Source of the DNA: Vicinamibacterales bacterium
Lineage (GTDB): Bacteria > Acidobacteriota > Vicinamibacteria > Vicinamibacterales > JAMQPK01
Assembly (NCBI GenBank): GCA_963850725.1
Contig: CAWKMQ010000031.1
Span: 4,221 to 68,220 of the forward strand
Direction: 5' to 3'
Length of the DNA stretch: 64,000 nt
The first letter of the stretch is position 1; each line of letters starts with the position of its first letter. Position numbers and translations under genes: made by a program. This document shows positions 1 to 64,000 of the stretch, piece after piece. The notes beneath the pieces were generated by a model, which saw only the letters and a program-made list of their open reading frames with translations, searched no databases and had not been told where the DNA came from.

Positions 1-915
1 CCGGCGCGCTTTTTCTGGTGACGGGCCGCTACAAGCCGGTCGAAGTCGGATCCACGCTGATGGTGGCGATGTTCACGCTCAGCACGATCGTCGCCATGAT
101 CGCGCTGCAGTGGACGCCCTATCGGGTCTCGTCGGCCGAGATTGCCGAAGGGCTTCGGTTCAATCTGCCGCCTCGTTCACAGTGGCGTTCGCGGCATTCG
201 GCATTACCGGCGTCGGCGCGTCCGAGCTCGATCTACTACCCGTACTGGTGCCTGGAAAAAGGCTACGCGAGGCACGTCGGTGCCCGAGACGACTCTCCGG
301 CATGGCGTGCGCGTCTTGCTGGATGGCTCCGGGTGCTTCATACCGACGCGGGACTGTCGCTGGTGATCTACACCGGCGCCACGCTGGCGTTCTACATTCT
401 GGGTGCCGCCGTTCTGCATGGCCAGGGCATGCAGGTGACCGATCGCGAGCTGATCGAGACCCTCAGGCAGATGTACGAGCAGACGCTCGGCGCGACAGGC
501 GCCTGGATATTCCTCGTCGGCGCGTTTGCCGTTCTCTACTCGACCTTCTTTGTCGCCACGGCGTCGAACGCGCGTCTGTTCGCCGACGCCGCGCAGCTCT
601 TCGGTCTGACGCGCTATCGCGATGACGCCGCTCGACTGCGCATGGTACGGGCGGCGTGCGTCGGCCTGCCCATCGCTCTGCGCGGCCGTCTACTTTCTGT
701 TTCCACAACCCGTCGTGCTGGTTCTGATTGGCGCGATCGGCCAGGGCCTGATGCTGCCGTTTCTCGGCGGTGCCACGCTGTATTTCCACCACACACGCCT
801 GGCCGGCGTCATCGAAAGCAGCACCATGTGGGCGGTCTGCCTCTGGCTGGCCGCTCTCTCGATGATGCTCGCCGGCGGCTATCAGCTGGTACAGACGCTT
901 CGGCCGCTGTTATGA
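1..915 (+). pseudogene. Nramp-family divalent metal transporter, C-terminal part (5' end outside window); reading frame changes at least 3 times
   Basis: TM-rich translation. Motifs FGITGVGASEL and IYYPYWCLEKGYA sit in different frames (ORFs 18.., 110..625, 622..915), with switches near 170, 235 and 660. The stop overlaps the next start (ATGA at 912-915). Confidence 0.55.
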
Positions 916-1868
916 AAGAACCCGGGCTGGAGGATATCTACCGTGCCCGCGCGGCGCTGACGGGCCTCGTGTCGCCGACGCCGCTCATGCGTCATCCGCT
1001 GCTCGCCGCGGAGACCGGCCTCGACATCTACGTCAAACACGAAAATCACAATCCCACGGCGGCCTTCAAGATTCGTGGAGGGCTCAACCTGATTGGCTCG
1101 CTCACCGCCGACGAGCGCCGTCGCGGCGTGATTACGGCCAGCACGGGCAATCACGGCCAGTCGATCGCCTTCGCCTCGGAACGTCTGGGCGTCTCGTGCA
1201 TCGTCGCCGTTCCGCATGGCAACAACCCCGAGAAGAACGCGAAGATTCGGGCGTTCGGCGCCACGGTGGTCGAACATGGCAACGACTTCGACGACGCGCG
1301 CGAGTGGGTGGAGCGAGAGGCGGAAGGGACCGGACGCCGCTACGTGCACTCGGCGAACGAGCCGATGCTCATCGCGGGAGTCGGCACCTACGCCCTCGAG
1401 ATTTTCGACGCGCTTCCGGATCCTGACGTCATTCTCGTGCCGATCGGCGGCGGCAGCGGCGCCTGCGGCTGCTGCATCGTGCGAACGGGCCTCGGCAAGG
1501 CCACGCGCGTCATCGGCGTGCAGGCGCTCGAAGCGGACGCCTTCGCGCGCTCATGGCGCGGACCCGAGCGCGTCTCGGCGGACCGCATCGGCACCTTTGC
1601 CGAGGGCCTGGCGACGCGTTACACGTTCGATCTCACCTTCGGCATTCTCAAGCGCGAGCTCGACGACATCGTGACGCTGACCGAAGCAGAGCTGGAGGAA
1701 GGCGTCCGGCTGGCGATGCGCGCGACGCAGAATCTCGCCGAGGGCGCCGGCGCGGCGTCTTTGATGGCCGCCGTGAAGATGCGCGATCAACTTTCCGGCA
1801 GAAAGATCGTGTGCGTGATGAGCGGCGGCAACCTGAGCATGTCCGCGTTACGGCGCATCATCGCTTGA
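912..1868 (+). CDS. PLP-dependent threonine/serine dehydratase (threonine ammonia-lyase family)
   Basis: In-frame ATG at 912 inside ORF 18..1868. Motifs HENHNPTAAFKIRGG, TASTGNHGQS and PIGGGSGACG are typical of the fold-type II PLP dehydratase family. About 318 aa. Confidence 0.9.
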   Translation: MKEPGLEDIYRARAALTGLVSPTPLMRHPLLAAETGLDIYVKHENHNPTAAFKIRGGLNLIGSLTADERRRGVITASTGNHGQSIAFASERLGVSCIVAVPHGNNPEKNAKIRAFGATVVEHGNDFDDAREWVEREAEGTGRRYVHSANEPMLIAGVGTYALEIFDALPDPDVILVPIGGGSGACGCCIVRTGLGKATRVIGVQALEADAFARSWRGPERVSADRIGTFAEGLATRYTFDLTFGILKRELDDIVTLTEAELEEGVRLAMRATQNLAEGAGAASLMAAVKMRDQLSGRKIVCVMSGGNLSMSALRRIIA

Positions 1869-1875
1869 CGAGTCT

Positions 1876-2130
1876 TCAGTAACGTTCTTGCGCCGCTGCG
1901 TGCGGCCCGTCGCTCCAGTTCCAGCCAGGAGATGTCCATCCGCACCGATCGCACGTGAGCGCCAGCGTTGCGGAGCCCAGCTTGAGATCCTGACGATGAC
2001 CCACCAGGGAGCACAAGGCATGTTTGCAGAGACTCCAGGACCGGGAAAAGATGCCGTCCCGGTAAAGAATTCCGTCCTGGAAAATAATTCCGTGCGTGTC
2101 GGGCGCCAGGCTTCGCGTTTCCATAATCAT
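1876..2130 (-). CDS. hypothetical small protein (84 aa, four Cys)
   Basis: ORF with a GAGGTG Shine-Dalgarno-like motif 5 nt upstream of the ATG. It lies in a patch of visibly lower GC. No family recognised. Confidence 0.35.
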   Translation of the reverse strand: MIMETRSLAPDTHGIIFQDGILYRDGIFSRSWSLCKHALCSLVGHRQDLKLGSATLALTCDRCGWTSPGWNWSDGPHAAAQERY

Positions 2131-2231
2131 TGGAGCACCTCATTTGGGGGGTTCAGTGCAACAGAGCAAACCGCGGACCACTCTCGCACTCCGGAGACCC
2201 TTAAGGTCTGTCCCTAAATGGAGCACACCAC

Positions 2232-3061
2232 TTACCCGATGATCGAGACCATCCGCAACACATGCAGACCGAGAACGCGATCGCCGTTCACCGTTGTCTC
2301 GGCCGCGGCGCGATCGCGATCGATTCCCTTCGTGAAGATGCGCCAGGCAATGTCCTGTGGAATCGTCACGTCAGAGACTTGCCGCCCGCGAGGCGATTCG
2401 ATCAAGACGCCACCGATCGTCGTCGCGAGAGAGATACCAGCTCCCGCCACAATCTCCCGACACGTTGATTCGCAGGTACGTGCCAGCTTCCCCTTGCTGA
2501 TCCCGGTATTGGTACGGCAGCGCACGCATGAAGCAGTCGAGCACCGGATGGTAGAGCTCGGGCGTCATGATGCCGGGCCTGCTGGTCGCAAGCCGGATCT
2601 GCTGCTGGTGATGCCAGCGTTCGGTCAGCTCGCGGGCGGTGTCGAACCAGTTCGGTGACGTCTCGTCGCCGGCCCAGCTCACGGCGAAACCCGCGTCGGC
2701 CATCGGATCGAGCGACTGATGGAACGCGGCGCTCTCTCGCGATGCGACGTCCATCAGCGAAATCAGCACCGGTGGGCTCAACCGGCGGTACATCTCGACG
2801 CCTTCCCGGTTGAGCCGGTTGACGAACGCGACCAGATCCTCGGGCGATCGAATCTGCGGCGGCGGGCCTGGCATGTGCCCATCGCGGACCCGTGAAAGCT
2901 TGCGCAATTGTGTGTCGAGCAGATGACGCGGCCACGTCTCTGACCTTCCAGGCAGGCGCGACCGTCTGCGCCTCCCAGTCAGCCGGCGTGAGCGATCGCA
3001 GCAGCTCAATCAAGCGCGCGTCGACGGGCTCGAGAAGATGGGAAACAAGGATAGGTTTCAC
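2232..3061 (-). pseudogene. DinB / maleylpyruvate isomerase N-terminal domain family protein, two frame changes
   Basis: The N-terminus MKPILVSHLLEPVDARLIELLRSLTPADW (frame of 2402..3061), the middle (2371..3009) and the C-terminus ...VNGDRVLGLHVLRMVSIIG (2232..2525) join into one protein. Switches near 2930 and 2420. GTG start at 3061. Confidence 0.7.
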
Positions 3062-3064
3062 AAT

Positions 3065-3256
3065 GGTTCGTCGGGTTCGTAGAGTTCGTTAGGTTCGTTA
3101 AGTTCGTTCGGTTCGTAGGGTTCGTGTAGTTCGTCGGTTCGTCAGTTCGTGAGGTTCGGCAGGTGCGGAAAGTTCGCACCCTCGGGGTGAATCTGACGAA
3201 CCCACGAACCTGACGAACCTGACGAACTCTACGAACTTTACGAACCCACGAACCCT
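3065..3256. repeat. Inverted short-unit arrays: about 12 units of GTTCGTNNN (3065-3160), apical hairpin GGTGCG-N7-CGCACC (3162-3180), about 7 units of NNNACGAAC (3194-3256)
   Basis: Read directly. Unit length is 8-9 nt with a constant 6-nt core. The two arms are reverse complements of each other. Confidence 0.9.
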
Positions 3257-3268
3257 GTAGGTTTTTAT

Positions 3269-4880
3269 TTAAAACGCTTCCCCGATTCCGATGTTGATCC
3301 GCCAGCGATGATCCTGCGGCTGCCCGTCGATTCTGAGCCCGTCCAGCGGCTTGATCTGATAGCCGAAATCGACACGAATCAGTCCAAACGGCGTGTGCAG
3401 CCTGACGCCGGGCCCGGCATCGTAGAGGAGTTTGTCGAAATGCACGGCCCAGGGATCCTCCCACACATTGCCGGCCTCGACGAACAGGGCACCGGACAGG
3501 CGCGGAAGCAGGCGGAAACGCATCTCGCCTGTCGCCGTCATCATGCCTTTCCCGCCAACCGGCTCGCCCGACGCGGACAACGGGCTGACCTCGTAGACGC
3601 CCCATCCGCGCATCTCGGTCGAGCCGCCGAGAAAAAATCGCTTCAGCAGCGGAATGTCGGCATCGGAGCCGGCCGGATCGATCGCGCCGTAACGGAGGCG
3701 GCCGGCGAACACGAGACGATCGCCCACGGGTGCGGTAGTAGCGGCGCACGTCGCCGATCAGATTGAAGTAGTTGAACGTGCCGGGCATCCAGCCACCCGC
3801 CTGCTCGACGTGCAGCGACGCGCTCTGCACCGGCGGCAGATCCATGCTCGCGACCAGGGACGCCCCGCCAGGATCGGGCGGCGCGATGTGGTGATCGAGA
3901 TCGATCGACCAGGCGCTCAGCATGCCGTCCTGCAATCCCACCAGCGCATCGAGATCGGGGTCGACGTCGCTGCGTTCGAGCGCGACCGCGTATGAGAAGG
4001 TCGTGGCGAGCGACCGCATCCATTGCCACCCGACAGAGGCCTGGCCACCGCGCGACATCACGAGAAACGAGCCTTCGTCGATTTCCTGCTGACGCGCCTG
4101 CAGCCCCAGCGACAGCTTCGGATGCCACGCCTCGGTCTGCGTAAACGCCACCTCACCGGTCTGCTCGATGTGCGAGATGCGGCCCTGCAGATCGAGCCGC
4201 CGGGCGGCTCCCAGAAAGTTCAGATTGCTGATCCGTCCGTCCAGACCGAGCCGCTCGCCCGCCGCGTAGCTCATCGACAGATTCCACTGCCACGGGTTCT
4301 GCTCTTCCACCGTGATCAGCGTCGGCACTTCCGCCGGCTGATTGTCGATGTCGTGCGCTCGAATCTCGACCGACTTGAACAGGCCGAGCGTGCCGATCCG
4401 CTGCTGAGTTCTCTCAATCGCGCTGCGGCGAAACAGGTCGCCAGGCGCGTAGGCCACCCGCCTTCGAATGATGGCATCGTCGATGCGCCGATTGCCCGCG
4501 ATGTCGATGCGCCCGAAATACCCGAGCGTGCCCGGCTGCGCGCGCATGACGATGCGTGAGTGTGTCGCGTCGATGGGCTCGCGCGCGAGGCTGACCTGGC
4601 CGTATGGATAGCCGGAGTTCTGCAGGATCTCGACAGCCCGCTCGCCCGCGGTCTGTTCGAGCTTGTCGGTCAGCGTGTCGCCGGCGCGAATCGGCAGCTC
4701 GCGCTCGAGATTCTCGCGTGTCGCGGCGGGCAGGACATCGAATCCCTCCAGGCGAACGCTTTCGACCGCCACGGGCGGGGCCGCGCCGACATTCGGCGGA
4801 GCGTGACGGCAGGCGGCAAGGGACGAAGCGGCGATGGCCAGCGCACACACGCGCCAGACGCGCATGAACCGAGCGTACAC
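3269..4880 (-). CDS. BamA/TamA-family outer membrane protein (POTRA plus surface antigen D15 barrel), one frame change near 3730
   Basis: The N-terminal 380 aa come from ORF 3006..4880 (signal/lipobox-like LAAC, POTRA-like region). The C-terminal barrel comes from ORF 3269..3727 and ends in ...INIGIGEAF. An alternative ATG start lies at 4865. Confidence 0.8.
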
Positions 4881-4918
4881 AAAAAAAGAGGGCGGGTCTA
4901 AAGAACAAGACCCGCCCT
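4881..4918 (-). terminator. Rho-independent terminator downstream of the DUF1552 gene
   Basis: On the minus strand: AGGGCGGGTC, a 10-nt loop, GACCCGCCCT, then T7 (A-run 4881-4887 on plus). Confidence 0.7.
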
Positions 4919-4958
4919 ACGCTACTATTCCTACTACCTTCTACTTTCTACTTACCAG
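4917..4958 (-). repeat. GTAG-rich short-unit array (GTAGAAA/GTAGAAG/GTAGTAG) between the stop codon and the terminator hairpin
   Basis: Minus strand reads ggtaaGTAGAAAGTAGAAGGTAGTAGgaataGTAGcGTAG. The same array-plus-GGGCGGGTC-hairpin module recurs at 37553-37620. Confidence 0.8.
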
Positions 4959-4960
4959 AT

Positions 4961-6250
4961 CTACACCAATTCGTGCATCTTCTCTTCCGCCGTCGGGAAG
5001 TCTTTGCCGAGCCTGGTCTTGAGCACTTCCTCGACAAGCGTCAGGTAGACGTCGCCGACGCTGTTGTGCGTCTTCGTGTGCGTGTTGCCCTTGATGCCGC
5101 CGCCCGCCACGAGCATCGCCAGCCCGTTGCACTTGTGCGGATCGGCTTCCGCGTGCTCGTGCACGAACACCGTCGCGGTGTTGTCGAGCAGGTTGCCATC
5201 GCCTTCGGGCACGGCCCTCAGGCCTTCGAGCAGATACGCGTACTCCTCGACGAACCACCGGCAGATGTCGCGCATGATGCGCTGCTGCGCCGGCGTGCCC
5301 GCGTTGGTGTGGGTGTAATCGTGATGCCGGTTGTCCGAGTGTCCGAGCCACGGGAATCGCGTCAGGCTCTGGCACTTGGTCAACATGTACGACGCCACGC
5401 GAGTCTGGCCCGACGCGAACGCGTGAATCAGCAGGTCGGACTGAATCTTCGCGATCTTCGGATAGTCGGTGAGATCGGTGATGTCCTCGGGTTCCTTGAT
5501 CTGCTGGCCGTAGTCGGGCGGCAGGCTGGCAATGGCGCGCTCGAGATCGCGCACCGACGTCAGGTGCTGGTCGAGCCGCTGCTGATCGGCGGCGCCGAGC
5601 ACCGGCTTCAGCGCGTTCACATCGCCGCTGACGAGATCGAGCACGCTCTTCTTGCGATTCACCCAGCCCTCGTCCCTGACGCCGAACAAGCGGTCGAACA
5701 GGTTGTGAGGGATATGTTCCTGAGGCAGCGCGCGCTCGTAGCCCGCCCACGTCATGTTGCGATGGACGTTTTCGCCGTGCGATTCCTGCGCGACGCCGAT
5801 CTGCAGCGAGCGGAAACGGGTCTTCGTCCCGATCTTGCCGGCGAGGATCTGATCGATGGACGGTCCCGCGGCGCCACGGCCCGTGTAGGCGGTGCCGGTC
5901 ATGAGGCCGCACAGCGCGCTGAAGTGCCCGTTGCCCTGACCGTTGAGGCGGGCGGCGACGTTATCGACGCCGCTGAGCACGTGCACGTATTCGCGCACGC
6001 GGCCGAGTGGCGAGAGGCACGCCGTCAGCTCGTAGTTCTCTCCCGTCTCGCGGGGAATCCAGTAGCGCTCGGGGATGCCGTTGCCGTTCCACCAGATCAG
6101 GAAACGCTTGTCGATGGCGGCCGTCTTCCCCAGTTCGGCCGCGTAGGCCGTGCCGTTCATGTTGAACATGGCCGCGAGCGGCGGAAGCCCAACCTGGACC
6201 GCCGCGCCGGTCATGCTGATGCCTCTAAGGAACGTGCGTCTACTGAGCAT
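4961..6250 (-). CDS. DUF1552 domain-containing protein (Tat-type signal)
   Basis: Intact 429-aa ORF. N-terminal RRTFLRG twin-arginine motif. GGAGG Shine-Dalgarno 5 nt upstream. Classic partner of the DUF1592-type protein immediately upstream. Confidence 0.9.
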   Translation of the reverse strand: MLSRRTFLRGISMTGAAVQVGLPPLAAMFNMNGTAYAAELGKTAAIDKRFLIWWNGNGIPERYWIPRETGENYELTACLSPLGRVREYVHVLSGVDNVAARLNGQGNGHFSALCGLMTGTAYTGRGAAGPSIDQILAGKIGTKTRFRSLQIGVAQESHGENVHRNMTWAGYERALPQEHIPHNLFDRLFGVRDEGWVNRKKSVLDLVSGDVNALKPVLGAADQQRLDQHLTSVRDLERAIASLPPDYGQQIKEPEDITDLTDYPKIAKIQSDLLIHAFASGQTRVASYMLTKCQSLTRFPWLGHSDNRHHDYTHTNAGTPAQQRIMRDICRWFVEEYAYLLEGLRAVPEGDGNLLDNTATVFVHEHAEADPHKCNGLAMLVAGGGIKGNTHTKTHNSVGDVYLTLVEEVLKTRLGKDFPTAEEKMHELV

Positions 6251-6263
6251 ACCTGCCTCCGAA

Positions 6264-6283
6264 GGCTCGGCTGAAGCCGAGCC
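6264..6283 (-). repeat. REP-like GCTGAAGC-core hairpin, intercistronic
   Basis: GGCTCGGC-TGAA-GCCGAGCC lies between the DUF1592 stop (6284-6286) and the GGAGG Shine-Dalgarno (6256-6260) of the DUF1552 gene. Confidence 0.7.
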
Positions 6284-8296
6284 CTACCTGGTTGTCCATT
6301 GTCTCAGGAATTCGGGCGATTGCACCAGCGCAACCAGCAGGCTCTTGAACTTGAACCCCGAGCCCTTGAACTGGTCGTACAACTGATCGATGGTCTTCTC
6401 GTCGGCGTTGGTTTCGAGCCTTCCATAGGAGTATCGGAACATCTGCCGCACGATGCATTTCTGACACACAGGGCTGTCGGCCAGAATGCCGCCTATCTGC
6501 TTCGCCCCTGAGAAGCCCGAGTCCGGGATCCCCGCGATCTCTCCCTGCGCGTTGATATCCACCTGAATCGGCGGAGGACCGCCCCGGCCCCCGCCACCAC
6601 CGCCGCGCCGTCCGGGCACCGGAATCGCTTCCGTTTGACGGTACCGCCCGATCGCGTCGAAGTGCTCGAAGCCAAAGCCGATCGGATCCATCAGCCGATG
6701 GCACGACGCGCAGGTCGCATTCTCGACGTGTTCGACCATCAGTTGCCGGCGGCCTTTCGCGGGCCCATCCGTGAGCGGATCCGGCAGCGTCGTGATGACA
6801 CCGGGGGGCGGCGGCGGCACGTGCTGGCACAACAGGCGCTCGCGGATGAAGATGCCGCGGGCCGTCGGCGACGTGTCGGTCGGTCCGGCGGTCGACGCCA
6901 GGAATGTGCCCTGTCCGAGAATGCCCGCACGCTGCGAGTCGGATGGGAACTTCACCATCTCGAACTGATCTTTCGGTGCAGGCACGCCGTAGATCTCGGC
7001 AAGCTCCGACGTCAGGAAGCTGTAATCGGCCGTCAACGCTTCCATGAAATTGCGGTCGTTCCACACCAGGTGGTGCAGCATCGTGCGCGTCTCTTCGGCC
7101 ATCGCCAGCGCCAGCTCGGGCGTGAACTCACGATAGCGGCCCGACTTCACGGCATTGACGACGCGATCGAAGCGCAGCCATTCTTCGAAGAACTGATCGA
7201 GCGCCTGACGGCCCTTCGGCACGTTCTCGATGAGACGCCGCGCCGCGCGCTCGCGTCCCGCCGGCGTGCTCAACTCGCCCTTGGCCGCTGCTTCGAACAG
7301 CGCCTCGTCGGGCATCGTGTTCCACAACAGGTACGACAGCCGGCTGGCGATGTCGTAGTCCGCGTAGCGGCCGTCGAGGCCCGCTTCGACGTGGAAGAGG
7401 AAGTTCGGCGACTGCAGCATCGCCTCGACCACGACACGCGCACCGTCGTTGAAGCGCTTGCCCACACCCGCCTGCTGGGCAAACACCGCCGAGTACCGCT
7501 TCACTTCGTCGTCGCTCAGCGGACGCCGGAATGCGCGCAATCCGAAACGGCGGACGAACGCGTCGCGGCACTTCGCGTCGCTGAACGAGGCCGGCTTGCA
7601 TGGAATCAGCCCGTTGACGTCGCCGATGCGGAACGCGTTCAGCGCGAGCTTCTCGGCCGACGTGCTGTAGGTCTCGACGAGCAGCGGCGGCATGCCCTGC
7701 CCGGTCAGCTGATTCTTGAAGCCGTCGACGTAATCCTCCGGCGGAAATCGCTCGGCCGGGCGGCTGTAGTCGCCGAGCAGATCGCGCACGGTGTTGTCGT
7801 ACTGCGAGTGCGTCAGCCGCCGGACGAGCTGTTTCGGCGCCGACTCTCCCTCGCTCTCCAGCAGCTTCTTGGTGATGGCCGCGAGCGCGACGTCCGATGT
7901 GGAGGCCAACGAGACGGCCCATTTCGACACGATTTGTTCTTCGGGCGATCCGGGCTTGATGCGAACGCCACCGGTATGCCGAATCGTGTTGGTCGGCTTG
8001 GCCAGAATCAGCGACTGCGACGGGTTGGAGCGATCGACGAGGGCCGCGAGCGAGAGGCCGAACGCCTGAACCTCGGCTGCCGGCGCGTCCTTGTCGGGAA
8101 AATGCAGCCGCGTGGCCGATGCCACACCAGACGAGGTATGGCACCCGCTGCATTTCGCGGCCTCGAACACCGGCATCACCTGGGTTTGAAAGAAGACGGG
8201 ATCCGGCGCGGCGCCCTGCGCCTGCGGGTGCGGAGCGGTGACGAGGAGCCCGATGAGAATGGCGGCGAGCGAGAGACCCGCGATGCGGAATGTCAT
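6284..8296 (-). CDS. DUF1592/DUF1588/DUF1587/DUF1585/DUF1595-type protein with N-terminal cytochrome-c-like CxxCH
   Basis: Intact 670-aa ORF. Signal peptide, CSGCH near the N-terminus, a second CASCH. Architecture typical of the Planctomycete-type PSCyt-like family paired with DUF1552. Confidence 0.85.
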   Translation of the reverse strand: MTFRIAGLSLAAILIGLLVTAPHPQAQGAAPDPVFFQTQVMPVFEAAKCSGCHTSSGVASATRLHFPDKDAPAAEVQAFGLSLAALVDRSNPSQSLILAKPTNTIRHTGGVRIKPGSPEEQIVSKWAVSLASTSDVALAAITKKLLESEGESAPKQLVRRLTHSQYDNTVRDLLGDYSRPAERFPPEDYVDGFKNQLTGQGMPPLLVETYSTSAEKLALNAFRIGDVNGLIPCKPASFSDAKCRDAFVRRFGLRAFRRPLSDDEVKRYSAVFAQQAGVGKRFNDGARVVVEAMLQSPNFLFHVEAGLDGRYADYDIASRLSYLLWNTMPDEALFEAAAKGELSTPAGRERAARRLIENVPKGRQALDQFFEEWLRFDRVVNAVKSGRYREFTPELALAMAEETRTMLHHLVWNDRNFMEALTADYSFLTSELAEIYGVPAPKDQFEMVKFPSDSQRAGILGQGTFLASTAGPTDTSPTARGIFIRERLLCQHVPPPPPGVITTLPDPLTDGPAKGRRQLMVEHVENATCASCHRLMDPIGFGFEHFDAIGRYRQTEAIPVPGRRGGGGGGRGGPPPIQVDINAQGEIAGIPDSGFSGAKQIGGILADSPVCQKCIVRQMFRYSYGRLETNADEKTIDQLYDQFKGSGFKFKSLLVALVQSPEFLRQWTTR

Positions 8297-8297
8297 G

Positions 8298-9512
8298 TCA
8301 TTCCTCGATGACGGGTTTTTCGGCCGTCAATGATGCCCCGCGCGGTTCCGGACGCCTTGCCCACGACACGAACGTATTGGGATGCGCTTTCCGAAAAGCA
8401 TTCGCCGCTTCCGGCGTGACCCTGGTTTCGGTGATGTAGAGATACTTCAGATGCGGCAGCTTGCCCAGCCGCTGCAGACCCTGGTCGCCAATCTGCGTGT
8501 ACGACAGGTCGAGATACGTCAGCGTCGGCATGCCCGCCAGCACATCGCCCGTCGCATCGTCGAGCGACGTGGCCGCAAAGAGATTCAGCCGATCGAGCGG
8601 CAGCGAGCGCAGCGTCCTCAACCCTTCCGGCGACAGACGCGCGCCGCTGATGTTGAGGCGCTTCAGGTTCTTCAGCCTGGCGAGCTTCGCCACGCCGAGA
8701 TCGCTGATCTGCAGCCCGCCGGTGAGCCGGCAGTTGCCGCCGCCGGGCGCCGCGGGCTGTCCACCCATGCCGAGCTTGATGCCAACGCCGAGATCGAGCT
8801 CTTCGAGGCCGCTCAGCAGCGAAATCGTGTCGAGATCGAGATCGGTGACGTTCGGCGTCCAGCACGCGCCGGCGTTGCGCCGCTGCACGCCATTCAGGCT
8901 CAGCGACTTCAGTTTCGGCAGCAGCTTGAGGAAGTTCAGGTTGAGCCCGGTGATCAGCGTCGCGCCGATCTTCAGCGTCTCGAGCTGGCTGAGATTCGGC
9001 AGGTTCTCGAGGCCCACGTCGCCGAGCATCGTGTAACTGATATCGAGGTAGCGCAGCCCCGTCATCTCACCCACATACGGCATGCCGGCGTCCGTGATAT
9101 CGACGCCGCGCACGACCAGCCGCTTCAGCGCGCGGTTCGCGCGCAGGTGCGCCATCGACGCATCGGTCAGGAACTCGGCCGTGTCGAGCGTGAGATCTTC
9201 GAGCTGCTGCAGCGCCTGCAGCTTCTTGATCCCCTTGTCGGTGACGTAGGTGAACGACAGGTCGAGCTTCTTCAGCGTCTTGAGCGCGACGATGAAATCG
9301 ATGTCGTTGTCGGTCGCCCACGTCCGTTCCAGCGACGCTTCGACGATGACGCCGCTCTTGTCGCGCACGACCCAGCCGCCACGCTGCTCGATTCGCTCGA
9401 GGGCATACGTCACCTCGGGAGAATCCTTCGTGGACGCCTGTGCCAGCGCATCGGTCGCGCTGCCAAGCGCAGCGGTCAACACCACCGCCGCAACGAATGC
9501 TCTGAGATACAT
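8298..9512 (-). CDS. secreted leucine-rich repeat (RNI-like LRR) protein
   Basis: Signal peptide MYLRAFVAAVVLTAALGSATDALA, then about 24-aa repeats LxxLxxLxLxxTxITDxGxxxL. The stop is 1 nt from the DUF1592 start. The ORF track start of 9545 would overlap the upstream gene. Confidence 0.85.
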   Translation of the reverse strand: MYLRAFVAAVVLTAALGSATDALAQASTKDSPEVTYALERIEQRGGWVVRDKSGVIVEASLERTWATDNDIDFIVALKTLKKLDLSFTYVTDKGIKKLQALQQLEDLTLDTAEFLTDASMAHLRANRALKRLVVRGVDITDAGMPYVGEMTGLRYLDISYTMLGDVGLENLPNLSQLETLKIGATLITGLNLNFLKLLPKLKSLSLNGVQRRNAGACWTPNVTDLDLDTISLLSGLEELDLGVGIKLGMGGQPAAPGGGNCRLTGGLQISDLGVAKLARLKNLKRLNISGARLSPEGLRTLRSLPLDRLNLFAATSLDDATGDVLAGMPTLTYLDLSYTQIGDQGLQRLGKLPHLKYLYITETRVTPEAANAFRKAHPNTFVSWARRPEPRGASLTAEKPVIEE

Positions 9513-9516
9513 GCGG

Positions 9517-11634
9517 CTATGTCCTCCGCCGTGCGCGGCTCGCATCGAGGCTCCAGTTGATCTCGGCCTTCGGCAGGGCCTTGCGAATGCTGTTGAACCC
9601 CTGTTCGGTCAACTGGGTGTGATAGAGATCGAGATACTTCAGATTCGTCTGGCCGGCGAGCCACGTCAGCGACTTGTCCGTCACGTCGGTCCGATCGAGC
9701 CTGAGCTCGGTAAACGCGTGATTGTTCGCGAGCAGCGCGAGCCCGGCGTCGCTCACCGGCGTGTAGTTCAGGTTCAGCGCTTCGAGCTTCGGCAGCTTCG
9801 CCACCCAGGCCATGCCCGTGTCGGTGATGCTCGTCTGCTCGAGGCCGAGACGCTTCAATCCCGTGAGCTTCGTGATCATTTCCAGACCGGGCTCGGCAGA
9901 CCGCGTGAAACTCAGGTCCAGATCTTCGAGCGCGGACAACGACGCGAGCGCCGCAATTCCCTTTTCGGTTATGTCCACCGACGTCAGGTCGAGCCGCTTG
10001 AGGTTCTTCAGGGCCGCGAAGTGCCCCGTGCCGGCGTCGGTGATGTCGGTATGGCGCAGGTTGAGCGACTCGAGGCCCGTCAACTGCGCCAGTTGTTCCA
10101 TGCCCTCGTCCGCGATTGGCGAATTCCCGAGATCGAGCTCGCGAAGGTTCGAAAGCGCCTTCAGCGACGCGAGGCCGGTACCTTCCACGAGCGTGCTCGG
10201 CATGTGAAGCGCGCGCAGATTCGTGAGCGAGGCGAGCATCGGCAGCGCATTGTCGCCGAGCAGCGTGTGCCCGAGGTCGAGGCGCTCCAGCGTGCGAATC
10301 GCGGCCAGTTGTTCGAGGCCGATTGTGCTGACCTCGGTATGTTGCAGGCTCAGCTGCGTCAACTGCGGCAGCTTGCCGAGCACGACGAATTCCCTGTCGG
10401 TAATCGACGTGCCGTTGAGAGAGACGGCGGTGATCTTGCCGTCGGCCATCTGCACCTTGCCGCCGATGGCGCGGAGCCATTCGCTGACGGCCGCGTCGCC
10501 CCTGGTCGCGACATCCGAGGCCGCCATCGCCCGCTTCGGTTCGCGCTGCGAAGACTCGAGCATGAAGAGCTCGGTTTTGGGCAGCTTCGCGGCCAGGTCG
10601 CGCACACCCGCGGTCGTCACGCGGCTGTAGCGCAGATCGACGGTCCGGAGATTCGTCAGGCCGGCCAGCTTCGCGAGGCCCGCGTTGGTCACCTTCGTCC
10701 GGTACAGGCTGAGCTCTTCGAGCGCCGTCATGCTCTTCAGCGCGTCGAGGCCGGCATCGGTCACATCGGCGCTTTGCAGGTTCAGGCGGCGCAGCTTCGT
10801 CAGCTTCGACAATGCCGCAAGCCCTTGATCGGTCATCGACACGTCCGACAGGTCGAGCTCGACCAGGTTGGTCAGATCGGAGAGGTTCTGGATGCCGGCA
10901 TCCGTGATGGACGTGCCGCGCAGATACAACCGCTGCAGCGTCGTCTTCCCTTTCAGGCCGGCCATGCCCGAATCGTTGAACGTGACCACGTAGTTCAAAT
11001 CCAGGTGCGTCAGCGGAAAGGCCGCCAGCGACATACCCGAGCTGCGCGTCTGGTGAATGCGTACTTCCTTGAGGTCGGGCAACGACGTGAGCGTCTTCAG
11101 CGCGAGATCGTTGAAGGGGATATAGGTCTGGACGGGCTTGCTCATCACGAACTTCTCGAGCTCTTTCGCTTCGCTGAAGAGCGCGATGGTGGCCTGGACG
11201 CGCGGCGCCGGCTGGTCGTACCAGAGCCGGCCGTTGATGTACAGCTCCTTGAGATGCGGAAGGGGCGGCAGTTTCCGCAGCTCGTCCTGTAACGACGCGG
11301 CGTACATCGTGATGCCGGTGAAGTTCAGCGTGTGTATCTGGAAGTCGGTCGTGGGAAGGTCGGCCAGATCGGTAATCGGCTTGCGCTGCCCTTCGAGCAC
11401 GATGCTGCCGCCCATGCGGAGCATCCACTCCGCCACCATGCGATCGGCAGCGGGGCCTTCAATCTTCGAGGGTCGGGGGCCCGCCACACCGAACGCCGGG
11501 CCTTCGACAGGTTTGCCGGGCTCTTCGGCGGGTTGCTGCGCCGCCAGGGCCACCGGAACGAGCATCGAGACAAGGAGCGCGGCAATCGCCTGACGCCCAC
11601 GAAATTTTCGGGGAAGCTTGTACCCAACGGTCAT
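9517..11634 (-). CDS. secreted leucine-rich repeat (RNI-like LRR) protein, two LRR modules
   Basis: Intact 705-aa ORF with a signal peptide. There are two modules. Each opens with a xxEWLxxxGGxV motif and is followed by many 24-aa LRRs (TDAGL/TDQGL). Confidence 0.85.
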   Translation of the reverse strand: MTVGYKLPRKFRGRQAIAALLVSMLVPVALAAQQPAEEPGKPVEGPAFGVAGPRPSKIEGPAADRMVAEWMLRMGGSIVLEGQRKPITDLADLPTTDFQIHTLNFTGITMYAASLQDELRKLPPLPHLKELYINGRLWYDQPAPRVQATIALFSEAKELEKFVMSKPVQTYIPFNDLALKTLTSLPDLKEVRIHQTRSSGMSLAAFPLTHLDLNYVVTFNDSGMAGLKGKTTLQRLYLRGTSITDAGIQNLSDLTNLVELDLSDVSMTDQGLAALSKLTKLRRLNLQSADVTDAGLDALKSMTALEELSLYRTKVTNAGLAKLAGLTNLRTVDLRYSRVTTAGVRDLAAKLPKTELFMLESSQREPKRAMAASDVATRGDAAVSEWLRAIGGKVQMADGKITAVSLNGTSITDREFVVLGKLPQLTQLSLQHTEVSTIGLEQLAAIRTLERLDLGHTLLGDNALPMLASLTNLRALHMPSTLVEGTGLASLKALSNLRELDLGNSPIADEGMEQLAQLTGLESLNLRHTDITDAGTGHFAALKNLKRLDLTSVDITEKGIAALASLSALEDLDLSFTRSAEPGLEMITKLTGLKRLGLEQTSITDTGMAWVAKLPKLEALNLNYTPVSDAGLALLANNHAFTELRLDRTDVTDKSLTWLAGQTNLKYLDLYHTQLTEQGFNSIRKALPKAEINWSLDASRARRRT

Positions 11635-11790
11635 GCTGGTCTCCGTGGTGTTGAGCCTTCAATTGTAGTGGAAAGGGCCTGTTTCGTGGGCGTTTTCAGG
11701 GGTTTTCGGGCGCCGGACAGCGTGCGTTTTTGTATCATTTTGTGGCGTGCGCTCGCCACGGTCTTTCGTCTTGGCTCGTACGCCTCGGCG

Positions 11791-12198
11791 TCATTTCCGT
11801 CGCGTGGCCATCGTCTCCTCTGCCGAAATCGACCAGTTGATGCCGTTCGATTCCACGAGGAGCTCGTACAGCCGCGGGTCGTCGCCGAACTCCACGCTGC
11901 CGCCGCCCGCGCTGCGGTGTTCGGCGATGACTTTCAGCACGCGTCCGCTGATGCCGCTGCGCAGCGTCAGGAGGAAGGTACCCGGCCGCGCGTTGTCCTT
12001 GTTCTGCACCGTCCAGTTGATGCGAAACGATCCCGACTCGCTCACGAATCCGAGCGTCGTGTTGCTTTCGCCGTTCCAGGACCCGAGCTGCCGGCTGGTG
12101 CTCGGTGCAGCGCGCTCGGCCGGGGGTTCGGCCGGCGCCGGCCGGCACGACGCTCCCGCCACCGCAAGGACGAGCAGCAGACGGCTCGAGAAAGCCAT
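11791..12198 (-). CDS. hypothetical lipoprotein (135 aa)
   Basis: Lipobox-like LAVAGASC after a hydrophobic N-terminus. Coding-like composition. No family recognised. Confidence 0.6.
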   Translation of the reverse strand: MAFSSRLLLVLAVAGASCRPAPAEPPAERAAPSTSRQLGSWNGESNTTLGFVSESGSFRINWTVQNKDNARPGTFLLTLRSGISGRVLKVIAEHRSAGGGSVEFGDDPRLYELLVESNGINWSISAEETMATRRK

Positions 12199-12228
12199 GT
12201 GGACGAATAGTACAGCGTGTTCGGCGCG

Positions 12229-14485
12229 CTAGAAGCGATAGGAGTACTGGAATTTCGCCGACACCTTGGTGTCCTGCGGTCTGAACCGCAGGCTGTCGTT
12301 GTCCTCGCCCTCTTCCAGTTCGTGTATCCAACCCTGGTTGAACGCGAAGAACAGGTCGCTGCCGGGCTCGAGCGTCCAGCGAATCCGGCTCTGCCACCCG
12401 AGGTTCCTCGATCGGTTGTCGAACTGAACGAGATTCGAGAACGAGAGCCGCGGCGACGCCGCGTAGTTGATGTTGGCGGTCATGATTCGGGCGATGAAAT
12501 CCCCTTCGGGCAGACGCGCGAACGTCTGGTTCGTGGAGAGGTTCAGCGTAAACCAGGGCGGCAGCTTGTAGGCCATCGACGCCGTCACCTGCTCGGCCTG
12601 GCCCGACCAGTAGTTGCCCCAGGTGATGCTGACGGTCCCCGAAAGCGGCCGCTTGGCCGCCGTCGCAAACAGGTTGTTCCGGAACCGGGTGAACCGGTAC
12701 TCACCGGGCAGGAGAAACACGCCGGGCGAGATTTCGAACGTCTCGAAGAGGCGCTCGTAGGTCGGGTTGAAATCGAGGAAGCCGTGCATGCTGTCGCCCG
12801 ACTTGAAGTGCCAGTCCAACCAGGTGACATACACATCCCAGCTCTCGACCTGGTCGTTGTCGAGCCTCGTGAACCTGGTGAAGTAGATGTCGTGGTTCAT
12901 CTGCAGGATGTTGAGGAACGACGGACGCGGGTTGTAGCTGGCGCCCGCCCGCAGCATCCGCACGTTGTCGCGCTGCACGAACCCGAGCGCGGGCTTGAAG
13001 TTCGACTGGATATCGCGCATGGCGAACTGCGCCAGATACCGGTCGTTCGGATAGTTCGCCGAGAAGCCGTACAGACCAGTCGTTGCCCGGCGCCGCCGGA
13101 TTTTCGCTTCGCACGCCGTAGGCGTTGACCACGAAGTTGCGCCGCCCGCCGAGAAACCGCGACGTGGCCAGGCGCACATCGGCGCCGTACACCCGCCCTT
13201 CCTGGCCCGACGGCCGGATTGCCGTCGGTGAAGATGGCGCCGACATACGACTGCTGGAAAATGTTGCGCTTGATGCGGCCGACGAAAAAATTCTTTTCTT
13301 CGGCGATCAGCCGGGCCCCGGTCTCCAGATCGCCCGAACGCACATCCAGCACGCCGATATCGGTCCGCCCGACGGTGCCCGTCAGCTTGACGCCGGCATC
13401 GATCGGCACTTCCTGGCCCGCCGACGAGGCCAATCTGCCGGCTGAAGAACGGGAACAGGTCTGCGCCGGTCGCGGGGATGCCTCCCGGCGTTTCCGGTCC
13501 GGTGCTGGCGAAGCTGAACACGCCGGCGCCTTCGAGAAAGAACGCGCGCTTCTCCGGGAACAGCAGCGAGAAGCGCGTCAGGTTGATCTGCCGCGCGTCG
13601 ACTTCGGTTTCGCCGAAGTCGGTGTTGAACGTGGCGGTCAGCTTGAGGCTCGGCGTGACGTGGTAGAAGAGATCGAGACCGGGCTTGCGGTTGAAGTCGT
13701 CGCCCTGGTCGCGGCTCAGCCGCAGCCAGCTCCCTGCGAGAAAGGGGCGCAGATCCAGCCCGACGCCCTGTGACAGTCCCGCGAGGCTGTTGATCTCGCC
13801 GGCCTCGGATACCTGAAGGAACTGCGTCTGAAGGCGCGCACCCGACCAGCGATCGTCTTCGAGCTTCCGATACACCATGCGCGCGATGTTGAAGCCCCAG
13901 GCTTCCTGTCCGGCCGGAAAGCTGAGGCTCTTGAAGGGAATCGCGAACTCGGCGACCCACCCTTCGTCGGTGCGGCGCGTCTTCACCTCCCAGATCGCGT
14001 CCCATTCGGTGTTCAGCTGGCCATTCGAGAACGCGAGGCCATCGACCAGCGCGCCGGCCGGATTGGTCGCGAAATAAAACGCGCTGCGCTGGTCGCGGAA
14101 CGTGTCGAGCAGGATTTCGATGCGGTCGTCCGCCATCAGGCTCGCGTCGCGCGCCATCTGGCTGCCGATCACGCGCTCGGGCTCGGAATCGTAGGCGATC
14201 ACGCCGATGTACAGATTGCGCTCGTCGCGTACGCAGCATCACGTCCGTGCGTTCGGTCGGCTGCTCGCCTTCGTCGGGCTGCCGTTGAATCAGGTCTCCG
14301 ATTTTGGAAGCCGTGCGCCACACCGGCTCGGTGAGCGCCCCGTCGACGTCAATCGGCTCCGATGTGATCGTGACGGTGGCCGTTCTCGGAGCGGTAGTCG
14401 TAAGAGGAGGAGCCTGCGGGGCACCAAAGGCGGACGGCGAGAAAACTCCGAACACCACCAGGGTTCCCAGGACACGACGAATCAT
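12229..14485 (-). pseudogene. DUF5916 / carbohydrate-binding family 9-like outer membrane-type protein, about 4 frame changes
   Basis: Signal peptide MIRRVLGTLVVFGVFSPSAFG (ATG at 14485). Pieces in ORFs 13382..14758, 12229..14202, 12897..13433 and 12701..13246 join colinearly. The C-terminus ...KVSAKFQYSYRF is barrel-like. Switches near 14205, 13430, 13200 and 13090. Confidence 0.75.
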
Positions 14486-14552
14486 CCGCGTAAGAGTGTA
14501 TCCGCATCGAGGACGCCGGATCGGTTGTCGCAAAATGTTCTCGCGCAAGGCG

Positions 14553-15611
14553 TCACGCGGCGCGTGGCGTGACCATGGCGACACCGAACCGCTCTGCCCA
14601 TGGTGTGAGGGCCGGCACGATGCCTTCGTGCAGCGCAATGCCTTCGCGAATCTGCCGGCGCCTGCGCGCGAGCGCACCTTCGCCGGGAAGCCGGACGGGC
14701 GGGTTTCCCGGCGCCACCGGCGTCGTCTGGCACAGCTCGACGAGATGGCGCATCTCACGCGTAAACCCCTCGCGGCCGCCGAACGCGTCGGGATCGATCA
14801 TCTGGAGGAAGACAGACGCCGTCCACGGGCGCGGGCGTTCCGATCGTCCGTGACCCGAAAGCGCCGACGTCAGGGTCTCCACAATCAGCGCGAGCGCGAA
14901 ACCTTTGTGACCGAGCTCGATGCCGCCGAGCGGCAGCATCGCGCCGGGCCTGTCGCCGGCCAGCACCCGCGGATCGTCGGTCGGGCGGCCATCCGCGTCG
15001 ACCAGCCAGGGGCCCGGCAGACGCTCGCCGCTGGCGGCCAACCGTTTGTTCATGGCGTTGGTCGTCGTCGAGGCACTGATGTCGATGAGAATCGGATCGC
15101 CGCCGGTGGGAAATCCGGCTGCGAGCGGATTCGGCGTGATGCGCGACTGCACACCACCGTGCGGCGTGACGCCGGCGGCCGCCGGATCGGAACACATCAA
15201 GAGCATGACGAGCCCGGCGTCGGTCACCGGTTTCAGATACGCCTGCAGGCAGCCGATATGGTGGCCCCGGCCGATGACAATCGTCACGACCGGATGCGCG
15301 AGGATTCGCGATCGTGCTTCGGCAATGGCTTGTTTCACGAGCCATTGACCGGGCAGCCGGTGGCCGTCCCACGTCAGCGCCGATCCGAGATCGGCCACCA
15401 CTTCCGGCTCCCCCGACGTCGCCATCAGCCCGTCTCTGATCTGTTCGAGATACCCGGCCAGCTGATCGAGCCCGTGCGTGTCGTGGCCCAGCAAATCGCC
15501 TTCGACCATGACCTCGGCCATCGTGGTCGCACGAGCGCGCGGCATGCCGGCCTTTTCGAGGAGTTGCGATGCAAAGAGGACGAGATCGTCGGCTCGATAC
15601 CGTTCGGGCAC
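14553..15611 (-). CDS. Ldh family 2 oxidoreductase (malate/L-lactate/ureidoglycolate dehydrogenase family)
   Basis: Intact 352-aa ORF. DTHGL, PNPLAAGFP and HKGFALAL motifs typical of Ldh_2. Confidence 0.9.
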   Translation of the reverse strand: MPERYRADDLVLFASQLLEKAGMPRARATTMAEVMVEGDLLGHDTHGLDQLAGYLEQIRDGLMATSGEPEVVADLGSALTWDGHRLPGQWLVKQAIAEARSRILAHPVVTIVIGRGHHIGCLQAYLKPVTDAGLVMLLMCSDPAAAGVTPHGGVQSRITPNPLAAGFPTGGDPILIDISASTTTNAMNKRLAASGERLPGPWLVDADGRPTDDPRVLAGDRPGAMLPLGGIELGHKGFALALIVETLTSALSGHGRSERPRPWTASVFLQMIDPDAFGGREGFTREMRHLVELCQTTPVAPGNPPVRLPGEGALARRRRQIREGIALHEGIVPALTPWAERFGVAMVTPRAA

Positions 15612-15623
15612 GGTGAGATTTTA

Positions 15624-16241
15624 TTACGAGGCGGCCTCTCGAAAATCGTCGCGCCAGGCGGCGGACAGAGCCGGGCACTGAGACAGCTCGCGCGCCGCGT
15701 CGAGATCCATCGCGCCTTCAGCGCTGTAGGCGACGCCGTTGACGGCTTCGATCGTCCACCGGGCAAAGGGCCGGTCGACGAGCGTCAGCGCGTCGCCGGT
15801 CTCGACCACACCCGGCTCGATCACCCGGAAGTACCAACCGGTTCGGCCGCTCTTGATGACGAGCTTCGGCATGTCGAGCCGATTCCAGCGGCGTCCGAGC
15901 TTCCAGCATGGCGCGCGGGGCTGCGAGACCTGCACGACGGCGGTGCCGACGCGGAACGTGTCGCCAATGGACACGGTCGATTCGCGAAGTTCCGAAACCG
16001 AGAAGTTCTCTCCGAACGACGCGGGCCCGCATTCCTCCACGCCGAGCTCGCGCCGCCACTCGGGAAAATGCTCGGCGGAGTACACGCACACGGCCTTGTC
16101 GGGTCCGCCGTGCACTTTCAGATCGGCCTGACCATCTCCATCGAGATTCCGCAGGGAAAGACGAACCGGTCCCGACACGGGACTCTTGAAAATCCCCGTC
16201 GTCCAGGGGTCGTGGCCGCCGATTTCCCGCGGCCGTCCCAC
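15624..16241 (-). CDS. MOSC domain-containing protein (YiiM-like)
   Basis: GDGQADLKVHGGPDKAV and QPRAPCWKL motifs. The conserved N-terminal LLSINVG continues upstream of the GTG start, but no start codon lies before an in-frame TGA inside the repeat array. Confidence 0.85.
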   Translation of the reverse strand: MGRPREIGGHDPWTTGIFKSPVSGPVRLSLRNLDGDGQADLKVHGGPDKAVCVYSAEHFPEWRRELGVEECGPASFGENFSVSELRESTVSIGDTFRVGTAVVQVSQPRAPCWKLGRRWNRLDMPKLVIKSGRTGWYFRVIEPGVVETGDALTLVDRPFARWTIEAVNGVAYSAEGAMDLDAARELSQCPALSAAWRDDFREAAS

Positions 16242-16269
16242 GTTGATCGACAGCAGACGAGGGGTACAA

Positions 16270-16435
16270 GGTTCGTGGGTTCGTCAAGTTCGTTGAGGTT
16301 CGTGAGGTTCGTGGGTTCGTCGGGTTCGTGGGTTCGTCGAGTTCGTGCGGTTCGTGGAGTCCCGTGACCGAATCGCGTGGGCCGCGACCTCACGAACCTG
16401 CGAACTCACGAACCCCACGAACCCACGAACCCAGG
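16270..16435. repeat. Second inverted short-unit array: about 10 units of GTTCGTNNN (16270-16357) facing about 5 units of ACGAAC (16388-16432)
   Basis: Read directly. Same core, unit length and orientation logic as 3065-3256. It fills the gap between the DUF1501 stop (16441) and the MOSC start (16241). Confidence 0.9.
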
Positions 16436-16440
16436 TTCTT

Positions 16441-17611
16441 TCACCCCATTAATTCATAAGTGCCGCGGACGGCGGTGGAACCGGGAAAGACGCGGTCGGC
16501 TTGCGCCGGCGTCAGATCGAATGCCGCCGCGATCGCGCCTTTCAGCACCGCGCGCGTATCGAGCGTCGGCTTGAGATCGCGTCCCTCGAACAGCGCACGA
16601 TCGCCAAGGCCGGGCCAGTCGGAGAACACGGTCGAGCGCGCGACCTTCGGACCGATCACGAACCCGGCGCCCGCGGTGCCGTGATCCGTTCCGCGCGTGC
16701 CATTCGGGCGCGCCGTGCGTCCGAACTCGGTCATGACGACCACGGTCGTGTTCGACCACGCCGGCCCCATGTCGGTGCGAAGCGCCATCAATCCTTCCGC
16801 GAGCTGGCCGAGCAGCCGATCGAGCGCACCTCCCGCCATGCCCTGGTTCGCATGCGTATCCCAGCCGCTGAATTCTACTGCGGCGATGTTCGGGCCGCCG
16901 TCCTGACGCAGGATCTTGGCTGTGGCGCGCATGAGCGGCGTGATGCCCCCGCGCCGTGCGTTGCCGCCGGCCATCGGTTCTTCGCCGACGAGGTCCTGCT
17001 GCTGCACCGCGGCTTCAAATCGTCCGTACAAGACCTTGTCGGTGCGATACAGCGACGACAGACGATCGAGATAGGCATCGCTGACAGCCCCGAGCTGTGT
17101 GGGCGACCACGTCTGCACGTTGAACGATCCGGTGAGCGACCGCGGCATGCCCGAAGCGATCGCGATGCCCGAGCGCTCCCCTGGCATCACCTGAAGCAGC
17201 CGATTGAGCCAGCCATCGGACGATCCGACAGGCCGATCGATGCCGGTTTCGAGAATGGCCTGGCCGTCGAAATGGCTTCGCGTGCGGTACGGAATCGCCA
17301 TCGCGTGCAGAACCACGAGCTCGTTCTGTTGCCACAGCTCTCGCATCGGCGCCAGGCCGGGCGCCAGACCGAACGTGTCGTTCAATTCCGCCAGCTCCGA
17401 TTCCTCGAACGCGAACGCGCCTCTGAGGGATCGATACGAGGGATCGCCAAACGGCACCACGGCCGCGAGTCCGTCGAAACCTCCGCGAAGGAGGACGAAG
17501 ACGAACCGGCCGCCTTGCTTCACCTGCGCGAAGTTGACGACGGGAAAGCCGAACGTCGCGATGCCGCCGAGGCACATGTTGCGAACGAAGGTGCGGCGGT
17601 TCAGTGGTCAT
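16441..17611 (-). CDS. DUF1501 domain-containing protein (sulfatase-like fold, Tat signal), one frame change right after the start
   Basis: ORF 16441..17577 plus upstream NRRTFVRNMCLGG in the same frame, preceded by a TGA. The ATG at 17611 (MTT...) is in another frame and overlaps the DUF1800 stop as ATGA. This implies a 1-nt indel near 17600. Confidence 0.85.
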
Positions 17612-19061
17612 CTCCATTGAAAAGCAGGACCTGCCAGTGCGAGCGCGACACGCTCGTCCGCGGGGATCGAGTTGTCGGCAAGGAATCCGCGGAGCGGATC
17701 GCCGGACGGGATATCGACGAGATCGAGAAGCCCGCGTGGGTCGACGCGCTGTCACGCGAAGGCGTCGCGCGAATCGTGCGCGCGAGCTCGGCGCGGTTCA
17801 GCAGCGAATCGGGATCGGCCCATTCCTGCGTCGTGTCCCCGAACCCCTTGGGCGATTGCGGCGACCAGAGCGGATGGCGCAATTGACGCAGCAGCGGCAG
17901 CACCGACTCGCTGACGTCTGTGCGCGTTGAACGCGCGGAGCGCGGCGACGAGCCAGTCCTGCGGCGTGCGGAACTTCCGTCGCCCCTTCGCTCCAGGCGT
18001 CGTCGAGGTCGACGAGCGCGAGCGACACGGCGCGAAGATCGCCGTCGCTGTCGCGAAACACGCGCGCGATGCGATCGACCGCCGCCGCCGGCGGCTGGTC
18101 TCCGACGAAATGCGTGACGAGCTTCGTCGCGACAAAGCGCGCGGTGGACGGATGGCGGCAGAGCGCGCGGATCACCCGCTCGCCTTCCTCTTCACCATCG
18201 TCGCCGTATTTCACCCCGAGAACAGTCTTCGCACCCGGCTCGTGCAGCAGCGCCTGAAACGTGAATCCGATGGGACCGTTGCGGTCCGGATCCGCGGTGG
18301 CTGGCGTGGCGCCGGTCCGGCCGTTCGGCCTGCGGCCGCGCTGGGCCGTGACCTGCGGCGCTCCCCGCACCAGCCCGGCCACCGTCCACCCGGTGAGAAT
18401 CTTCGCGAGCTCCTGGACATCCTGCTGCGTGTATCCACCGTCAACGCCAAGCGTGTGAAGCTCGAGCAGCTCGCGCGCGTAGTTTTCGTTCAACCCGCGC
18501 TTCTGGCCCCGGCCGCCGCGGCCGCTGAACTGTCCTCCGCGCGAATTGGGGCCGATCGACTGGAAGTTGTCGAGGTAGACGAGCATCGCCGGATGCCGCG
18601 CGGACGCGAGCACCATGTCTTCGAAGCGGCCGAGCACATGCGGCCTGATGGCTTCGCGCTCGTAGCTGCCGGCCAGCGGCGCGACCAGGACCTTGGCGCC
18701 GGTGGACACGCACAGATGGTTCGACCAGAAGGCGACGAGCCGCTCGACAAACGGCCGATCGCTCGTGACGCGCTGGGTCGAGCGCCGCGTGGCTTTCGGC
18801 GGCCGCAATCTGGACGAGACGCCGGCGGGCCTGTTGCCGCGCCTGCTGTTGTTCCTGTTGTCCGGCGGCCTGCCCGACCGCCCGAAATGCATGGAGGGCT
18901 TCGGCGATAGCGGCGGGTGATGCTTCGGCCGGGGCGGCAAGGAGGGGCGCGCCGCCCTGCAGCTGCGCGCGCAGCCAGGCCCGCGGCTCGCTCGCCAGCC
19001 GGGTGTCGCCCGCACGTGCGCCGAGACCAAACCCGTTGAGCGCGCGATGTGTGGCGTTCAT
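17608..19061 (-). pseudogene. DUF1800 domain-containing protein, at least 4 frame changes
   Basis: N-terminus MNATHRALNGFGLGARAGD (18441..19079). Core FWSNHLCVS...LLELHTLGVDGGYTQQDV (17798..19030). The C-terminal pieces lie in three further frames and end ALALAGPAFQWR. Confidence 0.75.
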
Positions 19062-19173
19062 GATGACCTCTGATCCCATTAGACGACGTCAGGGGCCGAA
19101 AGTGCATACGCGTCACAAACTTTTCACGGTTTGCGGCAGGCGTCAAAACGGGACACGACGCGGTTCAACAGGA

Positions 19174-19250
19174 GGTTCGGCAGTTCGGAGATTCCGGAGC
19201 TAGGCGAACTCTTCGAAACGAACTCCTCGACTGACGAACCTGACGACTCG
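19174..19250. repeat. Short degenerate copy of the GTTCG / CGAAC inverted array
   Basis: ggttcggcagttcggag ... cgaactcttcgaaacgaactcctcgactgacgaacctgacgactcg. It lies downstream of the hydrolase gene and upstream of the DUF1800 start. Confidence 0.7.
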
Positions 19251-19271
19251 CAACCTTGCACTCCGGCCTTC

Positions 19272-21016
19272 TTAGCAGCGCGACGATCTCGCGTGGCGTG
19301 AGCTTTTCCCGGCGAACGCTCGCGCCGGAAAGCGTGAAGGCGCTCGCCGGCGTTGTGGATCGCGATGCGATCGCCCGCGAGCGCGAGGGCGGTGGACAGA
19401 TCGCCCGCGCGGCGCAGGCCCGGGATGTACAACCGATCGACGAAGGCCGCGTCGCTGCGTCGTGTCGAAGTCGCCGACATCGAGCACCATCTTCCGGCCC
19501 GGCTCGATTGCCGACGCGAGGAGAGCCGCGAGCGCGTTGTCTCCAGATGCCACGAGCACCGCATCGGGTGCGACGCGCAACGCCTCGACGATGTCGGCCA
19601 CACGCTGGCTCGCCGCGGTCCTGTTGTAGGTGTCGAAGTGCGGAATCTTTTCTGCTTCGGCCGCATCGAACGGCGTGAAATCGATCGCCTTCACGATGAA
19701 GCCCGCCGAACGGAGTTGACGCTCCAGGGCCGGATCGGCCCCGGCGACGATCGCCGTTCGACGCCGGCCCGACCCGGCGGGTGTCGCCGCGCCAGGTGAT
19801 GACGACCCATATCCCAGCGCCAGACGCAGCGCGCGCGCTCGTGCGTCGAGCGGCAACGATGCCAGCTGGCCTCGAGCGGCGGCAATCCAGTTTTCGGTGA
19901 GTTGAGCGGCCGTCACCGCGCCGTCGGGCACGGGCCGCTGATGGAAGACGAGCAGATCGGGCAGCGGCTCCGGTGTGAACGCGCGCTCTTCGCGCTTGAC
20001 GTCGGCGGGGGCGCCTTGCAGCCAGCGCGCCATCCACGCGTAGACCGCTTCGCGCGAGTCGCGGTTGTAGTTGTGAGGCGCGTCGAACTGCACGCCGTGC
20101 ACGCGATCGGCCGCGCCCCTCAGCGCATACAGCTCGCGAACCGCCGGGTACTCCCGCTTCATCGTGTTCGTCGTCCAGTCGCCGGTGGCCGACACCATCA
20201 AGAGCGGCCGCGGGGCAATCGTCGCGGCGATTTCCACGTTGGTCGTGTCGAGCCGCAGCCCGGGCTGGTTTTCGCAGAGGCAGCCGCCCTGCATCTGGAG
20301 CGAGATCATGTTGACGGGCGCGGCGACGGCCACACGTTCGTCAACCGCCGCGAGGAGAAAGACCTGCGTGCCGCCGCCCGATGCGCCTGTCGCGCCGATG
20401 GCGTCGCGCCGCACGTAAGGCAGCGACTCGAGAAAGTCGAGCGCGCGGATGCCGTTCCACAACTGCAGCCCCGCGACGCTCAGGCCCCACAGCTTCTCGC
20501 GCGGGCCGCCGAACAACCGATGCGCGAAGCTGCCAGCTGTCGTTGTAGCCGACCATGTCGATCGTGAACACGACGAAGCCCTGGCGCGCGAGGTTGATCG
20601 CGCGCCCCGGCACCGAGGCAATCGCCGAGTTTTCGAGGCGGCCGTACGCCCAGTGCCCGTGCGGCGACAGAATCGCCGGAAACGGGCCCTCGCCGGCAGG
20701 ACGGTAGAGATTCCCCGTGACAAAAAACCCCGGCAGGCTTTCGAAGTACACCTTCGATACGCTGTAGTCGTCGCGCTTGATCTCGCCGAACACCTGCGCG
20801 CGCGAGCGGCGTTCGCTCGGGCATGGGCATCAATCCGGCGGATTCCAGAATCAGTTCGCGTATGTGCGCGGCGCGCTGGTTCCAGGCGTCGAGCGACGTG
20901 AAGTGCGGCGGCGCGAACGTATCGTTGAGCGTCCGATACGTCCTGGTCTGGGCCAGCGTCGTCTGTCCACCGAGCACGACGGCCGTCAACGCAAGCACGC
21001 CTAGAGAAATTCGCAT
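19272..21016 (-). pseudogene. secreted alpha/beta hydrolase (acetyl xylan esterase / dienelactone hydrolase-like) with C-terminal extension, at least 4 frame changes; 3' end uncertain (19165-19275)
   Basis: Signal peptide MRISLGVLALTAVVLGG (ATG at 21016). Pieces in ORFs 20480..21076, 20341..20793, 19272..21401 (GATGASGGG nucleophile elbow), 19124..19666 and 19165..20037. Confidence 0.65.
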
Positions 21017-21049
21017 ATGACCCCCTCGTTTCGGGCCTGATGGTAGCAG

Positions 21050-21079
21050 TTGACACGCCCGGCTGAATTTGTTCATAAT
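21050..21079 (+). promoter_or_regulatory. sigma70-like promoter of the PadR gene: TTGACA (21050-21055), 18-nt spacer, CATAAT (21074-21079)
   Basis: Read directly. The ATG at 21090 is only about 4-5 nt from the predicted start site and no Shine-Dalgarno intervenes. AATTTGT direct repeats at 21066-21072 and 21077-21083 overlap the -10 element. Confidence 0.5.
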
Positions 21080-21089
21080 TTGTAATTAA

Positions 21090-21422
21090 ATGGCGCGCGA
21101 CCTCCTCACCGACTTCGAGCTGATGATTCTCCTGGCCATCCTGCGGCTCGGCGATCAGGCCTACGGCGTGCCGATCGCGCGGGAAATCGAAACCACCGGA
21201 CGCCGCAGCGTGATTCTCGGTGCGGTCTATACCGCCCTCGAGCGCCTCGAGCGCAACAGCATGGTATCGTCGCGGATGGGCAACCCCAGCCCCGAGCGCG
21301 GGGGCCGCGCCAAGCGATTCTTCGACGTCACGCCGCAGGGACTCAAGGCGGTCAAGGACACGCAACGCTCGCTCGTCGCGCTCTGGAAAGGCGTGGCTCA
21401 ACTGAAGGGAGGGACGGTATGA
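21090..21422 (+). CDS. PadR family transcriptional regulator
   Basis: 110 aa. The winged-helix core LAILRLGDQAYGVPIAREIE...GAVYTALERLERNSMV is typical of PadR. Confidence 0.9.
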   Translation: MARDLLTDFELMILLAILRLGDQAYGVPIAREIETTGRRSVILGAVYTALERLERNSMVSSRMGNPSPERGGRAKRFFDVTPQGLKAVKDTQRSLVALWKGVAQLKGGTV

Positions 21423-21880
21423 CAGCCCCGAAGCCGCCCAGACTCGCTGAAGCGCTGCTCGGCAGGCTCGCGCTCGATAACGAGCCGCTCGCCGGCGACA
21501 TCATCGAAGAGTTCCGGCGCCGGAACTCGCGGCTCTGGTTGTGGCGCCAGCTCATCGCCGCGCTCGTCATGCAGGCCCTCTACGCCCCGCATCCTCCCGT
21601 CGCGCTCAACCTGACGCCGACCGATCCGGTGGTCGCCGAGTGGCTGATGTGGAAGCGGCTCGACCAGGAAAGAGAAGCGGTGAGCCTCACCGGCAGCGGC
21701 GTCGAAGGCATCGGCGGGCTGACGATGGTCATCCTCGGCTTCATGATGTCGACCGTTATTCCTGCGATCTGGTGGTTTGTCGTTGGAGGGATCGGAGCGG
21801 GGCTCGTGCTTGGCATTGTGAAGTTGAGGTCACGGAGGTTGCGTGTCTCAACACGGAGACACGGAGGCACGGAGGATTAG
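21419..21880 (+). CDS. membrane protein with PadR-associated (ADOP-like) N-terminal peptide; C-terminal tail encoded by CACGGAG repeats
   Basis: Start overlaps the PadR stop (ATGA). N-terminus PPRLAEALLGRLALDNEPLAGDIIEEF. Two predicted TM stretches. The last about 15 codons (RRLRVSTRRHGGTED) run through the repeat. Confidence 0.6.
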   Translation: MTAPKPPRLAEALLGRLALDNEPLAGDIIEEFRRRNSRLWLWRQLIAALVMQALYAPHPPVALNLTPTDPVVAEWLMWKRLDQEREAVSLTGSGVEGIGGLTMVILGFMMSTVIPAIWWFVVGGIGAGLVLGIVKLRSRRLRVSTRRHGGTED

Positions 21881-22251
21881 GGCTTCTTTGAATGTAGCGC
21901 GGCATCGGGCGCGCCGTTCATGATGCGCTTGAGCAGGTCGACTCGATAGGCCGCGTCAAAGACTGCCCTTGTAACACAGCGGCACGATCCGCTCGGCGAC
22001 GACCTTCAATCCCCGCTCACGCAATTCATAGATCAGACAGGCACGGTACACACTCTCGAGCAATCCCGGGCCAAGTATGCGATGAACCTCGATCGCCGCC
22101 TGGATTATCAGGAATGTGATGTCATTGAAGGGGTGTGGAGTCACAGACGATGCGAAGTGCAACCATCACGCCGCCGGAAATCTTCGAAATTCACGACATG
22201 CTTTTCGATATTGCAGTTTCTTCTCCGTGCCTCCGTGCCTCCGTGTTGAAG
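21846..22251. mobile_element. Cassette bounded by 29-nt inverted repeats (21846-21875 and 22223-22251) that encloses a degraded GxxExxY gene
   Basis: Left repeat is tctcaacacggagacacggaggcacggagg. The reverse complement of the right repeat is cttcaacacggaggcacggaggcacggag (26/29 identical). Both are built of CACGGAG heptamers. Confidence 0.4.
21877..22162 (-). pseudogene. GxxExxY (PD-(D/E)XK_3 family) protein remnant: frameshifted and internally deleted
   Basis: ORF 21956..22162 gives ...IIQAAIEVHRILGPGLLESVYRACLIYELRERGLKV with the GxxExxY motif. After a premature stop, another frame gives AVFDAAYRVDLL|KRIMNG. The catalytic core between DLL and the C-terminal KRI appears to be missing. Confidence 0.7.
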
Positions 22252-22286
22252 AAAGCGAAACTCCGTGCCCTCAATCAGCTCCTCCG

Positions 22287-23652
22287 TCACTTGACGTATA
22301 CAGTTTTGATATTCACGAACTCCTTGATCCCGTAGCTCCCCAACTCGCGGCCGTACCCGGATTCCTTGATGCCGCCAAACGGCAGGCGGGGATCGGACGC
22401 GACCAGCGCGTTGACGAACGTGCACCCCGCTTCGAGCTCACCGGCGACGCGCTCGCCCCTCGCCACGTCCCTCGTAAACACCGCGGCGCCCAGCCCGAAG
22501 ATGCTGTCGTTCGCGATGCGGATCGCGTCGGCCTCGTCGCGTGCCGTCACGATCGCCGCGACCGGCCCGAAGAGCTCTTCGTCGTACGCCGGCATGCCCT
22601 TCCGGACACCGGTCAAGACCGTCGGCGGATAGAACGACCCGCGGCCTGACGGGAATCTCGCCACCAAGCAGCGCTTTCGCGCCCTTCGCCACCGAGTCGA
22701 CGACCTGTTTGTGCAGCTCGTCGCGCAGGTCCGGCCGCGACTGCGGGCCGACGTCGGTGCCGTCCGCCATGGGGTCGCCCATCTTCCTGGTCTTCATCGC
22801 GGCCACGAACTTCTCGGTGAACGCCGCCGCGAGAGACTCGACGACGATGAAGCGCTTGGCGTTGACGCAGCTCTGACCCGAATTGATCAGGCGCGAGGTG
22901 ACGCACGTGTTCACCGCCAGATCGAGGTCGGCATCGTCGAGCACGATGTACGCATCCGATCCCCCAAGCTCCAGCACGGTTTTCTTGATCACCGCTCCGG
23001 CCTGCGCCGCAACGGCTTTGCCGGCGGGCGTGCTGCCGGTCAACGTCACCGCAGCCACGAGCGGATTCTCGATGACCGCTTTCACCTGACGGCTGCCGAT
23101 CAGCAGCGTTCTGAACACGCCCCTGGGAAATCCAGCCTCGACAAACACCTGCTCGATCGCCAGCGCGCAGCCCGGCACGTTCGACGCGTGCTTCAGCACG
23201 CCGGCATTGCCGGCCATCAGCGCGGGCGCCGCAAACCGGAAGACCTGCCAGAAGGGAAAATTCCACGGCATGACGGCGAGCACGACGCCGATCGGCTCGA
23301 ACGCCACGCCCGATTTCGATGCGTCCGTCTTGATCGTCTCGGGCGCCAGATGGCCCTCGGCATGGTCGGCGTAGTAGTCGCAGCCGAGCGCCGATTTTTC
23401 GGCTTCGGCAATCCCCTGCTTGAAGGGTTTGCCCATTTCGAGCGCCATCAGCGTCGCGAACTCTTCCTTCCGCTGCCGAAGAATGGCGGCGGCCTTCTTC
23501 ATGGGCACGGCGCGCTCCCTGAAAGGGACCTTGCGCCAGGTCTTCCATGCCTCATGCGCTTCGGCCACAGCCGCGGCCGTTTGTTGAGGCGTCATTTCGT
23601 CGTAGGTTTTGATCGTGTCGCCTGTGGAGGGGTTGACCGATTCGATAGCCAT
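22287..23652 (-). CDS. NAD(P)-dependent succinate-semialdehyde dehydrogenase-type aldehyde dehydrogenase, one frame change near 22650
   Basis: ORF 22438..23652 (N-terminal 330 aa; LELGGSD, SGQSC) joins ORF 22287..22667 (GSFYPPTVLTGV...PFGGIKESGYGRE). Confidence 0.85.
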
Positions 23653-23819
23653 AGCCCCCTATTATCGCTCGCGTGTCCGGTGTTCAGCGAGGAGCGGCAG
23701 ACGTGTGGCGTGAGCGTGAGTGGAAGCGAATTACACGTGGGTGAGTCGGGCGCGGGGCTTCGTCTCGACGGCCGCCGGCCGCCGGCCCAGCGCCAGAACG
23801 TCCTGGATCATGAGCGAGC

Positions 23820-24452
23820 TCATCGTTCTGCAGCGTCGATGGGGCTCAATGGCTGGCATTCGACACGCGTCCGGCCGGCCGCAATGGCGGCGCAGATGGC
23901 GTCCGGGTGCAGCTCGGCGTCAATCAGCGAATACGTCGTGCCCAGTTGACGCAGGCGGTGCACGTCGCAGTTCCCGACGAGAGGCTTGCCGTTCGCCGCC
24001 GCCCATCGCTCGGCCCGTGTATTGAAGTTGACGAACCGCGTGAACATCGCGTTGTACTCGACGGCGTCGAAGAGCTCCGCGTGCCGATCCATGGCGCCTC
24101 GCAGGCAGGTGGGCGCCGGGAAGAACGGATGGGGCGCAATGACGAGCCCGGGCTCGCGCTGCTTCAGACGCGCGAGGTCTGCAAACGTGCGTACGCCATC
24201 GGTGCCGCTCTTGAAATTGAGCAGCAGCACGTGGCGTCCCTCAATCGATCGCTCCGCACCCGGAATCAGGACGAGGCCTCGCTCCCTGGCGTACGGCGTC
24301 AGCTCCGAAATGTCGAGCTGATGTTCGTGCAGCGTGATCGCGAGCGCGTGATAGCCGAGAGAAACCGCGTGATCGATGAGCTCGGTGGCGGTATGGGGAA
24401 TCCGATCAATCGGGTCGTCGGACGTGTGCGTGTGTAGTTCGACCTTCAGCAT
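23820..24452 (-). CDS. PHP domain-containing metal-dependent phosphoesterase
   Basis: Intact 210-aa ORF. N-terminal ELHTHTSDD PHP signature. Confidence 0.8.
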   Translation of the reverse strand: MLKVELHTHTSDDPIDRIPHTATELIDHAVSLGYHALAITLHEHQLDISELTPYARERGLVLIPGAERSIEGRHVLLLNFKSGTDGVRTFADLARLKQREPGLVIAPHPFFPAPTCLRGAMDRHAELFDAVEYNAMFTRFVNFNTRAERWAAANGKPLVGNCDVHRLRQLGTTYSLIDAELHPDAICAAIAAGRTRVECQPLSPIDAAER

Positions 24453-24515
24453 ACTGGGGCTTTAGCAGTGTGACACAGGCGTGAATTACATTTCTGTCGT
24501 GTTCGAAAATGCACA

Positions 24516-25682
24516 CTATGCCGTTCCGCAGGTCACGATCATTCCCCGGTGTCGAAGCTCGCGCACGAAGGGCGCGACCGGCACCACCTGCTCGGGCGCC
24601 CAGACGCCCGGACGCACTTTCATTTCTCCTGCGAGCATCAGCTGAACGGCAATCGAGGGCGGCGCACCGGTGTCGATGTCGGGTCCGATCCCGTGTCCGG
24701 CATGGTTGTCGGCGTGGCAATCGGCTGTCACCATCACGCGGCGCCGGCCGACCGTGCCTCGAACGACCGTGCGCAACACTTCATAACGAACGGCCTTCCC
24801 CATCTGAACGGGCGGCGCGAGACGGCGGACCAGCGCCATCAACACGTCTCGAGGCACGATGCCATGACCGTTGGTCGACGGGAGGGCGCACGTCTCGGTC
24901 AGCCCCAGTTGCACGAGGAACATGAGCTTCTCGCGAAAGTCCTTCTCGAAGGCCTGCCGGAACGTCACCTCGCGGATCCCGCGCTTTCGAAACGACAGCG
25001 GCAGGGTCGCCACTTCGGAGTGCAGCGTCGTATCGACGCCCATCGTGCCGACCGGGACCGGAAACTGGACCGCCATCCGCTCGCGCGGATCGAGGGGCGG
25101 AACCATCTTGAACTTGCCTTCTCTGAACACGGCAGACGGCATCGTGAACTCGTCCAGCAGCGTGTCGGCCGAGTAGCCGAATCCGAGCGGCGACGCGTTG
25201 CGAAAACGCGTTTGATCGATGTTGCCGACCAGGCAATGGATCTCGCGAACCTGGTCGAGTCCGCGCGACGCCATCACGGCGAGCACGTTCACAATCCCTG
25301 GCGCCGAGCCGATGCCGAGGATGGCCATCACGCCGCGCCGTTTGAACGCGGACGCCAGCTCGAGCTGCTGTCGCGTGACGTGGAACAGACCGCCGAGATC
25401 GATGTAGTGCGCGCCAGCGTCGAGCGCGCCGTGCATCGCGTCCAGATTGAAGCGATACGGGAGCGACGCGATGGTCGCGTACGCACCGGAGAGCACCTTT
25501 CGCAGGCTTTCCGGGTCGGTGACATCGACCTGTGCCGTCTCGACCGGAAGTCCACGCACGGCGGAGACGTCGCGGTCGGCGATCACGACGTGAACCTTGT
25601 TGCCGCAGGTACGCACGAGGTCGAGCGCGGTGATCCGGCCCATCGCACCTGCGCCTCCGAGAATGACAACGCGCGGCTTCAT
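24516..25682 (-). CDS. saccharopine dehydrogenase family NAD(P)-binding protein
   Basis: MKPRVVILGGAGAMG Rossmann start (ATG at 25682; the ORF track start of 25715 would overlap the upstream gene). Family-typical length of about 388 aa. Confidence 0.85.
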   Translation of the reverse strand: MKPRVVILGGAGAMGRITALDLVRTCGNKVHVVIADRDVSAVRGLPVETAQVDVTDPESLRKVLSGAYATIASLPYRFNLDAMHGALDAGAHYIDLGGLFHVTRQQLELASAFKRRGVMAILGIGSAPGIVNVLAVMASRGLDQVREIHCLVGNIDQTRFRNASPLGFGYSADTLLDEFTMPSAVFREGKFKMVPPLDPRERMAVQFPVPVGTMGVDTTLHSEVATLPLSFRKRGIREVTFRQAFEKDFREKLMFLVQLGLTETCALPSTNGHGIVPRDVLMALVRRLAPPVQMGKAVRYEVLRTVVRGTVGRRRVMVTADCHADNHAGHGIGPDIDTGAPPSIAVQLMLAGEMKVRPGVWAPEQVVPVAPFVRELRHRGMIVTCGTA

Positions 25683-25704
25683 GCGATCGGGCCTCCCGTT
25701 TCCA

Positions 25705-27075
25705 TTACGCGGCATCTGCCAGGCATGACCCGAGCACGGTCAGCCCCTCCTCGAGTTCAGCGTCCGTGATCACCAGCGGCATCAGCGTGCGAATGACGTT
25801 GCCGCCGAGGCCCGCGGAAAGGAGCAACAGTCCCCGCGCGGCTGCCAGCGCAAGGACACGCGCGGTGCGAGCGGCATCGGGCCGCAACGTCCCCTCTTCA
25901 ACCAGTTCGATCGCGCGCATCGCGCCCACGCCACGGGCATCGGCGATGAACGGATACCGGGACGCCATTTCCTCGAAGCGCGATCCGACGAGGTCGCCAA
26001 TGGCTTCGGCGCGATCCGACAGTCCTTCCTCTTCGATGGTCTCGATAGCACCGAGGGCCGCCGCGCAGGAAACAGGGTTCCCGCCGAACGTGCCGCCCAG
26101 TCCGCCGGGCTGTGCCGCGTCCATGATCGCGGCGCGGCCGACGACCGCCGAAAGCGGGAAGCCATTCGACAGCGATTTCGCCAGGCACATGAGATCGGGC
26201 TCGAGGCCGAAACGCTCGCACGCGAACATCCGCCCGGTCCGGCCGAACCCCGTCTGCACTTCATCGGCGATCAGAAGGATGCCGTGCGCCTTGCAGGTCG
26301 CGGCGAGATCGGCCAGGAACTCCTGCGGCGGCACGATGAAGCCGCCTTCGCCGAGCACCGGCTCGATAATCGCGCAGGCGATCGAGTCCGGCCGCACGGT
26401 GCTCGTCAGAAAGCGGTGCAGCTCGGCGATCGAATGCGCGACAAATGATTCCGCCGACGTACCGGACGGCCGCCGCAACATGTCCGGAAGCGGAAACCGG
26501 TACACCTCGGGAGCGAACGGACCGAACCCGTGCCGGTAAGGAAAGGATTTGCTCGTCAGCGACAGCGCGAGCAGGGTGCGGCCGTGAAACCCGGGATCGA
26601 ACGCGAGCACGGCAGACCGGCCAGTCGCCGCTCGCGCGATTTTGATGGCGTTCTCGACGGCTTCGGCCCCGCTGTTGAACAGCGCCGCCTTGACGGGGTC
26701 GGCAATCGGCACGATTGAGCACAGCTTCCGCGCCAGCGCCACATAGGGCTCGTAGGGCGCCGTCATGAAGCACGCGTGCTGCAGTTTGGCCAACTGCTCC
26801 CGTACGCGCGTCATGACACGCGGCGCCGAATGGCCGGCATTGAGGCAGCCGATGCCGCCGCCGAAATCCAGGAACACGTTGCCATCGACGTCGACCAGAC
26901 GCGCACCTTCGGCCCGCTCGAAGAAGATGCCGTGTCTGGCTTCGGCCACGCCCGCCGCCACGAAGCGCCGGCGCTCCTCGACGAGCGCAAGGCTCCGCGG
27001 CCCCGGCAGTGCCGTGCGGATGCGGATCGCGTCGCGTCTCTCGAGTCCCGAAACGTTTTCCACGTTCCTCACCAC
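25705..27075 (-). CDS. class-III aminotransferase (4-aminobutyrate / omega-amino acid:2-oxoglutarate transaminase-like)
   Basis: Intact 456-aa ORF. FHGRT, EPVLGEGG, ADEVQTGFGRTG and LAKSLSNG motifs. Confidence 0.9.
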   Translation of the reverse strand: MVRNVENVSGLERRDAIRIRTALPGPRSLALVEERRRFVAAGVAEARHGIFFERAEGARLVDVDGNVFLDFGGGIGCLNAGHSAPRVMTRVREQLAKLQHACFMTAPYEPYVALARKLCSIVPIADPVKAALFNSGAEAVENAIKIARAATGRSAVLAFDPGFHGRTLLALSLTSKSFPYRHGFGPFAPEVYRFPLPDMLRRPSGTSAESFVAHSIAELHRFLTSTVRPDSIACAIIEPVLGEGGFIVPPQEFLADLAATCKAHGILLIADEVQTGFGRTGRMFACERFGLEPDLMCLAKSLSNGFPLSAVVGRAAIMDAAQPGGLGGTFGGNPVSCAAALGAIETIEEEGLSDRAEAIGDLVGSRFEEMASRYPFIADARGVGAMRAIELVEEGTLRPDAARTARVLALAAARGLLLLSAGLGGNVIRTLMPLVITDAELEEGLTVLGSCLADAA

Positions 27076-28544
27076 TTGCGCTCGGAGTACGGGAACCAGT
27101 AGCTCTTGCGCTCCTGGATGTAGTCGATGTGCACGTGCTTGGTCTCGCGAAAGGCATCGAGCCCTTCTTCTCCAAGCTCGCGGCCGATACCGCTCTGGCG
27201 CATGCCGCCGAACGGACCGGCTTCGTTGTCGGTCAGCGGGTCGTTCACCCAGAACGTGCCCGCCTTGATCTCCTCCATCGCGCGCATCACGTAACGCAGG
27301 TTGTTCGTGTAGATGTTGGCGCCAAGCCCGTACTCGCTGTCGTTGGCCAGCGCGATGGCCTCGTCGACATCACGCACCCGGATAATCGCGGCCACGGGCC
27401 CGAATATCTCCTCGCGCGTCGGGCTGCTGCCGTGCTTCACATGGTCGAGGAGCGTGGGCTCGAGAAAGTGACCGCGTTCGCAGCCTGCCGGCCGGCCGCC
27501 CCCGGTCACGAGACACGCGCCCTCGCGCACGGCCCGTTCGATCGACTGCTTGACGGCGCACAGCGCCTTGCTCGAAATCAGCGGACCCATATCGGTCGCG
27601 GGATTCCGCGGGTCGCCGACGACGACCTGTCGGGCCAGCTCGGCGAACCGCTCGGCGAACGCATCGGCAATCTCGTTGACGACGTAAAAGCGCTTGGCCG
27701 ACGTGCAGACCTGGCCCGCATTGAGATAGCGCGCCCACACCGCACCGCGCGCGGCGATATCGAGGTCGGCGTCCTCGCAGACGATGAAGGGATCGATGCC
27801 GCTGGTCTCGAGATTCACCCGCTTCAGCGAATCGGCGGCCAGCCGCATGATGTGCTTGCCGGTCGTGGTCGAACCCGTGAAGGCAATCACATTCACATGC
27901 GGGTGCCGCACGAGCGCTTCTCCGGCTTCCTTGCCGGTGCCGGTGACGATGCCCACGACGCCAGGCGGCAGCACGTCGAACGCCCTGGCCAGCATCAGCG
28001 TGGCGAGCGGCGTCTCCTCGGCCGGCTTGATGATGATCGTGTTGCCGGCCGCGAGCGCCGGAGCGACCTTCCACGCCATGAGGAGCAGCGGGTAGTTGAA
28101 GGGCACGATGGCGGCCACGACGCCGAACGGCTCCTTCACGGTGAAGTTCACCTGGTGCTCGAAGCTGGGCGGAATGGAGTTGCCGCGCGAGTTGCGGCCG
28201 ATCTCCGCGTAGTAGTCGAAGCACGCGGTCGTCCACTCGATCTCGTCGAGGTTCTCGATCATGGGCTTGCCGCCCTCGATCGTCATCGTCTCTGCCAGCT
28301 CGCGATGCATCGCGCGTATGCGGGCGGCCACCTCGTGCAGCAGCCTGGCCTTCTCGAGCGCCGTCACACGGCGCCAGTCCTGGTACGCGATGCGGGCACG
28401 CTCGACGGCGGCCGCCACGTCTGCGGACTGTGCCCGCGGGACCAGCGCGATCGTCTCTTCGGTTGCCGGATTTTCGACCGCGATGGTCTCGCCGGCTGCC
28501 GCGTGTTCGTGTCGGTGATCGATCCACATGCCCACTTCGGTCAT
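27069..28544 (-). CDS. aldehyde dehydrogenase family protein
   Basis: In-frame ATG at 28544 (MTEVGMWIDH...). FNYPLLL, LETSGID, NAGQVCTS and EEIFGPV motifs. The stop overlaps the next start. Confidence 0.9.
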   Translation of the reverse strand: MTEVGMWIDHRHEHAAAGETIAVENPATEETIALVPRAQSADVAAAVERARIAYQDWRRVTALEKARLLHEVAARIRAMHRELAETMTIEGGKPMIENLDEIEWTTACFDYYAEIGRNSRGNSIPPSFEHQVNFTVKEPFGVVAAIVPFNYPLLLMAWKVAPALAAGNTIIIKPAEETPLATLMLARAFDVLPPGVVGIVTGTGKEAGEALVRHPHVNVIAFTGSTTTGKHIMRLAADSLKRVNLETSGIDPFIVCEDADLDIAARGAVWARYLNAGQVCTSAKRFYVVNEIADAFAERFAELARQVVVGDPRNPATDMGPLISSKALCAVKQSIERAVREGACLVTGGGRPAGCERGHFLEPTLLDHVKHGSSPTREEIFGPVAAIIRVRDVDEAIALANDSEYGLGANIYTNNLRYVMRAMEEIKAGTFWVNDPLTDNEAGPFGGMRQSGIGRELGEEGLDAFRETKHVHIDYIQERKSYWFPYSERKW

Positions 28545-28552
28545 GGATGCCT

Positions 28553-30803
28553 CTATTGCGCCGGGTCCGCGGCGACGGGAACACGCGGTCCCTGCCGTTT
28601 CTCGGATGACAGCTGCAGGTACACGAAGCGGATGCCGCTGCGAAGGTAGTTGTCGACCGCCTGGATGACCCGCGCCTGCTGCAGCCACTGCGGGCCTGTC
28701 TGCTGCATGCGCTCCTCGATGAGCGCGGAGATGTATTCGAATCCCGCGGTGAGCACGCGGATGCGGATCACGTCGAGCAGCAGATTTTCGACGGCCAGAT
28801 GGTTCTGCATCGACGGCCGCGCCGCGGTCGCGTGCAGATAGAACGTGTTGTTGTCGCCGAAGAACGGGTCCGACGCCACGCCCTCTTCGTCGTGGTCTTC
28901 GAGCGCGCTTCCAAGGGCGTACGCCACGAAGCGCCCGCTCACCACATCCCGCAGGGCCACGCCGATGGCGCGGGCATTCGACAGGGTCGCCTCGAGCATC
29001 TCGCAGGGCAGTTGCAGCAGCCGGCGTCCGCCGTTTCGCCGGGCGTCGGGGGCACGCAGCCTCATCGAGCCGTAGTGCTCGGTCTCGACGTCCATGATCT
29101 GCGTTCGATGCTCATGGAAGTTCGCCGCGGTGATGTCGACGACTTCGAGGCGTTCGAGCGGGTAATCGAGCAGCTGGGTGTCGATCTCGGGGGCCGACGG
29201 CAGCGGCTCGGCCTGTCCCTCGACGATGTCCTCGACAGCGGCTTTCAGAATCGCGAGCGCCTTCGGCGATCGCGCTGGGCTCCGTGTCGTAGCGGGGGTA
29301 GAAGCGGAGTGTGCGCTCCCCCGCGGGCAGGAGCACGAGTCCGCGTCGAAAGGCGCGATCGCGGAGTGCGTCCTGCAGGTCGGCGCGCGGGACGTCGAAG
29401 GCGAGCATGACCCCGGCGCCTCGCACGTTTTCGATGAGACCCGTGTACGCCTCCGCGAGCGCGTCGAGTCCTTCGCGCGCGAGAGCGCCGGTACGGCGAA
29501 CCTGGTCCAGATCGATCTTGTCGAGCACGGCCAGAAGGCGCACCATGCCGACCGCATCGCCTTCCCAGGTCGTGTTGAACTTCTTTTCTTCCTGGAAGAA
29601 CGTCGCCAGCTCTTCGCTCACGAAGAGCACGCCGTTCTGCGCTTTCTTCGCCCAGACGACGACGTCGGGCGGAACCGGCAGGTCGAAGAGCTCGTGCGCC
29701 CACATCCGTCCCGTCGCGCCCCAGCCCGTTTGCACTTCGTCGAACATCAGCGGGACGTCGTAGATGCCCGTGAGCAGCCGCAGGCGCTGCATGAATCGCG
29801 CGCTCGTCGTGCGGACACCGCCCTCGCCCTGAATGGGCTCGACGAGCACCGCAGCCACCCGTCGGCTGCGCCTGATGGTGTCGGCGCTCAGCGCGGCGCG
29901 CTGGGCTGCCATGAACGCAACCGGATCCTGCCCCGGGGTCGCCAGAAACGCATCGATCGCGTCCAGCTCGCGACGGAACGTTTCCTTGTTCTTCTCCGCG
30001 TGCGGAAGGCGGCCCGACACGAGCAGGTCCCAGACCTGCTTGAGGCTCCTCTCCTCGCGGCGCGCGGTCTGCTTCGCGCTGCCGTCGAGGACGGGGAAAG
30101 ACACCTGCGGCCAGTCGAACGTCGGAAATCCCAGGCGGGCCCTCTTGCGATGCGTCACCGCCAGGCTGCCGAGCGTGCGGCCGTGGAACGCGCCTTCAAA
30201 CGAAATGACGAAGCCGCCATCCGGTTCGCCCGACGTCTTCACTCGATTCAGCAGGACAGATTTGATCGCGTTCTCCACGGCCTCGGCGCCGGTGTTGACG
30301 ACGAAGTGGCGGGGCGTGCCGGCCGGCGCGATACGATTCAGCGCCGCCTTCAGCTGCAGCGAGACCCCCGTCTGATACTCCGAGTGCGCGTAGCGCGAGA
30401 AGGTGTACGGCAGATGCTTCAGCACGGCCGCAATGACGTCGGGCTCGTTCTCGCCAAACGCCTGCGTGGCGATGAGTGCGCCCATGTCGAGAAAGCGATA
30501 GGGCTGTCCGTGGGCATCGCGATCGACGGTCGCGAGGTACGGACCAATCGAATGGCCCGGATCGAACGCGACCGGCAGCGACGAGAACAGGTTTCTCGAT
30601 GCGGCGTCCAGCGCGGCGGCCGAGGTCGGCAGATGATCCAGGATGAGCTCTTCGAGCGGGCGCCCTCCATCGGTGAGGCCTTCCGGCACGTGAACGTGGA
30701 TGCCCCCTTCGCGGTAGCGGCGGTGAAGTGCCGCGAGCCGTTCGAGTTCTTCGGCGACGTTGCCGGAGCTCTCCAGGTTTTTCATCAGGGTCCAGCGCTG
30801 CAT
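28553..30803 (-). CDS. L-lysine 6-transaminase-like class-III aminotransferase fused to an uncharacterised C-terminal domain of about 235 aa, one frame change near 29262
   Basis: ORF 29112..31034 from the ATG at 30803 shows FEGAFHGRT, FDWP, EPIQGEGG, FDEVQTGWG, WAKKAQ and NTTWEGD, laid out as in lysine epsilon-aminotransferases. ...TEPSAI then continues as EALAILKAAVEDIV... in ORF 28553..29557 with no stop until 28553. Confidence 0.75.
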
Positions 30804-31020
30804 CGATCGGTCGGAAAAGTCTGCCGGGCAGTGGACTTTTGCCCGCGATTCGCAGACTGATCGCGGTCCGCCGCTCTCGACGCGTGCGTACGCTGGGACT
30901 GGTTTCGCAATCGCCATACCACCCCAAAAAGGGGAAGCGATGGCGATCACAGTGTGACGTTCAGGTGGCTGGGATGAAAAATGCGAGGTGCTGCCCGCGA
31001 GCTGGGGGAGCGCGGGCAGG

Positions 31021-31296
31021 CTATCGCACAACACTCACACGGCTTCGCGGGCCGGCGCACAGCGCCACGCTTTCCGAGGCGGTCGCGGCGCGGACGTAAC
31101 GGCCGTCCGACCGGCGGCAGAGGAAGCGGGACTCCACGAGGAAATCCAGAATCTCCCCACAGAATTCGTCGTCGACGTGCCACAGCCGGCGGGCCTGCTC
31201 GCGCTTGAGCCCGAGCCCCGGCATTTCGAGGAACTCTCCGCAAATACGATTGATGATCTCCTGCTTCAACGCCAGCCGCGCCTCGCGCTCCTCCAT
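31021..31296 (-). CDS. hypothetical small protein (about 91 aa), possibly winged-helix-like
   Basis: Internal ATG at 31296 (MEEREARLALKQEIINRICGEFLEMPGLGL...). It lies 217 nt upstream of the aminotransferase operon on the same strand. Family not recognised. Confidence 0.45.
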   Translation of the reverse strand: MEEREARLALKQEIINRICGEFLEMPGLGLKREQARRLWHVDDEFCGEILDFLVESRFLCRRSDGRYVRAATASESVALCAGPRSRVSVVR

Positions 31297-31482
31297 GGGG
31301 GACCTCCAAAGGTGATCGGTGTGCAGCCCCAATTGCACAAGTCGCACCACACTCCGACTCTTGTCTACCCCTGAGATGTATTCCGTTTTCAGGAAGAAGT
31401 GCTCCGGCGGGCAGACCTTTGTGCTCCAACTTGAGAACTTCAAGATCCTTTTTGGAACACGAGATTGCGAATAGAGGTGGTG

Positions 31483-32658
31483 CTACGGTGATACAGAAGG
31501 CGCGCCCAACCCCGTGTAGACGAACTTCTGGACCCTCTTCCCCTCATACGTTTCCGTAATAAAGAGGTCTCCCTTCGCGTTCACGGCGAGGTTGTGGGCC
31601 CCATAGAACTGCCCCGCCCAGTGTCCGGCGCCTCCGAACGTGCTCACGACCTCGAGGGTTTGCCGATCGACCACGTAGATCAGCTGGTTCGTACCGTCGT
31701 TGATGAAAAGAAACGCCTGCTTCGGGTCGGTGGAAAAGCCGACGTCCCACACCGAGCCGCTGCCGAGCGTGTCTTTCGCGATCACGGTTTCCTTCACGAA
31801 CCGGCCGGCTTTCGTGAAGACCTGTAAACGATCGTTCGTGCGATCGCACACGTAGACCAGACCATCCTTCGAGATACGCACGGCATGCACGATGCGGAAC
31901 TGCGGCGAGGGCGGGCCGGCCGGGTCGTACTGGCTGGGGCGGTTTTCATTCTGCACGACGCCACGGAATGGTCCCGGCAGCTTCTCACCCGCCCGCGTGA
32001 AAAATCCATCGTCGGGCGGGTTGCCGTAGGCGCCCCAGTGACGTTTGTAGGCGCCGGTCGAGGCGTCGAAGACGATGACGCGATGGTTGACGTAGCCGTC
32101 GGCGACGTATACCTCGTTGGCGGCGGCGTCGAGAACCATGTTCGCCGGCGCGCCGAGATTCGCCGTGTCGTTGCTGCCGCCACCCTGTCCCTGACGGCCG
32201 ATTTGCATCAGGAACTTTCCGTCGCGCGAGAACTTCAGGATGTGCGAGTCCTTTTCGCCGCCGGCGCCCAGCCACACCTGGTCGTTATCGTCGACGTAGA
32301 TGCCGTGCTCGAGCTGGGGCCACTCGTACCCGGTGCCCGGACCACCCCACGATGACACCAGCGTGCCGTCCGCATCGAACTCGAGCACGGGCGGCGCCGC
32401 TTTCCATATCGATCGAGTCTCGTTGGGTTGCAGCGTTGAAGGTCGATGTGTAATCCAGACGTGATCGCGCTTGTCGACGGCCACGCCCGCGACGGCGCCG
32501 ATGATCCACCTGTTCGGCAGCGGTTTTGGCCACTGGGGATCGACGCGGAAGGTGGGCACCTGCCGGCCGCCCGACGCCGGGCGCTGTGCGTGTGGAAGCG
32601 CCAGCGCCGCCAGCACGGCGGATGCTGAAAACAGAACGACGCGTTTCATCGAAGCCAT
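31483..32658 (-). CDS. secreted NHL-repeat / six-bladed beta-propeller protein (peptidylglycine amidating lyase-like)
   Basis: Intact 391-aa ORF. Signal peptide. Repeated blades, e.g. VYVADGYVNHRVIVFD, LVYVCDRTNDRLQVF and LFITETYEGKRVQKF. Confidence 0.8.
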   Translation of the reverse strand: MASMKRVVLFSASAVLAALALPHAQRPASGGRQVPTFRVDPQWPKPLPNRWIIGAVAGVAVDKRDHVWITHRPSTLQPNETRSIWKAAPPVLEFDADGTLVSSWGGPGTGYEWPQLEHGIYVDDNDQVWLGAGGEKDSHILKFSRDGKFLMQIGRQGQGGGSNDTANLGAPANMVLDAAANEVYVADGYVNHRVIVFDASTGAYKRHWGAYGNPPDDGFFTRAGEKLPGPFRGVVQNENRPSQYDPAGPPSPQFRIVHAVRISKDGLVYVCDRTNDRLQVFTKAGRFVKETVIAKDTLGSGSVWDVGFSTDPKQAFLFINDGTNQLIYVVDRQTLEVVSTFGGAGHWAGQFYGAHNLAVNAKGDLFITETYEGKRVQKFVYTGLGAPSVSP

Positions 32659-32811
32659 TGCCGGACCGGAATGCTACCACTCGGGTGTCGTTCACGGAAT
32701 TTTGTCGCCGTCCCGGCAGACTTTGCAGCGATGCCACACGCCGACATCAACGAATTCGACGAAAACCGATGGTATGGCCCTTGCGCGTTCACTGCCCTCA
32801 ACGGCAGGCTT

Positions 32812-33123
32812 ATGGCACAAAATCCATTCGACACGATCGAAAGTACGCACGAGTACATGAAGCTCCTGGACGAAGTGCTGGACGAAGTCCAGGCAACGAC
32901 TGAAGAAGAGCTCAAACGCATCGTGCTGGCCGATACGATGGTCATCAGCCGCGGTGTGGAGGCCCTTCACCTTCTCAGCTTCAAGATCGAACAGTTGAGG
33001 CACCACATCAAGGCGAGCAGCCGCATCCTGAACGATCTCCGCACCATGCGGCGCCTGCTGCTGCGCGAGCGCCGGGGCGGCAGCGACCATGGCACGCAGG
33101 CCGCGCCGCCGCGCGTGGCCTGA
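32812..33123 (+). CDS. hypothetical protein (103 aa, helical)
   Basis: ATG at 32812 inside ORF 32671..33123. Coding-like acidic, helical sequence. No family recognised. Confidence 0.4.
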   Translation: MAQNPFDTIESTHEYMKLLDEVLDEVQATTEEELKRIVLADTMVISRGVEALHLLSFKIEQLRHHIKASSRILNDLRTMRRLLLRERRGGSDHGTQAAPPRVA

Positions 33124-33191
33124 AAGCCCGGCTCGACACGCTGGACAGCTTCTCGCATTGCCGCTAGCATTTGCGCCACAAGGAAGGCGCC

Positions 33192-34532
33192 ATGCTGCGA
33201 AATGTTCTGTCCTCGGTGCTGTTGCTCGCTGGTCTCCACACGGCTGCGTTCGCTCAGGGGACTGAGCGATGGGTCGGCACCTGGGCCACTGCGGAAGTCG
33301 GACGGCCCCAGAACCCGGTGCCGCCGGCTCCCGGACCTGCGCTCCCGCCGTTCATGGTCAACACTCGATGCGGCGCGCCTCCCGCGCCCGCCGCGGTCCC
33401 GCCGCCGGGCCAGACGTTCGCGCCACAGCCCTATCTGCACTTCACGAATCAGACGTTGCGTCAGGTCGTACGCACGAGCATCGGAGGCACGCGCGCGCGG
33501 GTCGTGCTGACCAACGCGTACGGCACCGGCACGGTCACCGTTGGCGCGGCGCATATCGCGGTTCGTGACAAGGACAGCGCGATTCAAGGGTCAGGCCGGC
33601 CGCTGACGTTCAGCGGCAGACCCAGCATCACGATTCCCGCGAACGCGATCGCCTACAGCGACCCGGTGGATTTCGCCGTGCCTCAACTGGCCGACCTCGC
33701 GATCGACCTGTATTTGCCAGGGACGACCAACACGCCGGCCACGGTGACGATGCACGGCGCCGCGCTGCAGACCAACTACATTTCGGAAACCGGGAATCAC
33801 GCCGGCAAGACGACTTTTCCAATCGTCGGCCGCACGCAGAGCTGGTTCCTGCTCTCGCACGTCGACGTCGTGGCGCCCGATAACGTCGGCGCCGTGGTCG
33901 CCTTCGGCGATTCGATTACCGACGGCGCGCGCTCGACGCCCGACACGAACAACCGCTGGCCCGATCACCTGGCGAAGCGCCTGCTGGCGCAGGGTATCAA
34001 GATGGGAGTCCTGAACGCGGGCATCGGCGGCAATCGCGTGCTGAACGAAGGCAGCGTGCCGCCGGGCATCGACGTCAGGGCCGTCGGCGCGGGCATCAAC
34101 GCGCTCGCCCGCTTCGAGCGTCACGTGCTCTCGCTCCCTGGCGTCACCCACGTGATCGTGCTCGAAGGCATCAACGACATCGGCAACGCGCGGCAGAATC
34201 CGACGCCGACCGCCGAAGATCTGATCGCCGGCCACAAGCAGCTCATCAGCCAGGCGCACGCGCGCGGATTGAAGATTTACGGGGCCACGCTGACGCCGTT
34301 CTGGGGCGCCAACTACTTCACCGAGGCGGGTGAGGCGAAACGGCAGGCACTGAACGAGTGGATTCGGAACGGCAAGGGCTACGACGGCGTCATCGATTTC
34401 GACAAGGCCACGCGCGATCCGAACGATCCGAAGAAGTTCCTCGAGAAATACGATTCGTGCGACTACCTGCATCCGGCGGACGCCGGCTACAAGGCCATGG
34501 GGGACGCGATCGAGCTGTCGCTCTTTAAATAG
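33192..34532 (+). CDS. secreted SGNH/GDSL hydrolase family protein
   Basis: Signal peptide MLRNVLSSVLLLAGLHTAAFA. FGDSITDG block I, GINDIGN block III, DYLHP block V. Confidence 0.85.
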   Translation: MLRNVLSSVLLLAGLHTAAFAQGTERWVGTWATAEVGRPQNPVPPAPGPALPPFMVNTRCGAPPAPAAVPPPGQTFAPQPYLHFTNQTLRQVVRTSIGGTRARVVLTNAYGTGTVTVGAAHIAVRDKDSAIQGSGRPLTFSGRPSITIPANAIAYSDPVDFAVPQLADLAIDLYLPGTTNTPATVTMHGAALQTNYISETGNHAGKTTFPIVGRTQSWFLLSHVDVVAPDNVGAVVAFGDSITDGARSTPDTNNRWPDHLAKRLLAQGIKMGVLNAGIGGNRVLNEGSVPPGIDVRAVGAGINALARFERHVLSLPGVTHVIVLEGINDIGNARQNPTPTAEDLIAGHKQLISQAHARGLKIYGATLTPFWGANYFTEAGEAKRQALNEWIRNGKGYDGVIDFDKATRDPNDPKKFLEKYDSCDYLHPADAGYKAMGDAIELSLFK

Positions 34533-34570
34533 TCGTCAGTTATCAGTCGTCGGTCATCAGTTGTCAGTAA
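34533..34570. repeat. Short-unit array, NTCAGT-type heptamers
   Basis: tcgtcagt tatcagt cgtcggt catcagt tgtcagt, immediately after the SGNH stop codon. Confidence 0.6.
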
Positions 34571-34608
34571 GCGTTTTGCTTTTCAAGACCCACCGCCCTT
34601 CATAGCTG

Positions 34609-34816
34609 TGGCACTCGGGTTGGTGTTGCTGCAGCGCGAAGCCGTGCGTAGGCGGCCGACACTGTACGCCTGACCGCGCGAGAAGCCAGAGGGAACCGAG
34701 CGAGGACGAATGGCGAAGTCGGTGTGCTCGCGTCGGACGGTCGCGGGCGGCATCGCAGCGCGCGTCCGGCCCCGGAGCTTCGGATTCGCGATGCAGCGAC
34801 ACCAGCCCGAGTGCCA
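34609..34816 (+). ncRNA. Candidate structured RNA (6S-like rod) or MITE-like element closed by a 35-36 bp stem
   Basis: 34610-34644 pairs with 34781-34815: 31 Watson-Crick pairs, 2 G-U pairs (valid only on the plus-strand RNA) and 2 G-A mismatches. The interior has further imperfect pairing (GACC/CGCGAG with CTCGCG/GGTC; apical ACCGA/TCGGT). No credible ORF. Confidence 0.35.
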
Positions 34817-34835
34817 ACGTCGTTGCAGGCAACGG

Positions 34836-34853
34836 GTCCGGCTGAAGCCGGAC
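34836..34853. repeat. REP-like GCTGAAGC-core hairpin followed by ACTACG
   Basis: GTCCGGC-TGAA-GCCGGAC. Nearly identical to the hairpin at 59701-59720 (opposite strand), including the flanking CACTACG. Confidence 0.7.
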
Positions 34854-34901
34854 ACTACGTACAGAGAAGAGCGTCCATCAAGGCCCGGCTGAAGGCGGGC
34901 C

Positions 34902-36498
34902 CTACTTCTTTGTTAGCTTCGCGCTTGGTGTCGTGTCGGCCTGCAGATCGCCGAGCACGAACTGGATGCCGCCGAGCATCAGCTTCACCAGGTCCGGCAT
35001 CATGTAGAACTCCGGCCGGTGTCCCAGCACGCTGTTGAAGACGCGGCCCTTTCCTTCTGTCTTGATCCACACCATCCCGAAGTCGCGGTCGGGGCGCAGG
35101 TATTCCCACTTCTTGAGATCGGTCCGATCGGCGTCGACGCTGAGGAGCACGTGCAGCTTTTCGCGCGTGTACGGACCGGTCATCGGGAAGTGATAGAACT
35201 CGTCCATCATCGAGAAACCCTTGCCGCCAAAATGCTTCGTCAGCGGGCTTGCGGGATCGTCGATTTTCAGCGTCCCCGGCTCGCCGTTGTACTGGTGCGG
35301 GCCTTCCTGCGCGCCCATCAGCTCGCCGAACTCGCGCACGTCCTGAGACGAGAACGTGACGCCGTGGAGCCCCGCGACGCCGCCGCCTTCGCGCACGTAG
35401 CGAATCAGCCCGTCGAGCACATCCGGATCTGAGAACACGGGGCCGACGACGCTGTTGAGAAACACGGCGTCGTACTGCTTGATGTGCGGGTATTTCAGGT
35501 TGTCGAGGTTGTTGTCGAACACCGGCTCGTACGCGCCCGTGTACTTCGCGATGAGCTGCAGCATCAGATTGCCGTGCGCGATCGTCGTGTGATAGAAGCC
35601 GCCGGCCGGACAGACGTCGAGAATCAGCAGCTTTCGCGCGCGTGCGGGCTTTGCCAGCGCCTGCCGCGGCACCGCCGCGTCGATCTTCTGCCGTTCGTCC
35701 GCGGGAATCCCGTCGGTCGTCGTAATCGGCATCATGCGCGAGATCGCGTTCACGCGATACCCTTGCGCCACGCGGACGGCCCTGTCGTAGTTCTCGCCGG
35801 CGCCAGGATCGATCGTGAAGAACAACGCGCGCGTCGATGGCCGCGACGTCGCGCAATCGCCGCACTTGTTGGGCCATTCGGGCCGTTCGGGAGGCTGCTG
35901 CCGGCTCAGATCGAGCAGAAACGGCGCGGCCTTGGCCGCATCGCGCAGGTTGGCCCCGAGCGTTTTCTCACCCTGTTTGTAGACGCCCCGCGCGTCTTCC
36001 ACCGCGACCGTCACGCCGGGCAAATCGGTCGCCTGGCGCGTCAGCACGAGCTCGATTTCGAGCGCGCGCACGAAGTCCACCAGCTTCTGGCGCGACGCGG
36101 CGTCAGACGGTATCGCGTCGATCCGATACGCGGCGACGCGAAGCCCGAGCTGGGCGAGCCGGTCTTTCACCTCCGCGAGGGCCTGGCCGCTGAGCGTGTA
36201 GTCGAGATTCGTGCTGACGCCTTCGACAAAGGCGACGCCAGCCGCGTCGATTCTCGCGGCCGCTTCAGAGAACGGAATGCGGCCGAACGCGTCGGATCGA
36301 ATACCGGCCTTCCAGCCGAGCAGCCCGACCGCGCTGCCCCGCGGGCGGCGGCTGTCGGGCGGGCGTGTCTGGGCCGACGTCTTCGCCCCACCCGTGCCAT
36401 CCACCCGCCCGGGCGGCGGGTCTGGCGGTCTGTCCCGAGCAGGCAACGGCGGTCGTGACGAAAATCGCGAGCGCGATGGTTTGAACTCTAAGATTCAT
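34902..36498 (-). CDS. secreted ThuA domain-containing protein with an N-terminal TIM-barrel-like (sugar phosphate isomerase/epimerase-like) region, one frame change near 36420
   Basis: Signal peptide MNLRVQTIALAIFVTTAVAC (ORF 36265..36498) joins ORF 34902..36446. C-terminal ThuA-like ...VFLNSVVGPVF...GGGVAGLHG...SVLGHRPEF. Confidence 0.75.
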
Positions 36499-36639
36499 CG
36501 GCCACTCCTACACGGAATCTGGCGCATTCTGTCAGGGATTATACGGATTGACACTGGGCGTTGCACATCTCCCGCGCGCCACAGTAGGATCTCGTCCGAA
36601 ACACACCACCGCACGTTCCGGTTGTTGCATGGAGGGGTT

Positions 36640-37551
36640 ATGAGAAAGTTCTCGGTCGTCGTTCTCTGTGTGCTCTGCTCGGCATTGGCGTACGCTCAAG
36701 GCGGTCGTGGCGCACCGCCGCCACCCGCGACGGAAACGGTCGCGCCCGGGATTCCCGGCGTCGTTGCCAAGGGCACGAAGGTGACGATCGTGAAGGACGG
36801 GCTTCGGAGCAGTGAAGGGCCCGTAGCCATGCCCGACGGGACCACGCTCTTCACCGAGCCGGGCGCCAGTAAGGTGTACAAGATCGACAAGAGCGGCGCG
36901 CTGTCGGTGGTCGTCGAGGATACCAACCGCGCCAACGGCCTCGCGCTCGATTCCAAGGGGCGCCTGCTCGCCACCACCGCAGACAGTATCGCGGTGCTTC
37001 AGCCGACCAAGTCGGTCATCGCGAAGTTTGCCACCCGTCCAAACGACCTCGTCGTCGACAAGAAGGATGGGATCTGGCTCACGCTGCCGAGCGACAAGCC
37101 GTCGGCCGTGTACTACATCGCCCCGGGTAAGACCGAGGCCGTGAAGATGGGCGAAGCGGCGAGCGCGCACGGCATCCAGCTGAGCCCGGACGAAAAGTCG
37201 CTCTACTCGGCCGACTCGAGCGGCGACCACCTGGTCGTGTTCGACATCGGCGCCGACGGCAAGCTGACGAACAAGCGCGCCTTCGGTCCGTACGAAGGGC
37301 TGAACGGCGCGAAAGAAAGCCACGCCGACGGTATCGCGGTCGACGCCGAAGGGCGCATCTACGTGGGTATCCAGCCCGGCGTACAGGTGTTCAGCAAGGA
37401 TGGCAAGTCGCTCGGGTTGATTCCGACATCCCAGCGCCCGCAGAACCTCGCGTTCGGCGGACCGAACAAGCAGACGCTCTGGGTGGCCACGCCGTCGTGC
37501 CTGTTCTCGGTGCAGATGATCGCGAAGGGATATACGGGCAGGGCGAAATAG
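36640..37551 (+). CDS. secreted SMP-30/gluconolactonase/LRE family protein
   Basis: ATG at 36640 with a GGAGGGG Shine-Dalgarno. Signal peptide. Blades containing SEGPVAMPDG, ANGLALDSKG, HGIQLSPDEK and ADGIAVDAEG. Confidence 0.85.
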   Translation: MRKFSVVVLCVLCSALAYAQGGRGAPPPPATETVAPGIPGVVAKGTKVTIVKDGLRSSEGPVAMPDGTTLFTEPGASKVYKIDKSGALSVVVEDTNRANGLALDSKGRLLATTADSIAVLQPTKSVIAKFATRPNDLVVDKKDGIWLTLPSDKPSAVYYIAPGKTEAVKMGEAASAHGIQLSPDEKSLYSADSSGDHLVVFDIGADGKLTNKRAFGPYEGLNGAKESHADGIAVDAEGRIYVGIQPGVQVFSKDGKSLGLIPTSQRPQNLAFGGPNKQTLWVATPSCLFSVQMIAKGYTGRAK

Positions 37552-37552
37552 G

Positions 37553-37620
<68 letters not shown>

Positions 37621-37658
37621 TACGTCTGTACGGCGTGTGCCCGGCTACCTTCAGCGAG

Positions 37659-37721
37659 CACGGAGGTTTTCACTTGGGATAGAAAAAGATCCTCCGTGTC
37701 TCTGTGACTCCGTGTTGAGAC
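37659..37721. repeat. CACGGAG-family palindromic element, 'empty' version of the 21846-22251 cassette
   Basis: CACGGAGG-24 nt-CCTCCGTG. The right arm 37691-37721 is homologous to the cassette inverted repeat (gtctcaacacggagtcacagagacacggagg on the reverse strand). Confidence 0.7.
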
Positions 37722-37737
37722 TGCCCTCAGCGCCCTC

Positions 37738-38199
37738 CTACTTCAGCACGTTGATGTTGGTCACCCAGTAGGTCACCGAGCTGCCGGCATTGGGCACGAC
37801 CTGGTGCGCCGTGTTGATCGGGATGTGATACATCTCGCCCAGGACGATCTTGTGGGTGTCTCCCCCCTTGATCACTTTCTTCCCGTCCGGGCCATCGACG
37901 ATCTGTCCGCCAAGAATCACGTTCCCCTCGCCGCTCGTGAACATGAGGAAGTGAGAAAAGCCCGTATGCGTCTCGGGTGCGGCGCCCACGTCGCGGCGCT
38001 GGATGCTCGCGCTGTAGTGCCCGTAGTTGCCGAGCCTGCCCGGTGTCGACAGCTGCTTCGCCGGCCAGATGTTGTACGGGTCGGTGCTGAGCGGCGGCGG
38101 CGTTCCGCGGCCGCGCTGCGGCTCTTGCGCCAGTGCAGGCACGACACCTGCGGCCAACACGAAACAAAGCAGAAACCCACCGGCGATTTTCGCGCGCAT
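37738..38199 (-). CDS. secreted cupin domain-containing protein
   Basis: Intact 153-aa ORF. Signal peptide. ETHTGFSHFLMFTSGEG...MYHIPINTAH cupin-like motifs. Confidence 0.7.
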   Translation of the reverse strand: MRAKIAGGFLLCFVLAAGVVPALAQEPQRGRGTPPPLSTDPYNIWPAKQLSTPGRLGNYGHYSASIQRRDVGAAPETHTGFSHFLMFTSGEGNVILGGQIVDGPDGKKVIKGGDTHKIVLGEMYHIPINTAHQVVPNAGSSVTYWVTNINVLK

Positions 38200-38258
38200 A
38201 TCATTCCTCCTTGAAACGGGTACGGCTGGATGAGTGCGCCTAGTCTACCGCCAATGCC

Positions 38259-38888
38259 TCAAACCCGCTCGACCAGCAGGCCGGTTTCACCTGACAGATC
38301 GACCGCCGAATAGCGGAAACAGGAAATGGCCGGCGACGCGATCTGGCGAATGCCGCTTCTCAACGCCAGCGAGAAGCGCGGCGCCACGAGCACCAGTCGT
38401 GGAGGGCGGGTCATGTCGATCGGCCAGTTGGGGTACAGACGCTGAACGATGGGCAGGTTTCGTACAGCCCAGTCAACGTGGCTCAGCCCGCGCGCAACCA
38501 TGCCGTCATCGAGCCTGGTCTGCACGTCAACGATCGTCAACTGGTGAGCGAGGTCCAGCGCGATGAGATCGATTTCTCCATAAGGACTGCACGCGATCCC
38601 GGCGCCGATGGCCAGGATGTCGTCGCCGAGCGCGTTTCGGCATTCCCTGAGCGTGTCCGTGACCTGGACACGGGTGAGCGCCGGACCGGGATGGAGCACG
38701 GCGAGGCCGACACGGGCGGCGGGACGCGCGGCCCGCTCTGATGTGGCCTCGCCTGTTTTGCCGGCAGGCGTCGCAGATGCCGGGCCGGGGAGAAAGAAGT
38801 GGGACACTTCCTCCAGGCCGCGCCCGAGCGGCCTTGGGGATCGTCTTTCATGCGCCGGCCCGCCATCGAATGGCGTCGATCCGCTCAT
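38259..38888 (-). CDS. hypothetical protein with PD-(D/E)XK (NucS/resolvase)-like core, translationally abutting the ParA-like gene
   Basis: 209 aa. GEIDLIALDLAHQLTIVDVQ resembles the D...(D/E)xK nuclease core, but with Q in place of K. Disordered basic N-terminus with the RGLEEVSHFFL peptide. The ATG directly follows the upstream TGA. Confidence 0.6.
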   Translation of the reverse strand: MSGSTPFDGGPAHERRSPRPLGRGLEEVSHFFLPGPASATPAGKTGEATSERAARPAARVGLAVLHPGPALTRVQVTDTLRECRNALGDDILAIGAGIACSPYGEIDLIALDLAHQLTIVDVQTRLDDGMVARGLSHVDWAVRNLPIVQRLYPNWPIDMTRPPRLVLVAPRFSLALRSGIRQIASPAISCFRYSAVDLSGETGLLVERV

Positions 38889-39986
38889 TCAGTGCATCTC
38901 TGCCACGACACAGACGGAATTTTCACCGCCGTACGGTGAAGGCTCGACCTCTGCGTTCAACGGATCGCTGCACCACCGTCCATCGACGACGAACCTGTAA
39001 CGGTAGCGGCCGGGTTCCAGCTTGAGCACCGACTGCCACACGTCTCCCGACCGCGTCATCTCGTTCCCATCGAGCGTCCACTCGTTGAAGTCGCCCACGA
39101 GCTGCACGCGTTGCGCCTCCGGTGCGTCGAGCGCGAACACGACCCCCTCATCGGTCAGCATCGGCGCACACGGACGCGAGCGCGGCTCCACGTCCGAGTC
39201 GGGCTTGTCCGCGGACGCCGCCTCCATGGCGAGCACTTCCGCGGCCAGCCCCGCATAGTCGTCAAAGCCCGTGCAGCGATAACTGTATGCGGTGATCGGC
39301 AGGCCATGACTCGCCGCTTCGGCCAGCTTCACGCTGTGGCGGATGATGGTGTTGAAGTGCGCGTCCGCGAGGTGCTTGAAGATCTCCTCGACGACATCCC
39401 TGGCGAACCGGCTTCGACCGCTGTAGAGCGTCACGAGCGCGCGTGCCTCGACATAGTGTCCGGTTCGTTTCGACAGCACGTCGAACGTTTCGAGAAGCTT
39501 GGCGATGCCGTGGAGCGCGAAAAAGCTCGGATCGACAGGCACGATGGCTTCCGACGCCGCGCACAGCGCGTTGAACGTCAGAAACCCGACGTGAGGCGGA
39601 CAGTCGATGATGACGTAATCGTACTGGCTCTCGACGTCGCCGAGCATTTCCGCGAGGAGGTTTTCGCGATTCGGTACGCCAGCGAGTTTCTCCGGCACTC
39701 CGCTCAGCAGAATGTCGGCGGGGGCCACATCGAGATTCGGTTGCGCCGGTTGAACAATGTTCGGCAGACGCACATCACGACCATAGTGGTGCTGTATGAA
39801 CACGTCATACATCGTGCTCGACAATTGAACGGCGTCGGGCAGTAACCCCAGCGTCGCGTGTCCCTGCGGGTCCATGTCGACGACCAGCGTCCGGCGTCCC
39901 TGCAGCGCAAGGAACGCCGAAAGATTGATGGCCGTGGTCGTCTTGCCGCATCCGCCCTTTTGGTTGACGACAGCAATCGTCCGCAT
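38889..39986 (-). CDS. ParA/MinD-family ATPase fused to a C-terminal CBM48 / AMPK-beta-like glycogen-binding domain
   Basis: ATG at 39986. Deviant Walker A VNQKGGCGKTT. VVDMDPQG. C-terminal VVFALDAPEAQRVQLVGDFNEWT...GDVWQSVLKLEPGRYRYRFVVDGRWCSDPLN. Confidence 0.85.
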   Translation of the reverse strand: MRTIAVVNQKGGCGKTTTAINLSAFLALQGRRTLVVDMDPQGHATLGLLPDAVQLSSTMYDVFIQHHYGRDVRLPNIVQPAQPNLDVAPADILLSGVPEKLAGVPNRENLLAEMLGDVESQYDYVIIDCPPHVGFLTFNALCAASEAIVPVDPSFFALHGIAKLLETFDVLSKRTGHYVEARALVTLYSGRSRFARDVVEEIFKHLADAHFNTIIRHSVKLAEAASHGLPITAYSYRCTGFDDYAGLAAEVLAMEAASADKPDSDVEPRSRPCAPMLTDEGVVFALDAPEAQRVQLVGDFNEWTLDGNEMTRSGDVWQSVLKLEPGRYRYRFVVDGRWCSDPLNAEVEPSPYGGENSVCVVAEMH

Positions 39987-40380
39987 CCTTGCACTCCTTT
40001 GCACGCGCCGGTTTCTCCCGGTACATGCCGTCTCATCACCACCGCGAACGGGCTGGGGGGCGTCGCGGCCACTGTCTTCGTTTGATGCAGGTTGCGGCAG
40101 AGTACCAAAACTGTAACTACACTGCAACTATTCCTAGGGGTCGGTGGTCCTCTTAGCCCCTCATATTGCGTTTAGTTTGATACTGTACGGTTCTTTTGGC
40201 GTCTGACTTTGGGCAAGCGAAAGAAGAACCGGGCAGGCCTGACCAGCCACCATCTCAACCAGCCGCACCACCGCGCACCACCCACTCGCACAGCGTTTGC
40301 CTTCTGTAGAAGCGAATCGGCCGCGCACGAATGGAATCAACAGGTTACGCGGCCTGCAGTAACAGAAGCGTTATCACGGC

Positions 40381-40394
40381 GACACGATCGTGTC
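40381..40394. promoter_or_regulatory. Perfect 14-bp palindrome GACACGATCGTGTC upstream of the SH3/OMP gene
   Basis: Read directly. It ends 9 nt before the AGGAGGA Shine-Dalgarno (40404-40410). Confidence 0.3.
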
Positions 40395-40415
40395 GTCGCA
40401 GCCAGGAGGACGTTC

Positions 40416-41327
40416 ATGACTCGTCACGTTTTGGCGTTGGCCGTTGCGCTCTGCGCGAGCACATCGCCCGTATCCGCACAGGCGCCCGGCACGCTGGACA
40501 CGCAGCTGACGGTGAAGACCATGCCGGCAGAAGTTCACAAATCTCCGACCGTCGCGAGCACCGTATCGGAAAAGCACAGATCGGCACCGTGCTCGACATC
40601 AGGCGCAATCTGGGCTCCTGGGTCGAAGTGTCGTGGCCGGGCGCCGAAGGCGGCGTGGCGTTCGTGCACGTAAATGCCGGAACCATCGCGCGCCGCACCA
40701 CACCGGCTCCGGTGCGCGTGTCGGCGGCCGCAGACCCGGCATCGGCCGCGTCGATGTCGGACAGCCCGGCGGCACTCGCCGATCGCATCATCGCCAACGG
40801 TCAGCGCAACGCGAGCTCGGACGCCGGTATGACCTACGTCGCTGCCTCGCCACGTCGTCGGGATGGGCGCGCGCATGAATGCCTTTACGCCTGGCTTCGG
40901 AGCGGGCTTCGGCGCCACCATGAGAACGTGGTGGAGCAATCGACTTGGCATGCAGGTCGAAGTGCTGCATTCGCGTCTCGGCAATTTGCAGGGCCCCGGC
41001 CACGTCACCTCTCTTCAATTCGCGCCGAGCCTGACGTACGCATTGCCAGACGCAATCAACAACTCCTTCTGGGCGCGCCCGTACGTGGGCGGCGGCGGCA
41101 GTCTGATTCGCACGACGGTGAGTCGTCCGGTCTCGGAGCTCGAGCTGTCCGGGAGCGAGAACGGCATGGGCATTCAGACATTCGGCGGAGCCGAAATGAC
41201 GTTCGCCTCGATGCCGCAATTCGCGATCAGCGCGGAGCTCGACTATCGATGGTCGCAGGTCTCGACGGTTGGATTCCCGCAGAAGAAGCTGGACATGTCG
41301 GTGTCGGCCCACTGGTATTTCAGGTAG
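40416..41327 (+). pseudogene. SH3b-domain plus outer-membrane beta-barrel (OmpA-N/porin-like) protein, two frame changes
   Basis: Signal peptide MTRHVLALAVALCASTSPVSA (ATG at 40416). SH3-like ...GTVLDIRRNLGSWVEVSWPG in ORF 40331..41383. Barrel ending ...MSVSAHWYFR in ORF 40863..41327. Switches near 40565 and 40860. Confidence 0.7.
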
Positions 41328-41335
41328 CAGGTCAG

Positions 41336-41364
41336 GAGGCTGAAGCCGACGAGGCTTCAGCCTC
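41336..41364 (+). terminator. 12-bp hairpin with GCTGAAGC core downstream of the SH3/OMP gene (terminator-like, no U-tract)
   Basis: GAGGCTGAAGCC-gacga-GGCTTCAGCCTC, 9 nt after the stop codon. Confidence 0.45.
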
Positions 41365-41365
41365 T

Positions 41366-41409
41366 CCGAACCTCACGAACTAGACGAACCTCACGAACCC
41401 ACGAATCCG
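41366..41409. repeat. Orphan half-array, ACGAAC orientation only (about 5 units)
   Basis: ccgaacctcACGAACtagACGAACctcACGAACccACGAAtccg, between convergent genes. Confidence 0.8.
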
Positions 41410-41414
41410 TCTGA

Positions 41415-41942
41415 TTACCGCCGGCGCCCGGTCCGCCTGGGCGGCTCGTCTTTCTGACCGAAGGCCCCGACCTCGTCGATGTCGTTGGCAAGACTGACGA
41501 GCTTCGCACGAAGCTCGTCGAACTCGCCGGATTCGAGCGACGCCGCGAAATCCCTCTCGATTTCGTCCACGAGATCGAACACCGTCGCCAGCAGCCGCCG
41601 GCCCCGCGCCGTGAAGCGCACCACCGTCGCGCGCGCGTCGTCGGGCGCCGCACGCCGGTCGACGTACCCGCAGCGCTCGATCTCGCGCAGCAGCTGGCCG
41701 GCGGCCTGGCGCGTGACCCCGGCGCGCTGCGCCAGCAGGCCGATGCGCGTCCCCTCCACGTCCAGATTCGACAGCAGTTGCGGAAACGACGGCGAAAAAT
41801 CCATGAACCCGCGCGCGTGCAGCCCCTCGACCAGGCGGCGATTGTAGACGCGCAGAATCCGCGCCAGCGGGCGGTACAGCCGCGTATTGCGGTAGTGTCG
41901 AAACGCCGCCGAATCGCCGGGGGGTGGGCGCACCGAAGACAT
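41415..41942 (-). CDS. MarR family transcriptional regulator
   Basis: LLSNLDVEGTRIGLLAQRAGVTRQAAGQLLREIERCGYVDR winged helix. Likely ATG at 41942 (the ORF track start is 41963). Confidence 0.85.
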   Translation of the reverse strand: MSSVRPPPGDSAAFRHYRNTRLYRPLARILRVYNRRLVEGLHARGFMDFSPSFPQLLSNLDVEGTRIGLLAQRAGVTRQAAGQLLREIERCGYVDRRAAPDDARATVVRFTARGRRLLATVFDLVDEIERDFAASLESGEFDELRAKLVSLANDIDEVGAFGQKDEPPRRTGRRR

Positions 41943-41966
41943 AATACGAAAGTTGCTTGACAAATT

Positions 41967-41987
41967 ATAGGAAAGATAGTTTCCTAT
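41967..41987. promoter_or_regulatory. Perfect inverted repeat ATAGGAAA-N5-TTTCCTAT in the MarR/cyclase divergent gap (candidate MarR operator)
   Basis: Read directly. TTGACA at 41957-41962 on plus and TATAAT on minus (41964-41969) flank or overlap it. Confidence 0.5.
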
Positions 41988-41992
41988 TGTGC

Positions 41993-42415
41993 ATGACGAC
42001 CATACATGCCGATGCCCTCGTCGAGGCCAACTGCACGCTCGCCCGCCGCTTCTTCGCCGAGCAGGATCGCCTGCGGGGCGGACCGGCCGCCGACCTCTGC
42101 GCGGCGGACTACCGCGCCTGGCTCGGCGGCAACCCGCCGATGGACCGCGCCGGCCACGAAGCCTTTGCGCAGGCGTTCTACGCGGCGTTCGACGGCATCC
42201 ATCACACGCTCGTCGACGTGTTCGGCACCCCCGATCGCGTGGCCGTCCGCTTCGTGCTGGAAGGGACGCACACGGGCGCCTTCTTCGGGGTGCCGTCCAG
42301 CGGACGGCCGGTCAGCATCGTCGCCAACGTCATTCTGCACGTCGAGAATGGAAAGGTGACGAAGGTGTTTGGATTGTTCGACGAAGCGGGCCTGTTCCGG
42401 CAGATCGCGGCTTAG
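41993..42415 (+). CDS. SnoaL-like ester cyclase family protein
   Basis: ATG at 41993. ...VDVFGTPDRVAVRFVLEGTHTGAFFGVPSSGRPVSIVANVILHVENGKV is typical of the SnoaL/ester cyclase fold. Confidence 0.8.
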   Translation: MTTIHADALVEANCTLARRFFAEQDRLRGGPAADLCAADYRAWLGGNPPMDRAGHEAFAQAFYAAFDGIHHTLVDVFGTPDRVAVRFVLEGTHTGAFFGVPSSGRPVSIVANVILHVENGKVTKVFGLFDEAGLFRQIAA

Positions 42416-42448
42416 CCCAGATGAACGAAAAAGAATTCTTTGCGGACC

Positions 42449-42525
42449 TGGAACCAAGGAACCGGGAAGGAACCCGGAACCTTGGAACCGGAACGCGGAA
42501 CAGGAACTGGAACGCCGGAACCCTG
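42449..42525. repeat. GGAACCN short-unit array (about 10 units of 6-10 nt)
   Basis: ggaaccaaggaaccgggaaggaacccggaaccttggaaccggaacgcggaacaggaactggaacgccggaaccc, between convergent stop codons. Confidence 0.85.
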
Positions 42526-42534
42526 TTAGAGGTT

Positions 42535-45058
42535 CTAGACGTTCGCGGTGAGCGGGCGAATCATCGGCTTGGCCCGCTTCGAGCGACGCGAGAATGCCGT
42601 CGGCGTTCACCGGCGCGCGCACGATGACCTCGTCGCCCACCGCCGCCGAAATCGCATTCAGCACCGCCGAGCAGCCAGACGCGACCGGCGGCTCGCCGAT
42701 GCCGCGGGCGCCCGACCGGCGTCTCGGGATCGGGAAGCTCGACCGCCGCCCACTGCATGTTCCTCGGCACGTCGAGAATCGTCGGCGGCTTGTTCTGATA
42801 GAACCGCCTGGCGAGCGCCACGCCGTACTTCTGGTCGTAGACCCACTTCTGTCCGATGGCGTGGCCGATGCCCAGAATCGAGCGGCCGAGAATCTGCCCG
42901 CCCAGCGCCGCGGGATGGATGACGGTGCCGACGTCGGCGACGCACAGGAAATCGATGACCTGGTAGACGCCGGTCTCGACGTCCACTTCGACTTCCGCAA
43001 ACGCCGCGCAGAACGACATCGTGGTGCCGTTGCGCGGGTAGGTGTCGCGCGCCACGCCCATCAGGCCCTGGCCGGCGAGCGCCGTGGCGGATCGCCGCGT
43101 GAACGCGTTGATGTCTTTCGGCAGCTCGTGGCCGTCGAAGACGCCGCCGAGCTCGATCGCGCGCTGCGCGGCCTTCGCGAGCGTCATGCCGCGCGCCGCC
43201 GCCCTTGCGCGCGACGCGCTCGTTGGCCACGACGTAGTCTTCGGGCCGGCCGCCGAGATCCTTCGCCGCGATCTGCTGCAGCTTCTTGATGGCGTCGCTC
43301 GCCGACGCGTGCGCGGCGCGCGTGTGCGCGTGAATCGTCTGGCTGCCGCCCGACACGCAGCTCCACGGCAGGTTCTTCGACGTGTCGCCCCAGGTGATCT
43401 CGCACTTTCTCCCACGGCATGCCCATCATTTCGGCGGCGACGCGCTGGCAGTCCGACCACGACTCGGTGCCGAGATTGCCGACGCCGGTCTGGATGTACA
43501 TGCGGCCGTCCGGCTTGATGACGAAGAGGCCGTCGAAGCCGACCGAGCCGGCGTTGTACGAGCTGACCGCCACGCCGACTGCCGCGCACCTTCGTGCCCT
43601 CGCGCTTGCCGTTCTGGGCCTTTCGCTCGTCCCACTTGAACATCTGCGCGCCCTTGTCGAGCGCCTCCTTGAGGAAGCAGCTCGTCGTCGTCGTCCGGTT
43701 GCCCTGCGCGTTCGGCGGGCCGAACTGCGCTCTGCCCGCCGGCGCGTTGATCTTCCGGATCTCGACCTGATCGATCGCCGAGCTTGCGCGCGGCCTTGGC
43801 GATGACCGGCTTCCATCAGCACGATGCCCTGCATGCCGCCGGGCTGGCTCTGCGCGCGGCGAGGCGGCGTGTTGGTAATCGCCGTGACGCCGCGCCACCG
43901 CATCGCCTCGGGCTGGAACATCAGCGACGCGAAGCGGCTGGCCGAGTTGCCGTCGCCGCCGGGCCCGTACGGTCCGCCTTCGACGACCGTGAACATGTCG
44001 ATCGCGGTGATGCTTGCCTTCCTTGGTGAACCCGACCTTCATGCGGCCGTGGAGCGCGGGACGCGCGCCGCCAATCGCGTGCTCTTCCTCGCGGCTGATG
44101 CGCATCTGCACCGGCGTGCCCGTCTTCTTCGAGAGCAGCGCCGGGATGATGTCGGTGACCGTTCCCGTTCCCTTGGCTGCCGTACCCGCCGCCGCAGTAC
44201 TCGCCGATGAGCACGACGTTCTCCGGCTCGCAGCTCCAGCCAGCGCACGACCGACATGACCGTCTGCACCGTGCTCTGCGTCGACAGATGGATGTAGCAG
44301 CTTGCCGTTCTGCCAGTACGCCATCGACGAGCGGCTCTCGAGGCACTGATGGCTGGTGTTCGGCGTGACGAACGTTTCGTCGAGGACGAGCGTCCGCTTT
44401 CTTGAAGCCGGCCTCGAGGTCGCCGTACGTCCAGCTCGGGATCGGTGTCCTTGCCCATCGGCAGGCGGCCGGCCTTGTATTCCTCGACCTCGGCCTGGGT
44501 CCATTTCAGATCCTGCACTTCCGGCAGCGCCGGCGGCTGACCGGGAACGGGCGTCGGACGGATCCAGACGTTGCCTTCCACGCGCGCGGTCATCGCGCCC
44601 GGCAGCAGCGTCGCGACCGGATCCACGCTGAACGGCAGCGGCTCCCACCGGATCTTGATCTTCTCGATGGCTTCGGCCGCGGTCAGCTCGTCGATCGCCG
44701 CGACGGCCAGAACCGGCTCGCCCTGATAGAGCGGCTCGTTGGTCAGCGCCTTCTCGCTCCTCGGGTTGGCTCGAATGGTCTGGCCCGCGTCGTTGACCTG
44801 ATCCTTCGGACCGGGCACTTCGTCGGCCGTCAGAATCGCTTTGACGCCGGGCATCGCGAGCGCGGCGCTCGCATCGATGCTCAGCACGCGCGCGTGCGCA
44901 TACGGGCTCAGGAGCGAGCCGCGCAGTGCAGCATCCCCTGCGCGCGGAAATCTTCGGCATATCGCGACGCGGCCGGTGACTTTGGCGCGGATGTCAGGAG
45001 TGGAGTAGTTCTGACCAACCAGCTTGTTCTTGTCGACCGGCTTGTTGCTGTCTGCCAT
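42535..45058 (-). pseudogene. xanthine dehydrogenase / aldehyde oxidase family molybdopterin-binding large subunit, at least 8 frame changes
   Basis: ATG at 45058 with a GGAGG Shine-Dalgarno. Colinear conserved pieces are spread over ORFs 44039..45058, 42561..44960, 43921..44346, 43184..43996, 42658..43356 and 41984..43000. The C-terminus GIGEPPVASGCSAVLNAISAAVG... runs to a TAG at 42535. Confidence 0.8.
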
Positions 45059-45201
45059 GACGAGACCTCCGGACAGATACCAATTTCCGAGGCGGGATAT
45101 CGGCGTGAAAGGGGAGAGTATACGCCTTCAGCCCTCGGGCTGCCAGATGATCAAGGCCCCCGCGCTCCGGCACTAAATATCGCTATAAATGATTGTCCTG
45201 T

Positions 45202-45226
45202 AATGACTTAACTGATATCAGTCATT
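45202..45226. promoter_or_regulatory. AT-rich palindromic site: AATGACT...AGTCATT with an embedded 12-bp perfect palindrome ACTGATATCAGT (45211-45222)
   Basis: Read directly. It sits in a locally AT-rich island (about 45174-45235) in the 490-bp divergent gap. Confidence 0.3.
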
Positions 45227-45554
45227 GCCTTCGCACCGCGTGCGGCACCGAGGCGCTCGACCGCGCGCCGGATCCAATCGGCACCGCGTCATAGCCGTGC
45301 CTCATCGCGATCTGGATGACCCTCCGCCCGCTGCCTCGTGATCGGCTGGGCGTGGAAAGGCGCTCCTACTGCCGAAAGCACAAACCCCGCCCGGAATCGA
45401 ATCGCGTGCCGCGCCCGTGCCATTTTCACGTCGGAAGCCGCGCGACTACCAGGTCTGCATCAAGTGCGGCGTGCCGCTCGTGCCCATCGAGGACGCGAAG
45501 AAATACCGGACTTGCCCTGCTTCCCCGAGCGCGTACAATTGACCGTTGCACACT

Positions 45555-46619
45555 ATGCCTCTGTCCAAACTGACGGTCGCGCTCGGCGCACTGGTCGCGG
45601 TCTCTCTCACGGCAGCCTGCCGCTCGACACCGGCGCCAGGAGCCTCATCCTCCGCAAAGGTCTCCGACAACGCGTGGGCGACCGTCGACGGCCGCGAGAT
45701 TACTCGCGATGACGTCGAGAAAGCGTACAAGCGCCTGCGGGACGTCTCGCAGCCGCTCTCGGATGAAGAGGCGACGACCGCCAAGTTGAGCCTGCTGAAC
45801 GACCTGATCATCCAGGACATCCTCATGGCGAGGGCGCGGCAGCTGAAGGTCGAGGTTCCCGAGAAAGAGCTCGATACTGCCTATGCCGAGGCGAAGAAGA
45901 ACATCACCGACGAAGCGTTTCAGCAGGAGCTGACCAAGCGCGGCTTGACGGCCTCCGACATGCGCGAAAATCTCCGCCGCGAGTTGCTCACGCAGAAGGT
46001 CATCGAACAGGAAGTCGGGGCGAAGATTTCGATATCGGCGCAGGAGGTCAGCGATTTCTTCATCGCGAACCGCGCGCAGTTCAACGTGCCCGAAGAGGCG
46101 TACCACATCGCGCAGATTGCGATTACGCCCGTGCGCGATGCGCAGGTGGCGAATCGCACCGGCGACGATGCGACGACGCCGCAGGCGGCGGCGGCGAAAG
46201 CGGCGATGCTGATGGGACGCCTCAAGGAAGGCGCATCGTTCAGCGATCTGGCGATGGATTATTCCGAGGATCCCGAGTCGACGCCGCGCGGGGGCGACCT
46301 CGGCTTCGTGCCGATGTCGAGGCTGAAGCAGGCGCCACCGCAGCTGCGGGATGCCGTGCTCAAGAAAGCGCCGGGCTCGGTGAACTGGGTCGTGGGCACC
46401 AACGGCTCGCACACGATCGTGCTGGTGGTCGCTCACGAACTGGCGGGCCAGCGCGACCTGTCCACGCCCGGCATGCGCGATCGCATCACCGAGGCGCTGC
46501 GCGGGCGGAAAGAACAGCTGCTGCGCGCCGCGTACTTGACGAACGTGCGCGGCGAGGCGCAGGTCGTCAACCTGCTTGCGAAGCGGCTGGTCGAGTCGCA
46601 GGGAAAATGCCGAGCCTGA
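45555..46619 (+). CDS. SurA-like peptidyl-prolyl isomerase lipoprotein (SurA N-terminal domain plus PpiC-type PPIase)
   Basis: Lipobox LTAAC. SurA_N-like chaperone region. Parvulin-like ...DLAMDYSEDPESTPRGGDLGFV. The ATG at 45555 is preferred over the TTG at 45546. Confidence 0.85.
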   Translation: MPLSKLTVALGALVAVSLTAACRSTPAPGASSSAKVSDNAWATVDGREITRDDVEKAYKRLRDVSQPLSDEEATTAKLSLLNDLIIQDILMARARQLKVEVPEKELDTAYAEAKKNITDEAFQQELTKRGLTASDMRENLRRELLTQKVIEQEVGAKISISAQEVSDFFIANRAQFNVPEEAYHIAQIAITPVRDAQVANRTGDDATTPQAAAAKAAMLMGRLKEGASFSDLAMDYSEDPESTPRGGDLGFVPMSRLKQAPPQLRDAVLKKAPGSVNWVVGTNGSHTIVLVVAHELAGQRDLSTPGMRDRITEALRGRKEQLLRAAYLTNVRGEAQVVNLLAKRLVESQGKCRA

Positions 46620-46876
46620 TGCCGACAGCGCCAGCGGGAAAGTAGACCGCTCGGGGCGTGTGACGAACGTATGCGACAGGTTCGGTCAGCGAGATTCGAT
46701 CCAGGCCGCGAGAATCGCGTGATCGGCCTCGTCACAGCCAGCGGAACCGGCGGACGACAGCCGAAGCGATGCCCTCACCGCCCGAGGTAGGCAAGGGCTG
46801 CATTTGTACCGCTGGCCCCTCATCGCCGAACGGATAGCCTCCTTCGAATATCGCGTCTTGTGGCGCGATCACGCTC

Positions 46877-48294
46877 ATGCGCATCCTGATCATCGGGAGC
46901 GGAATCTGCGGCCTCGGAACGGCGCTGCTGCTGGCGCGCGACGGCCACGATGTAACCGTTCTCGAACGTGACGCCGGCCCGATACCCGAGTCGCCAGATG
47001 CGGCCTGGGAGCACTGGGAACGCAAAGGCGTCGCGCAGTTCCGCCAGGCCCACAACTTCATGCCCGGCCTGCGACTGGTGCTCGAGGCGGAACTGCCGGA
47101 CCTGCAGGAGGCGCTCGCGAAGGCGGGTGCGTATCGACTCGACTTCGTCAACCCGCTGCCGCCGTTCATCACCGATCGCACGCCGCGGCCGATCGACGAG
47201 AAGCTCTGGACCCTGACCGCGCGGCGTCCCGTCGGCGAATGGGTCTTCGCCAACGCGGCCCGCAACGAGCCGCGCGTAACGATCCGGCGGGGCGTGGGAG
47301 TCACGGACCTGTTGACCGGCCGTTCCGCAACTCAGGGCATCCCGCACATCGGCGGTGTCCGCACGTCGCAGGGCGAGGCAGCTCCACGCCGACCTCGTCG
47401 TCGATGCAACGGGGCGTCAGTCGCGCAGCGCGGAGTGGCTGACGGCGGTGGGCGCGCGCCCGCCGTACGAGGAACAGGAAGACTGCGGCTTCACCTACTA
47501 CACGCGCTTCTTCACCGGCACACTGCCCACACGAATGGGAGGGTTGCTCACACCGATCGGCTCGATCTCGGTGCTGACGCTGCCGGGCGACAACAACACC
47601 TGGTCGGTGACGCTGTTCGTGTCGACGGGCGACCAGCCGTTGAAGGCTGCTGCGACACGAGGACCGGTGGACGAACGCCATCCGCGCGTGTCCCAGGCAC
47701 GCGCACTGGCTCGACGGGCAGCCGATCACTCCGGTGCTTCCGATGAGCGGCATCGCCGATCGCTACCGCCGCTTTGTCGTCGAGGGCAAGCCGGTCGCGA
47801 CAGGGTTTGTCGCTGTCGCCGACGCGTGGGCGTGCACCAACCCCTCGGCGGGCCGCGGTCTGACGGTAGGCTTTCTCCACGCGCTCAGACTGCGTGACTC
47901 GGTGCGCACGCACGGTGACAACCCTCTCGCGCTTGTCGAGGAATTCGATCGGCGGACGGAAGCCGAAGTCGCCCCCTGGTACTTCGCGCAGATTGCGGTC
48001 GACCGCACCCGGTTCGCCGAAATGGAGGCCATTCGTGAAGAGCGCGAACCACCGCCGCCCGCCAGCGAGCTCGGGCGCCGCATTCGCGGCCTCCTCCTTT
48101 CGGTCCCCGCGAGCCCCGATCTGTTTCGCGACCTGCTCGAGTACCTCGGGACAATCACCCCCGTGCAGACGATTCTCGAGCGGCCCGAGGTCGTTCAGCG
48201 GCTGGCCGCCGCGCGCGAGGCGATGAAGGGCATGGCCCCGCCCGCTCCGCCGCCGGGACCGAGTCGAGGTCAACTTCTTCAGATCGTTGCTTGA
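46877..48294 (+). pseudogene. FAD-dependent oxidoreductase (geranylgeranyl reductase / monooxygenase-like), about 3 frame changes
   Basis: MRILIIGSGICGLGTALLLARDGHDVTVLE dinucleotide-binding start. Continuation in ORFs 47355..47897 (ADLVVDATGRQS) and 47734..48294. Confidence 0.7.
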
Positions 48295-48356
48295 CACCTT
48301 TACGCCCGGGTTCCTAACCTCTGTGAGGGGTCTGCCCCATTTCTCGAGGTATTCCG

Positions 48357-49928
48357 ATGCGATGGCTGACTGCGTTCGTGCTTGTTTCCTGCGTGGCCCT
48401 CTCCGCCGAGGACTACCTGACCGAGGGCGTCGACAACGGACGCACCGGGTGGCTGAAGAACGAAAAAGTCTTCAACACCACCAACGTCGCGACGATGAAG
48501 CTGCTGTGGAAGGTGAAGATCAACAGCACGCCGCGGCAGATGCACAACCTCTTTGCACCGGTCACGGTCTCCGGCGTCACGACCGCCAGAGGTGCGCGCG
48601 AGCTGGCGATCTTTGCGGGCATCTCGGACGAGCTGTACGCGATCGACGTCGCGAGCGGTGAGACCATCTGGGAGAAAAAGTTCGAGAGCATCTATCCCTC
48701 CGCGACCACCGGCGTCGGCAGCACGTTGTGTCCAGGCGGTCAGACCGCCGTACCGACCATCGCGGCCACGCCGACCAAGGGCAAGTACGCGCTGTATGCG
48801 CTCTCGTGGGACGGCCGCCTTCACACGCTCGATGTCGCGACGGGCGGCGATATCGCGCCACCCGAGAAGTTTGCCGGACCGAACGGCAAGCCGTACGCGT
48901 TGAATCTCTACAACGGCGTCATCTATACGTCGACGGCTCAGGGATGCGGCGGTAACACCAACGCGTTCCTCTCCTACGATCTCGCCACGAAAACGACGAG
49001 CATCTTCGCCCCGGCCGGGGGCGGGATGTGGGGCCGGCGCGGTGTCGCCATCGATCCGGAGGGGCGCGTGTTCATGGGCACCGGCGACGCGCCGTTTTCC
49101 GCCGAGGCCAACAACCTCGGGACCGCGCTCGTGGCCGCGAAGCTCGACGCGAACAAGCAGCTGCAGCTGGTGGACTACTTTGCGCCGCCCAACGCCAACT
49201 GGCTGTTCCGGCGCGACCTCGACTTGAACGTCACACCGATGGCCTTCGACTATCGAGGACGGAAGTTCCTGATCGCGACGAGCAAGGAATGCCGCTTGTG
49301 GCTGCTCGACCGGGACGATCTTGGCGGCGCGGACAATCGCACCACGCTGCAGACCACGCCGCTTCTCTGCAATGACGCGCAGGGGTTCGACGGCAAGGGC
49401 ATCTGGGGCGCGCTCGCCGCGTGGCAGGACGCCAAAGGGCGCCAGTGGGTGGTCGTGCCGTTCTACGGCCCGGTCAGCCGCACCTTCAAGGCGCCAACCG
49501 AGCACGCACGTCCGGTGAACGGTGGCGTCGCGGCCTACACGCTCGAAGAACGGAACGGCAGGTGGCAGCTCGTGCCGCAATGGCTGTCGCGCGACATGGA
49601 CATGGCCGAGCATGCGATCGTCGCCAACGGCATCGTCTTTACATACGCGAGCGGCGAAGACACGTCGCAGATCGTGCCGGACCGCGCGTTCGACGATCCG
49701 GCAGGACCCCAGAACGGCGGCGCGATCAGCAACGGCGGCGTTCGCCGCATTCCCGGATCGCGCCGCGCGGCGCTCTACGCACTCGACGCGCTGACCGGCC
49801 GCGAGTTGTGGAACAGCGGCAACGAGATCGCGACGTGGAATCACTACAGCGGCCTGACGGTGGCCAACGGCCGCGCGTACATCACGACGTTCGACGGCAC
49901 GATCTACGCCTTCGGAATACAACGCTAG
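48357..49928 (+). CDS. secreted PQQ-like (BamB-type) beta-propeller repeat protein
   Basis: Intact 523-aa ORF. Signal peptide. Repeated LYALD/ALDALTGRELW-type blades. Confidence 0.8.
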   Translation: MRWLTAFVLVSCVALSAEDYLTEGVDNGRTGWLKNEKVFNTTNVATMKLLWKVKINSTPRQMHNLFAPVTVSGVTTARGARELAIFAGISDELYAIDVASGETIWEKKFESIYPSATTGVGSTLCPGGQTAVPTIAATPTKGKYALYALSWDGRLHTLDVATGGDIAPPEKFAGPNGKPYALNLYNGVIYTSTAQGCGGNTNAFLSYDLATKTTSIFAPAGGGMWGRRGVAIDPEGRVFMGTGDAPFSAEANNLGTALVAAKLDANKQLQLVDYFAPPNANWLFRRDLDLNVTPMAFDYRGRKFLIATSKECRLWLLDRDDLGGADNRTTLQTTPLLCNDAQGFDGKGIWGALAAWQDAKGRQWVVVPFYGPVSRTFKAPTEHARPVNGGVAAYTLEERNGRWQLVPQWLSRDMDMAEHAIVANGIVFTYASGEDTSQIVPDRAFDDPAGPQNGGAISNGGVRRIPGSRRAALYALDALTGRELWNSGNEIATWNHYSGLTVANGRAYITTFDGTIYAFGIQR

Positions 49929-49934
49929 ATGCTG

Positions 49935-49993
49935 ACAGGGCTGAAGCCCTGTGCCACTCCGGCGGACGCGGTGGCACAGGACTTCAGTCCTGT
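49935..49993. repeat. REP-like pair: ACAGGGCTGAAGCCCTGTGCCAC and its inverted copy separated by 13 nt
   Basis: 49935-49957 and 49971-49993 (21/23 complementary). Each unit is itself a hairpin (CAGGGC-TGAA-GCCCTG). Confidence 0.85.
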
Positions 49994-50020
49994 CCGCAGC
50001 TATTGAAGATGGAGCCAGGG

Positions 50021-51580
50021 ATGCGCACTCGTCGCAGTGTTCTGCTCGCCGTCATTTGCGCGCTCGCCGGCACGATCGGCTGGGCGCAGGGACGCAACGT
50101 CGGCTTCGATTGGCCCGCGACCGGCGCCGACGCGCAGCGTACGGCGTGGCTTCGACTCGACCCGAACATCTCGGCTGCGAATCTTTCGAAGCCCGGCTTC
50201 GAGTTTCTCTGGCGGGAGAAGCTTCCCAATGCGCCGCGTCAATCCGCTTCGCTCAGTCAGGGCGTGACGATGAACGGGCTGCTTGGATTTACGCCCGCAT
50301 CCTTCGTCACCGGCGTGTCGAACAATGTCTTCGCGCTCGACAACGACACGGGTTACCCGGTATGGCATCGGCGGTTCGACGATCCGCTGCCGGCGCCGAC
50401 GGCCGCGTGTCCGGGAGGCATCACCGGGGCGGCAGGACGAGTGGTCAGCCTCGTTCGTGCGCCTCTGCAATTGCCCGCTCCTGCGACACCCCAGCGTGGA
50501 TACCGCGGTGGCATCGGGTTGGCCGGCGAAGGCGTGCCCATGGAAATCGCGCGACGCGATGGCGGCGCGGCGCTGCGAGGCGTGCCGTCTCCCATTCCCA
50601 CGGGCCGCGGCGGCGGCGGTGTTGGTGCGGGCCGATATGAAGGACCGATCTACGTCGTGTCGAGCGGAGGCACGCTGCACGCGCTCGGACAGATCTCGGG
50701 CATGGACATCGAAAAACCTGCGCCCTTTCTTCCGCCGAATGCCCGCTACTCGGATCTCACCGCCATCGGCGACACGTTGTACACGAGTACCAGCAACGCG
50801 TGCGGTGGTGCCCCGAACGGAGTCTGGGCCATCAGTCTGGATGCGGCCAACAAACAGGTTCGCTCGTGGCCAACGAATGGCGGGAGCCCGATTGGCAATC
50901 TCACGTTCACGCCGGGCGGCAGAATGCTCGTCGCCATCGGGCCAGGCACGACGAGCCCCGGCGGATACGCCAACGCGATCGTCGCGCTCGACGCCACGAC
51001 GCTGCAACCCGTCGATTGGTTCACGTCCCCGGCGGAGTTTGTGACGACGCCGATCGTGATCGGGGTTGGAAACCGAGAGATCGTCGCCATCGCGGCGCGT
51101 GACGGTCGCATCGTTCTTCTCGACGCCGCCTCGCTCGGCGGCTCGGATCACTCGACCGCGCTCTTTGTCTCGACGCCGCTTGCCGGCAACGCCGCACCCG
51201 ACGCGCTGGCCGCGTTCGAGCAGCCGGCAGGCACACCGTGGCTGCTCGTACCAACGCCGAGCGCGATCGTCGCGTTCAGAATCGTGCAGGAGGGGAATGA
51301 GGTGACGCTTCAGCCTGGCTGGACGTCACGCGATCTCGCCGCGCCGACCTCACCCATCGTCGTGAACGACGTGGTCTTCGCGGCATCGAGCGGCCGGCCT
51401 CAAGGGGCGGCGGTGCTCTATGCGTTCGACTCGGGGTCTGGCCGGGAGTTGTGGAACAGCGGAAAGACGATGACGTCGCACGTGCCTGCGGCGAATCTGT
51501 GGGCCAGCAACAGCCAGGTGCACGTCGCCACGCACGACGGGACGGTCTACGCGTTCGGCTTCGTCCTCGAGCGGAGGTAG
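50021..51580 (+). CDS. secreted PQQ-like beta-propeller repeat protein (paralogue of the upstream gene)
   Basis: ATG at 50021 (GGAG 6 nt upstream; alternative ATG at 50009). Signal peptide. LHALG, VALDATTLQPV and LYAFDSGSGRELWNSG blades. Confidence 0.8.
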   Translation: MRTRRSVLLAVICALAGTIGWAQGRNVGFDWPATGADAQRTAWLRLDPNISAANLSKPGFEFLWREKLPNAPRQSASLSQGVTMNGLLGFTPASFVTGVSNNVFALDNDTGYPVWHRRFDDPLPAPTAACPGGITGAAGRVVSLVRAPLQLPAPATPQRGYRGGIGLAGEGVPMEIARRDGGAALRGVPSPIPTGRGGGGVGAGRYEGPIYVVSSGGTLHALGQISGMDIEKPAPFLPPNARYSDLTAIGDTLYTSTSNACGGAPNGVWAISLDAANKQVRSWPTNGGSPIGNLTFTPGGRMLVAIGPGTTSPGGYANAIVALDATTLQPVDWFTSPAEFVTTPIVIGVGNREIVAIAARDGRIVLLDAASLGGSDHSTALFVSTPLAGNAAPDALAAFEQPAGTPWLLVPTPSAIVAFRIVQEGNEVTLQPGWTSRDLAAPTSPIVVNDVVFAASSGRPQGAAVLYAFDSGSGRELWNSGKTMTSHVPAANLWASNSQVHVATHDGTVYAFGFVLERR

Positions 51581-51590
51581 AACCTCATAA

Positions 51591-51634
51591 GGTTCGTGGG
51601 TTCGTCAGGTTCGTCGGGTTCGTCGGATTCGTGG
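51591..51634. repeat. Orphan half-array, GTTCGT orientation only (about 5 units)
   Basis: GGTTCGTGGGTTCGTCAGGTTCGTCGGGTTCGTCGGATTCGTGG, starting 11 nt after the stop codon. Confidence 0.85.
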
Positions 51635-52364
51635 GCTCCGTACGGACTCTCGGACTCCTACGACTCCTGGACTCCTAGACTCCAAGACTCCAGGACTTCT
51701 AGACTCTCCCGCGCCTTTGAATTGATCCTCCTCGTCTGCGAACAGCACGTTGAAGCTCGTCAGCGATCCGTAACATCCCGTGACGTAGCCCTGCAGCTTG
51801 ACCTTCACATCTTCCGGCAGCTCGGCGGCGTTCACCTGCTGCTCGAGCGATCGCAGCCGGTTGCGCAGCATCACGATCTTGTGGAAGAACGTTTCGATCG
51901 GGCAGGCTTTTCTCCTGCAGCCCCGGCGTGCCGGGGCGCAGCACGAGCGTGCCGCCGCGCCACTTCTCGGCGGGCGTGACCGCGGTAATCCCACACTCTT
52001 CGCGAATGACACGGCGGATCAACAACTCGAGATCGACGGATGCATCAGATGCCATGGCTGGTGCGACCCTTTCGCGATCGCTGACGATAGGAAATGGCTC
52101 GCCCCCGGCTTGTGCCTGAGCGGCTCGGCGCGGCGCCGGCGCGGACGGGGTCGAGACAGGGCTGAAGCCCTGTGCCACCGCGCTCTGCGTATTGATTCTC
52201 GGGCCGCCGCGATAGTTGTGCTCGCTTCCGCAGAAGCCGCAGACCACGCGGATCGGCTGCCCCTGCGGGTCGGCGGCCACGACAGTGTGTTGCCGATCGG
52301 TCTTGCATGCGCGGCAGTAATCTTCGAGCGACTCGCCGGCGCGGTACGAGCGGACGGGTGACAT
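51605..52364 (-). CDS. zinc-ribbon protein with conserved C-terminal domain of unknown function, one frame change near 51905; apparent tail read from repeat arrays
   Basis: N-terminus CRACKTD...CGFCGSEHNY (ORF 51699..52376). The C-terminal domain ...FFHKIVMLRNRLRSLEQQVN...LTSFNVLFADEEDQF lies in ORF 51605..52012. No stop occurs until 51605, inside the arrays. Confidence 0.6.
51645..51708. repeat. GACTCCN short-unit array (about 8 units)
   Basis: ggactctcggactcctacgactcctggactcctagactccaagactccaggacttctagactctc, directly following the GTTCGT half-array. Confidence 0.85.
52156..52178. repeat. REP unit ACAGGGCTGAAGCCCTGTGCCAC located inside a coding region
   Basis: Identical to 49935-49957. 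It is read in frame on the minus strand as VAQGFSPV in the linker of the zinc-ribbon protein. Confidence 0.85.
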
Positions 52365-52434
52365 GACGCCCACCATCTTAACCGCGTCCTGTGCATGATT
52401 CTTCAGTAGGATTGATTCGAGTCAGGAGCGACCC

Positions 52435-54331
52435 ATGGAACAGCGCATCGCCGATATCGACTTCAACGCGCTGACGGCAGGACGCACGTTCTTCCCGTCG
52501 CCCGCCGCGTGGGAAGACGAGGTGCTCTACTTCCTGATGCTCGATCGGTTCTCGGACGGGCGCGAGACGGGCTACCTCGACAACACCGGCGCGCTCGTCA
52601 CCACCGGCACGACGCCGCCGTTTCAGCCCGCGGACCGGGGCAACGCCACATCGACCGCGGCCGACCGCGCAGCGCTGGGTCGATGCCGGCAACCGGTTCG
52701 TCGGCGGCACGCTCCGCGGCCTCGAGTCGAAGATCGGCTACCTCGAACGCCTCGGGATCACCGCCATCTGGGTCAGCCCGATCTTCAAGCAGGTGCCCTC
52801 GCAGGAGACCTACCACGGCTACGGCATCCAGAATTTTCTCGACGTCGATCCGCGCTTCGGCACGCGCGACGACCTCGTGTCGCTCGTGCAGCACCGCGCA
52901 TCAGCACGGCATCCGCGTCATCCTCGACGTCATTCTCAACCACGCCGGCGACGTCTTCGCCTACGAGCCGCAGCAACTGCGTTGCGACGTGCGCGACTCC
53001 AGCGGCAACGTCGTCGCAAGGAAGCCTGCTGGCAGGCGGACGGCACGATCTACGGCGTCGCTGGGTTATCGCGACGCCGCCGGCAACCCGACGCTGCCGT
53101 TCGGTCCCGTCGCCGCGGCGCACTTTCCCGATGCCGCGATCTGGCCGGCCGAGCTGCAGCCGCCGGAGACCTTCACGCGCAAGGGCAAGATTCGCAACTG
53201 GGATTTCGATCCGGAATTCCGCGAAGGCGACTTCGAAACGCTCAAGGACATCCGCCAGGGCACGGGCCCGGTCGACGACTACCGCGCCTCGGATGCCTTC
53301 CTCGCCCTGTGCCAGGCGTTTCAGTTCTGGATCGCGTTCGCCGATCGTCGACGGCTTCCGCGTCGACACCGTCAAGCACATGGACGACGGCGCGAGCCGG
53401 CTGTTCACGTCCATCATCCACGAGTTCGCCCAGAGCCTCGGCAAGGAGAACTTCTATCTGATCGGCGAGATCACCGGCGGGCGCGCAGCGCGCGTTCACG
53501 CACGCTCGAAATCACCGGCATGGACGCCGCGCTCGGCATCGACGACGTGCAGGACAAGATCGAGTACCTCGTCAAGGGATTCCGCGAATCCCGCCGACTA
53601 CTTCGACCTGTTCCGCAACTCGGTGCTCGTCCGCAAGGAGTCGCACGTCTGGTTCCGGAACAAGGTCGTGACGACCTTCGACGACCACGACCAGGTGCGC
53701 AAGGGCGACCGCAAGTCGCGCTTCGCGCACGACGAGGGCCCGGGCCAGCAGCAACGGCGAGCGCGTCGTCGCGGCGCTCGCGTTTCTCGCGACGACGATG
53801 GGCATCCCGTGCATCTACTACGGCACCGAGCAGCAGTTCGACGGCCAGCGGCGACAACGACCGCTTCATCCGCGAAGCGATGTTCGGCGGCGAGTTCGGC
53901 GCGTTCGAATCGCGCGGCCGGCACTTCTTCGACGAGACGCGTCCCGTCCTATCTCGAGCTGCAGAAGATCCTGCAGCTGCGACGCAGCAATCTGGTCATC
54001 CGCCGGGGACGCCAGTATCTGCGCCAGATCTCCGGCGACGGCCAGAATTTCGGCGTGCCGGCGATGGTCGGCGGCGCCATCCGATCGGTCGTCCCGTGGT
54101 CGCGGATCTTCAGCGATCGCGAAGTGCTGCTGGCCGTCAATACCGACGTGGCGGCCGCGCGCACCGCGTGGGTGACCATCGACAACGGTCTCCATGCGAC
54201 CGGCAGCCAGCTCACCTGCCTGCATTCCACCAGATGCCGCCCAGATCGGCAGCACGGCGACCGTGGAGGCGCGCAACGGGAAGGCGGTGCAGATTACCGT
54301 GCCCGCAGCGGGATTCGTCGCGTTCGCCTGA
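52435..54331 (+). pseudogene. GH13 alpha-amylase family glycoside hydrolase, at least 6 frame changes
   Basis: AGGAGCG Shine-Dalgarno plus ATG at 52435. YFLMLDRFSDG, GITAIWVSPIFK, GIRVILDVILNHAG, GFRVDTVKHM, YLIGEI and FDDHD blocks are spread over ORFs 52435.., 52509.. and 52793... The C-terminus ...VQITVPAAGFVAFA ends at a TGA at 54329-54331. Confidence 0.8.
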
Positions 54332-54798
54332 ATTCGCCCAACCATCGCGGCCGGCCCTCCGCGTAGGTGTCAAACAGATCGCCCATCTCTTGATGCAGGA
54401 ACGCCTCTTCGGGCAGCACGAACGCATAGTGGAGCCAGATGAACAACGCGATCGAGCTCCACAGGTTTGCCAGCACTCCTGACAGCAGCGTGACACCCAG
54501 GTTCAGGCACACGAGCCCCAGATACATCGGGTTTCTGGTCACTCGATAAGGCCCCCGGGTCACGAGCGCCGGCACACGCGTGAACGGGCACACGCCCACG
54601 TCGTTGTTCCGGAACAGGCGTTCGGACCAGATGTTGAGCACCGAGCCGGCGGCCAGGAGGAGCGCGCCGGCAACCACCTCCGCTGTCGAAGGACGAAGCG
54701 GCAGGCTGGTCATGAGGAGCGGCAACTTGCGCGGCCAGCGCGATGAGCAGGCCCTTCGGTGGCAGCACGGCAGGTTTCGTCACGGTCGAGTCAATCAT
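54294..54798 (-). CDS. isoprenylcysteine carboxyl methyltransferase (ICMT)/phospholipid methyltransferase family membrane protein, one frame change near 54725
   Basis: VTRGPYRVTRNPMYLG...EEAFLHQEMGDLFDTY. N-terminus MIDSTVTKPAVLPPKGLL in ORF 54370..54798. The ATG overlaps the MarR stop. Confidence 0.7.
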
Positions 54799-55242
54799 GA
54801 TCGTCTCCTTGAAGCGCCCGGCGAAGGTCGTGAAGCGTGCCGGTGGCCGCCTTCACCTTCGCCGCGTCGAGCGGTCGTGCGAGACGCCGGAGCACCGCGC
54901 GGTCGACGGCGCGGATTTCTTTCCAGAGCGACCGGCCTTCGACGGTCAATTGCAGAAGCGTGGAGCGGGCGTCGTCCGGATCGGGCTGCCTCGCGATCCA
55001 GCGCGGATTCGAAGCCGGCCGAGCGACTGGTGGATGTGCTGGCGGCTGACCGATCGCTTCCGGGCGAGGGCCGCGAGGCTGATGGGACCTGGCTCCCGCG
55101 CCAGGAACTCGATGAGCGCGCGATCGCTCGCCGTGATGCCGAGCGGCTGCAGGGCTTCGTCGGCCGCCTCCGCCAGCGCGCGGAACAGGCGGCGGGTCTC
55201 CCAGATCAAACCTTCGAGGGCATCAGCGTCCGATATCGTCAA
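54791..55242 (-). CDS. MarR family transcriptional regulator, one frame change near 55008
   Basis: ORF 54946..55242 (...LGITASDRALIEFLAREPGPISLAALARKRSVSRQHIHQSLGRL) continues as NPRWIARQPDPDDARSTLLQLTVEGRSLW... to a TGA at 54791-54793. Confidence 0.75.
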
Positions 55243-55640
55243 TATAGTTGGCCACGCTCCTCTGCAACAGCGTCGTGGGATCGTCCTTCAGCGGCTGGAG
55301 CGCGAGCACGCGCTCCGGGTGCTGGTCGCGTCGGGCGACCCGCTGCGCGCCAGGGCAGCCGCAGGCGTGTGCCCTCGACCACGGGACGCAGGACGTCCGC
55401 GTTGGCGTCTTCTGCTCCACGCGTGAAGGACGGCCATGCGCGCGCCGGATCGCGCGCGATGTACGGCCGCATGCTCGACTCGGCACTGAAGCGCTTGGTC
55501 AGCTCTATCGCGCGCGGCAGGCGACAGGTCGAAGGGTCTGGGCGACGCCGAGCTCGCCACACTGCGCCGGCTGTGCCAGCGCATCACCCCTTGAGGTTTT
55601 GACGCCGAATATGTGTTCTGAACACACAAAGGAGTCCGCG

Positions 55641-56425
55641 ATGTTGAAGATGCAAGCCCTTCTCGCTCTGGCCGCGATGCTCGCCGGTGCCTGCACCGGC
55701 ACCGCGTCGAGACCGCTCACGCCTCCCGGGCGCGAGCGCCTTCGAACTGTCCAGGAAACGCCCGCCTCGGCCGGTGCTCAGATCTATGAAGGCCGCGTCT
55801 TCGCGCTCGACGGTCGGGCGGAACTGCTCTTCCGCTACGAGCGGCGCGTGCAAAACCACGAGGACACTCTGACCTCGACGCACATCACCCGCGATCCTTC
55901 AGGCGCGGTTGTTGTCGTGCAGAGCGCTGCGCACTCGTCCGACTATGGACTGATAACCGCGGAGATGATTCACGGCCAGACCGGCGTATCGGCCTCGGTC
56001 GCCGTTTCGAACGGACGGGCAAAGTTCAGGTTACGGGAGGGCGAGAACGAGACGACGGCGGATGAAATCGTTCGCGATCCGGTCGTGGCCGGCCCGACGA
56101 TGTTCGGGTTCATCCTGGCCCACTGGGACCAGTTGAACAACGGCGCAACGATTCCCATCAGGTTCGCGGTCCTCGAGCGCGGCGAGACGATCGGGTTCGT
56201 GCTCGATAAGGCGTCCGATAATGATGGCCGCACGATTATCCGGATGAGACCGTCCAGCATGCTCGTGCGCCTGGCTGTGGCGACGACGTATTTCCAGTTC
56301 GACTCGGTCTCGCGTCAGATCATCGAGTCCACCGGCCGGGTGCCGCCGCTCGAGCGCGTGCATGACGACCTGAGACACTGGATGCACGGGTGCGGTACAC
56401 GTTCGTGGCGCCGGCATTCCAGTAA
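55641..56425 (+). CDS. hypothetical lipoprotein, one frame change near 56365
   Basis: AAAGGAG Shine-Dalgarno plus ATG at 55641. Lipobox LAGAC. A natural-looking end ...LDARVRYTFVAPAFQ-TAA (56423-56425) is followed by a T-run. Confidence 0.6.
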
Positions 56426-56437
56426 TCGCTTTTTTTA

Positions 56438-58294
56438 CTACGGCCTGGCGGTCGACACCCTGAACGCCGCCATCTCCTGCCCGTTGCGCACCAGCAGGAC
56501 GTCGCCGACGAGCACCGGATGGTTCCACGTCTTGCCCTCGAGCGCCGGAACGCGCGCGATCTCCTTGAACTGATCGGGCGTCGCCGAGACGAGCGCCAGC
56601 TCGCCGTCCTCTGACAGAACGAGGAGGACGTTCTCATCGGCCAGGAGCAACAGCTGTCCGTTGCCGTAGCGGCCGCCTTTCCACACCCGCTTGCCGTCCT
56701 CGAGATCGATACACGCCAGAATGCTGCCGTCGAAGCCGAAGGCGTGGCCACGATGGACGACGAAGTCGTTGAAGTACGGCTTCAGCCCGTTGGACGTCCA
56801 CCGCTCTTCCACGCGCCAGCCGCTTGCGCCGTGCGAGATCGAAAGGCGCCGCAGGCCGGCGCCCCCTGTCGCGGCGACCGTGTTCACGAGGATGTCGCCG
56901 TTTGCCAGCAGGGCCGGCTGCACGATGGCGCCGGGCGACCACTCGTGCTCCCAGAGAACGGCGCCGGTTGCAGGGGCCACGCTGATCGCGCCCGGTCCGC
57001 CGAGCAACACAACCTGATCGACGCCGTCGATCGTGGCCCTGTGCGGCGAGCTGTAGCTGCCGCCATACGACGGGCCCTTCCATCGCAGGTTTCCGCTGGC
57101 GGCATCGTAGCCGGCCAACGTGCCCGACGCCGCGACGATCACGACGTCGCCGACGACCAGCGGGGAACTGGAAAAGCCCCAGTCGGGAACGGCGCGGCCG
57201 GTATCGGACGCGACGTTGCGCGACCACACGACCTTGCCACTGCCCGCGTCGAGCGCGTTCAGAATGCCGGTCGCGCCAAATGCGTAGACGCGATCGTGGT
57301 CGAGCGTCGGTGTGGCGCGCGGACCGGCGCCGCCGTTCGACTCCCAGAAGCGGACCCCATCACGGTGCCGCCACACGGGCTGGCCTGTCGAGACCCTGTA
57401 CGCGGCAACGATCTCGTCGTCGCCCCGCTGTTCCTGTGTGTAGAAAAGATCGCCGCGAACGGCGAATGACGACCACCCCGGGCCGATCGGCCGGCGCCAC
57501 ATCTCGACCGGCGGCACGTGCGACCAGTCCTCATCGATCCGCACGCCGTGCACGACGCTGTCACGGGCGAGTCCGCGAAAGCCGGGCCACTCCGCCGGTG
57601 GCTCCGTACCGACGCGGGCGGCAGACTCGATCGCCGCCGCGGACACTGGCGGCGCACTTCGATCCGGGCCGGCGGGCTGCTTCGCGGTTTCCGGCGCGGG
57701 CGGTTCCTTCGCGATCGCCGGCGACATCGTCGACGCCGGCGGCACCACAGGATCATCGTCAGCCGATGCGAGAAGCCGATCCTCGGGCGTCTCCGTCCAC
57801 CGCCAATGAAACTCCGAACCCGGACCGATGAGGCCTGCCGTGCGAACGAGCGTCCACGGCGTGCAGGCCAGCAGAACGGCGGCCACCAGCGACACGCGTC
57901 TGGCGCTATCCGGAAGACGACGCGTAGCAGCGGCCCATGCAACCAGCGCCAGGCTCAAGACCGGGATGGCGTAGAAGTACAGCATCATCCCCATCATGCC
58001 GCCCGCAATCGACTCGTGAACGAGGCGCGATGTCGCGAACAGGGCGAGGGCCATCAGGGCAATCGCGCCCACGCGTTCCAGCCACGGCGCGCGGCTGAAG
58101 AACATCCACCACACCACGATGGCGATGCCACACAGCAGGCCTCCGGCCACCGAGATCAAGTGTCAGGGGAAGCGAGAAGAGCTCGACGTACCGGAGCGAC
58201 GAGAGGAACGACGTACCTGCGCGAGCACCAGCAGAATCGCGATGACCACACCTGGCCACAGACGAAGCGCCGGGCGAAAAGATGCTGTGCTCAC
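56438..58294 (-). CDS. membrane-anchored PQQ-like beta-propeller protein, about 3 frame changes in the first 45 codons
   Basis: ORF 56438..58159 (4 TM helices, then propeller blades such as VYAFGATGILNALDAGSGKVVW). The upstream pieces RPALRLWPGVVIAILLVLAQ, YVVPLVAP and LFSLPL lie in three frames. Candidate GTG start at 58294. Confidence 0.75.
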
Positions 58295-58324
58295 GGCGAT
58301 TCACCGTGTTGCGCTAGCGAGTGT

Positions 58325-59640
58325 TTACTTCGGCGTCAGCTTCAAGAGCTTGCTCGTCGCGGGCGTGTTTGGACTCATCGACGGCGTGCCGCTGTCGGTC
58401 CAGACATAGACGGCGCCGTCGGGGCCAACGCGCACATCACGAATCCGCGTGCGAAGCTCCGTCAGCAACGGCTCTTCACCCACGACCTTGTCGTTCACGA
58501 TCTCCAGCCGGTCGAGCATCGCGCCGCGCAGACCGCCGACAAAGAGGCTGTTCTTCCACTGCGGAAACAGATTGCCGGTGTAGAACGCGAGACCGGACGG
58601 CGCAATCACGGGATCCCAGTAGTAGACCGGATCCACCATGCCGTCTTTGCGCGTGATGCCTTCGCCGATCGGCGGTGCCCGGGTAGTCGATGCCGTGCAC
58701 GACCACCGGCCATCCGTAGTTCTTGCCTTTTTCGATGATGTTCAGCTCGTCGCCGCCGCGCGGGCCGTGATCGACCTGCCACAAGCGGCCGGTTTTCGGA
58801 TCGAACGTCAAGCCTTCCGGGCTCCGCACGCCGTAGGCCCAGATCTCGGGCAACACACCAGGCTGGCCGATGAACGGATTGCCCGGCGCCGGTTTGCCAT
58901 CTGGTGTGATGCGAAGGATTTTCCCGAGATGATTGTCCAGCTTCTGCGCGACGTCCCACGGCGGCGAATCAGACCGATCGCCGGTGGTCATGAACAGGTT
59001 GCCATCGGGCCCAATCGCAATCCGTCCGCCGGTCTTGGCGCCCAGGCGTTTCGACGGCATCGCCGGAATCGAGCGGAAGATGACCTCGACATCGGTCACC
59101 GCGAACTTCGACTCCTCGAGCCGCGCCCGCGCGACGTACGTATTGGTGTCGGTGTTGTCGATGTACTCGAAGAAGCTGAAGAAGATTCGCTGGTTCTTCG
59201 CGAAGTTGGGGTCGAGCACGACGTCGAGCAGGCCGATGTCTTTCGCGCCCGGCGACGCGACCGACCGAGACACCCGCCAGCGGATCGGACAGCTTCCCGC
59301 TCTTGTCGAGAATGCGCATCCGGCCTGGCAGCCGTTCCGTGAGGATGATGTTCCCGCTCGGCAGAAACGCCAGGCTCCACGGCACATTCAGGTTGTCGAT
59401 GAGCGTCGTCACCTTGAAGGGTGCCGTCGGCCGATAGGGAGCGCGCGTCTGCTCGGGAAACGTCGGGGCGTTGTCTTTCTTTTCGGGCGGACGCGAGTCG
59501 ATGGGCTTGCCTTCCACGGTGGACAGCCACGGGAGGCGCGCGGCGCCGCCGTTGCCTGCCTCGGAGGCCGGTGGTGTCTGGCCGGCGGCCGCGACGGGAA
59601 CGAGCATCAGGCAGGCAACGAGACCAAGCGGCCGAATCAT
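58325..59640 (-). pseudogene. PQQ-dependent sugar (glucose/sorbosone) dehydrogenase, two frame changes
   Basis: Signal peptide [64 protein letters not shown] and KGKNYGWP blocks are spread across ORFs 58969..59640, 58476..59387 and 58325..58639. Confidence 0.8.
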
Positions 59641-59700
59641 GCGAAAGCCCTCTCTTTTGGATCCTTATTATATGCGCGTCGGTTCTTCCGTCAGCGTAGT

Positions 59701-59720
59701 GTCCGGCTTCGTAGCCGGAC
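59701..59720. repeat. REP-like hairpin GTCCGGCT-TCGT-AGCCGGAC downstream of the TPR/DUF2914 gene
   Basis: On the minus strand it reads GTCCGGCTACGAAGCCGGACACTACG, matching 34836-34859. Confidence 0.7.
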
Positions 59721-59742
59721 CGTTGAAAGCGTCTGGAAACCG

Positions 59743-60869
59743 CTAGCGGACGATGAAGGTTTCCTGGTGCAGGACGGGGCCGCCCTTCGCTCTCAGCTCG
59801 ACCCGCCAGTTTCCGGGCTTGACCGCGGTACGGCTGTAAGTACGAAAGCCGCCGCGTTCGTTCGCCTGGATGTAGAGCGACACCATCCGGTGGAGTTTGA
59901 TCGCCCCAATACCAGCGGTGCTCGACGGTCAGATTCGCCGGCGACTTGACGCGCGTGTAGAAGAACAACTGGCCGGGATCGATCTCCCGGCTCGCAGGCG
60001 TGCACCGCCACTCGCGAGTGGACAGCTCGGTACACAAACCCGCATCTTCCACCGTCGCGCTGGCCGATGCGGTGGCCGCCGGTTGCACGCGCGGCGATTC
60101 GACCGGGCGCTTGCTCTCGCTCGCGGGCCTGGGAGCGGGTTTCACTTCGGGTTTGGGAGCGGGTTTCACTTCTGGAGCGGGCGGCTCGACCGGCGGCGAT
60201 AGCACCACGTCGCGGGCCGGAGCCGAAGCTGGAGTCTCGGGCGGCAGTGACGGTGCAGGACTCTGCGGAGACTCAACCGAGAGCCGGCTCGGTGCCGCCA
60301 CTTCTGCCAAGCCACACACCGGCGGCAACGATCGCCGCGAGCCCCAACACTGCCAGCACGCCGAACGAACGCGAGCGCGATGGAGTCGCATCGGTCGTCG
60401 TCGGCGCCACTGCGTACGGGCTGGCGTCCGGCAGAGGCAGCGCTCGACGCGCGTCCTCTGCCTTCTCTGCCTTCTCTGCTTTCGGTGCCTTCGCCTCGGG
60501 CACCGCCGGAGCGGACTCGACGCCCGGCACCGGCGTCGGCGGCTCGAACGGGATGCCGCGAGCGTCACAGAAATCCTTGAAGTTTTTTTCGCTCGTCGCG
60601 ACAAACGGGTGATCGGGCGCGAGCGACGTCATCGCAATCGAGTACGCGCGCCGATAGCAGCGTTCCGCGTCGGCCGGCTGGTCGATGGTTTCGTAGACGA
60701 CCGCAAGATTGTTGAGCGTATTGACGAGGTCGGGGTGAAACGGCCCGAGGGTCGCCTCCTGCTGAGACGCCGCGTCGCGCAGGAGCCGTTCGGCCGCGAG
60801 GTAGTCACCCGCGCCCGCGGCCTGTTCTGCCTGTTCGATAACCGAGCGAGGATCGTGTGCGTCTGCCAT
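59743..60869 (-). pseudogene. TPR-repeat, single-TM, Pro/Lys-rich linker, DUF2914-like C-terminal domain protein, two frame changes
   Basis: ORF 60273..60869 (TPR: NTLNNLAVVYETIDQPADAERCYRRAY; TM: FGVLAVLGLAAIVAAGVW). ORF 59096..60604 (linker; CTELSTREWRCT...FFYTRVKSPANLTVEHRWYWGD). The final frame ends ...RVELRAKGGPVLHQETFIVR with a TAG at 59743-59745. Confidence 0.7.
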
Positions 60870-61146
60870 GCTCGTGCATCGCTATTGTAGACACGCATCC
60901 GCACCCAGTGGGATGTGCCATTTTCGGCCATGCAGGGAGACTCGATGCGCTTCGATGTAGCGCAAAGTGCGGGACCAGATTTGCCGTGCGACTGCCGTTC
61001 ACCGGGACGACGCGGGATCGAGCGCATGGGCTATCTCGATGGATCGAAAAGACTTGACAGCTACGGCCGCCGGAGAATAATCGCAGCGGCTCTCTGCGAG
61101 CCGCGAGATGGTCGTGCCGGAGGGCACTCACGAAAGGAGTCGGGAA

Positions 61147-61773
61147 ATGAGGTTCAGGATTTTGACGTGGATCGCCGCCAGCGCGCTCCTCGCGATTGTC
61201 ATGGCATGGCCGGCCGGCGCGCAGGTGACGCCGAGCGCCAACGATAAGGTCGTCATCAACGGTTGGGCGCTCAACATGAGCAACATCGCGACAGGCGCCA
61301 ACCAGACGATCCAGATCATGATCAACAACTGGTCGAGCCCATCGGAACGCCAGCATTTGATTTCGACGTTTCTCGAGAAGAAACAGGACGGCCTGCTCCG
61401 CGAGCTGGAAAAGCAGAAGGAGCTCGGACGATTCAACTTTCCCGGGTACATGGGCCCCGACCCGAACAGCACCATGCGTCTCGGCACCGACATCCGCTAC
61501 GCCATGAATTTCCCCGGCGAGGACGGCGGGCGCCGCATCGTCATCATCACGCCGCGGGTCATCGGCTTCCGCGAAGCCACCAACCGGCCCCGGACCTACG
61601 ACTACCCGTTCACGTTGTTCGAGATGCGGTTCGACAGGTCCGGCAAGGGTGAAGGCCGAATGGCGTACGCGACGCAGATCCTGTTCGACAAGAAGAAGAA
61701 CACGATCGAGATCGAGAACTACTCGAGCGAGCCGGTGCGTCTGAACAACCTGACGCTCGAAGTGAAGAAGTAG
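61147..61773 (+). CDS. secreted hypothetical protein (208 aa)
   Basis: AGGAG Shine-Dalgarno plus ATG at 61147. Signal peptide MRFRILTWIAASALLAIVMAWPAGA. Coding-like and lower GC than its neighbours. Confidence 0.65.
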   Translation: MRFRILTWIAASALLAIVMAWPAGAQVTPSANDKVVINGWALNMSNIATGANQTIQIMINNWSSPSERQHLISTFLEKKQDGLLRELEKQKELGRFNFPGYMGPDPNSTMRLGTDIRYAMNFPGEDGGRRIVIITPRVIGFREATNRPRTYDYPFTLFEMRFDRSGKGEGRMAYATQILFDKKKNTIEIENYSSEPVRLNNLTLEVKK

Positions 61774-62994
61774 GTCAGGCGGCGCGCGCCGGCGGGAACA
61801 CGGACGAAGCGGAAGCCCAGGTGGTTGGTCCCGGTATCTCCTTCGCCCTTGCCACGCGTGCCGACCATGTAGCGCGAGCAATACTGCTCGGTGCAGAGAT
61901 ACGAACCGCCGCGGTGCACGCGCTTCATGACGCCAGGCTCGTCGGGATCGAACGATGCCGCGGGGCCTTGCGGGTTGCGAGCGGTCGTACCCGCCGCGGC
62001 GAGCTGCGCGTAGTAATTGGGCGTGTACCAGTCGCTCGTCCACTCCCACACGTTGCCGGCCACGTCGTAGAGTCCGTACCCATTCGGCGGAAACTGCGCG
62101 ACCGGTCCGACACCCATGTGTGTGTCCTCGCCCGTGTCGCGATCGGGAAAATGACCCTGATGGGTGTTCGCCATCCAGCGTCCTCCCGCTCTCAGCTCGT
62201 TGCCCCATGGATAGACGGCGCCCGTCAGCCCGCCTCTCGCCGCGAATTCCCATTCGGCTTCCGTGGGCAGTCGTTTGCCGGCCCACGCGGCGTATGCCAG
62301 CGCGTCTGCATATGCGACGTGCACCACGGGGTACTGTTCCTTCCCCGCGATCGAGCTCTTGGGTCCCGTCGGATGGCGCCAGCTGGCGCCGTTGGCATAC
62401 GCCCACCACTGAAAGTGATCGTTCAACGGCACGGGGTGATGTGGAGGCGAGAAGATGACCGAGCCCGCCACCAGATTTTCCTTCGGCGCACCCGGAAAAT
62501 CTTCGGCCCTCGGCGTCCGCTCTGCCACGGTGACATAGCCGGTCGCCTTCACGAACGCGGCGAACTGCCGGTTGGTGACCTCCGTTTTGTCCATCCAGAA
62601 ACCGTCGACGTACACGCGATGAATCGGCCGCGAATCGTTCGTGGCACGCATCCCGACGTCGTTCTCGTCGGTGCCGGTCGGATCGGCCGCGCCCATCGAA
62701 AATTCACCGCCAGGTATCCACACCATTCCATCCGGTGCGGGTCCGCTGGGCGTTGCCGAATTGGCGACCGTCGGCAGGAAGACAGCGGTGTTGGAAGGTG
62801 CCACCGATGGCGACGCGGCTGGCGATGGCGAAGCGGCCACCGGCGGCTCCGTCGGTACGGGTGTCCGGTTCATCACCGCGACGACCAGAACCGCGGCGAT
62901 CGGCGACGGCGGCAAAGGCAAGCCACACCCACAGAGGCCGGCCTCGGGAGGGAGCCGGTGGGGACGCGACCTTCCTGTGACGCCGTTTGCTCAT
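61719..62994 (-). CDS. formylglycine-generating enzyme (SUMF1/FGE-sulfatase) family protein, frame change near 62915; 3' end possibly shifted
   Basis: MVWIPGGEFSMG, LPTEAEWEFAARGG, VWEWTSDWY, RGGSY and GFRFV motifs. N-terminus MSKRRHRKVA...LWVWLAF in ORF 62704..62994. The 55-nt convergent overlap with 61147..61773 hints at another indel near 61780. Confidence 0.8.
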
Positions 62995-63065
62995 CGCATG
63001 ACACTCATTGCAGCAAGGAGAATCCTACCTCCCTTTGCCGCTAGAGTAATTTTCACTCGCCGCGC

Positions 63066-64000
63066 TCAGACTTTTTCCGAGTGGAGAGGCAGGGTCACTC
63101 GCGCGTGGCAGCCGCGGCGGCCGTTGCCATTCGAGGCGGTCAGTTCGATGTTCCCGTGGTAACGATTCACGATCGTCTGAGCGATGGCCAGGCCGAGACC
63201 GGTGCCATCGGGCGCGTGCTGACGTGCTCGCGCGCCGCGATAGAAGCGCTCGAACACCCGTGCGGTCTCGGACGCATCGAGGCCGATGCCCTCGTCCACA
63301 ATCTCGACCACCGCGCTCATCCCGTCCTGGCCGGCCCTGGTCGCGTCGAGACACAAGCGCACCTCGCCGCCGGGGATCGAGTATTTCACGGCGTTGTCCA
63401 ACAGGATGAGCAGGAGCCGTCTCAGCGAAACGGCGTCACCGTTGACACGGCACTCGGTCGGCCGGCACGTGCACACCCACCTTGACCGACCGCCGGCGCG
63501 CGGCTTCCGCGACGTCTCTGCATGCGTCCGTGGCGACCTCTCTGAGATCGAGAGGAGAGGTTTCGCGCGGCTCGATGCCGGCATCCGTGCGAGCCAGGAC
63601 GAGCAGATCGTCCACGAGTTCCGACATGTGCCGCGTATGGCCTCCAACCTCGGCCAGAGCCGTTCGATATTCCTCCGGCGCCCGCTCGTGTCGAAGCGCG
63701 AGCTCGGCCGTCGTCCGGATGAGCGACACCGGTGTGCGCAATTCGTGCGAGGCATCGGCGGTGAATCGTACGATGTCGGCGACCGCCGATTCGAGACGCG
63801 CGAGGACGTGATTGAAGGTCGACGCGAGACGCCGGAGCTCATCGTCGGCAGGCGGCAGCTCGAGCCGCTGGTCGAGGTTCTGAACGGTGATGGCCTGCAC
63901 GGCCCGGGTCACCTGATCGACTGGCGCCAGCGCGCGCCGGCTGATCCAGTAGCCGCCCGCGCCGGCCAGCACGATGACCCCCGGCAGCAGCACGAACAAC
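63066..64000 (-). CDS. sensor histidine kinase (HAMP, HisKA, HATPase_c), N-terminus outside window, one frame change near 63480
   Basis: ORF 63436..63999 (HAMP-like region, H-box FTADASHELRTPV) joins ORF 63066..63842 (N-box LLDNAVKYS, G-boxes DEGIGL and GTGLGLAIA). Confidence 0.8.

What the first reader, a model, noticed from the sequence alone, without database searches (positions are those of the whole stretch)
3065..3256. Giant slippery hairpin: about 12 GTTCGTNNN units face about 7 NNNACGAAC units and fill a stop-to-start gap
The left arm (3065-3160) is a tandem array of 8-9 nt units with a constant GTTCGT core and a variable 2-3 nt tail. The right arm (3194-3256) is the reverse-complement array. 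A small apical hairpin GGTGCG-N7-CGCACC (3162-3180) sits between them.

Every unit shares the same core, so the arms can pair in many registers.

The element occupies almost the whole gap between the stop of the BamA-like gene (3269) and the GTG start of the DinB-like gene (3061; 3 nt separate the array's first G from that start). There is no room for a Shine-Dalgarno.

The same architecture recurs at 16270-16435. Partial copies lie at 19174-19250, 41366-41409 and 51591-51634.

All 11 short-unit arrays I found in the window lie downstream of a stop codon. This counts the GTTCGT family plus the GGAACC, CACGGAG, GTAGAAA, GACTCC and TCAGT types. None lies in the five divergent promoter gaps (21017-21089, 40128-40415, 41943-41992, 45059-45554, 55243-55640).

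I do not recognise this as a described repeat class. The units are too short and unspaced for CRISPR, there is no fixed palindromic REP consensus, and there are no discrete terminal repeats as in a MITE.
Basis: partly seen in the sequence, partly recalled or inferred. Interest (0 to 1): 0.75.

Follow-up and report, generated by a model that had tools for sequence, protein, structure and literature searches.

The report
Head-to-head short-repeat arrays at gene ends
The "giant hairpin" is real: two independent runs of an 8-9-base repeat (GTTCGT core) face each other in a gap that is absent in close relatives. It belongs to a repeat class already described in Xanthomonas and cyanobacteria, whose function is still unknown.

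Summary
At 3065-3256, about 11 R-GTTCGT-N-R(R) units face 7 reverse-complement units around a small apical hairpin. The pattern GTTCGTNNNGTTCGT occurs 21 times in the window against 0.01 expected. Folding z-score is -9.

The window is a Vicinamibacterales (Acidobacteriota) genome. At least 10 species of that order carry the same arrays with mixed 8/9-nt spacing.

The two arms are independent tandem arrays, not mirror copies. Their variable tails do not correspond, unit numbers differ, and one head-to-head pair uses two unrelated units. The G/T-rich strand almost always points to the centre (GTTCGT family 19:0).

Arrays lie a median of 14.5 nt from a stop codon. They occur in 58% of convergent, 21% of tandem and 6% of divergent gaps.

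Both two-armed copies in the window fill stop-to-start junctions that in close relatives overlap by 4 nt (97.6% identical contig) or span 30 nt with a single GTTCGT. One filled/empty pair has 99.4-100% identical flanks.

The same distribution and convergent pairing were published for GGGAATC heptamer repeats in Xanthomonas and Nostoc. This is therefore a new, non-G-quadruplex variant of a known but unexplained class. A role as an intercistronic or 3' RNA hairpin is inferred only.

The parts
3065..3164 (+). Left arm: about 11 units R-GTTCGT-N-R(R). There are 10 perfect cores at 3066-3150; the units nearest the centre are degenerate. This arm is G/T-rich on the + strand. On the minus-strand mRNA it is the 3' arm (ACGAAC units), and it ends 3 nt before the start of the DinB-like gene.
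3162..3180 (.). Apical hairpin GGTGCG-N7-CGCACC inside a 45-nt centre. The first 23 nt of that centre are homologous (22/23) to the centre of the orthologous element in metagenome contig L133.
3189..3256 (+). Right arm: about 7.6 units with 7 perfect ACGAAC cores at 3196-3253. On the minus-strand mRNA this is the 5' arm (GUUCGU units). It starts 14 nt after the Omp85 stop codon.
3269..4880 (-). Omp85/POTRA outer-membrane protein gene upstream of the element, with its TAA stop at 3271-3269. It looks frameshifted because of a 1-nt insertion at about 3726 relative to two Illumina contigs.
2371..3061 (-). Downstream gene, DinB-like by its N-terminal sequence; Pfam found no family. Its GTG start is at 3061-3059. 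It looks frameshifted because of 1-nt insertions at 2927 and 2408 relative to three Illumina contigs.
16270..16433 (.). Second two-armed GTTCGT element: 10 left-arm units and about 5 right-arm units. It lies between the DUF1501 stop (16441-16443) and the MOSC start (TTG at 16269-16267, abutting the array). In a 97.6%-identical contig these two genes overlap as GTGA.
19174..19250 (.). Decayed two-armed element of the related unit AGTTCGG / CGAACT. The 95%-identical relative L084 has AGTTGGC and GTCGACT arms here, plus a central array of about 9 copies of the 20-nt unit GTCGACGGTCTCGGTCGATC.
41367..41405 (+). One-armed array of about 4.4 units (3 perfect ACGAAC cores) in a convergent gap, 9 nt from the stop of the minus-strand MarR-family gene. 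In that gene's sense it reads GTTCGT.
51591..51706 (.). Heterotypic head-to-head pair. A GGTTCGT array (51591-51632) lies 10 nt after the stop of the + strand gene. A GGAGTC-unit array (51644-51706, read on the minus strand) overlaps the stop of the minus-strand ORF 51699-52376. The two arms are not complementary.

Best explanation
**What it is.** The feature is one locus of a family of long-unit simple-sequence arrays found across the Vicinamibacterales. The unit is R-GTTCGT-N-R(R), 8 or 9 nt. It is the acidobacterial counterpart of the heptamer arrays of Xanthomonas and Nostoc and of cyanobacterial STRR.

**How it is built.** Each arm is its own tandem array. Arrays grow and shrink in blocks of 1-3 units by slipped-strand mispairing or unequal exchange. 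The arms sit head-to-head, with the G/T-rich strand running 5'->3' away from the neighbouring ORF and towards the centre of the gap.

**Consequence of pairing.** When both arms carry the same unit, either transcript (and single-stranded DNA) folds into a long bulged hairpin. The stem is made of 6-7-bp core helices separated by unpaired tails, so it can pair in many registers.

**History at this locus.** The element occupies what was a short spacer or a 4-nt stop/start overlap between two co-transcribed, translationally coupled genes.

**Inferred, not shown.** A self-pairing insert is tolerated here because the stem base brings the upstream stop codon and the downstream start codon back together, so a terminating ribosome can still open and use the start. 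At gene ends in general the arrays act as tunable 3'-UTR or intercistronic spacers and RNA hairpins, comparable to REP elements, rather than as canonical terminators. The cause of the fixed polarity and of the small repertoire of unit motifs shared between species is not explained.
For: **Shown: taxon and distinctness.**
- Among 118 loci from a 4-unit scan of 185,579 species genomes, the loci with mixed 8/9-nt spacing and facing arms come from 10 Vicinamibacterales species. Only 13/53 of their arrays are strictly 9-periodic, against 85/90 arrays in other taxa.
- L084 is 95.5% identical to window 12915-20839.

**Shown: unit anatomy.**
- Of 333 units, 66% are 9 nt and 31% are 8 nt. Core positions are 81-94% conserved. 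The first tail position is nearly random and the last is always a purine.

**Shown: growth by local duplication.**
- Adjacent tails are identical in 18% of cases against 5.9% for random pairs.
- TRF finds higher-order periods of 17, 18 and 27.

**Shown: arms are independent.**
- Tails of the two arms show no correspondence in any register in 18 elements (combined p about 1), and unit numbers are unequal.
- A heterotypic pair exists at 51591-51706.

**Shown: polarity.**
- The G/T-rich arm comes first in 24 of 25 two-armed pairs. For the GTTCGT family the count is 19:0.
- Twelve of 14 single GTTCGT arrays have the 5' end of the G/T strand nearer to an ORF.

**Shown: location.**
- Median distance to a facing stop codon is 14.5 nt. 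Arrays occur in 19/33 convergent, 38/183 tandem and 2/34 divergent gaps.

**Shown: turnover.**
- Omp85->DinB junction: L124 has a TTGA overlap; L122 and L123 have a 30-nt spacer with one GTTCGT; L133 and the window are filled.
- L123 and L133 flanks are 99.4-100% identical.
- The window and L133 centres are homologous.
- DUF1501->MOSC junction: L258 (97.6% identical) and L259 overlap by 4 nt. L260 carries a two-armed element of another unit. The window and L084 are filled, with different unit counts.

**Shown: not a canonical terminator.**
- No T-run follows either hairpin. The only canonical terminator in 1-20000 is at 4918-4889.

**Basis for the coupling inference.**
- In both window elements the MFE stem extends to pair the stop-codon flank with the start-codon flank.
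- By my count from the distances, about 9 of 14 two-armed elements in tandem gene contexts fill the gap to within about 25 nt on both sides.

**Same class in the literature.** PMC4692102.
Against: - No expression data exist. Transcription, hairpin formation in vivo and coupling are all untested.
- Plain slippage does not explain why the same few unit motifs recur at non-orthologous loci in 10 species while individual arrays turn over fast. Examples are GTTCGT, CACGGAG, GAAAGTA, AGGGCTN, ATGGCAG and GGTTCC.
- Plain slippage also does not explain why the core is conserved while the tails are free, or why the polarity is so strict.
- Two non-orthologous elements (L009, L094) share a 30/32-nt centre. 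That points to some dissemination of whole elements.
- Two elements lie in divergent gaps about 10 nt upstream of start codons. A 3'-UTR role does not fit there.
- Presence/absence between near-identical strains suggests the element is dispensable.
- Gene calls in the related loci come from my own crude codon-bias caller, and those loci were ascertained through GTTCGT arrays.
Confidence: 0.6

Rival explanations
1. Non-autonomous mobile element (MITE- or REP-like). The two-armed unit is mobilised as a whole by a trans-acting enzyme. The arrays are its terminal inverted repeats, and they then diversify quickly by slippage.
For: - Filled and empty alleles occur with 99.4-100% identical flanks: L133 against L123.
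- An empty allele (L258) is closer to the window (97.6%) than the filled relative L084 is.
- Short direct repeats lie at the junctions and would allow clean loss: TGA...TGA at 16270-16435; CGAG...CGAG and GTG...GTG in L133.
- L009 and L094 lie at non-orthologous loci in two genomes yet share 30/32 nt of their central hairpin.
- The CACGGAG-type arrays have fixed outer ends, GTCTCAA...TTGAGAC. At 21845-22250 they enclose a truncated PDDEXK_3 gene.
Against: - There is no full-length consensus. Among the 20 centres, the only similarities beyond short (10-16 nt) matches are between orthologous loci, plus the single L009/L094 pair.
- The arms are not mirror images.
- One-armed and heterotypic pairs are common.
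- No consistent target-site duplication is seen. The window's main element has none.
- The 30-nt 'empty' site already contains one GTTCGT.
- No transposase was linked to the arrays, and none could be tested for.
Confidence: 0.15
2. The hairpin itself is the selected product: a factor-independent terminator or a barrier to 3' exonucleases, as proposed for REP/BIME. The tandem units are only the way it is built.
For: - The folds are very stable.
- Arrays are strongly enriched in convergent gaps, 58%.
- GAAAGTA arrays sit directly next to a canonical terminator hairpin at 4889-4955 and 37545-37620.
Against: - Tails do not co-vary between arms, arm lengths differ, and no U-run follows.
- Heterotypic and one-armed arrays follow the same placement and polarity rules without being able to form the hairpin.
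- The element sits inside operon-like junctions where termination would silence the downstream gene.
- Near-identical strains lack it.
Confidence: 0.15
3. DNA-level arrays of binding sites for a motif-specific protein, such as a nucleoid-associated, partition-like or ribbon-helix-helix protein that reads 7-9-bp direct and convergent repeats.
For: - A 6-7-nt core is conserved within free tails.
- The same motif persists across 10 species despite array turnover.
- The strict convergent polarity recalls the omega repressor of pSM19035. That protein binds heptad arrays and prefers direct and convergent over divergent orientation (own knowledge).
Against: - About ten unrelated unit families follow the same rules, which would need as many proteins.
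- The orthologous site carries different units in different lineages.
- The 9-bp phasing does not match the helical repeat.
- No candidate protein was identified.
Confidence: 0.07
4. Assembly or sequencing artefact of a long-read assembly.
For: The window carries single-base insertions relative to Illumina contigs at 3726, 2927 and 2408, and probably near 16262.
Against: - The orthologous filled element is present in an Illumina metagenome contig (L133).
- The same kind of array occurs in megahit and SPAdes MAGs (L064, L039) and in 10 independent genomes.
Confidence: 0.01

Closest known systems
GGGAATC / GGGGA(C/T)T heptamer repeat arrays of Xanthomonas and Nostoc (Rehm et al. 2015, PLoS One, PMC4692102)
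   Same: - Tandem arrays of a short unit, spread over the genome and mostly intergenic.
[quoted passage not shown] In other words, the 5' end of the G-rich strand is next to an ORF.
- There are 70-75 convergent plus/minus pairs per Xanthomonas genome, able to form stem-loops.
- Repeat length and sequence vary between close relatives while the site is kept.
- Function is unknown.
   Different: - The unit here is 8-9 nt, with a fixed 6-7-nt core and a free tail.
- It has no G-tracts, so no G-quadruplex is possible.
- Arrays are longer, 5-17 units rather than a preference for 4.
- About ten unit families coexist in one genome.
- The phylum is Acidobacteriota.
STRR (short tandemly repeated repetitive) heptamers of heterocystous cyanobacteria, and TAACTGA repeats of Beggiatoaceae, cyanobacteria and Bacteroidetes (MacGregor 2015, PMC4679880)
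   Same: - A few unit families are shared by many loci and species.
- They are intergenic and often lie within a few nucleotides of a start codon.
[quoted passage not shown]
- No mechanism of spread is known (STRR from own knowledge and as cited).
   Different: These are heptamers with perfect units. Facing arms are not the rule. TAACTGA repeats lie mainly upstream of starts rather than after stops.
REP / BIME extragenic palindromes of enterobacteria and pseudomonads
   Same: Both are extragenic, lie at gene 3' ends or between genes of an operon, are transcribed as RNA hairpins, and show presence/absence between strains (own knowledge).
   Different: REP is a fixed 20-40-nt imperfect palindrome with a consensus, linked to RAYT transposases. 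Here there is no fixed palindrome. The stem is built from tandem units, and the arms are independent.
MITEs (for example Correia, ERIC, RUP)
   Same: Both are small, non-coding, have inverted ends, are intergenic, are polymorphic between strains, and can be co-transcribed.
   Different: MITE copies share a full-length consensus and have target-site duplications. Here only the unit motif is shared. Centres differ and no consistent duplication is seen.
Uptake sequences (DUS/USS) in inverted pairs downstream of genes
   Same: A short motif is conserved across a clade, dispersed over the genome, and often found in inverted pairs at gene 3' ends (own knowledge).
   Different: DUS/USS occur as single 9-12-mers, not as tandem arrays. 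Nothing is known about competence in Vicinamibacterales.
CRISPR arrays
   Same: Both consist of regularly spaced repeats.
   Different: CRISPR repeats are 23-50 nt and are separated by unique spacers of similar size. Here a 6-nt core is separated by 2-3 nt, and the arrays occur at many loci.

Membership tests
Long-unit intergenic SSR arrays (Xanthomonas/Nostoc heptamer class, STRR-like) | Head-to-tail iteration of a 5-11-nt unit at many loci in the genome | tested here: met
   TRF arrays. There are 59 perfect-core GTTCGT arrays in 34 sources. The window holds 5 GTTCGT-type loci in 64 kb.
Long-unit intergenic SSR arrays (Xanthomonas/Nostoc heptamer class, STRR-like) | Intergenic; rare between divergent ORFs; close to ORF ends | tested here: met
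   Arrays occur in 19/33 convergent, 38/183 tandem and 2/34 divergent gaps. Median distance to a stop is 14.5 nt. Gene calls come from my own codon-bias caller.
Long-unit intergenic SSR arrays (Xanthomonas/Nostoc heptamer class, STRR-like) | G-rich strand oriented with its 5' end towards the neighbouring ORF; paired arrays are convergent | tested here: met
   24 of 25 pairs; GTTCGT family 19:0. Single GTTCGT arrays 12:2; all single arrays 20:10, not significant.
Long-unit intergenic SSR arrays (Xanthomonas/Nostoc heptamer class, STRR-like) | Copy number and sequence vary between close relatives at a conserved site | tested here: met
   Window against L084. Window, L122, L123 and L133. L258, L259 and L260.
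Long-unit intergenic SSR arrays (Xanthomonas/Nostoc heptamer class, STRR-like) | Heptamer unit with a G-tract; G-quadruplex potential with a preference for four units | tested here: not met
   The unit is 8-9 nt and has no run of 3 or more G in its core. Arrays have 4-17 units. It therefore belongs to the wider class but not to the G4 subfamily.
REP/BIME | Fixed imperfect palindrome of 20-40 nt with a family consensus | tested here: not met
   Only the 6-7-nt core is shared. Centres are unrelated and arms are not mirror images.
REP/BIME | Association with a RAYT (Y1) transposase gene in the genome | not testable with these tools
   Only 64 kb of the genome is available, and no whole-genome gene content could be retrieved.
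MITE | Copies share a full-length consensus with terminal inverted repeats and target-site duplications | tested here: not met
   There is no shared internal sequence beyond orthologues, short (10-16 nt) matches and one pair, L009/L094. No consistent duplication is seen at the polymorphic sites.
Intrinsic (Rho-independent) terminator | G+C-rich stem-loop followed directly by a U-run | tested here: not met
   The scan of 1-20000 finds no terminator-like site at 3065-3256 or 16270-16435. The sequences after the stems are CATTGTG and CTTGTAC.
CRISPR | Repeats of 23-50 nt separated by unique spacers of similar length | tested here: not met
   A 6-nt core is separated by 2-3 nt.
Any Rfam family | Match to a curated covariance model | tested here: not met
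   No match at gathering score over the whole window. No match at E <= 1 for 2950-3350.

The most novel reading that the evidence does not exclude
**The reading.** The arrays are made and maintained by an active, motif-directed process, not by passive slippage. A trans-acting enzyme would recognise a short core such as GTTCGT and add or duplicate 8-9-nt units directionally at the edges of short intergenic spacers. Candidates are a nuclease or recombinase making 8-9-nt staggered cuts that are filled in, or a polymerase adding units to 3' ends at breaks.

**What it would explain.**
- The result always looks like a head-to-head telomere fusion, with the G/T-rich strand running 5'->3' into the centre.
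- The same few motifs persist across species while individual arrays turn over.
- Tails vary while cores do not.
- Near-identical strains differ by whole elements with clean junctions.
- A centre is shared at non-orthologous loci.

**Wider reach.** Non-G4 units here obey the same rules as G4-forming heptamers in Xanthomonas and Nostoc. The process would therefore be general to several phyla, and G-quadruplexes would not be its cause.
Probability: 0.12. Interest if true: 0.85.

Novelty: new variant of a known kind. Interest (0 to 1): 0.5.

Why it matters
- Intergenic long-unit repeat arrays have been noted since 1990 in cyanobacteria and since 2015 in Xanthomonas. Their origin, their function and their odd polarity remain unexplained.
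- This family extends the class to Acidobacteriota, one of the most abundant and least studied soil phyla.
- The unit cannot form a G-quadruplex, yet it obeys the same placement and orientation rules. That argues against the G4 explanation proposed for the known members.
- The comparisons give unusually clean natural experiments. The same stop/start junction is found overlapping, with a single seed unit, filled with GTTCGT arrays, or filled with a different unit. Filled and empty alleles occur on 99-100% identical flanks.
- These alleles make three questions directly testable: how the arrays arise and are lost, whether they affect translational coupling and mRNA 3' ends, and whether a trans-acting factor exists.
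- Practically, the arrays are hypervariable markers. They are also a source of mis-called ORFs in high-GC metagenome-assembled genomes: my own caller placed an ORF across the left arm in L094.

Tried and rejected
- **Rfam.** Nothing was found at gathering score for the whole window, nor at E <= 1 for 2950-3350.
- **tRNA/tmRNA.** None in the window.
- **Exact look-up of a window protein**. It is not on record. The window's genome is not in that collection, or its proteins differ through indel errors.
- **Orthologues via the DUF1552 neighbour**. Synteny downstream is not kept, so this was uninformative for the element.
- **Viral-contig scan** with a pattern forcing one 8-nt spacing. The pattern was badly designed: almost all 77 hits are the tetranucleotide repeat (GTTC)n. 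Nothing was learnt about phages. Only L198, L210 and L215 might be worth a look.
- **'Spanned by a long open frame'** as a test for coding arrays. It does not discriminate in 65-70% GC DNA. I used strict 9-periodicity instead.
- **Gradient of core decay along arrays**. It is confounded by the flanks I included, so it is not used.
- **Cargo ORF between distant GTTCGT arms** in L042 7126-7666. No convincing ORF.
- **Other PDDEXK_3 genes next to arrays** in the loci held. None in Vicinamibacterales loci, so the association could not be tested.
- **Literature string search** for GTTCGT-array sequences, and for Vicinamibacter or Acidobacteria repeats. Nothing specific.
- **Considered and rejected:** CRISPR, iterons or a replication origin (too many loci), type III antitoxin RNA repeats (units too short), and coding tripeptide repeats (mixed 8/9 spacing breaks every frame).
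Full report
**1. The observation**

- Tandem Repeats Finder reports 11.3 copies of a 9-nt unit at 3065-3164 and 7.6 copies of its reverse complement at 3189-3254.
- There are 10 perfect GTTCGT cores at 3066-3150 and 7 perfect ACGAAC cores at 3196-3253, spaced 8 or 9 nt.
- GGTGCG-N7-CGCACC lies at the apex.
- GTTCGTNNNGTTCGT occurs 21 times in the window against 0.01 expected from dinucleotide-preserving shuffles.
- The minus-strand RNA folds at -101.9 kcal/mol against -58.3 for shuffles, z = -9.1. Single-stranded DNA gives z = -9.3.
- Twenty-five alternative arm registers are found, and the MFE structure holds only 0.5% of the ensemble. 'Slippery' is therefore a fair word.
- The Omp85-family gene (Pfam Omp85 and POTRA) stops at 3269-3271.
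- A second two-armed copy lies at 16270-16433. One-armed copies lie at 41367-41405 and 51591-51632.

**2. Source organism, and whether the array is real**

- Loci from 10 Vicinamibacterales (Acidobacteriota) MAG species have mixed 8/9-nt spacing and facing arms.
- Arrays in other taxa are almost all strictly 9-periodic: 85/90, against 13/53 in Vicinamibacterales. That is what in-frame tripeptide repeats would give, so they are a different thing.
- L084 (MAG MFD02242.bin.1.84) is 95.5% identical to window 12915-20839. The window therefore comes from a close relative.

The window has single-base insertions relative to two or three independent Illumina metagenome contigs at 3726, 2927 and 2408. 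It has an extra base relative to L084 at about 16262-16266. The apparent frameshifts in the Omp85, DinB-like and MOSC genes are thus most likely residual long-read errors.

The arrays themselves are confirmed by an Illumina contig with the orthologous element (L133). They are also confirmed by short-read MAGs (L064, L039).

**3. Anatomy of the unit and of the arms**

From 333 units in 59 arrays:
- The unit is R-GTTCGT-N-R(R); 66% are 9 nt and 31% are 8 nt.
- Within TRF-defined arrays the first five core positions are 91-94% conserved and the sixth is 81% conserved.
- The first tail base is nearly random. The last tail base is always G or A.
- Neighbouring units share a tail three times more often than random pairs, 18% against 5.9%.
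- TRF sees higher-order periods of 17, 18 and 27. This is the signature of duplication in blocks of one to three units.

The two arms are not mirror copies. In 18 two-armed elements, the tails of one arm and of the reverse-complemented other arm correspond no better than shuffled tails in any register. Unit numbers also differ, for example 11 against 7, 10 against 5 and 17 against 12. The stem is therefore a string of 6-7-bp core helices separated by internal loops.

At 51591-51706 a GTTCGT array faces a GGAGTC-unit array. The second array belongs to the convergent minus-strand ORF 51699-52376. This is a head-to-head pair that cannot pair at all.

**4. Rules of placement**

I trained a simple codon-bias gene caller on the window and 32 Vicinamibacterales loci: 316 kb, 283 genes. 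I then placed the 101 non-coding arrays of 5-12-nt units.
- Arrays occur in 19/33 convergent gaps, 38/183 tandem gaps and 2/34 divergent gaps.
- Fisher's test for 3'-end-containing gaps against divergent gaps gives p = 0.008.
- The median distance to a facing stop codon is 14.5 nt.
- The two divergent cases are genuine. In L106 the element lies 9 nt upstream of a glycogen-synthase-like start. In L094 it lies about 10 nt upstream of a peptidase start.

In two-armed elements the G/T-rich arm comes first in 24 of 25 cases. For the GTTCGT family, where the scan was strand-neutral, the count is 19:0. This arrangement reads the same on both strands. It means that the G/T-rich strand always runs 5'->3' from the neighbouring ORF towards the centre.

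Single GTTCGT arrays follow the same rule 12:2. For all unit types together the count is 20:10, which is not significant.

About ten other unit families obey the same rules in these genomes. They include CACGGAG, GAAAGTA, AGGGCTN, ATGGCAG, GGTTCC, GGTTCTN, TAGGGAT and ACTGAAA.

**5. Turnover at orthologous sites: the most informative result**

*Omp85->DinB junction*:
- L124 (86% amino-acid identity) has the stop and start overlapping as TTGA.
- L122 and L123 have a 30-nt spacer with one GTTCGT: TAAcaaaacctcgagGTTCGTgaaaaaccGTG.
- L133 and the window have the full two-armed element.
- More distant relatives carry GGGATTA-type, GATTGG/CCAATC two-armed, or CACGGAG-type arrays after the same stop codon.
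- L123 (empty) and L133 (filled) are 99.4% identical in the first 650 nt of the DinB-like gene and 100% identical over the last 300 nt of Omp85.
- The centres of the window and L133 elements are homologous (22/23 nt), although the flanks are only 91% identical.

The filled allele is therefore old. The empty alleles are either deletions or were brought in by recombination. A GTG...GTG microhomology in L133 would give exactly the L123 sequence.

*DUF1501->MOSC junction*:
- L258 is the closest relative of the window here (97.6% over 1445 nt, no gaps). It has the genes overlapping as GTGA. L259 (76%) overlaps as ATGA.
- L260 (72%) has a 93-nt two-armed element of another unit, GGTGGNT ... CCAACCA, around the hairpin TCCGGC-TTTA-GCCGGA.
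- The window and L084 share a homologous GTTCGT element. It has 10 against about 6 left-arm units and different tails and centres, while the flanks are 95% identical.

*Other sites:*
- At 19174-19250 the relative carries about nine copies of a 20-nt unit in the centre.
- Between the stop of the DUF1552 gene and a conserved canonical terminator (4889-4918), each lineage has a different 7-nt array: GAAAGTA, TTGTAGN, GTTGGTR or CGAAAAA.

**6. What it most likely is and does**

*Shown.* It is a clade-wide family of long-unit simple-sequence arrays. They arise in short spacers at ORF ends, expand and contract quickly, are lost cleanly, and lie head-to-head. The hairpin is a consequence of two like arrays facing each other.

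*Inferred.* Both window elements lie in junctions that were stop/start overlaps or short spacers, that is, between translationally coupled genes. The arrays leave 14 and 7 nt after the stop codons, and 3 and 0 nt before the start codons. In both MFE folds the stem continues into a helix that pairs the stop-codon flank with the start-codon flank. A self-pairing insert thus keeps stop and start adjacent in space. A terminating ribosome that melts the stem base would free the start. This would explain why a 170-190-nt insert without a Shine-Dalgarno is tolerated.

By my count from the distances, about 9 of 14 two-armed elements in tandem contexts fill the gap to within about 25 nt on both sides.

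The arrays are not canonical terminators, because no U-run follows them. Where a canonical terminator exists, the array is the spacer between stop codon and terminator. A REP-like effect on 3' ends or mRNA stability is possible but untested.

**7. What stays unexplained**

Passive slippage does not account for three things:
- the conserved core with free tails;
- the reuse of the same few motifs at non-orthologous loci in 10 species;
- the strict polarity.

Two elements at non-orthologous loci in different genomes (L009, L094) show no flank similarity by blastn or tblastx. Yet they share 30/32 nt of a central hairpin, so some elements have spread as units.

I therefore give 0.15 to a MITE-like reading. 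I keep, as the most novel reading not excluded, an active motif-directed process of unit addition. Its products would look like head-to-head telomere fusions.

**8. Comparison with what is known**

Rehm et al. 2015 (PMC4692102) describe GGGAATC arrays in Xanthomonas and GGGGA(C/T)T arrays in Nostoc. Those arrays are:
- intergenic and under-represented between divergent ORFs;
- within 50 bp of the stop on the coding strand, or of the start on the non-coding strand;
- mostly transcribed;
- variable in length between close relatives at conserved sites;
- in 70 (Xcc) and 75 (Xac) cases paired in convergent orientation, 'always' one on the plus and one on the minus strand, able to form stem-loops.

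No function was found. MacGregor 2015 (PMC4679880) describes TAACTGA heptamer arrays just upstream of start codons, in gaps that lack ribosome-binding sites.

The present family meets every class feature that I could test, except the heptamer/G-tract feature. It fails the definitions of REP, MITE, CRISPR and intrinsic terminator, and it matches nothing in Rfam. No paper in the searchable library contains GTTCGT-array strings.

**9. Verdict**

The finding is real, non-random and correctly delimited. It is not a new class. It is a new, non-G-quadruplex variant of a known but unexplained class, in a little-studied phylum.

Its value lies in three points. Non-G4 units obey the same rules. The arms are shown to be independent. 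The natural filled, seed and overlap alleles make origin and function testable. Interest is moderate.

Noticed in passing
window 3726, 2927, 2408; about 16262-16266; also 52435-54482: Single-base insertions relative to Illumina metagenome contigs or to L084 split the Omp85, DinB-like and MOSC genes into two frames. A GH13-like (alpha-amylase family, judged by eye) gene at 52435-54482 also switches frame. The window looks like a long-read assembly with residual indel errors. The three checked insertions sit in G/C contexts (CCGTGGG, CGCGTC, GGCGTC).
   Followed up: partly
window 21845-22250: Two arrays of the 8-nt unit CACGGAG(N) have fixed outer ends, GTCTCAA...TTGAGAC. They face each other 350 nt apart and enclose a truncated, frameshifted PDDEXK_3 (GxxExxY-type) nuclease-family ORF at 21956-22162 on the minus strand (Pfam E = 3e-15). 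A short version without cargo lies at 37660-37722. This may be a hairpin element that can carry a small gene.
   Followed up: partly
window 4889-4955 and 37545-37620; orthologous sites in L123, L124, L125, L131, L132: The same terminator stem GGGCGGGTC...GACCCGCCC occurs twice in the window with different loops. Each copy lies next to a GAAAGTA array. At the orthologous site upstream of Omp85 the stem and T-run are conserved. The array between stop codon and stem differs in every lineage: GAAAGTA, TTGTAGN, GTTGGTR or CGAAAAA.
   Followed up: partly
L084 6190-6365 (orthologous to window about 19160-19175): The 95%-identical relative has about nine tandem copies of the 20-nt unit GTCGACGGTCTCGGTCGATC inserted in the centre of the decayed two-armed element. 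The window has none.
   Followed up: no
L130 3447-3855: Downstream of the orthologous Omp85 gene in a 70%-identical relative there are at least three tandem copies of a unit of about 110 nt. Each copy ends in a CTCCGTG-type array plus TTGAGACA.
   Followed up: no
L070 2459-3659: About 1.2 kb is made almost entirely of 6- and 12-nt units (GGTTCC, CGGTTC, TTCCGG), followed by a GGTTCGT array. My gene caller placed it inside a coding region. It may be a repeat protein or a very large non-coding array.
   Followed up: no
L106 6403-6605 and L094 1764-1940: Two-armed GTTCGT elements lie in divergent gaps. They end 9-11 nt upstream of the start codons of a glycogen-synthase-like gene and an M20-peptidase-like gene (functions judged by eye from the translations). 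The promoters or leaders of those genes must lie in or beyond the arrays.
   Followed up: partly
window 3057-3085 (+): A sigma-70-like promoter match (TTCACA-17-TAGAGT) overlaps the first units of the left arm and points away from the DinB-like gene. It is at chance level: 1 found against 2.1 expected in 20 kb.
   Followed up: no
L198 2665-2750 (viral contig IMGVR_UViG_3300033149_001571, 65% GC): A strictly 8-periodic run of 11 GTTCGT units with TG/GT tails lies in a 68-kb viral contig. It is the only viral hit that resembles the bacterial arrays. The rest are (GTTC)n.
   Followed up: no

What the first reader, a model, noticed from the sequence alone, without database searches (positions are those of the whole stretch)
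16270..16435. Second full copy of the GTTCGT/ACGAAC hairpin array, apparently sitting on the start of a MOSC gene
About 10 GTTCGTNNN units (16270-16357) face about 5 ACGAAC units (16388-16432). They lie between the DUF1501 stop (16441) and the MOSC gene.

The MOSC reading frame continues upstream of its GTG (16241) as ...PRLLSIN-VGRPREIGG. LLSINVG is the conserved extreme N-terminus of YiiM-like MOSC proteins.

However, no ATG, GTG or TTG lies between that motif and an in-frame TGA at 16284-16286, which is inside the array. There is also no Shine-Dalgarno.

The array therefore seems to have replaced or over-run the original start region. The gene must either initiate non-canonically (CTG or the internal GTG) or be silenced.

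Together with 3065-3256, this makes two cases where the array directly abuts a downstream start codon.
Basis: partly seen in the sequence, partly recalled or inferred. Interest (0 to 1): 0.7.

Follow-up and report, generated by a model that had tools for sequence, protein, structure and literature searches.

The report
Hairpin repeat inserted at MOSC start
A 176-base hairpin made of short tandem repeats has been inserted exactly where one gene's stop codon overlapped the next gene's start; it belongs to an abundant, apparently undescribed repeat family of soil Acidobacteria, and the "missing" start codon is most likely a one-base assembly error.

Summary
The array is real. On the + strand there are 10 GTTCGT units (16271-16360) facing 5 ACGAAC units (16392-16430), far beyond chance.

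It is a 176-bp insertion (16265-16440). A contig about 98% identical (L001) lacks it and shows the MOSC GTG start overlapping the DUF1501 TGA stop (GTGA). Close relatives form an allelic series at this junction: no insert, an 8-nt footprint between two TTGA copies, and arrays of 146, 176 and 203 bp, one of them inverted.

The start was not over-run. A TTG (16269-16267) abuts the last repeat unit. It is in frame in the closest MAG and in five independent metagenome runs. The window carries one extra base (16265) and at least 9 other frameshifts within about 9.5 kb, so the loss is probably an assembly error. MOSC is under purifying selection.

The array belongs to a multi-copy Vicinamibacterales family. 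Units have an RGTTCGT core plus 1-2 variable bases. Paired arrays always read GTTCGT then ACGAAC, and they lie next to gene 3' ends.

Full-length relatives carry a four-helix-bundle gene (PF05635, the 23S-rRNA intervening-sequence / Avd-like family) between the two arrays. The window copy lacks that gene and is most likely a miniature derivative. How the element moves and what its RNA does remain inferred.

The parts
16265..16440 (-). 176-bp inserted hairpin repeat element. In gene orientation it reads AAGAACCTGG-(GTTCGT unit)x5-loop-(ACGAAC unit)x10-CTTGTA.
   Evidence: It is absent from L001, with flanks matching on both sides. Insert length is 176 with 1-nt ambiguity. RNA fold is -96.7 kcal/mol, z = -6.2.
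16270..16360 (+). Arm of 10 GTTCGT units on the + strand. On the mRNA strand this is the 3' arm of 10 ACGAAC units.
16361..16391 (.). Central non-repeat loop of about 30 nt.
   Evidence: It is a shorter variant of the loop in L122 and L087.
16392..16430 (+). Arm of 5 ACGAAC/GCGAAC units on the + strand. On the mRNA strand this is the 5' arm of 5 GTTCGT units.
16441..16444 (-). GTGA: DUF1501 stop TGA (16441-16443) overlapping the ancestral MOSC GTG start (16442-16444). That GTG is now cut off from the MOSC ORF.
   Evidence: Comparison with L001 and L002. From this GTG the frame stops after 12 codons (read).
16267..16269 (-). TTG, the most likely real MOSC start codon. It abuts the last repeat unit and is one base out of frame in the window as given.
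   Evidence: In frame in L087, in X25-X28 and in X4. Relatives' gene calls start L-SARLLSINVG.
16265..16265 (.). Extra base (T on the + strand) that shifts the TTG out of frame. Probably an assembly indel.
   Evidence: Missing in all four independent runs X25-X28. The window has at least 9 other frameshifts in 12-21 kb and one at about 2927.
15624..16264 (-). MOSC / YiiM-like coding sequence, including its stop codon.
   Evidence: PF03473 E 1.8e-37 and PF03475. 99% identical to P0001. pN/pS 0.08-0.34.
16239..16241 (-). GTG, the first in-frame start in the window as given. It would remove the conserved N-terminal RLLSIN strand.
16441..17577 (-). DUF1501 gene, the upstream cistron of the conserved DUF1800-DUF1501-MOSC-Ldh_2 cluster.
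   Evidence: synteny in L002 and L003
3065..3256 (.). Sister copy of the same family: 10 GTTCGT units plus 7 ACGAAC units. It lies between the Omp85 stop (3269) and the GTG start at 3061.
41367..41405 (.). Single-arm copy: 4 ACGAAC-like units (3 of them exact ACGAAC; TRF 4.4 copies) after the stop of the gene ending at 41327.
51591..51632 (.). Single-arm copy: 4 exact GTTCGT units plus one ATTCGT variant (TRF 4.8 copies), starting 11 nt after a TAG stop. An array of a different unit (GACTCC) follows directly.

Best explanation
**What it is.** Window 16265-16440 is an ORF-less copy of a family of hairpin-forming repeat elements found in Vicinamibacterales (Acidobacteriota).
- Each arm is a tandem array of 8-9-bp units: a conserved core RGTTCGT plus 1-2 variable bases.
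- The two arms face each other, always GTTCGT units first and ACGAAC units second.
- Full-length members carry, between the arms, a roughly 140-aa four-helix-bundle protein gene. This is PF05635, the 23S-rRNA intervening-sequence / S23p family, reported as homologous to the DGR accessory protein Avd.
- The family therefore resembles rRNA intervening sequences that live outside rRNA. The window copy, which has no ORF, is probably a miniature derivative of such an element (inferred).

**What happened here.**
- Shown: the element entered the 4-bp stop/start overlap (TTGA or GTGA) of DUF1501 and MOSC.
- Shown: the overlap is present on both sides of the insert in L087 and L210. DUF1501 therefore keeps its stop, and MOSC keeps a TTG start that now abuts the last repeat unit (16269-16267).
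- Shown: the array then changed quickly in place by gain and loss of units, by whole-element inversion (L087) and by near-complete deletion (L210).
- Inferred, likely: the window's lack of an in-frame start comes from one extra base at 16265, most likely an assembly indel.

**How it acts (inferred).**
- At the DNA level it is a selfish or neutral insertion that persists next to gene 3' ends.
- In the DUF1501-MOSC transcript it forms a hairpin of about 55 bp. The base of the hairpin brings the upstream stop and the downstream TTG close together.
- A stem of that length is a plausible RNase III substrate, as for rRNA intervening sequences. The likely effects are processing of the operon mRNA and weaker or altered translational coupling, not silencing.
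For: **Insertion and its boundaries.**
- L001 is the empty site: GTGACCGCTCGT. L002 shows an ATGA overlap.

**Allelic series at one junction, within about 95-98% DNA identity.**
- L210: TTGA-gagaggcc-TTGAGCGCT.
- L087: TTGA-146 nt-TTGACCGCT.
- L122: TTGA-203 nt-TCGAGCGCC, with a new TTG at codon 5.
- Window: GTGA-176 nt-TTGTACCCC.
- The window and L122 elements align in the same orientation (154/168). L087 aligns as the reverse complement (score 181 against 103).

**Start codon.**
- X25-X28 all lack base 16265. X4 lacks one base at 16260.
- Gene calls in the 90% cluster begin L-SARLLSINVG, M/L-LSINVG and V-TARLLSINVG.

**Window indel errors.**
- Frame switches occur inside the CBM9/DUF5916, DUF1800 and GCE-like genes.
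- There is an extra base at about 2927 in the MDMPI_N gene, where X3 and X25 each lack one base.

**Gene is alive.** pN/pS is 0.08-0.34. Metatranscriptome contigs lie on MOSC.

**Family.**
- A public-genome scan with a 4-unit pattern finds facing arrays only in Vicinamibacterales MAGs.
- Among 349 units the period is 9 in 63% and 8 in 34%. The base before the core is a purine in all but one.
- All 15 paired arrays read GTTCGT then ACGAAC.
- Of 31 close gene ends, 27 are 3' ends (my count; binomial p = 3e-5).

**Link to the ORF.**
- The L045 cargo has 57 PF05635 homologues at E about 1e-20.
- All 6 copies of that gene in held DNA (4 independent loci) have GTTCGT units 5' and ACGAAC units 3'. 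The ORF's last codons and its stop lie inside the array.
- P0149 matches PF05635 at 1.6e-19 and PDB 2GSC at 2.8e-9.

**Literature.**
- IVS elements have a terminal stem, an S23p ORF, RNase III excision and tandem heptamers of variable number (PMC4990558).
- Avd is reported as homologous to 2GSC (PMC10053308).
Against: - No transposition or excision event is observed directly, and no enzyme for mobility is identified. The four-helix-bundle protein has no known catalytic activity.
- The loop of the window copy does not align with internal sequence of full-length elements. "Miniature derivative" is therefore an inference from the shared arms.
- The TTGA duplication rests on a single insertion site. 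TTG also occurs as an ordinary spacer inside the arrays, so the array itself could have supplied the start.
- Arms of one locus are no more complementary to each other than to arms of other loci: 0.553 against 0.575, p = 0.81. Selection may act on the unit, for example as a protein-binding site, rather than on the hairpin.
- The extra base at 16265 could be a real strain-specific frameshift. No read-level data from the window's own sample were available.
- pS distances put the window equidistant from L001, L087 and L122. Insertion cannot be separated from excision on a tree.
Confidence: 0.6

Rival explanations
1. The start loss is real. In this strain a genuine 1-nt insertion separates the TTG from the ORF. 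MOSC is then translated from the internal GTG 16241 (or a CTG), lacking its first 9 residues, or it is a young pseudogene.
For: - The window as given has no in-frame start upstream of GTG 16241.
- Gene callers on other assemblies also called VGRPREIGG starts (P0202, P0207, P0211).
- Another lineage lost the edge TTG (TCG in L122), so that start is evidently fragile.
Against: - Five independent runs and L087 have the TTG in frame.
- The window shows at least 9 further frameshifts in neighbouring conserved genes, as expected from an indel-prone assembly.
- Where the edge TTG was lost (L122), a compensating TTG appeared. pN/pS is low.
- The N-terminal RLLSINVG is conserved in all homologues.
Confidence: 0.15
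2. The array is not an inserted element. It grew in place by slippage and template switching from a small local hairpin or terminator at the gene junction.
For: - Unit number and spacers change quickly between orthologous copies.
- Single-arm and composite arrays exist.
- More distant orthologues carry arrays of other units at the same junction.
- L210 has only an 8-nt filler, which could be a seed rather than a footprint.
Against: - The empty sites L001 and L002 have no spacer or hairpin at all. The two genes overlap there.
- The same RGTTCGT unit, in the same arm order, occurs at many unrelated loci and genomes and around a specific gene family.
- The TTGA is duplicated.
Confidence: 0.1
3. 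The functional entity is not the hairpin but the arrayed units. They would be binding sites, in RNA or DNA, for an oligomeric protein. The obvious candidate is the pentameric four-helix-bundle protein encoded by full-length copies, in the way the TRAP ring binds spaced GAG repeats. Array-only copies would then titrate or respond to that protein and so modulate neighbouring genes.
For: - The 7-nt core is strictly conserved while spacers vary. The period mixes 8 and 9 nt.
- Arms show no locus-specific covariation.
- Arm polarity relative to the ORF is fixed.
- The protein's PDB relative 2GSC is a toroidal homopentamer (PMC4990558). Avd is reported as its homologue.
Against: - There is no binding data.
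- Unit counts per arm (4-16) show no preference for multiples of five.
- The 64-kb window contains no copy of the protein gene.
Confidence: 0.2
4. The arrays are transcription terminators or 3'-end stabilisers kept by selection at gene ends. The copy at the MOSC junction insulates DUF1501 from MOSC.
For: - 27 of 31 close gene ends are 3' ends, and arrays fill the whole spacer between convergent genes.
- Canonical hairpin-plus-T-run terminators are not enriched in the window: 12 against 10 expected.
- In distant orthologues the arrays lie upstream of a conserved TAAAAT box that precedes MOSC.
Against: - No U-tract follows the hairpin in either direction.
- A strong terminator between translationally coupled genes of a conserved cluster would starve MOSC and Ldh_2, yet MOSC stays under purifying selection.
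- The position bias may simply reflect where insertions are tolerated.
Confidence: 0.15

Closest known systems
23S rRNA intervening sequences (IVS) with an S23p ORF (Leptospira, Coxiella, Brucella, Xanthomonas relatives)
   Same: - A selfish insertion bounded by complementary termini that form a long stem.
- The loop may hold a PF05635 four-helix-bundle ORF, and ORF-less versions exist.
- The Coxiella IVS even has tandem heptamers of variable copy number upstream of the ORF, with the RNase III cut at the first repeat (PMC4990558).
- Full-length relatives of the window array carry a PF05635 gene in the same position.
   Different: - These elements are not in rRNA. They sit in intergenic DNA next to stop codons of protein genes.
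- Each stem arm is a tandem array of 5-16 units of 8-9 nt, not a unique inverted repeat.
- RNase III processing is untested here.
REP / BIME elements and REPINs (RAYT-associated)
   Same: - Short, high-copy, extragenic and hairpin-forming.
- They lie close to or overlap ORF ends and can donate stop codons.
- They occur in clusters of variable composition (PMC3733652).
   Different: - The unit here is a non-palindromic 8-9-mer, not a 20-40-nt palindrome.
- There is no GTAG or CGTC tag.
- The only associated ORF is a four-helix-bundle protein, not a Y1 transposase.
- Genuine GTAG-tagged REP-like hairpins occur separately in the window (37590-37625 and 4897-4922).
MITEs (miniature inverted-repeat transposable elements)
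   Same: - A non-coding element with inverted ends, present or absent between close strains.
- A short duplication of the target (TTGA) at the one site that can be checked.
- Longer relatives carry an ORF.
   Different: - The ends are arrays of many short units, closer to the subterminal repeats of some eukaryotic transposons (own knowledge).
- No transposase is identified.
- The copies are not near-identical. They share only the unit.
Short tandemly repeated heptamers in intergenic DNA: cyanobacterial STRR (own knowledge) and TAACTGA repeats of Beggiatoaceae (PMC4679880)
   Same: Lineage-specific arrays of 7-9-nt units, confined to intergenic regions, of unknown function and copy-number variable.
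   Different: Those are described mainly as direct repeats. PMC4679880 reports 169 direct sets and one indirect. Here two opposed arrays form a hairpin, units have variable spacers, and a specific ORF family is associated.
MIRUs of Mycobacterium (own knowledge, not checked in the paper library)
   Same: Repeats inserted in intercistronic junctions of operons where stop and start codons overlap, with both codons preserved.
   Different: MIRUs are 40-100-bp direct repeats that carry small ORFs maintaining translational coupling. The element here has no through-ORF, because the ancestral GTG frame stops after 12 codons.

Membership tests
rRNA-type intervening sequence (IVS) element | Inserted in a helix (25 or 45) of the 23S rRNA gene | tested here: not met
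   The window copy lies between DUF1501 and MOSC. Full-length relatives lie between protein genes.
rRNA-type intervening sequence (IVS) element | Complementary termini forming a long stable stem | tested here: met
   RNA fold -96.7 kcal/mol, z = -6.2. Sister copy -101.9 kcal/mol, z = -8.9.
rRNA-type intervening sequence (IVS) element | S23p / PF05635 ORF in the loop (present in some IVS) | tested here: inconclusive
   Absent from the window copy. Present in all 4 independent full-length loci bounded by the same arrays.
rRNA-type intervening sequence (IVS) element | Excision from the transcript by RNase III | not testable with these tools
   Only Logan contigs of metatranscriptomes were available. 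No RNA end mapping was possible.
REP / BIME | Unit is a 20-40-nt imperfect palindrome with a GTAG or CGTC tag | tested here: not met
   The unit is RGTTCGT plus 1-2 nt, non-palindromic and without a fixed tag. Definition taken from PMC3733652.
REP / BIME | High-copy, extragenic, close to ORF ends | tested here: met
   Four loci in 64 kb. Several loci per MAG. Arrays start 0-19 nt from stop codons.
REP / BIME | Cognate RAYT (Y1 transposase) gene flanked by the repeats | not tested
   No systematic search for a Y1 transposase was made. The only ORF found between arrays is PF05635.
MITE | Terminal inverted repeats | tested here: met
   Opposed arrays, 75-94% complementary over 23-32 nt.
MITE | Target-site duplication | tested here: inconclusive
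   TTGA lies on both sides in L087 and L210, and is degenerate in L122 and the window. This is one insertion site only, and TTG is also an ordinary array spacer.
MITE | Derived from an autonomous element encoding a transposase | tested here: inconclusive
   Longer relatives exist, but they encode a four-helix-bundle protein with no known transposase activity.
Intrinsic (rho-independent) terminator | GC-rich hairpin followed by a U-tract | tested here: not met
   The hairpin is present, but no T-run follows it on either strand. The consensus scan of 10000-24000 reports no terminator-like site at the array.
CRISPR array | Direct repeats of 24-48 nt separated by unique spacers of similar size | tested here: not met
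   Units are 8-9 nt with 1-3-nt spacers, arranged as two opposed arrays.
MOSC / YiiM-like protein (the downstream gene) | MOSC beta-barrel domain plus the YiiM 3-alpha domain, with the conserved N-terminal [LIV][LV]S[ILV]N[VI]G strand | tested here: met
   PF03473 at 1.8e-37 and PF03475 at 3.6e-5. The N-terminal motif is encoded at 16256-16236.

The most novel reading that the evidence does not exclude
The GTTCGT/ACGAAC arrays are the ends of a previously unrecognised class of mobile, IVS-like elements. Their only gene, an S23p/Avd-like pentameric four-helix-bundle protein, would bind the arrayed units (RNA or DNA) and promote the element's spread or maintenance next to stop codons. Parallel families would use other units and other small ORFs, for example the CACGGAG arrays around a GxxExxY PD-(D/E)XK gene at 21848-22249. 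If so, two very large protein families of unknown function would gain a role, rRNA intervening sequences would be explained as one special case, and a new source of operon rewiring in soil Acidobacteria would be defined.
Probability: 0.2. Interest if true: 0.85.

Novelty: new variant of a known kind. Interest (0 to 1): 0.6.

Why it matters
**For annotation.**
- Array insertions sit exactly on stop/start overlaps.
- Together with long-read indel errors, they can make live genes look start-less.
- Gene callers handled this same gene in at least five different ways.

**For biology.**
- Vicinamibacterales are among the most abundant soil bacteria.
- Their intergenic DNA appears to be colonised by fast-evolving hairpin arrays of several unit families. 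These arrays repeatedly occupy the same junctions.
- The GTTCGT family is tied to the PF05635 four-helix-bundle gene (S23p / Avd-like). That protein family has been known since the 1990s from rRNA intervening sequences, and it still has no function outside DGRs.
- A defined, repeated nucleic-acid partner sequence gives a direct handle for binding and processing experiments.

Tried and rejected
- **Rfam.** Only sub-threshold matches to plant miRNA precursors, which reflect a generic long hairpin. Rejected.
- **Promoter within the array's 3' part.** I saw no -10/-35 arrangement on reading, and the consensus scan of the region reports no promoter-like site at the array.
- **Loop flip between the window and L122.** Suspected by eye, but the alignment shows the same orientation with a deletion. 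Dropped. Only the L087 inversion is claimed.
- **Conserved element terminus AACCT.** Seen next to three window copies, but absent in other genomes' copies. Not a family feature.
- **Empty-site search for array 1 in Logan contigs.** Contigs break inside the arrays, so no empty allele was recovered. The search did reveal the frameshift at about 2927.
- **No array-skipping contig.** In runs X1-X4 no contig skipped the whole array 2.
- **Metatranscriptomes.** Low-depth contigs on MOSC only. They say nothing about RNA ends.
- **Window loop against full-length elements.** Only the array parts align.
- **Profile search of PDB for Avd.** Only 2GSC was found. The Avd link rests on the literature.
- **Literature.** I found no description of these arrays.
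- **GxxExxY contexts.** Short arrays lie nearby in L202 and L203 but in inconsistent orientation. L204 shows a 60-nt duplication instead. The GxxExxY association is left as a lead.

Full report

Yes.
- The + strand has ten exact GTTCGT hexamers from 16271 to 16360, spaced 8-10 nt. After about 30 nt there are four ACGAAC and one GCGAAC from 16392 to 16430. TRF reports both arrays.
- The two-unit pattern GTTCGTNNNGTTCGT occurs 21 times in the window against 0.01 expected.
- The hits cluster at four loci: 3065-3256, 16270-16435, 41367-41405 and 51591-51632.
- The stretch folds into one long imperfect hairpin: RNA -96.7 kcal/mol, z = -6.2; DNA z = -5.7.
All lie on the - strand: DUF1800, DUF1501 (stop at 16441-16443), MOSC/YiiM and Ldh_2. 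The order is conserved in relatives.
- Upstream of GTG 16241 the frame reads *RTHEPCTPRLLSINVG, with no in-frame start.
- Homologues start M-x-x-R-[LIV]-[LV]-S-[ILV]-N-[VI]-G.

**2. The array is an insertion into a stop/start overlap.**

- The closest protein, P0001 (99% identical), lies on contig L001, which is 97.6% identical in DNA.
- L001 reads ...TTGATGGGGTGACCGCTCGTCTGCTGTCGATCAACGTG. The MOSC GTG overlaps the DUF1501 TGA.
- The window matches L001 up to that GTGA and again from CC(C/G)CTCGTCTG. In between are 176 extra bases, 16440 down to 16265, with 1-nt ambiguity.
- L002 (76% protein identity) has an ATGA overlap and no insert.

**3. An allelic series at one junction.**

| Allele | Relation to the window | Junction |
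|---|---|---|
| L001 | 97.6% DNA identity | GTGA overlap, no insert |
| L210 | same 90% protein cluster | ggTTGA gagaggcc TTG AGC GCT CGT: two TTGA copies, 8 nt between |
| L087 (Vicinamibacterales MAG MFD02242.bin.1.84) | 95.5% over 6.2 kb | TTGA + 146-nt array + TTGACCGCTCGG; TTG start in frame and touching the last unit |
| L122 | 98% protein identity | TTGA + 203-nt array + TCG AGC GCC CGT TTG CTA; edge TTG lost, new in-frame TTG at Leu-5 |
| Window | - | GTGA + 176-nt array + TTGTACCCC; TTG one base out of frame |

- The L122 allele is widespread. P0208-P0213 occur on several contigs each (up to 9), up to 31 kb long.
- The window and L122 elements align in the same orientation (154 of 168 aligned bases identical).
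- The L087 element aligns as the reverse complement (score 181 against 103), although its flanks are collinear. The simplest reading is an in-place inversion by recombination between the opposed arms.
- Synonymous distances place the window equidistant from L001, L087 and L122. I cannot say whether L001 never had the array or lost it precisely.

**4. The "missing start".**

- The last unit is followed by TTG at 16269-16267, one base out of frame.
- Logan contigs from four independent soil and rhizosphere runs (X25-X28, 97-98% identical) cover 16100-16298 and include the first array units. All lack the base at 16265.
- That gives ACGAACC TTG TCC CCT CGT CTG CTG TCG ATC AAC GTG, with the TTG in frame. 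A fifth run (X4) lacks one base at 16260.
- The window is indel-rich. tblastn of L003 proteins shows frame switches inside CBM9/DUF5916, DUF1800 and the GCE-like gene: at least 9 in about 9.5 kb.
- The MDMPI_N/DinB-like gene beside array 1 is split at about 2927, exactly where X3 and X25 each lack one base. The Omp85 gene is split too.
- MOSC has pN/pS of 0.08-0.34 among these alleles, and metatranscriptome contigs lie on it.
- I conclude that the gene is alive and normally starts at the TTG on the array edge. The window's frameshift is most likely an assembly error (about 0.8). A real strain-specific frameshift remains possible.

**5. What the array belongs to.**

- A scan of one genome per species with a four-unit pattern returned more than 118 loci. 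Facing arrays occur only in Vicinamibacterales MAGs. Most other hits are one-directional perfect repeats.
- Over 349 units, the period is 9 nt in 63% and 8 nt in 34%. The base before each GTTCGT is a purine in all but one. The remaining 1-2 positions vary.
- All 15 paired arrays read GTTCGT then ACGAAC. None has the opposite order.
- Arrays begin 0-19 nt after stop codons and fill the whole spacer between convergent genes, as in L005, L011 and L071.
- Of 31 gene ends within about 35 nt of an array, 27 are 3' ends (my count from the table; binomial p = 3e-5). In that light the MOSC case is an exception, caused by the stop and start overlapping.
- Arms of one locus are no more complementary to each other than to arms of other loci: 0.553 against 0.575, p = 0.81. 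The pairing therefore comes from the family consensus, not from locus-specific co-evolution.
- At the same DUF1501-MOSC junction, more distant orthologues carry opposed arrays of other units: CAGAGRCG, CACAGAGA, GGTTCCA, GTTGGTA, and a 21-nt GTAG hairpin. Others have no insert.

**6. Link to a gene.**

- In L045 the GTTCGT and ACGAAC arrays are 558 nt apart. The cargo matches PF05635 weakly.
- That cargo has 57 clear homologues annotated as four-helix-bundle proteins, 58-75% identical for nearly all of them, E about 1e-20.
- In every context with DNA the architecture is the same:
  1. flanking host DNA (the upstream gene's stop codon in L205 and L208)
  2. 5-16 GTTCGT units
  3. a leader of about 130-150 nt
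  4. an ORF of 141-144 aa whose last codons (T-N-P-R-T) and stop lie inside the first ACGAAC units
  5. 6-10 ACGAAC units
- These contexts are L205, L206/L207 and L208/L209. Together with L045 they make 4 independent loci and 6 copies.
- P0149 matches PF05635 at 1.6e-19 and PDB 2GSC at 2.8e-9.
- 2GSC is the toroidal pentameric S23p. This family is encoded in 23S rRNA intervening sequences, which have stem-forming termini and are excised by RNase III. The Coxiella IVS also has tandem heptamers of variable number before the ORF (PMC4990558).
- The DGR protein Avd is reported as homologous to 2GSC (PMC10053308).
- The window copy has no ORF, and its loop does not align with full-length interiors. 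Calling it a miniature derivative is an inference from the shared arms.

**7. How it most likely works.**

- Shown: insertion at the overlap, preservation of stop and start, rapid change in place, family membership, and the ORF association.
- Inferred: the hairpin brings the upstream stop and the TTG together at its base. The minimum-free-energy fold even pairs GGGGUG, which includes the stop region, with UACCCC just after the TTG.
- Inferred: a stem of about 55 bp is a plausible RNase III substrate. The likely result is processing of the operon mRNA and altered coupling, not silencing.
- The mobility mechanism is unknown.

**8. Comparison and novelty.**

- The closest known kinds are rRNA intervening sequences with S23p ORFs, REP/BIME elements, MITEs, and intergenic heptamer arrays.
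- The array meets some features of each and fails defining ones (see the membership table).
- I found no description of these arrays in the paper library.
- I rate it a new variant of a known kind.
The element family behind it is the interesting part.

Noticed in passing
window 12000-21000; about 2927; about 3757: Many conserved genes are broken by frameshifts relative to relatives: CBM9/DUF5916, DUF1800, the GCE-like gene, MDMPI_N/DinB-like and Omp85. Where short-read contigs cover the site (about 2927), they lack one base. The window looks like an indel-prone long-read assembly.
   Followed up: partly
window 21848-22249: Three CACGGAG units (21848-21875) and three CTCCGTG units (22223-22249) exactly bracket a truncated GxxExxY / PD-(D/E)XK ORF (TIGR04256, E 6.6e-16). 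This is a second array-plus-small-ORF element with a different unit and a different gene.
   Followed up: partly
window 37650-37720; L126 junction: An ORF-less copy of the CACGGAG family: GCACGGAGG...CCTCCGTGTCTCTGTGACTCCGTGTTGAGAC. The same GTGTTGAGAC end appears at 21840-21850 and at the DUF1501-MOSC junction of L126.
   Followed up: no
window 37545-37625 and 4895-4953: GTAG-tagged REP-like hairpins (GGGCGGGTC...GACCCGCCCTAC) flanked on one side by heptamer arrays: AAAGTAG x7 at one site and CTACTTT x3-5 at the other. The heptamer contains the GTAG tag.
   Followed up: no
window 51644-51706: Eight units of GACTCC(N2) follow directly after the GTTCGT array at 51591-51632. This is a composite of two unit families without a facing arm.
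   Followed up: no
window 42440-42545: About ten GGAACC units, followed by two short GTTC remnants. The same unit family forms a full hairpin at the DUF1501-MOSC junction of L136 and a single arm in L140.
   Followed up: no
L126-L143, just upstream of MOSC: A conserved motif, CTCGCGTAAAATCTAGCGGACC, lies immediately before the GTG start in many 63-70% identical orthologues. It could be a -10 box giving a near-leaderless mRNA. It is absent from the window's clade, where the two genes overlapped.
   Followed up: no
L050 (Verrucomicrobiota MAG) 6923-7903: A GxxExxY gene is flanked by GGTTCGTG units on one side and CACGAACC units on the other. This is the same core as the Vicinamibacterales arrays, in a different phylum and with the other small-ORF family.
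   Followed up: partly
L204 (GCA_021847505.1) 640-1300: A GxxExxY gene is inserted at the 3' end of a MutY-like gene, with a direct duplication of about 60 nt of the host gene's end on both sides.
   Followed up: no
L045 7028-7045: The upstream host ORF ends ...GGG GTT CGT TAA. The first array unit supplies its last two codons, and the spacer supplies the stop codon.
   Followed up: no
window 34609-34816 and 49926-50002: Two further strong inverted repeats that are not built of short units: 36-nt arms at 89% complementarity, 136 nt apart; and 32-nt arms around GGGCTGAAGCCC.
   Followed up: no
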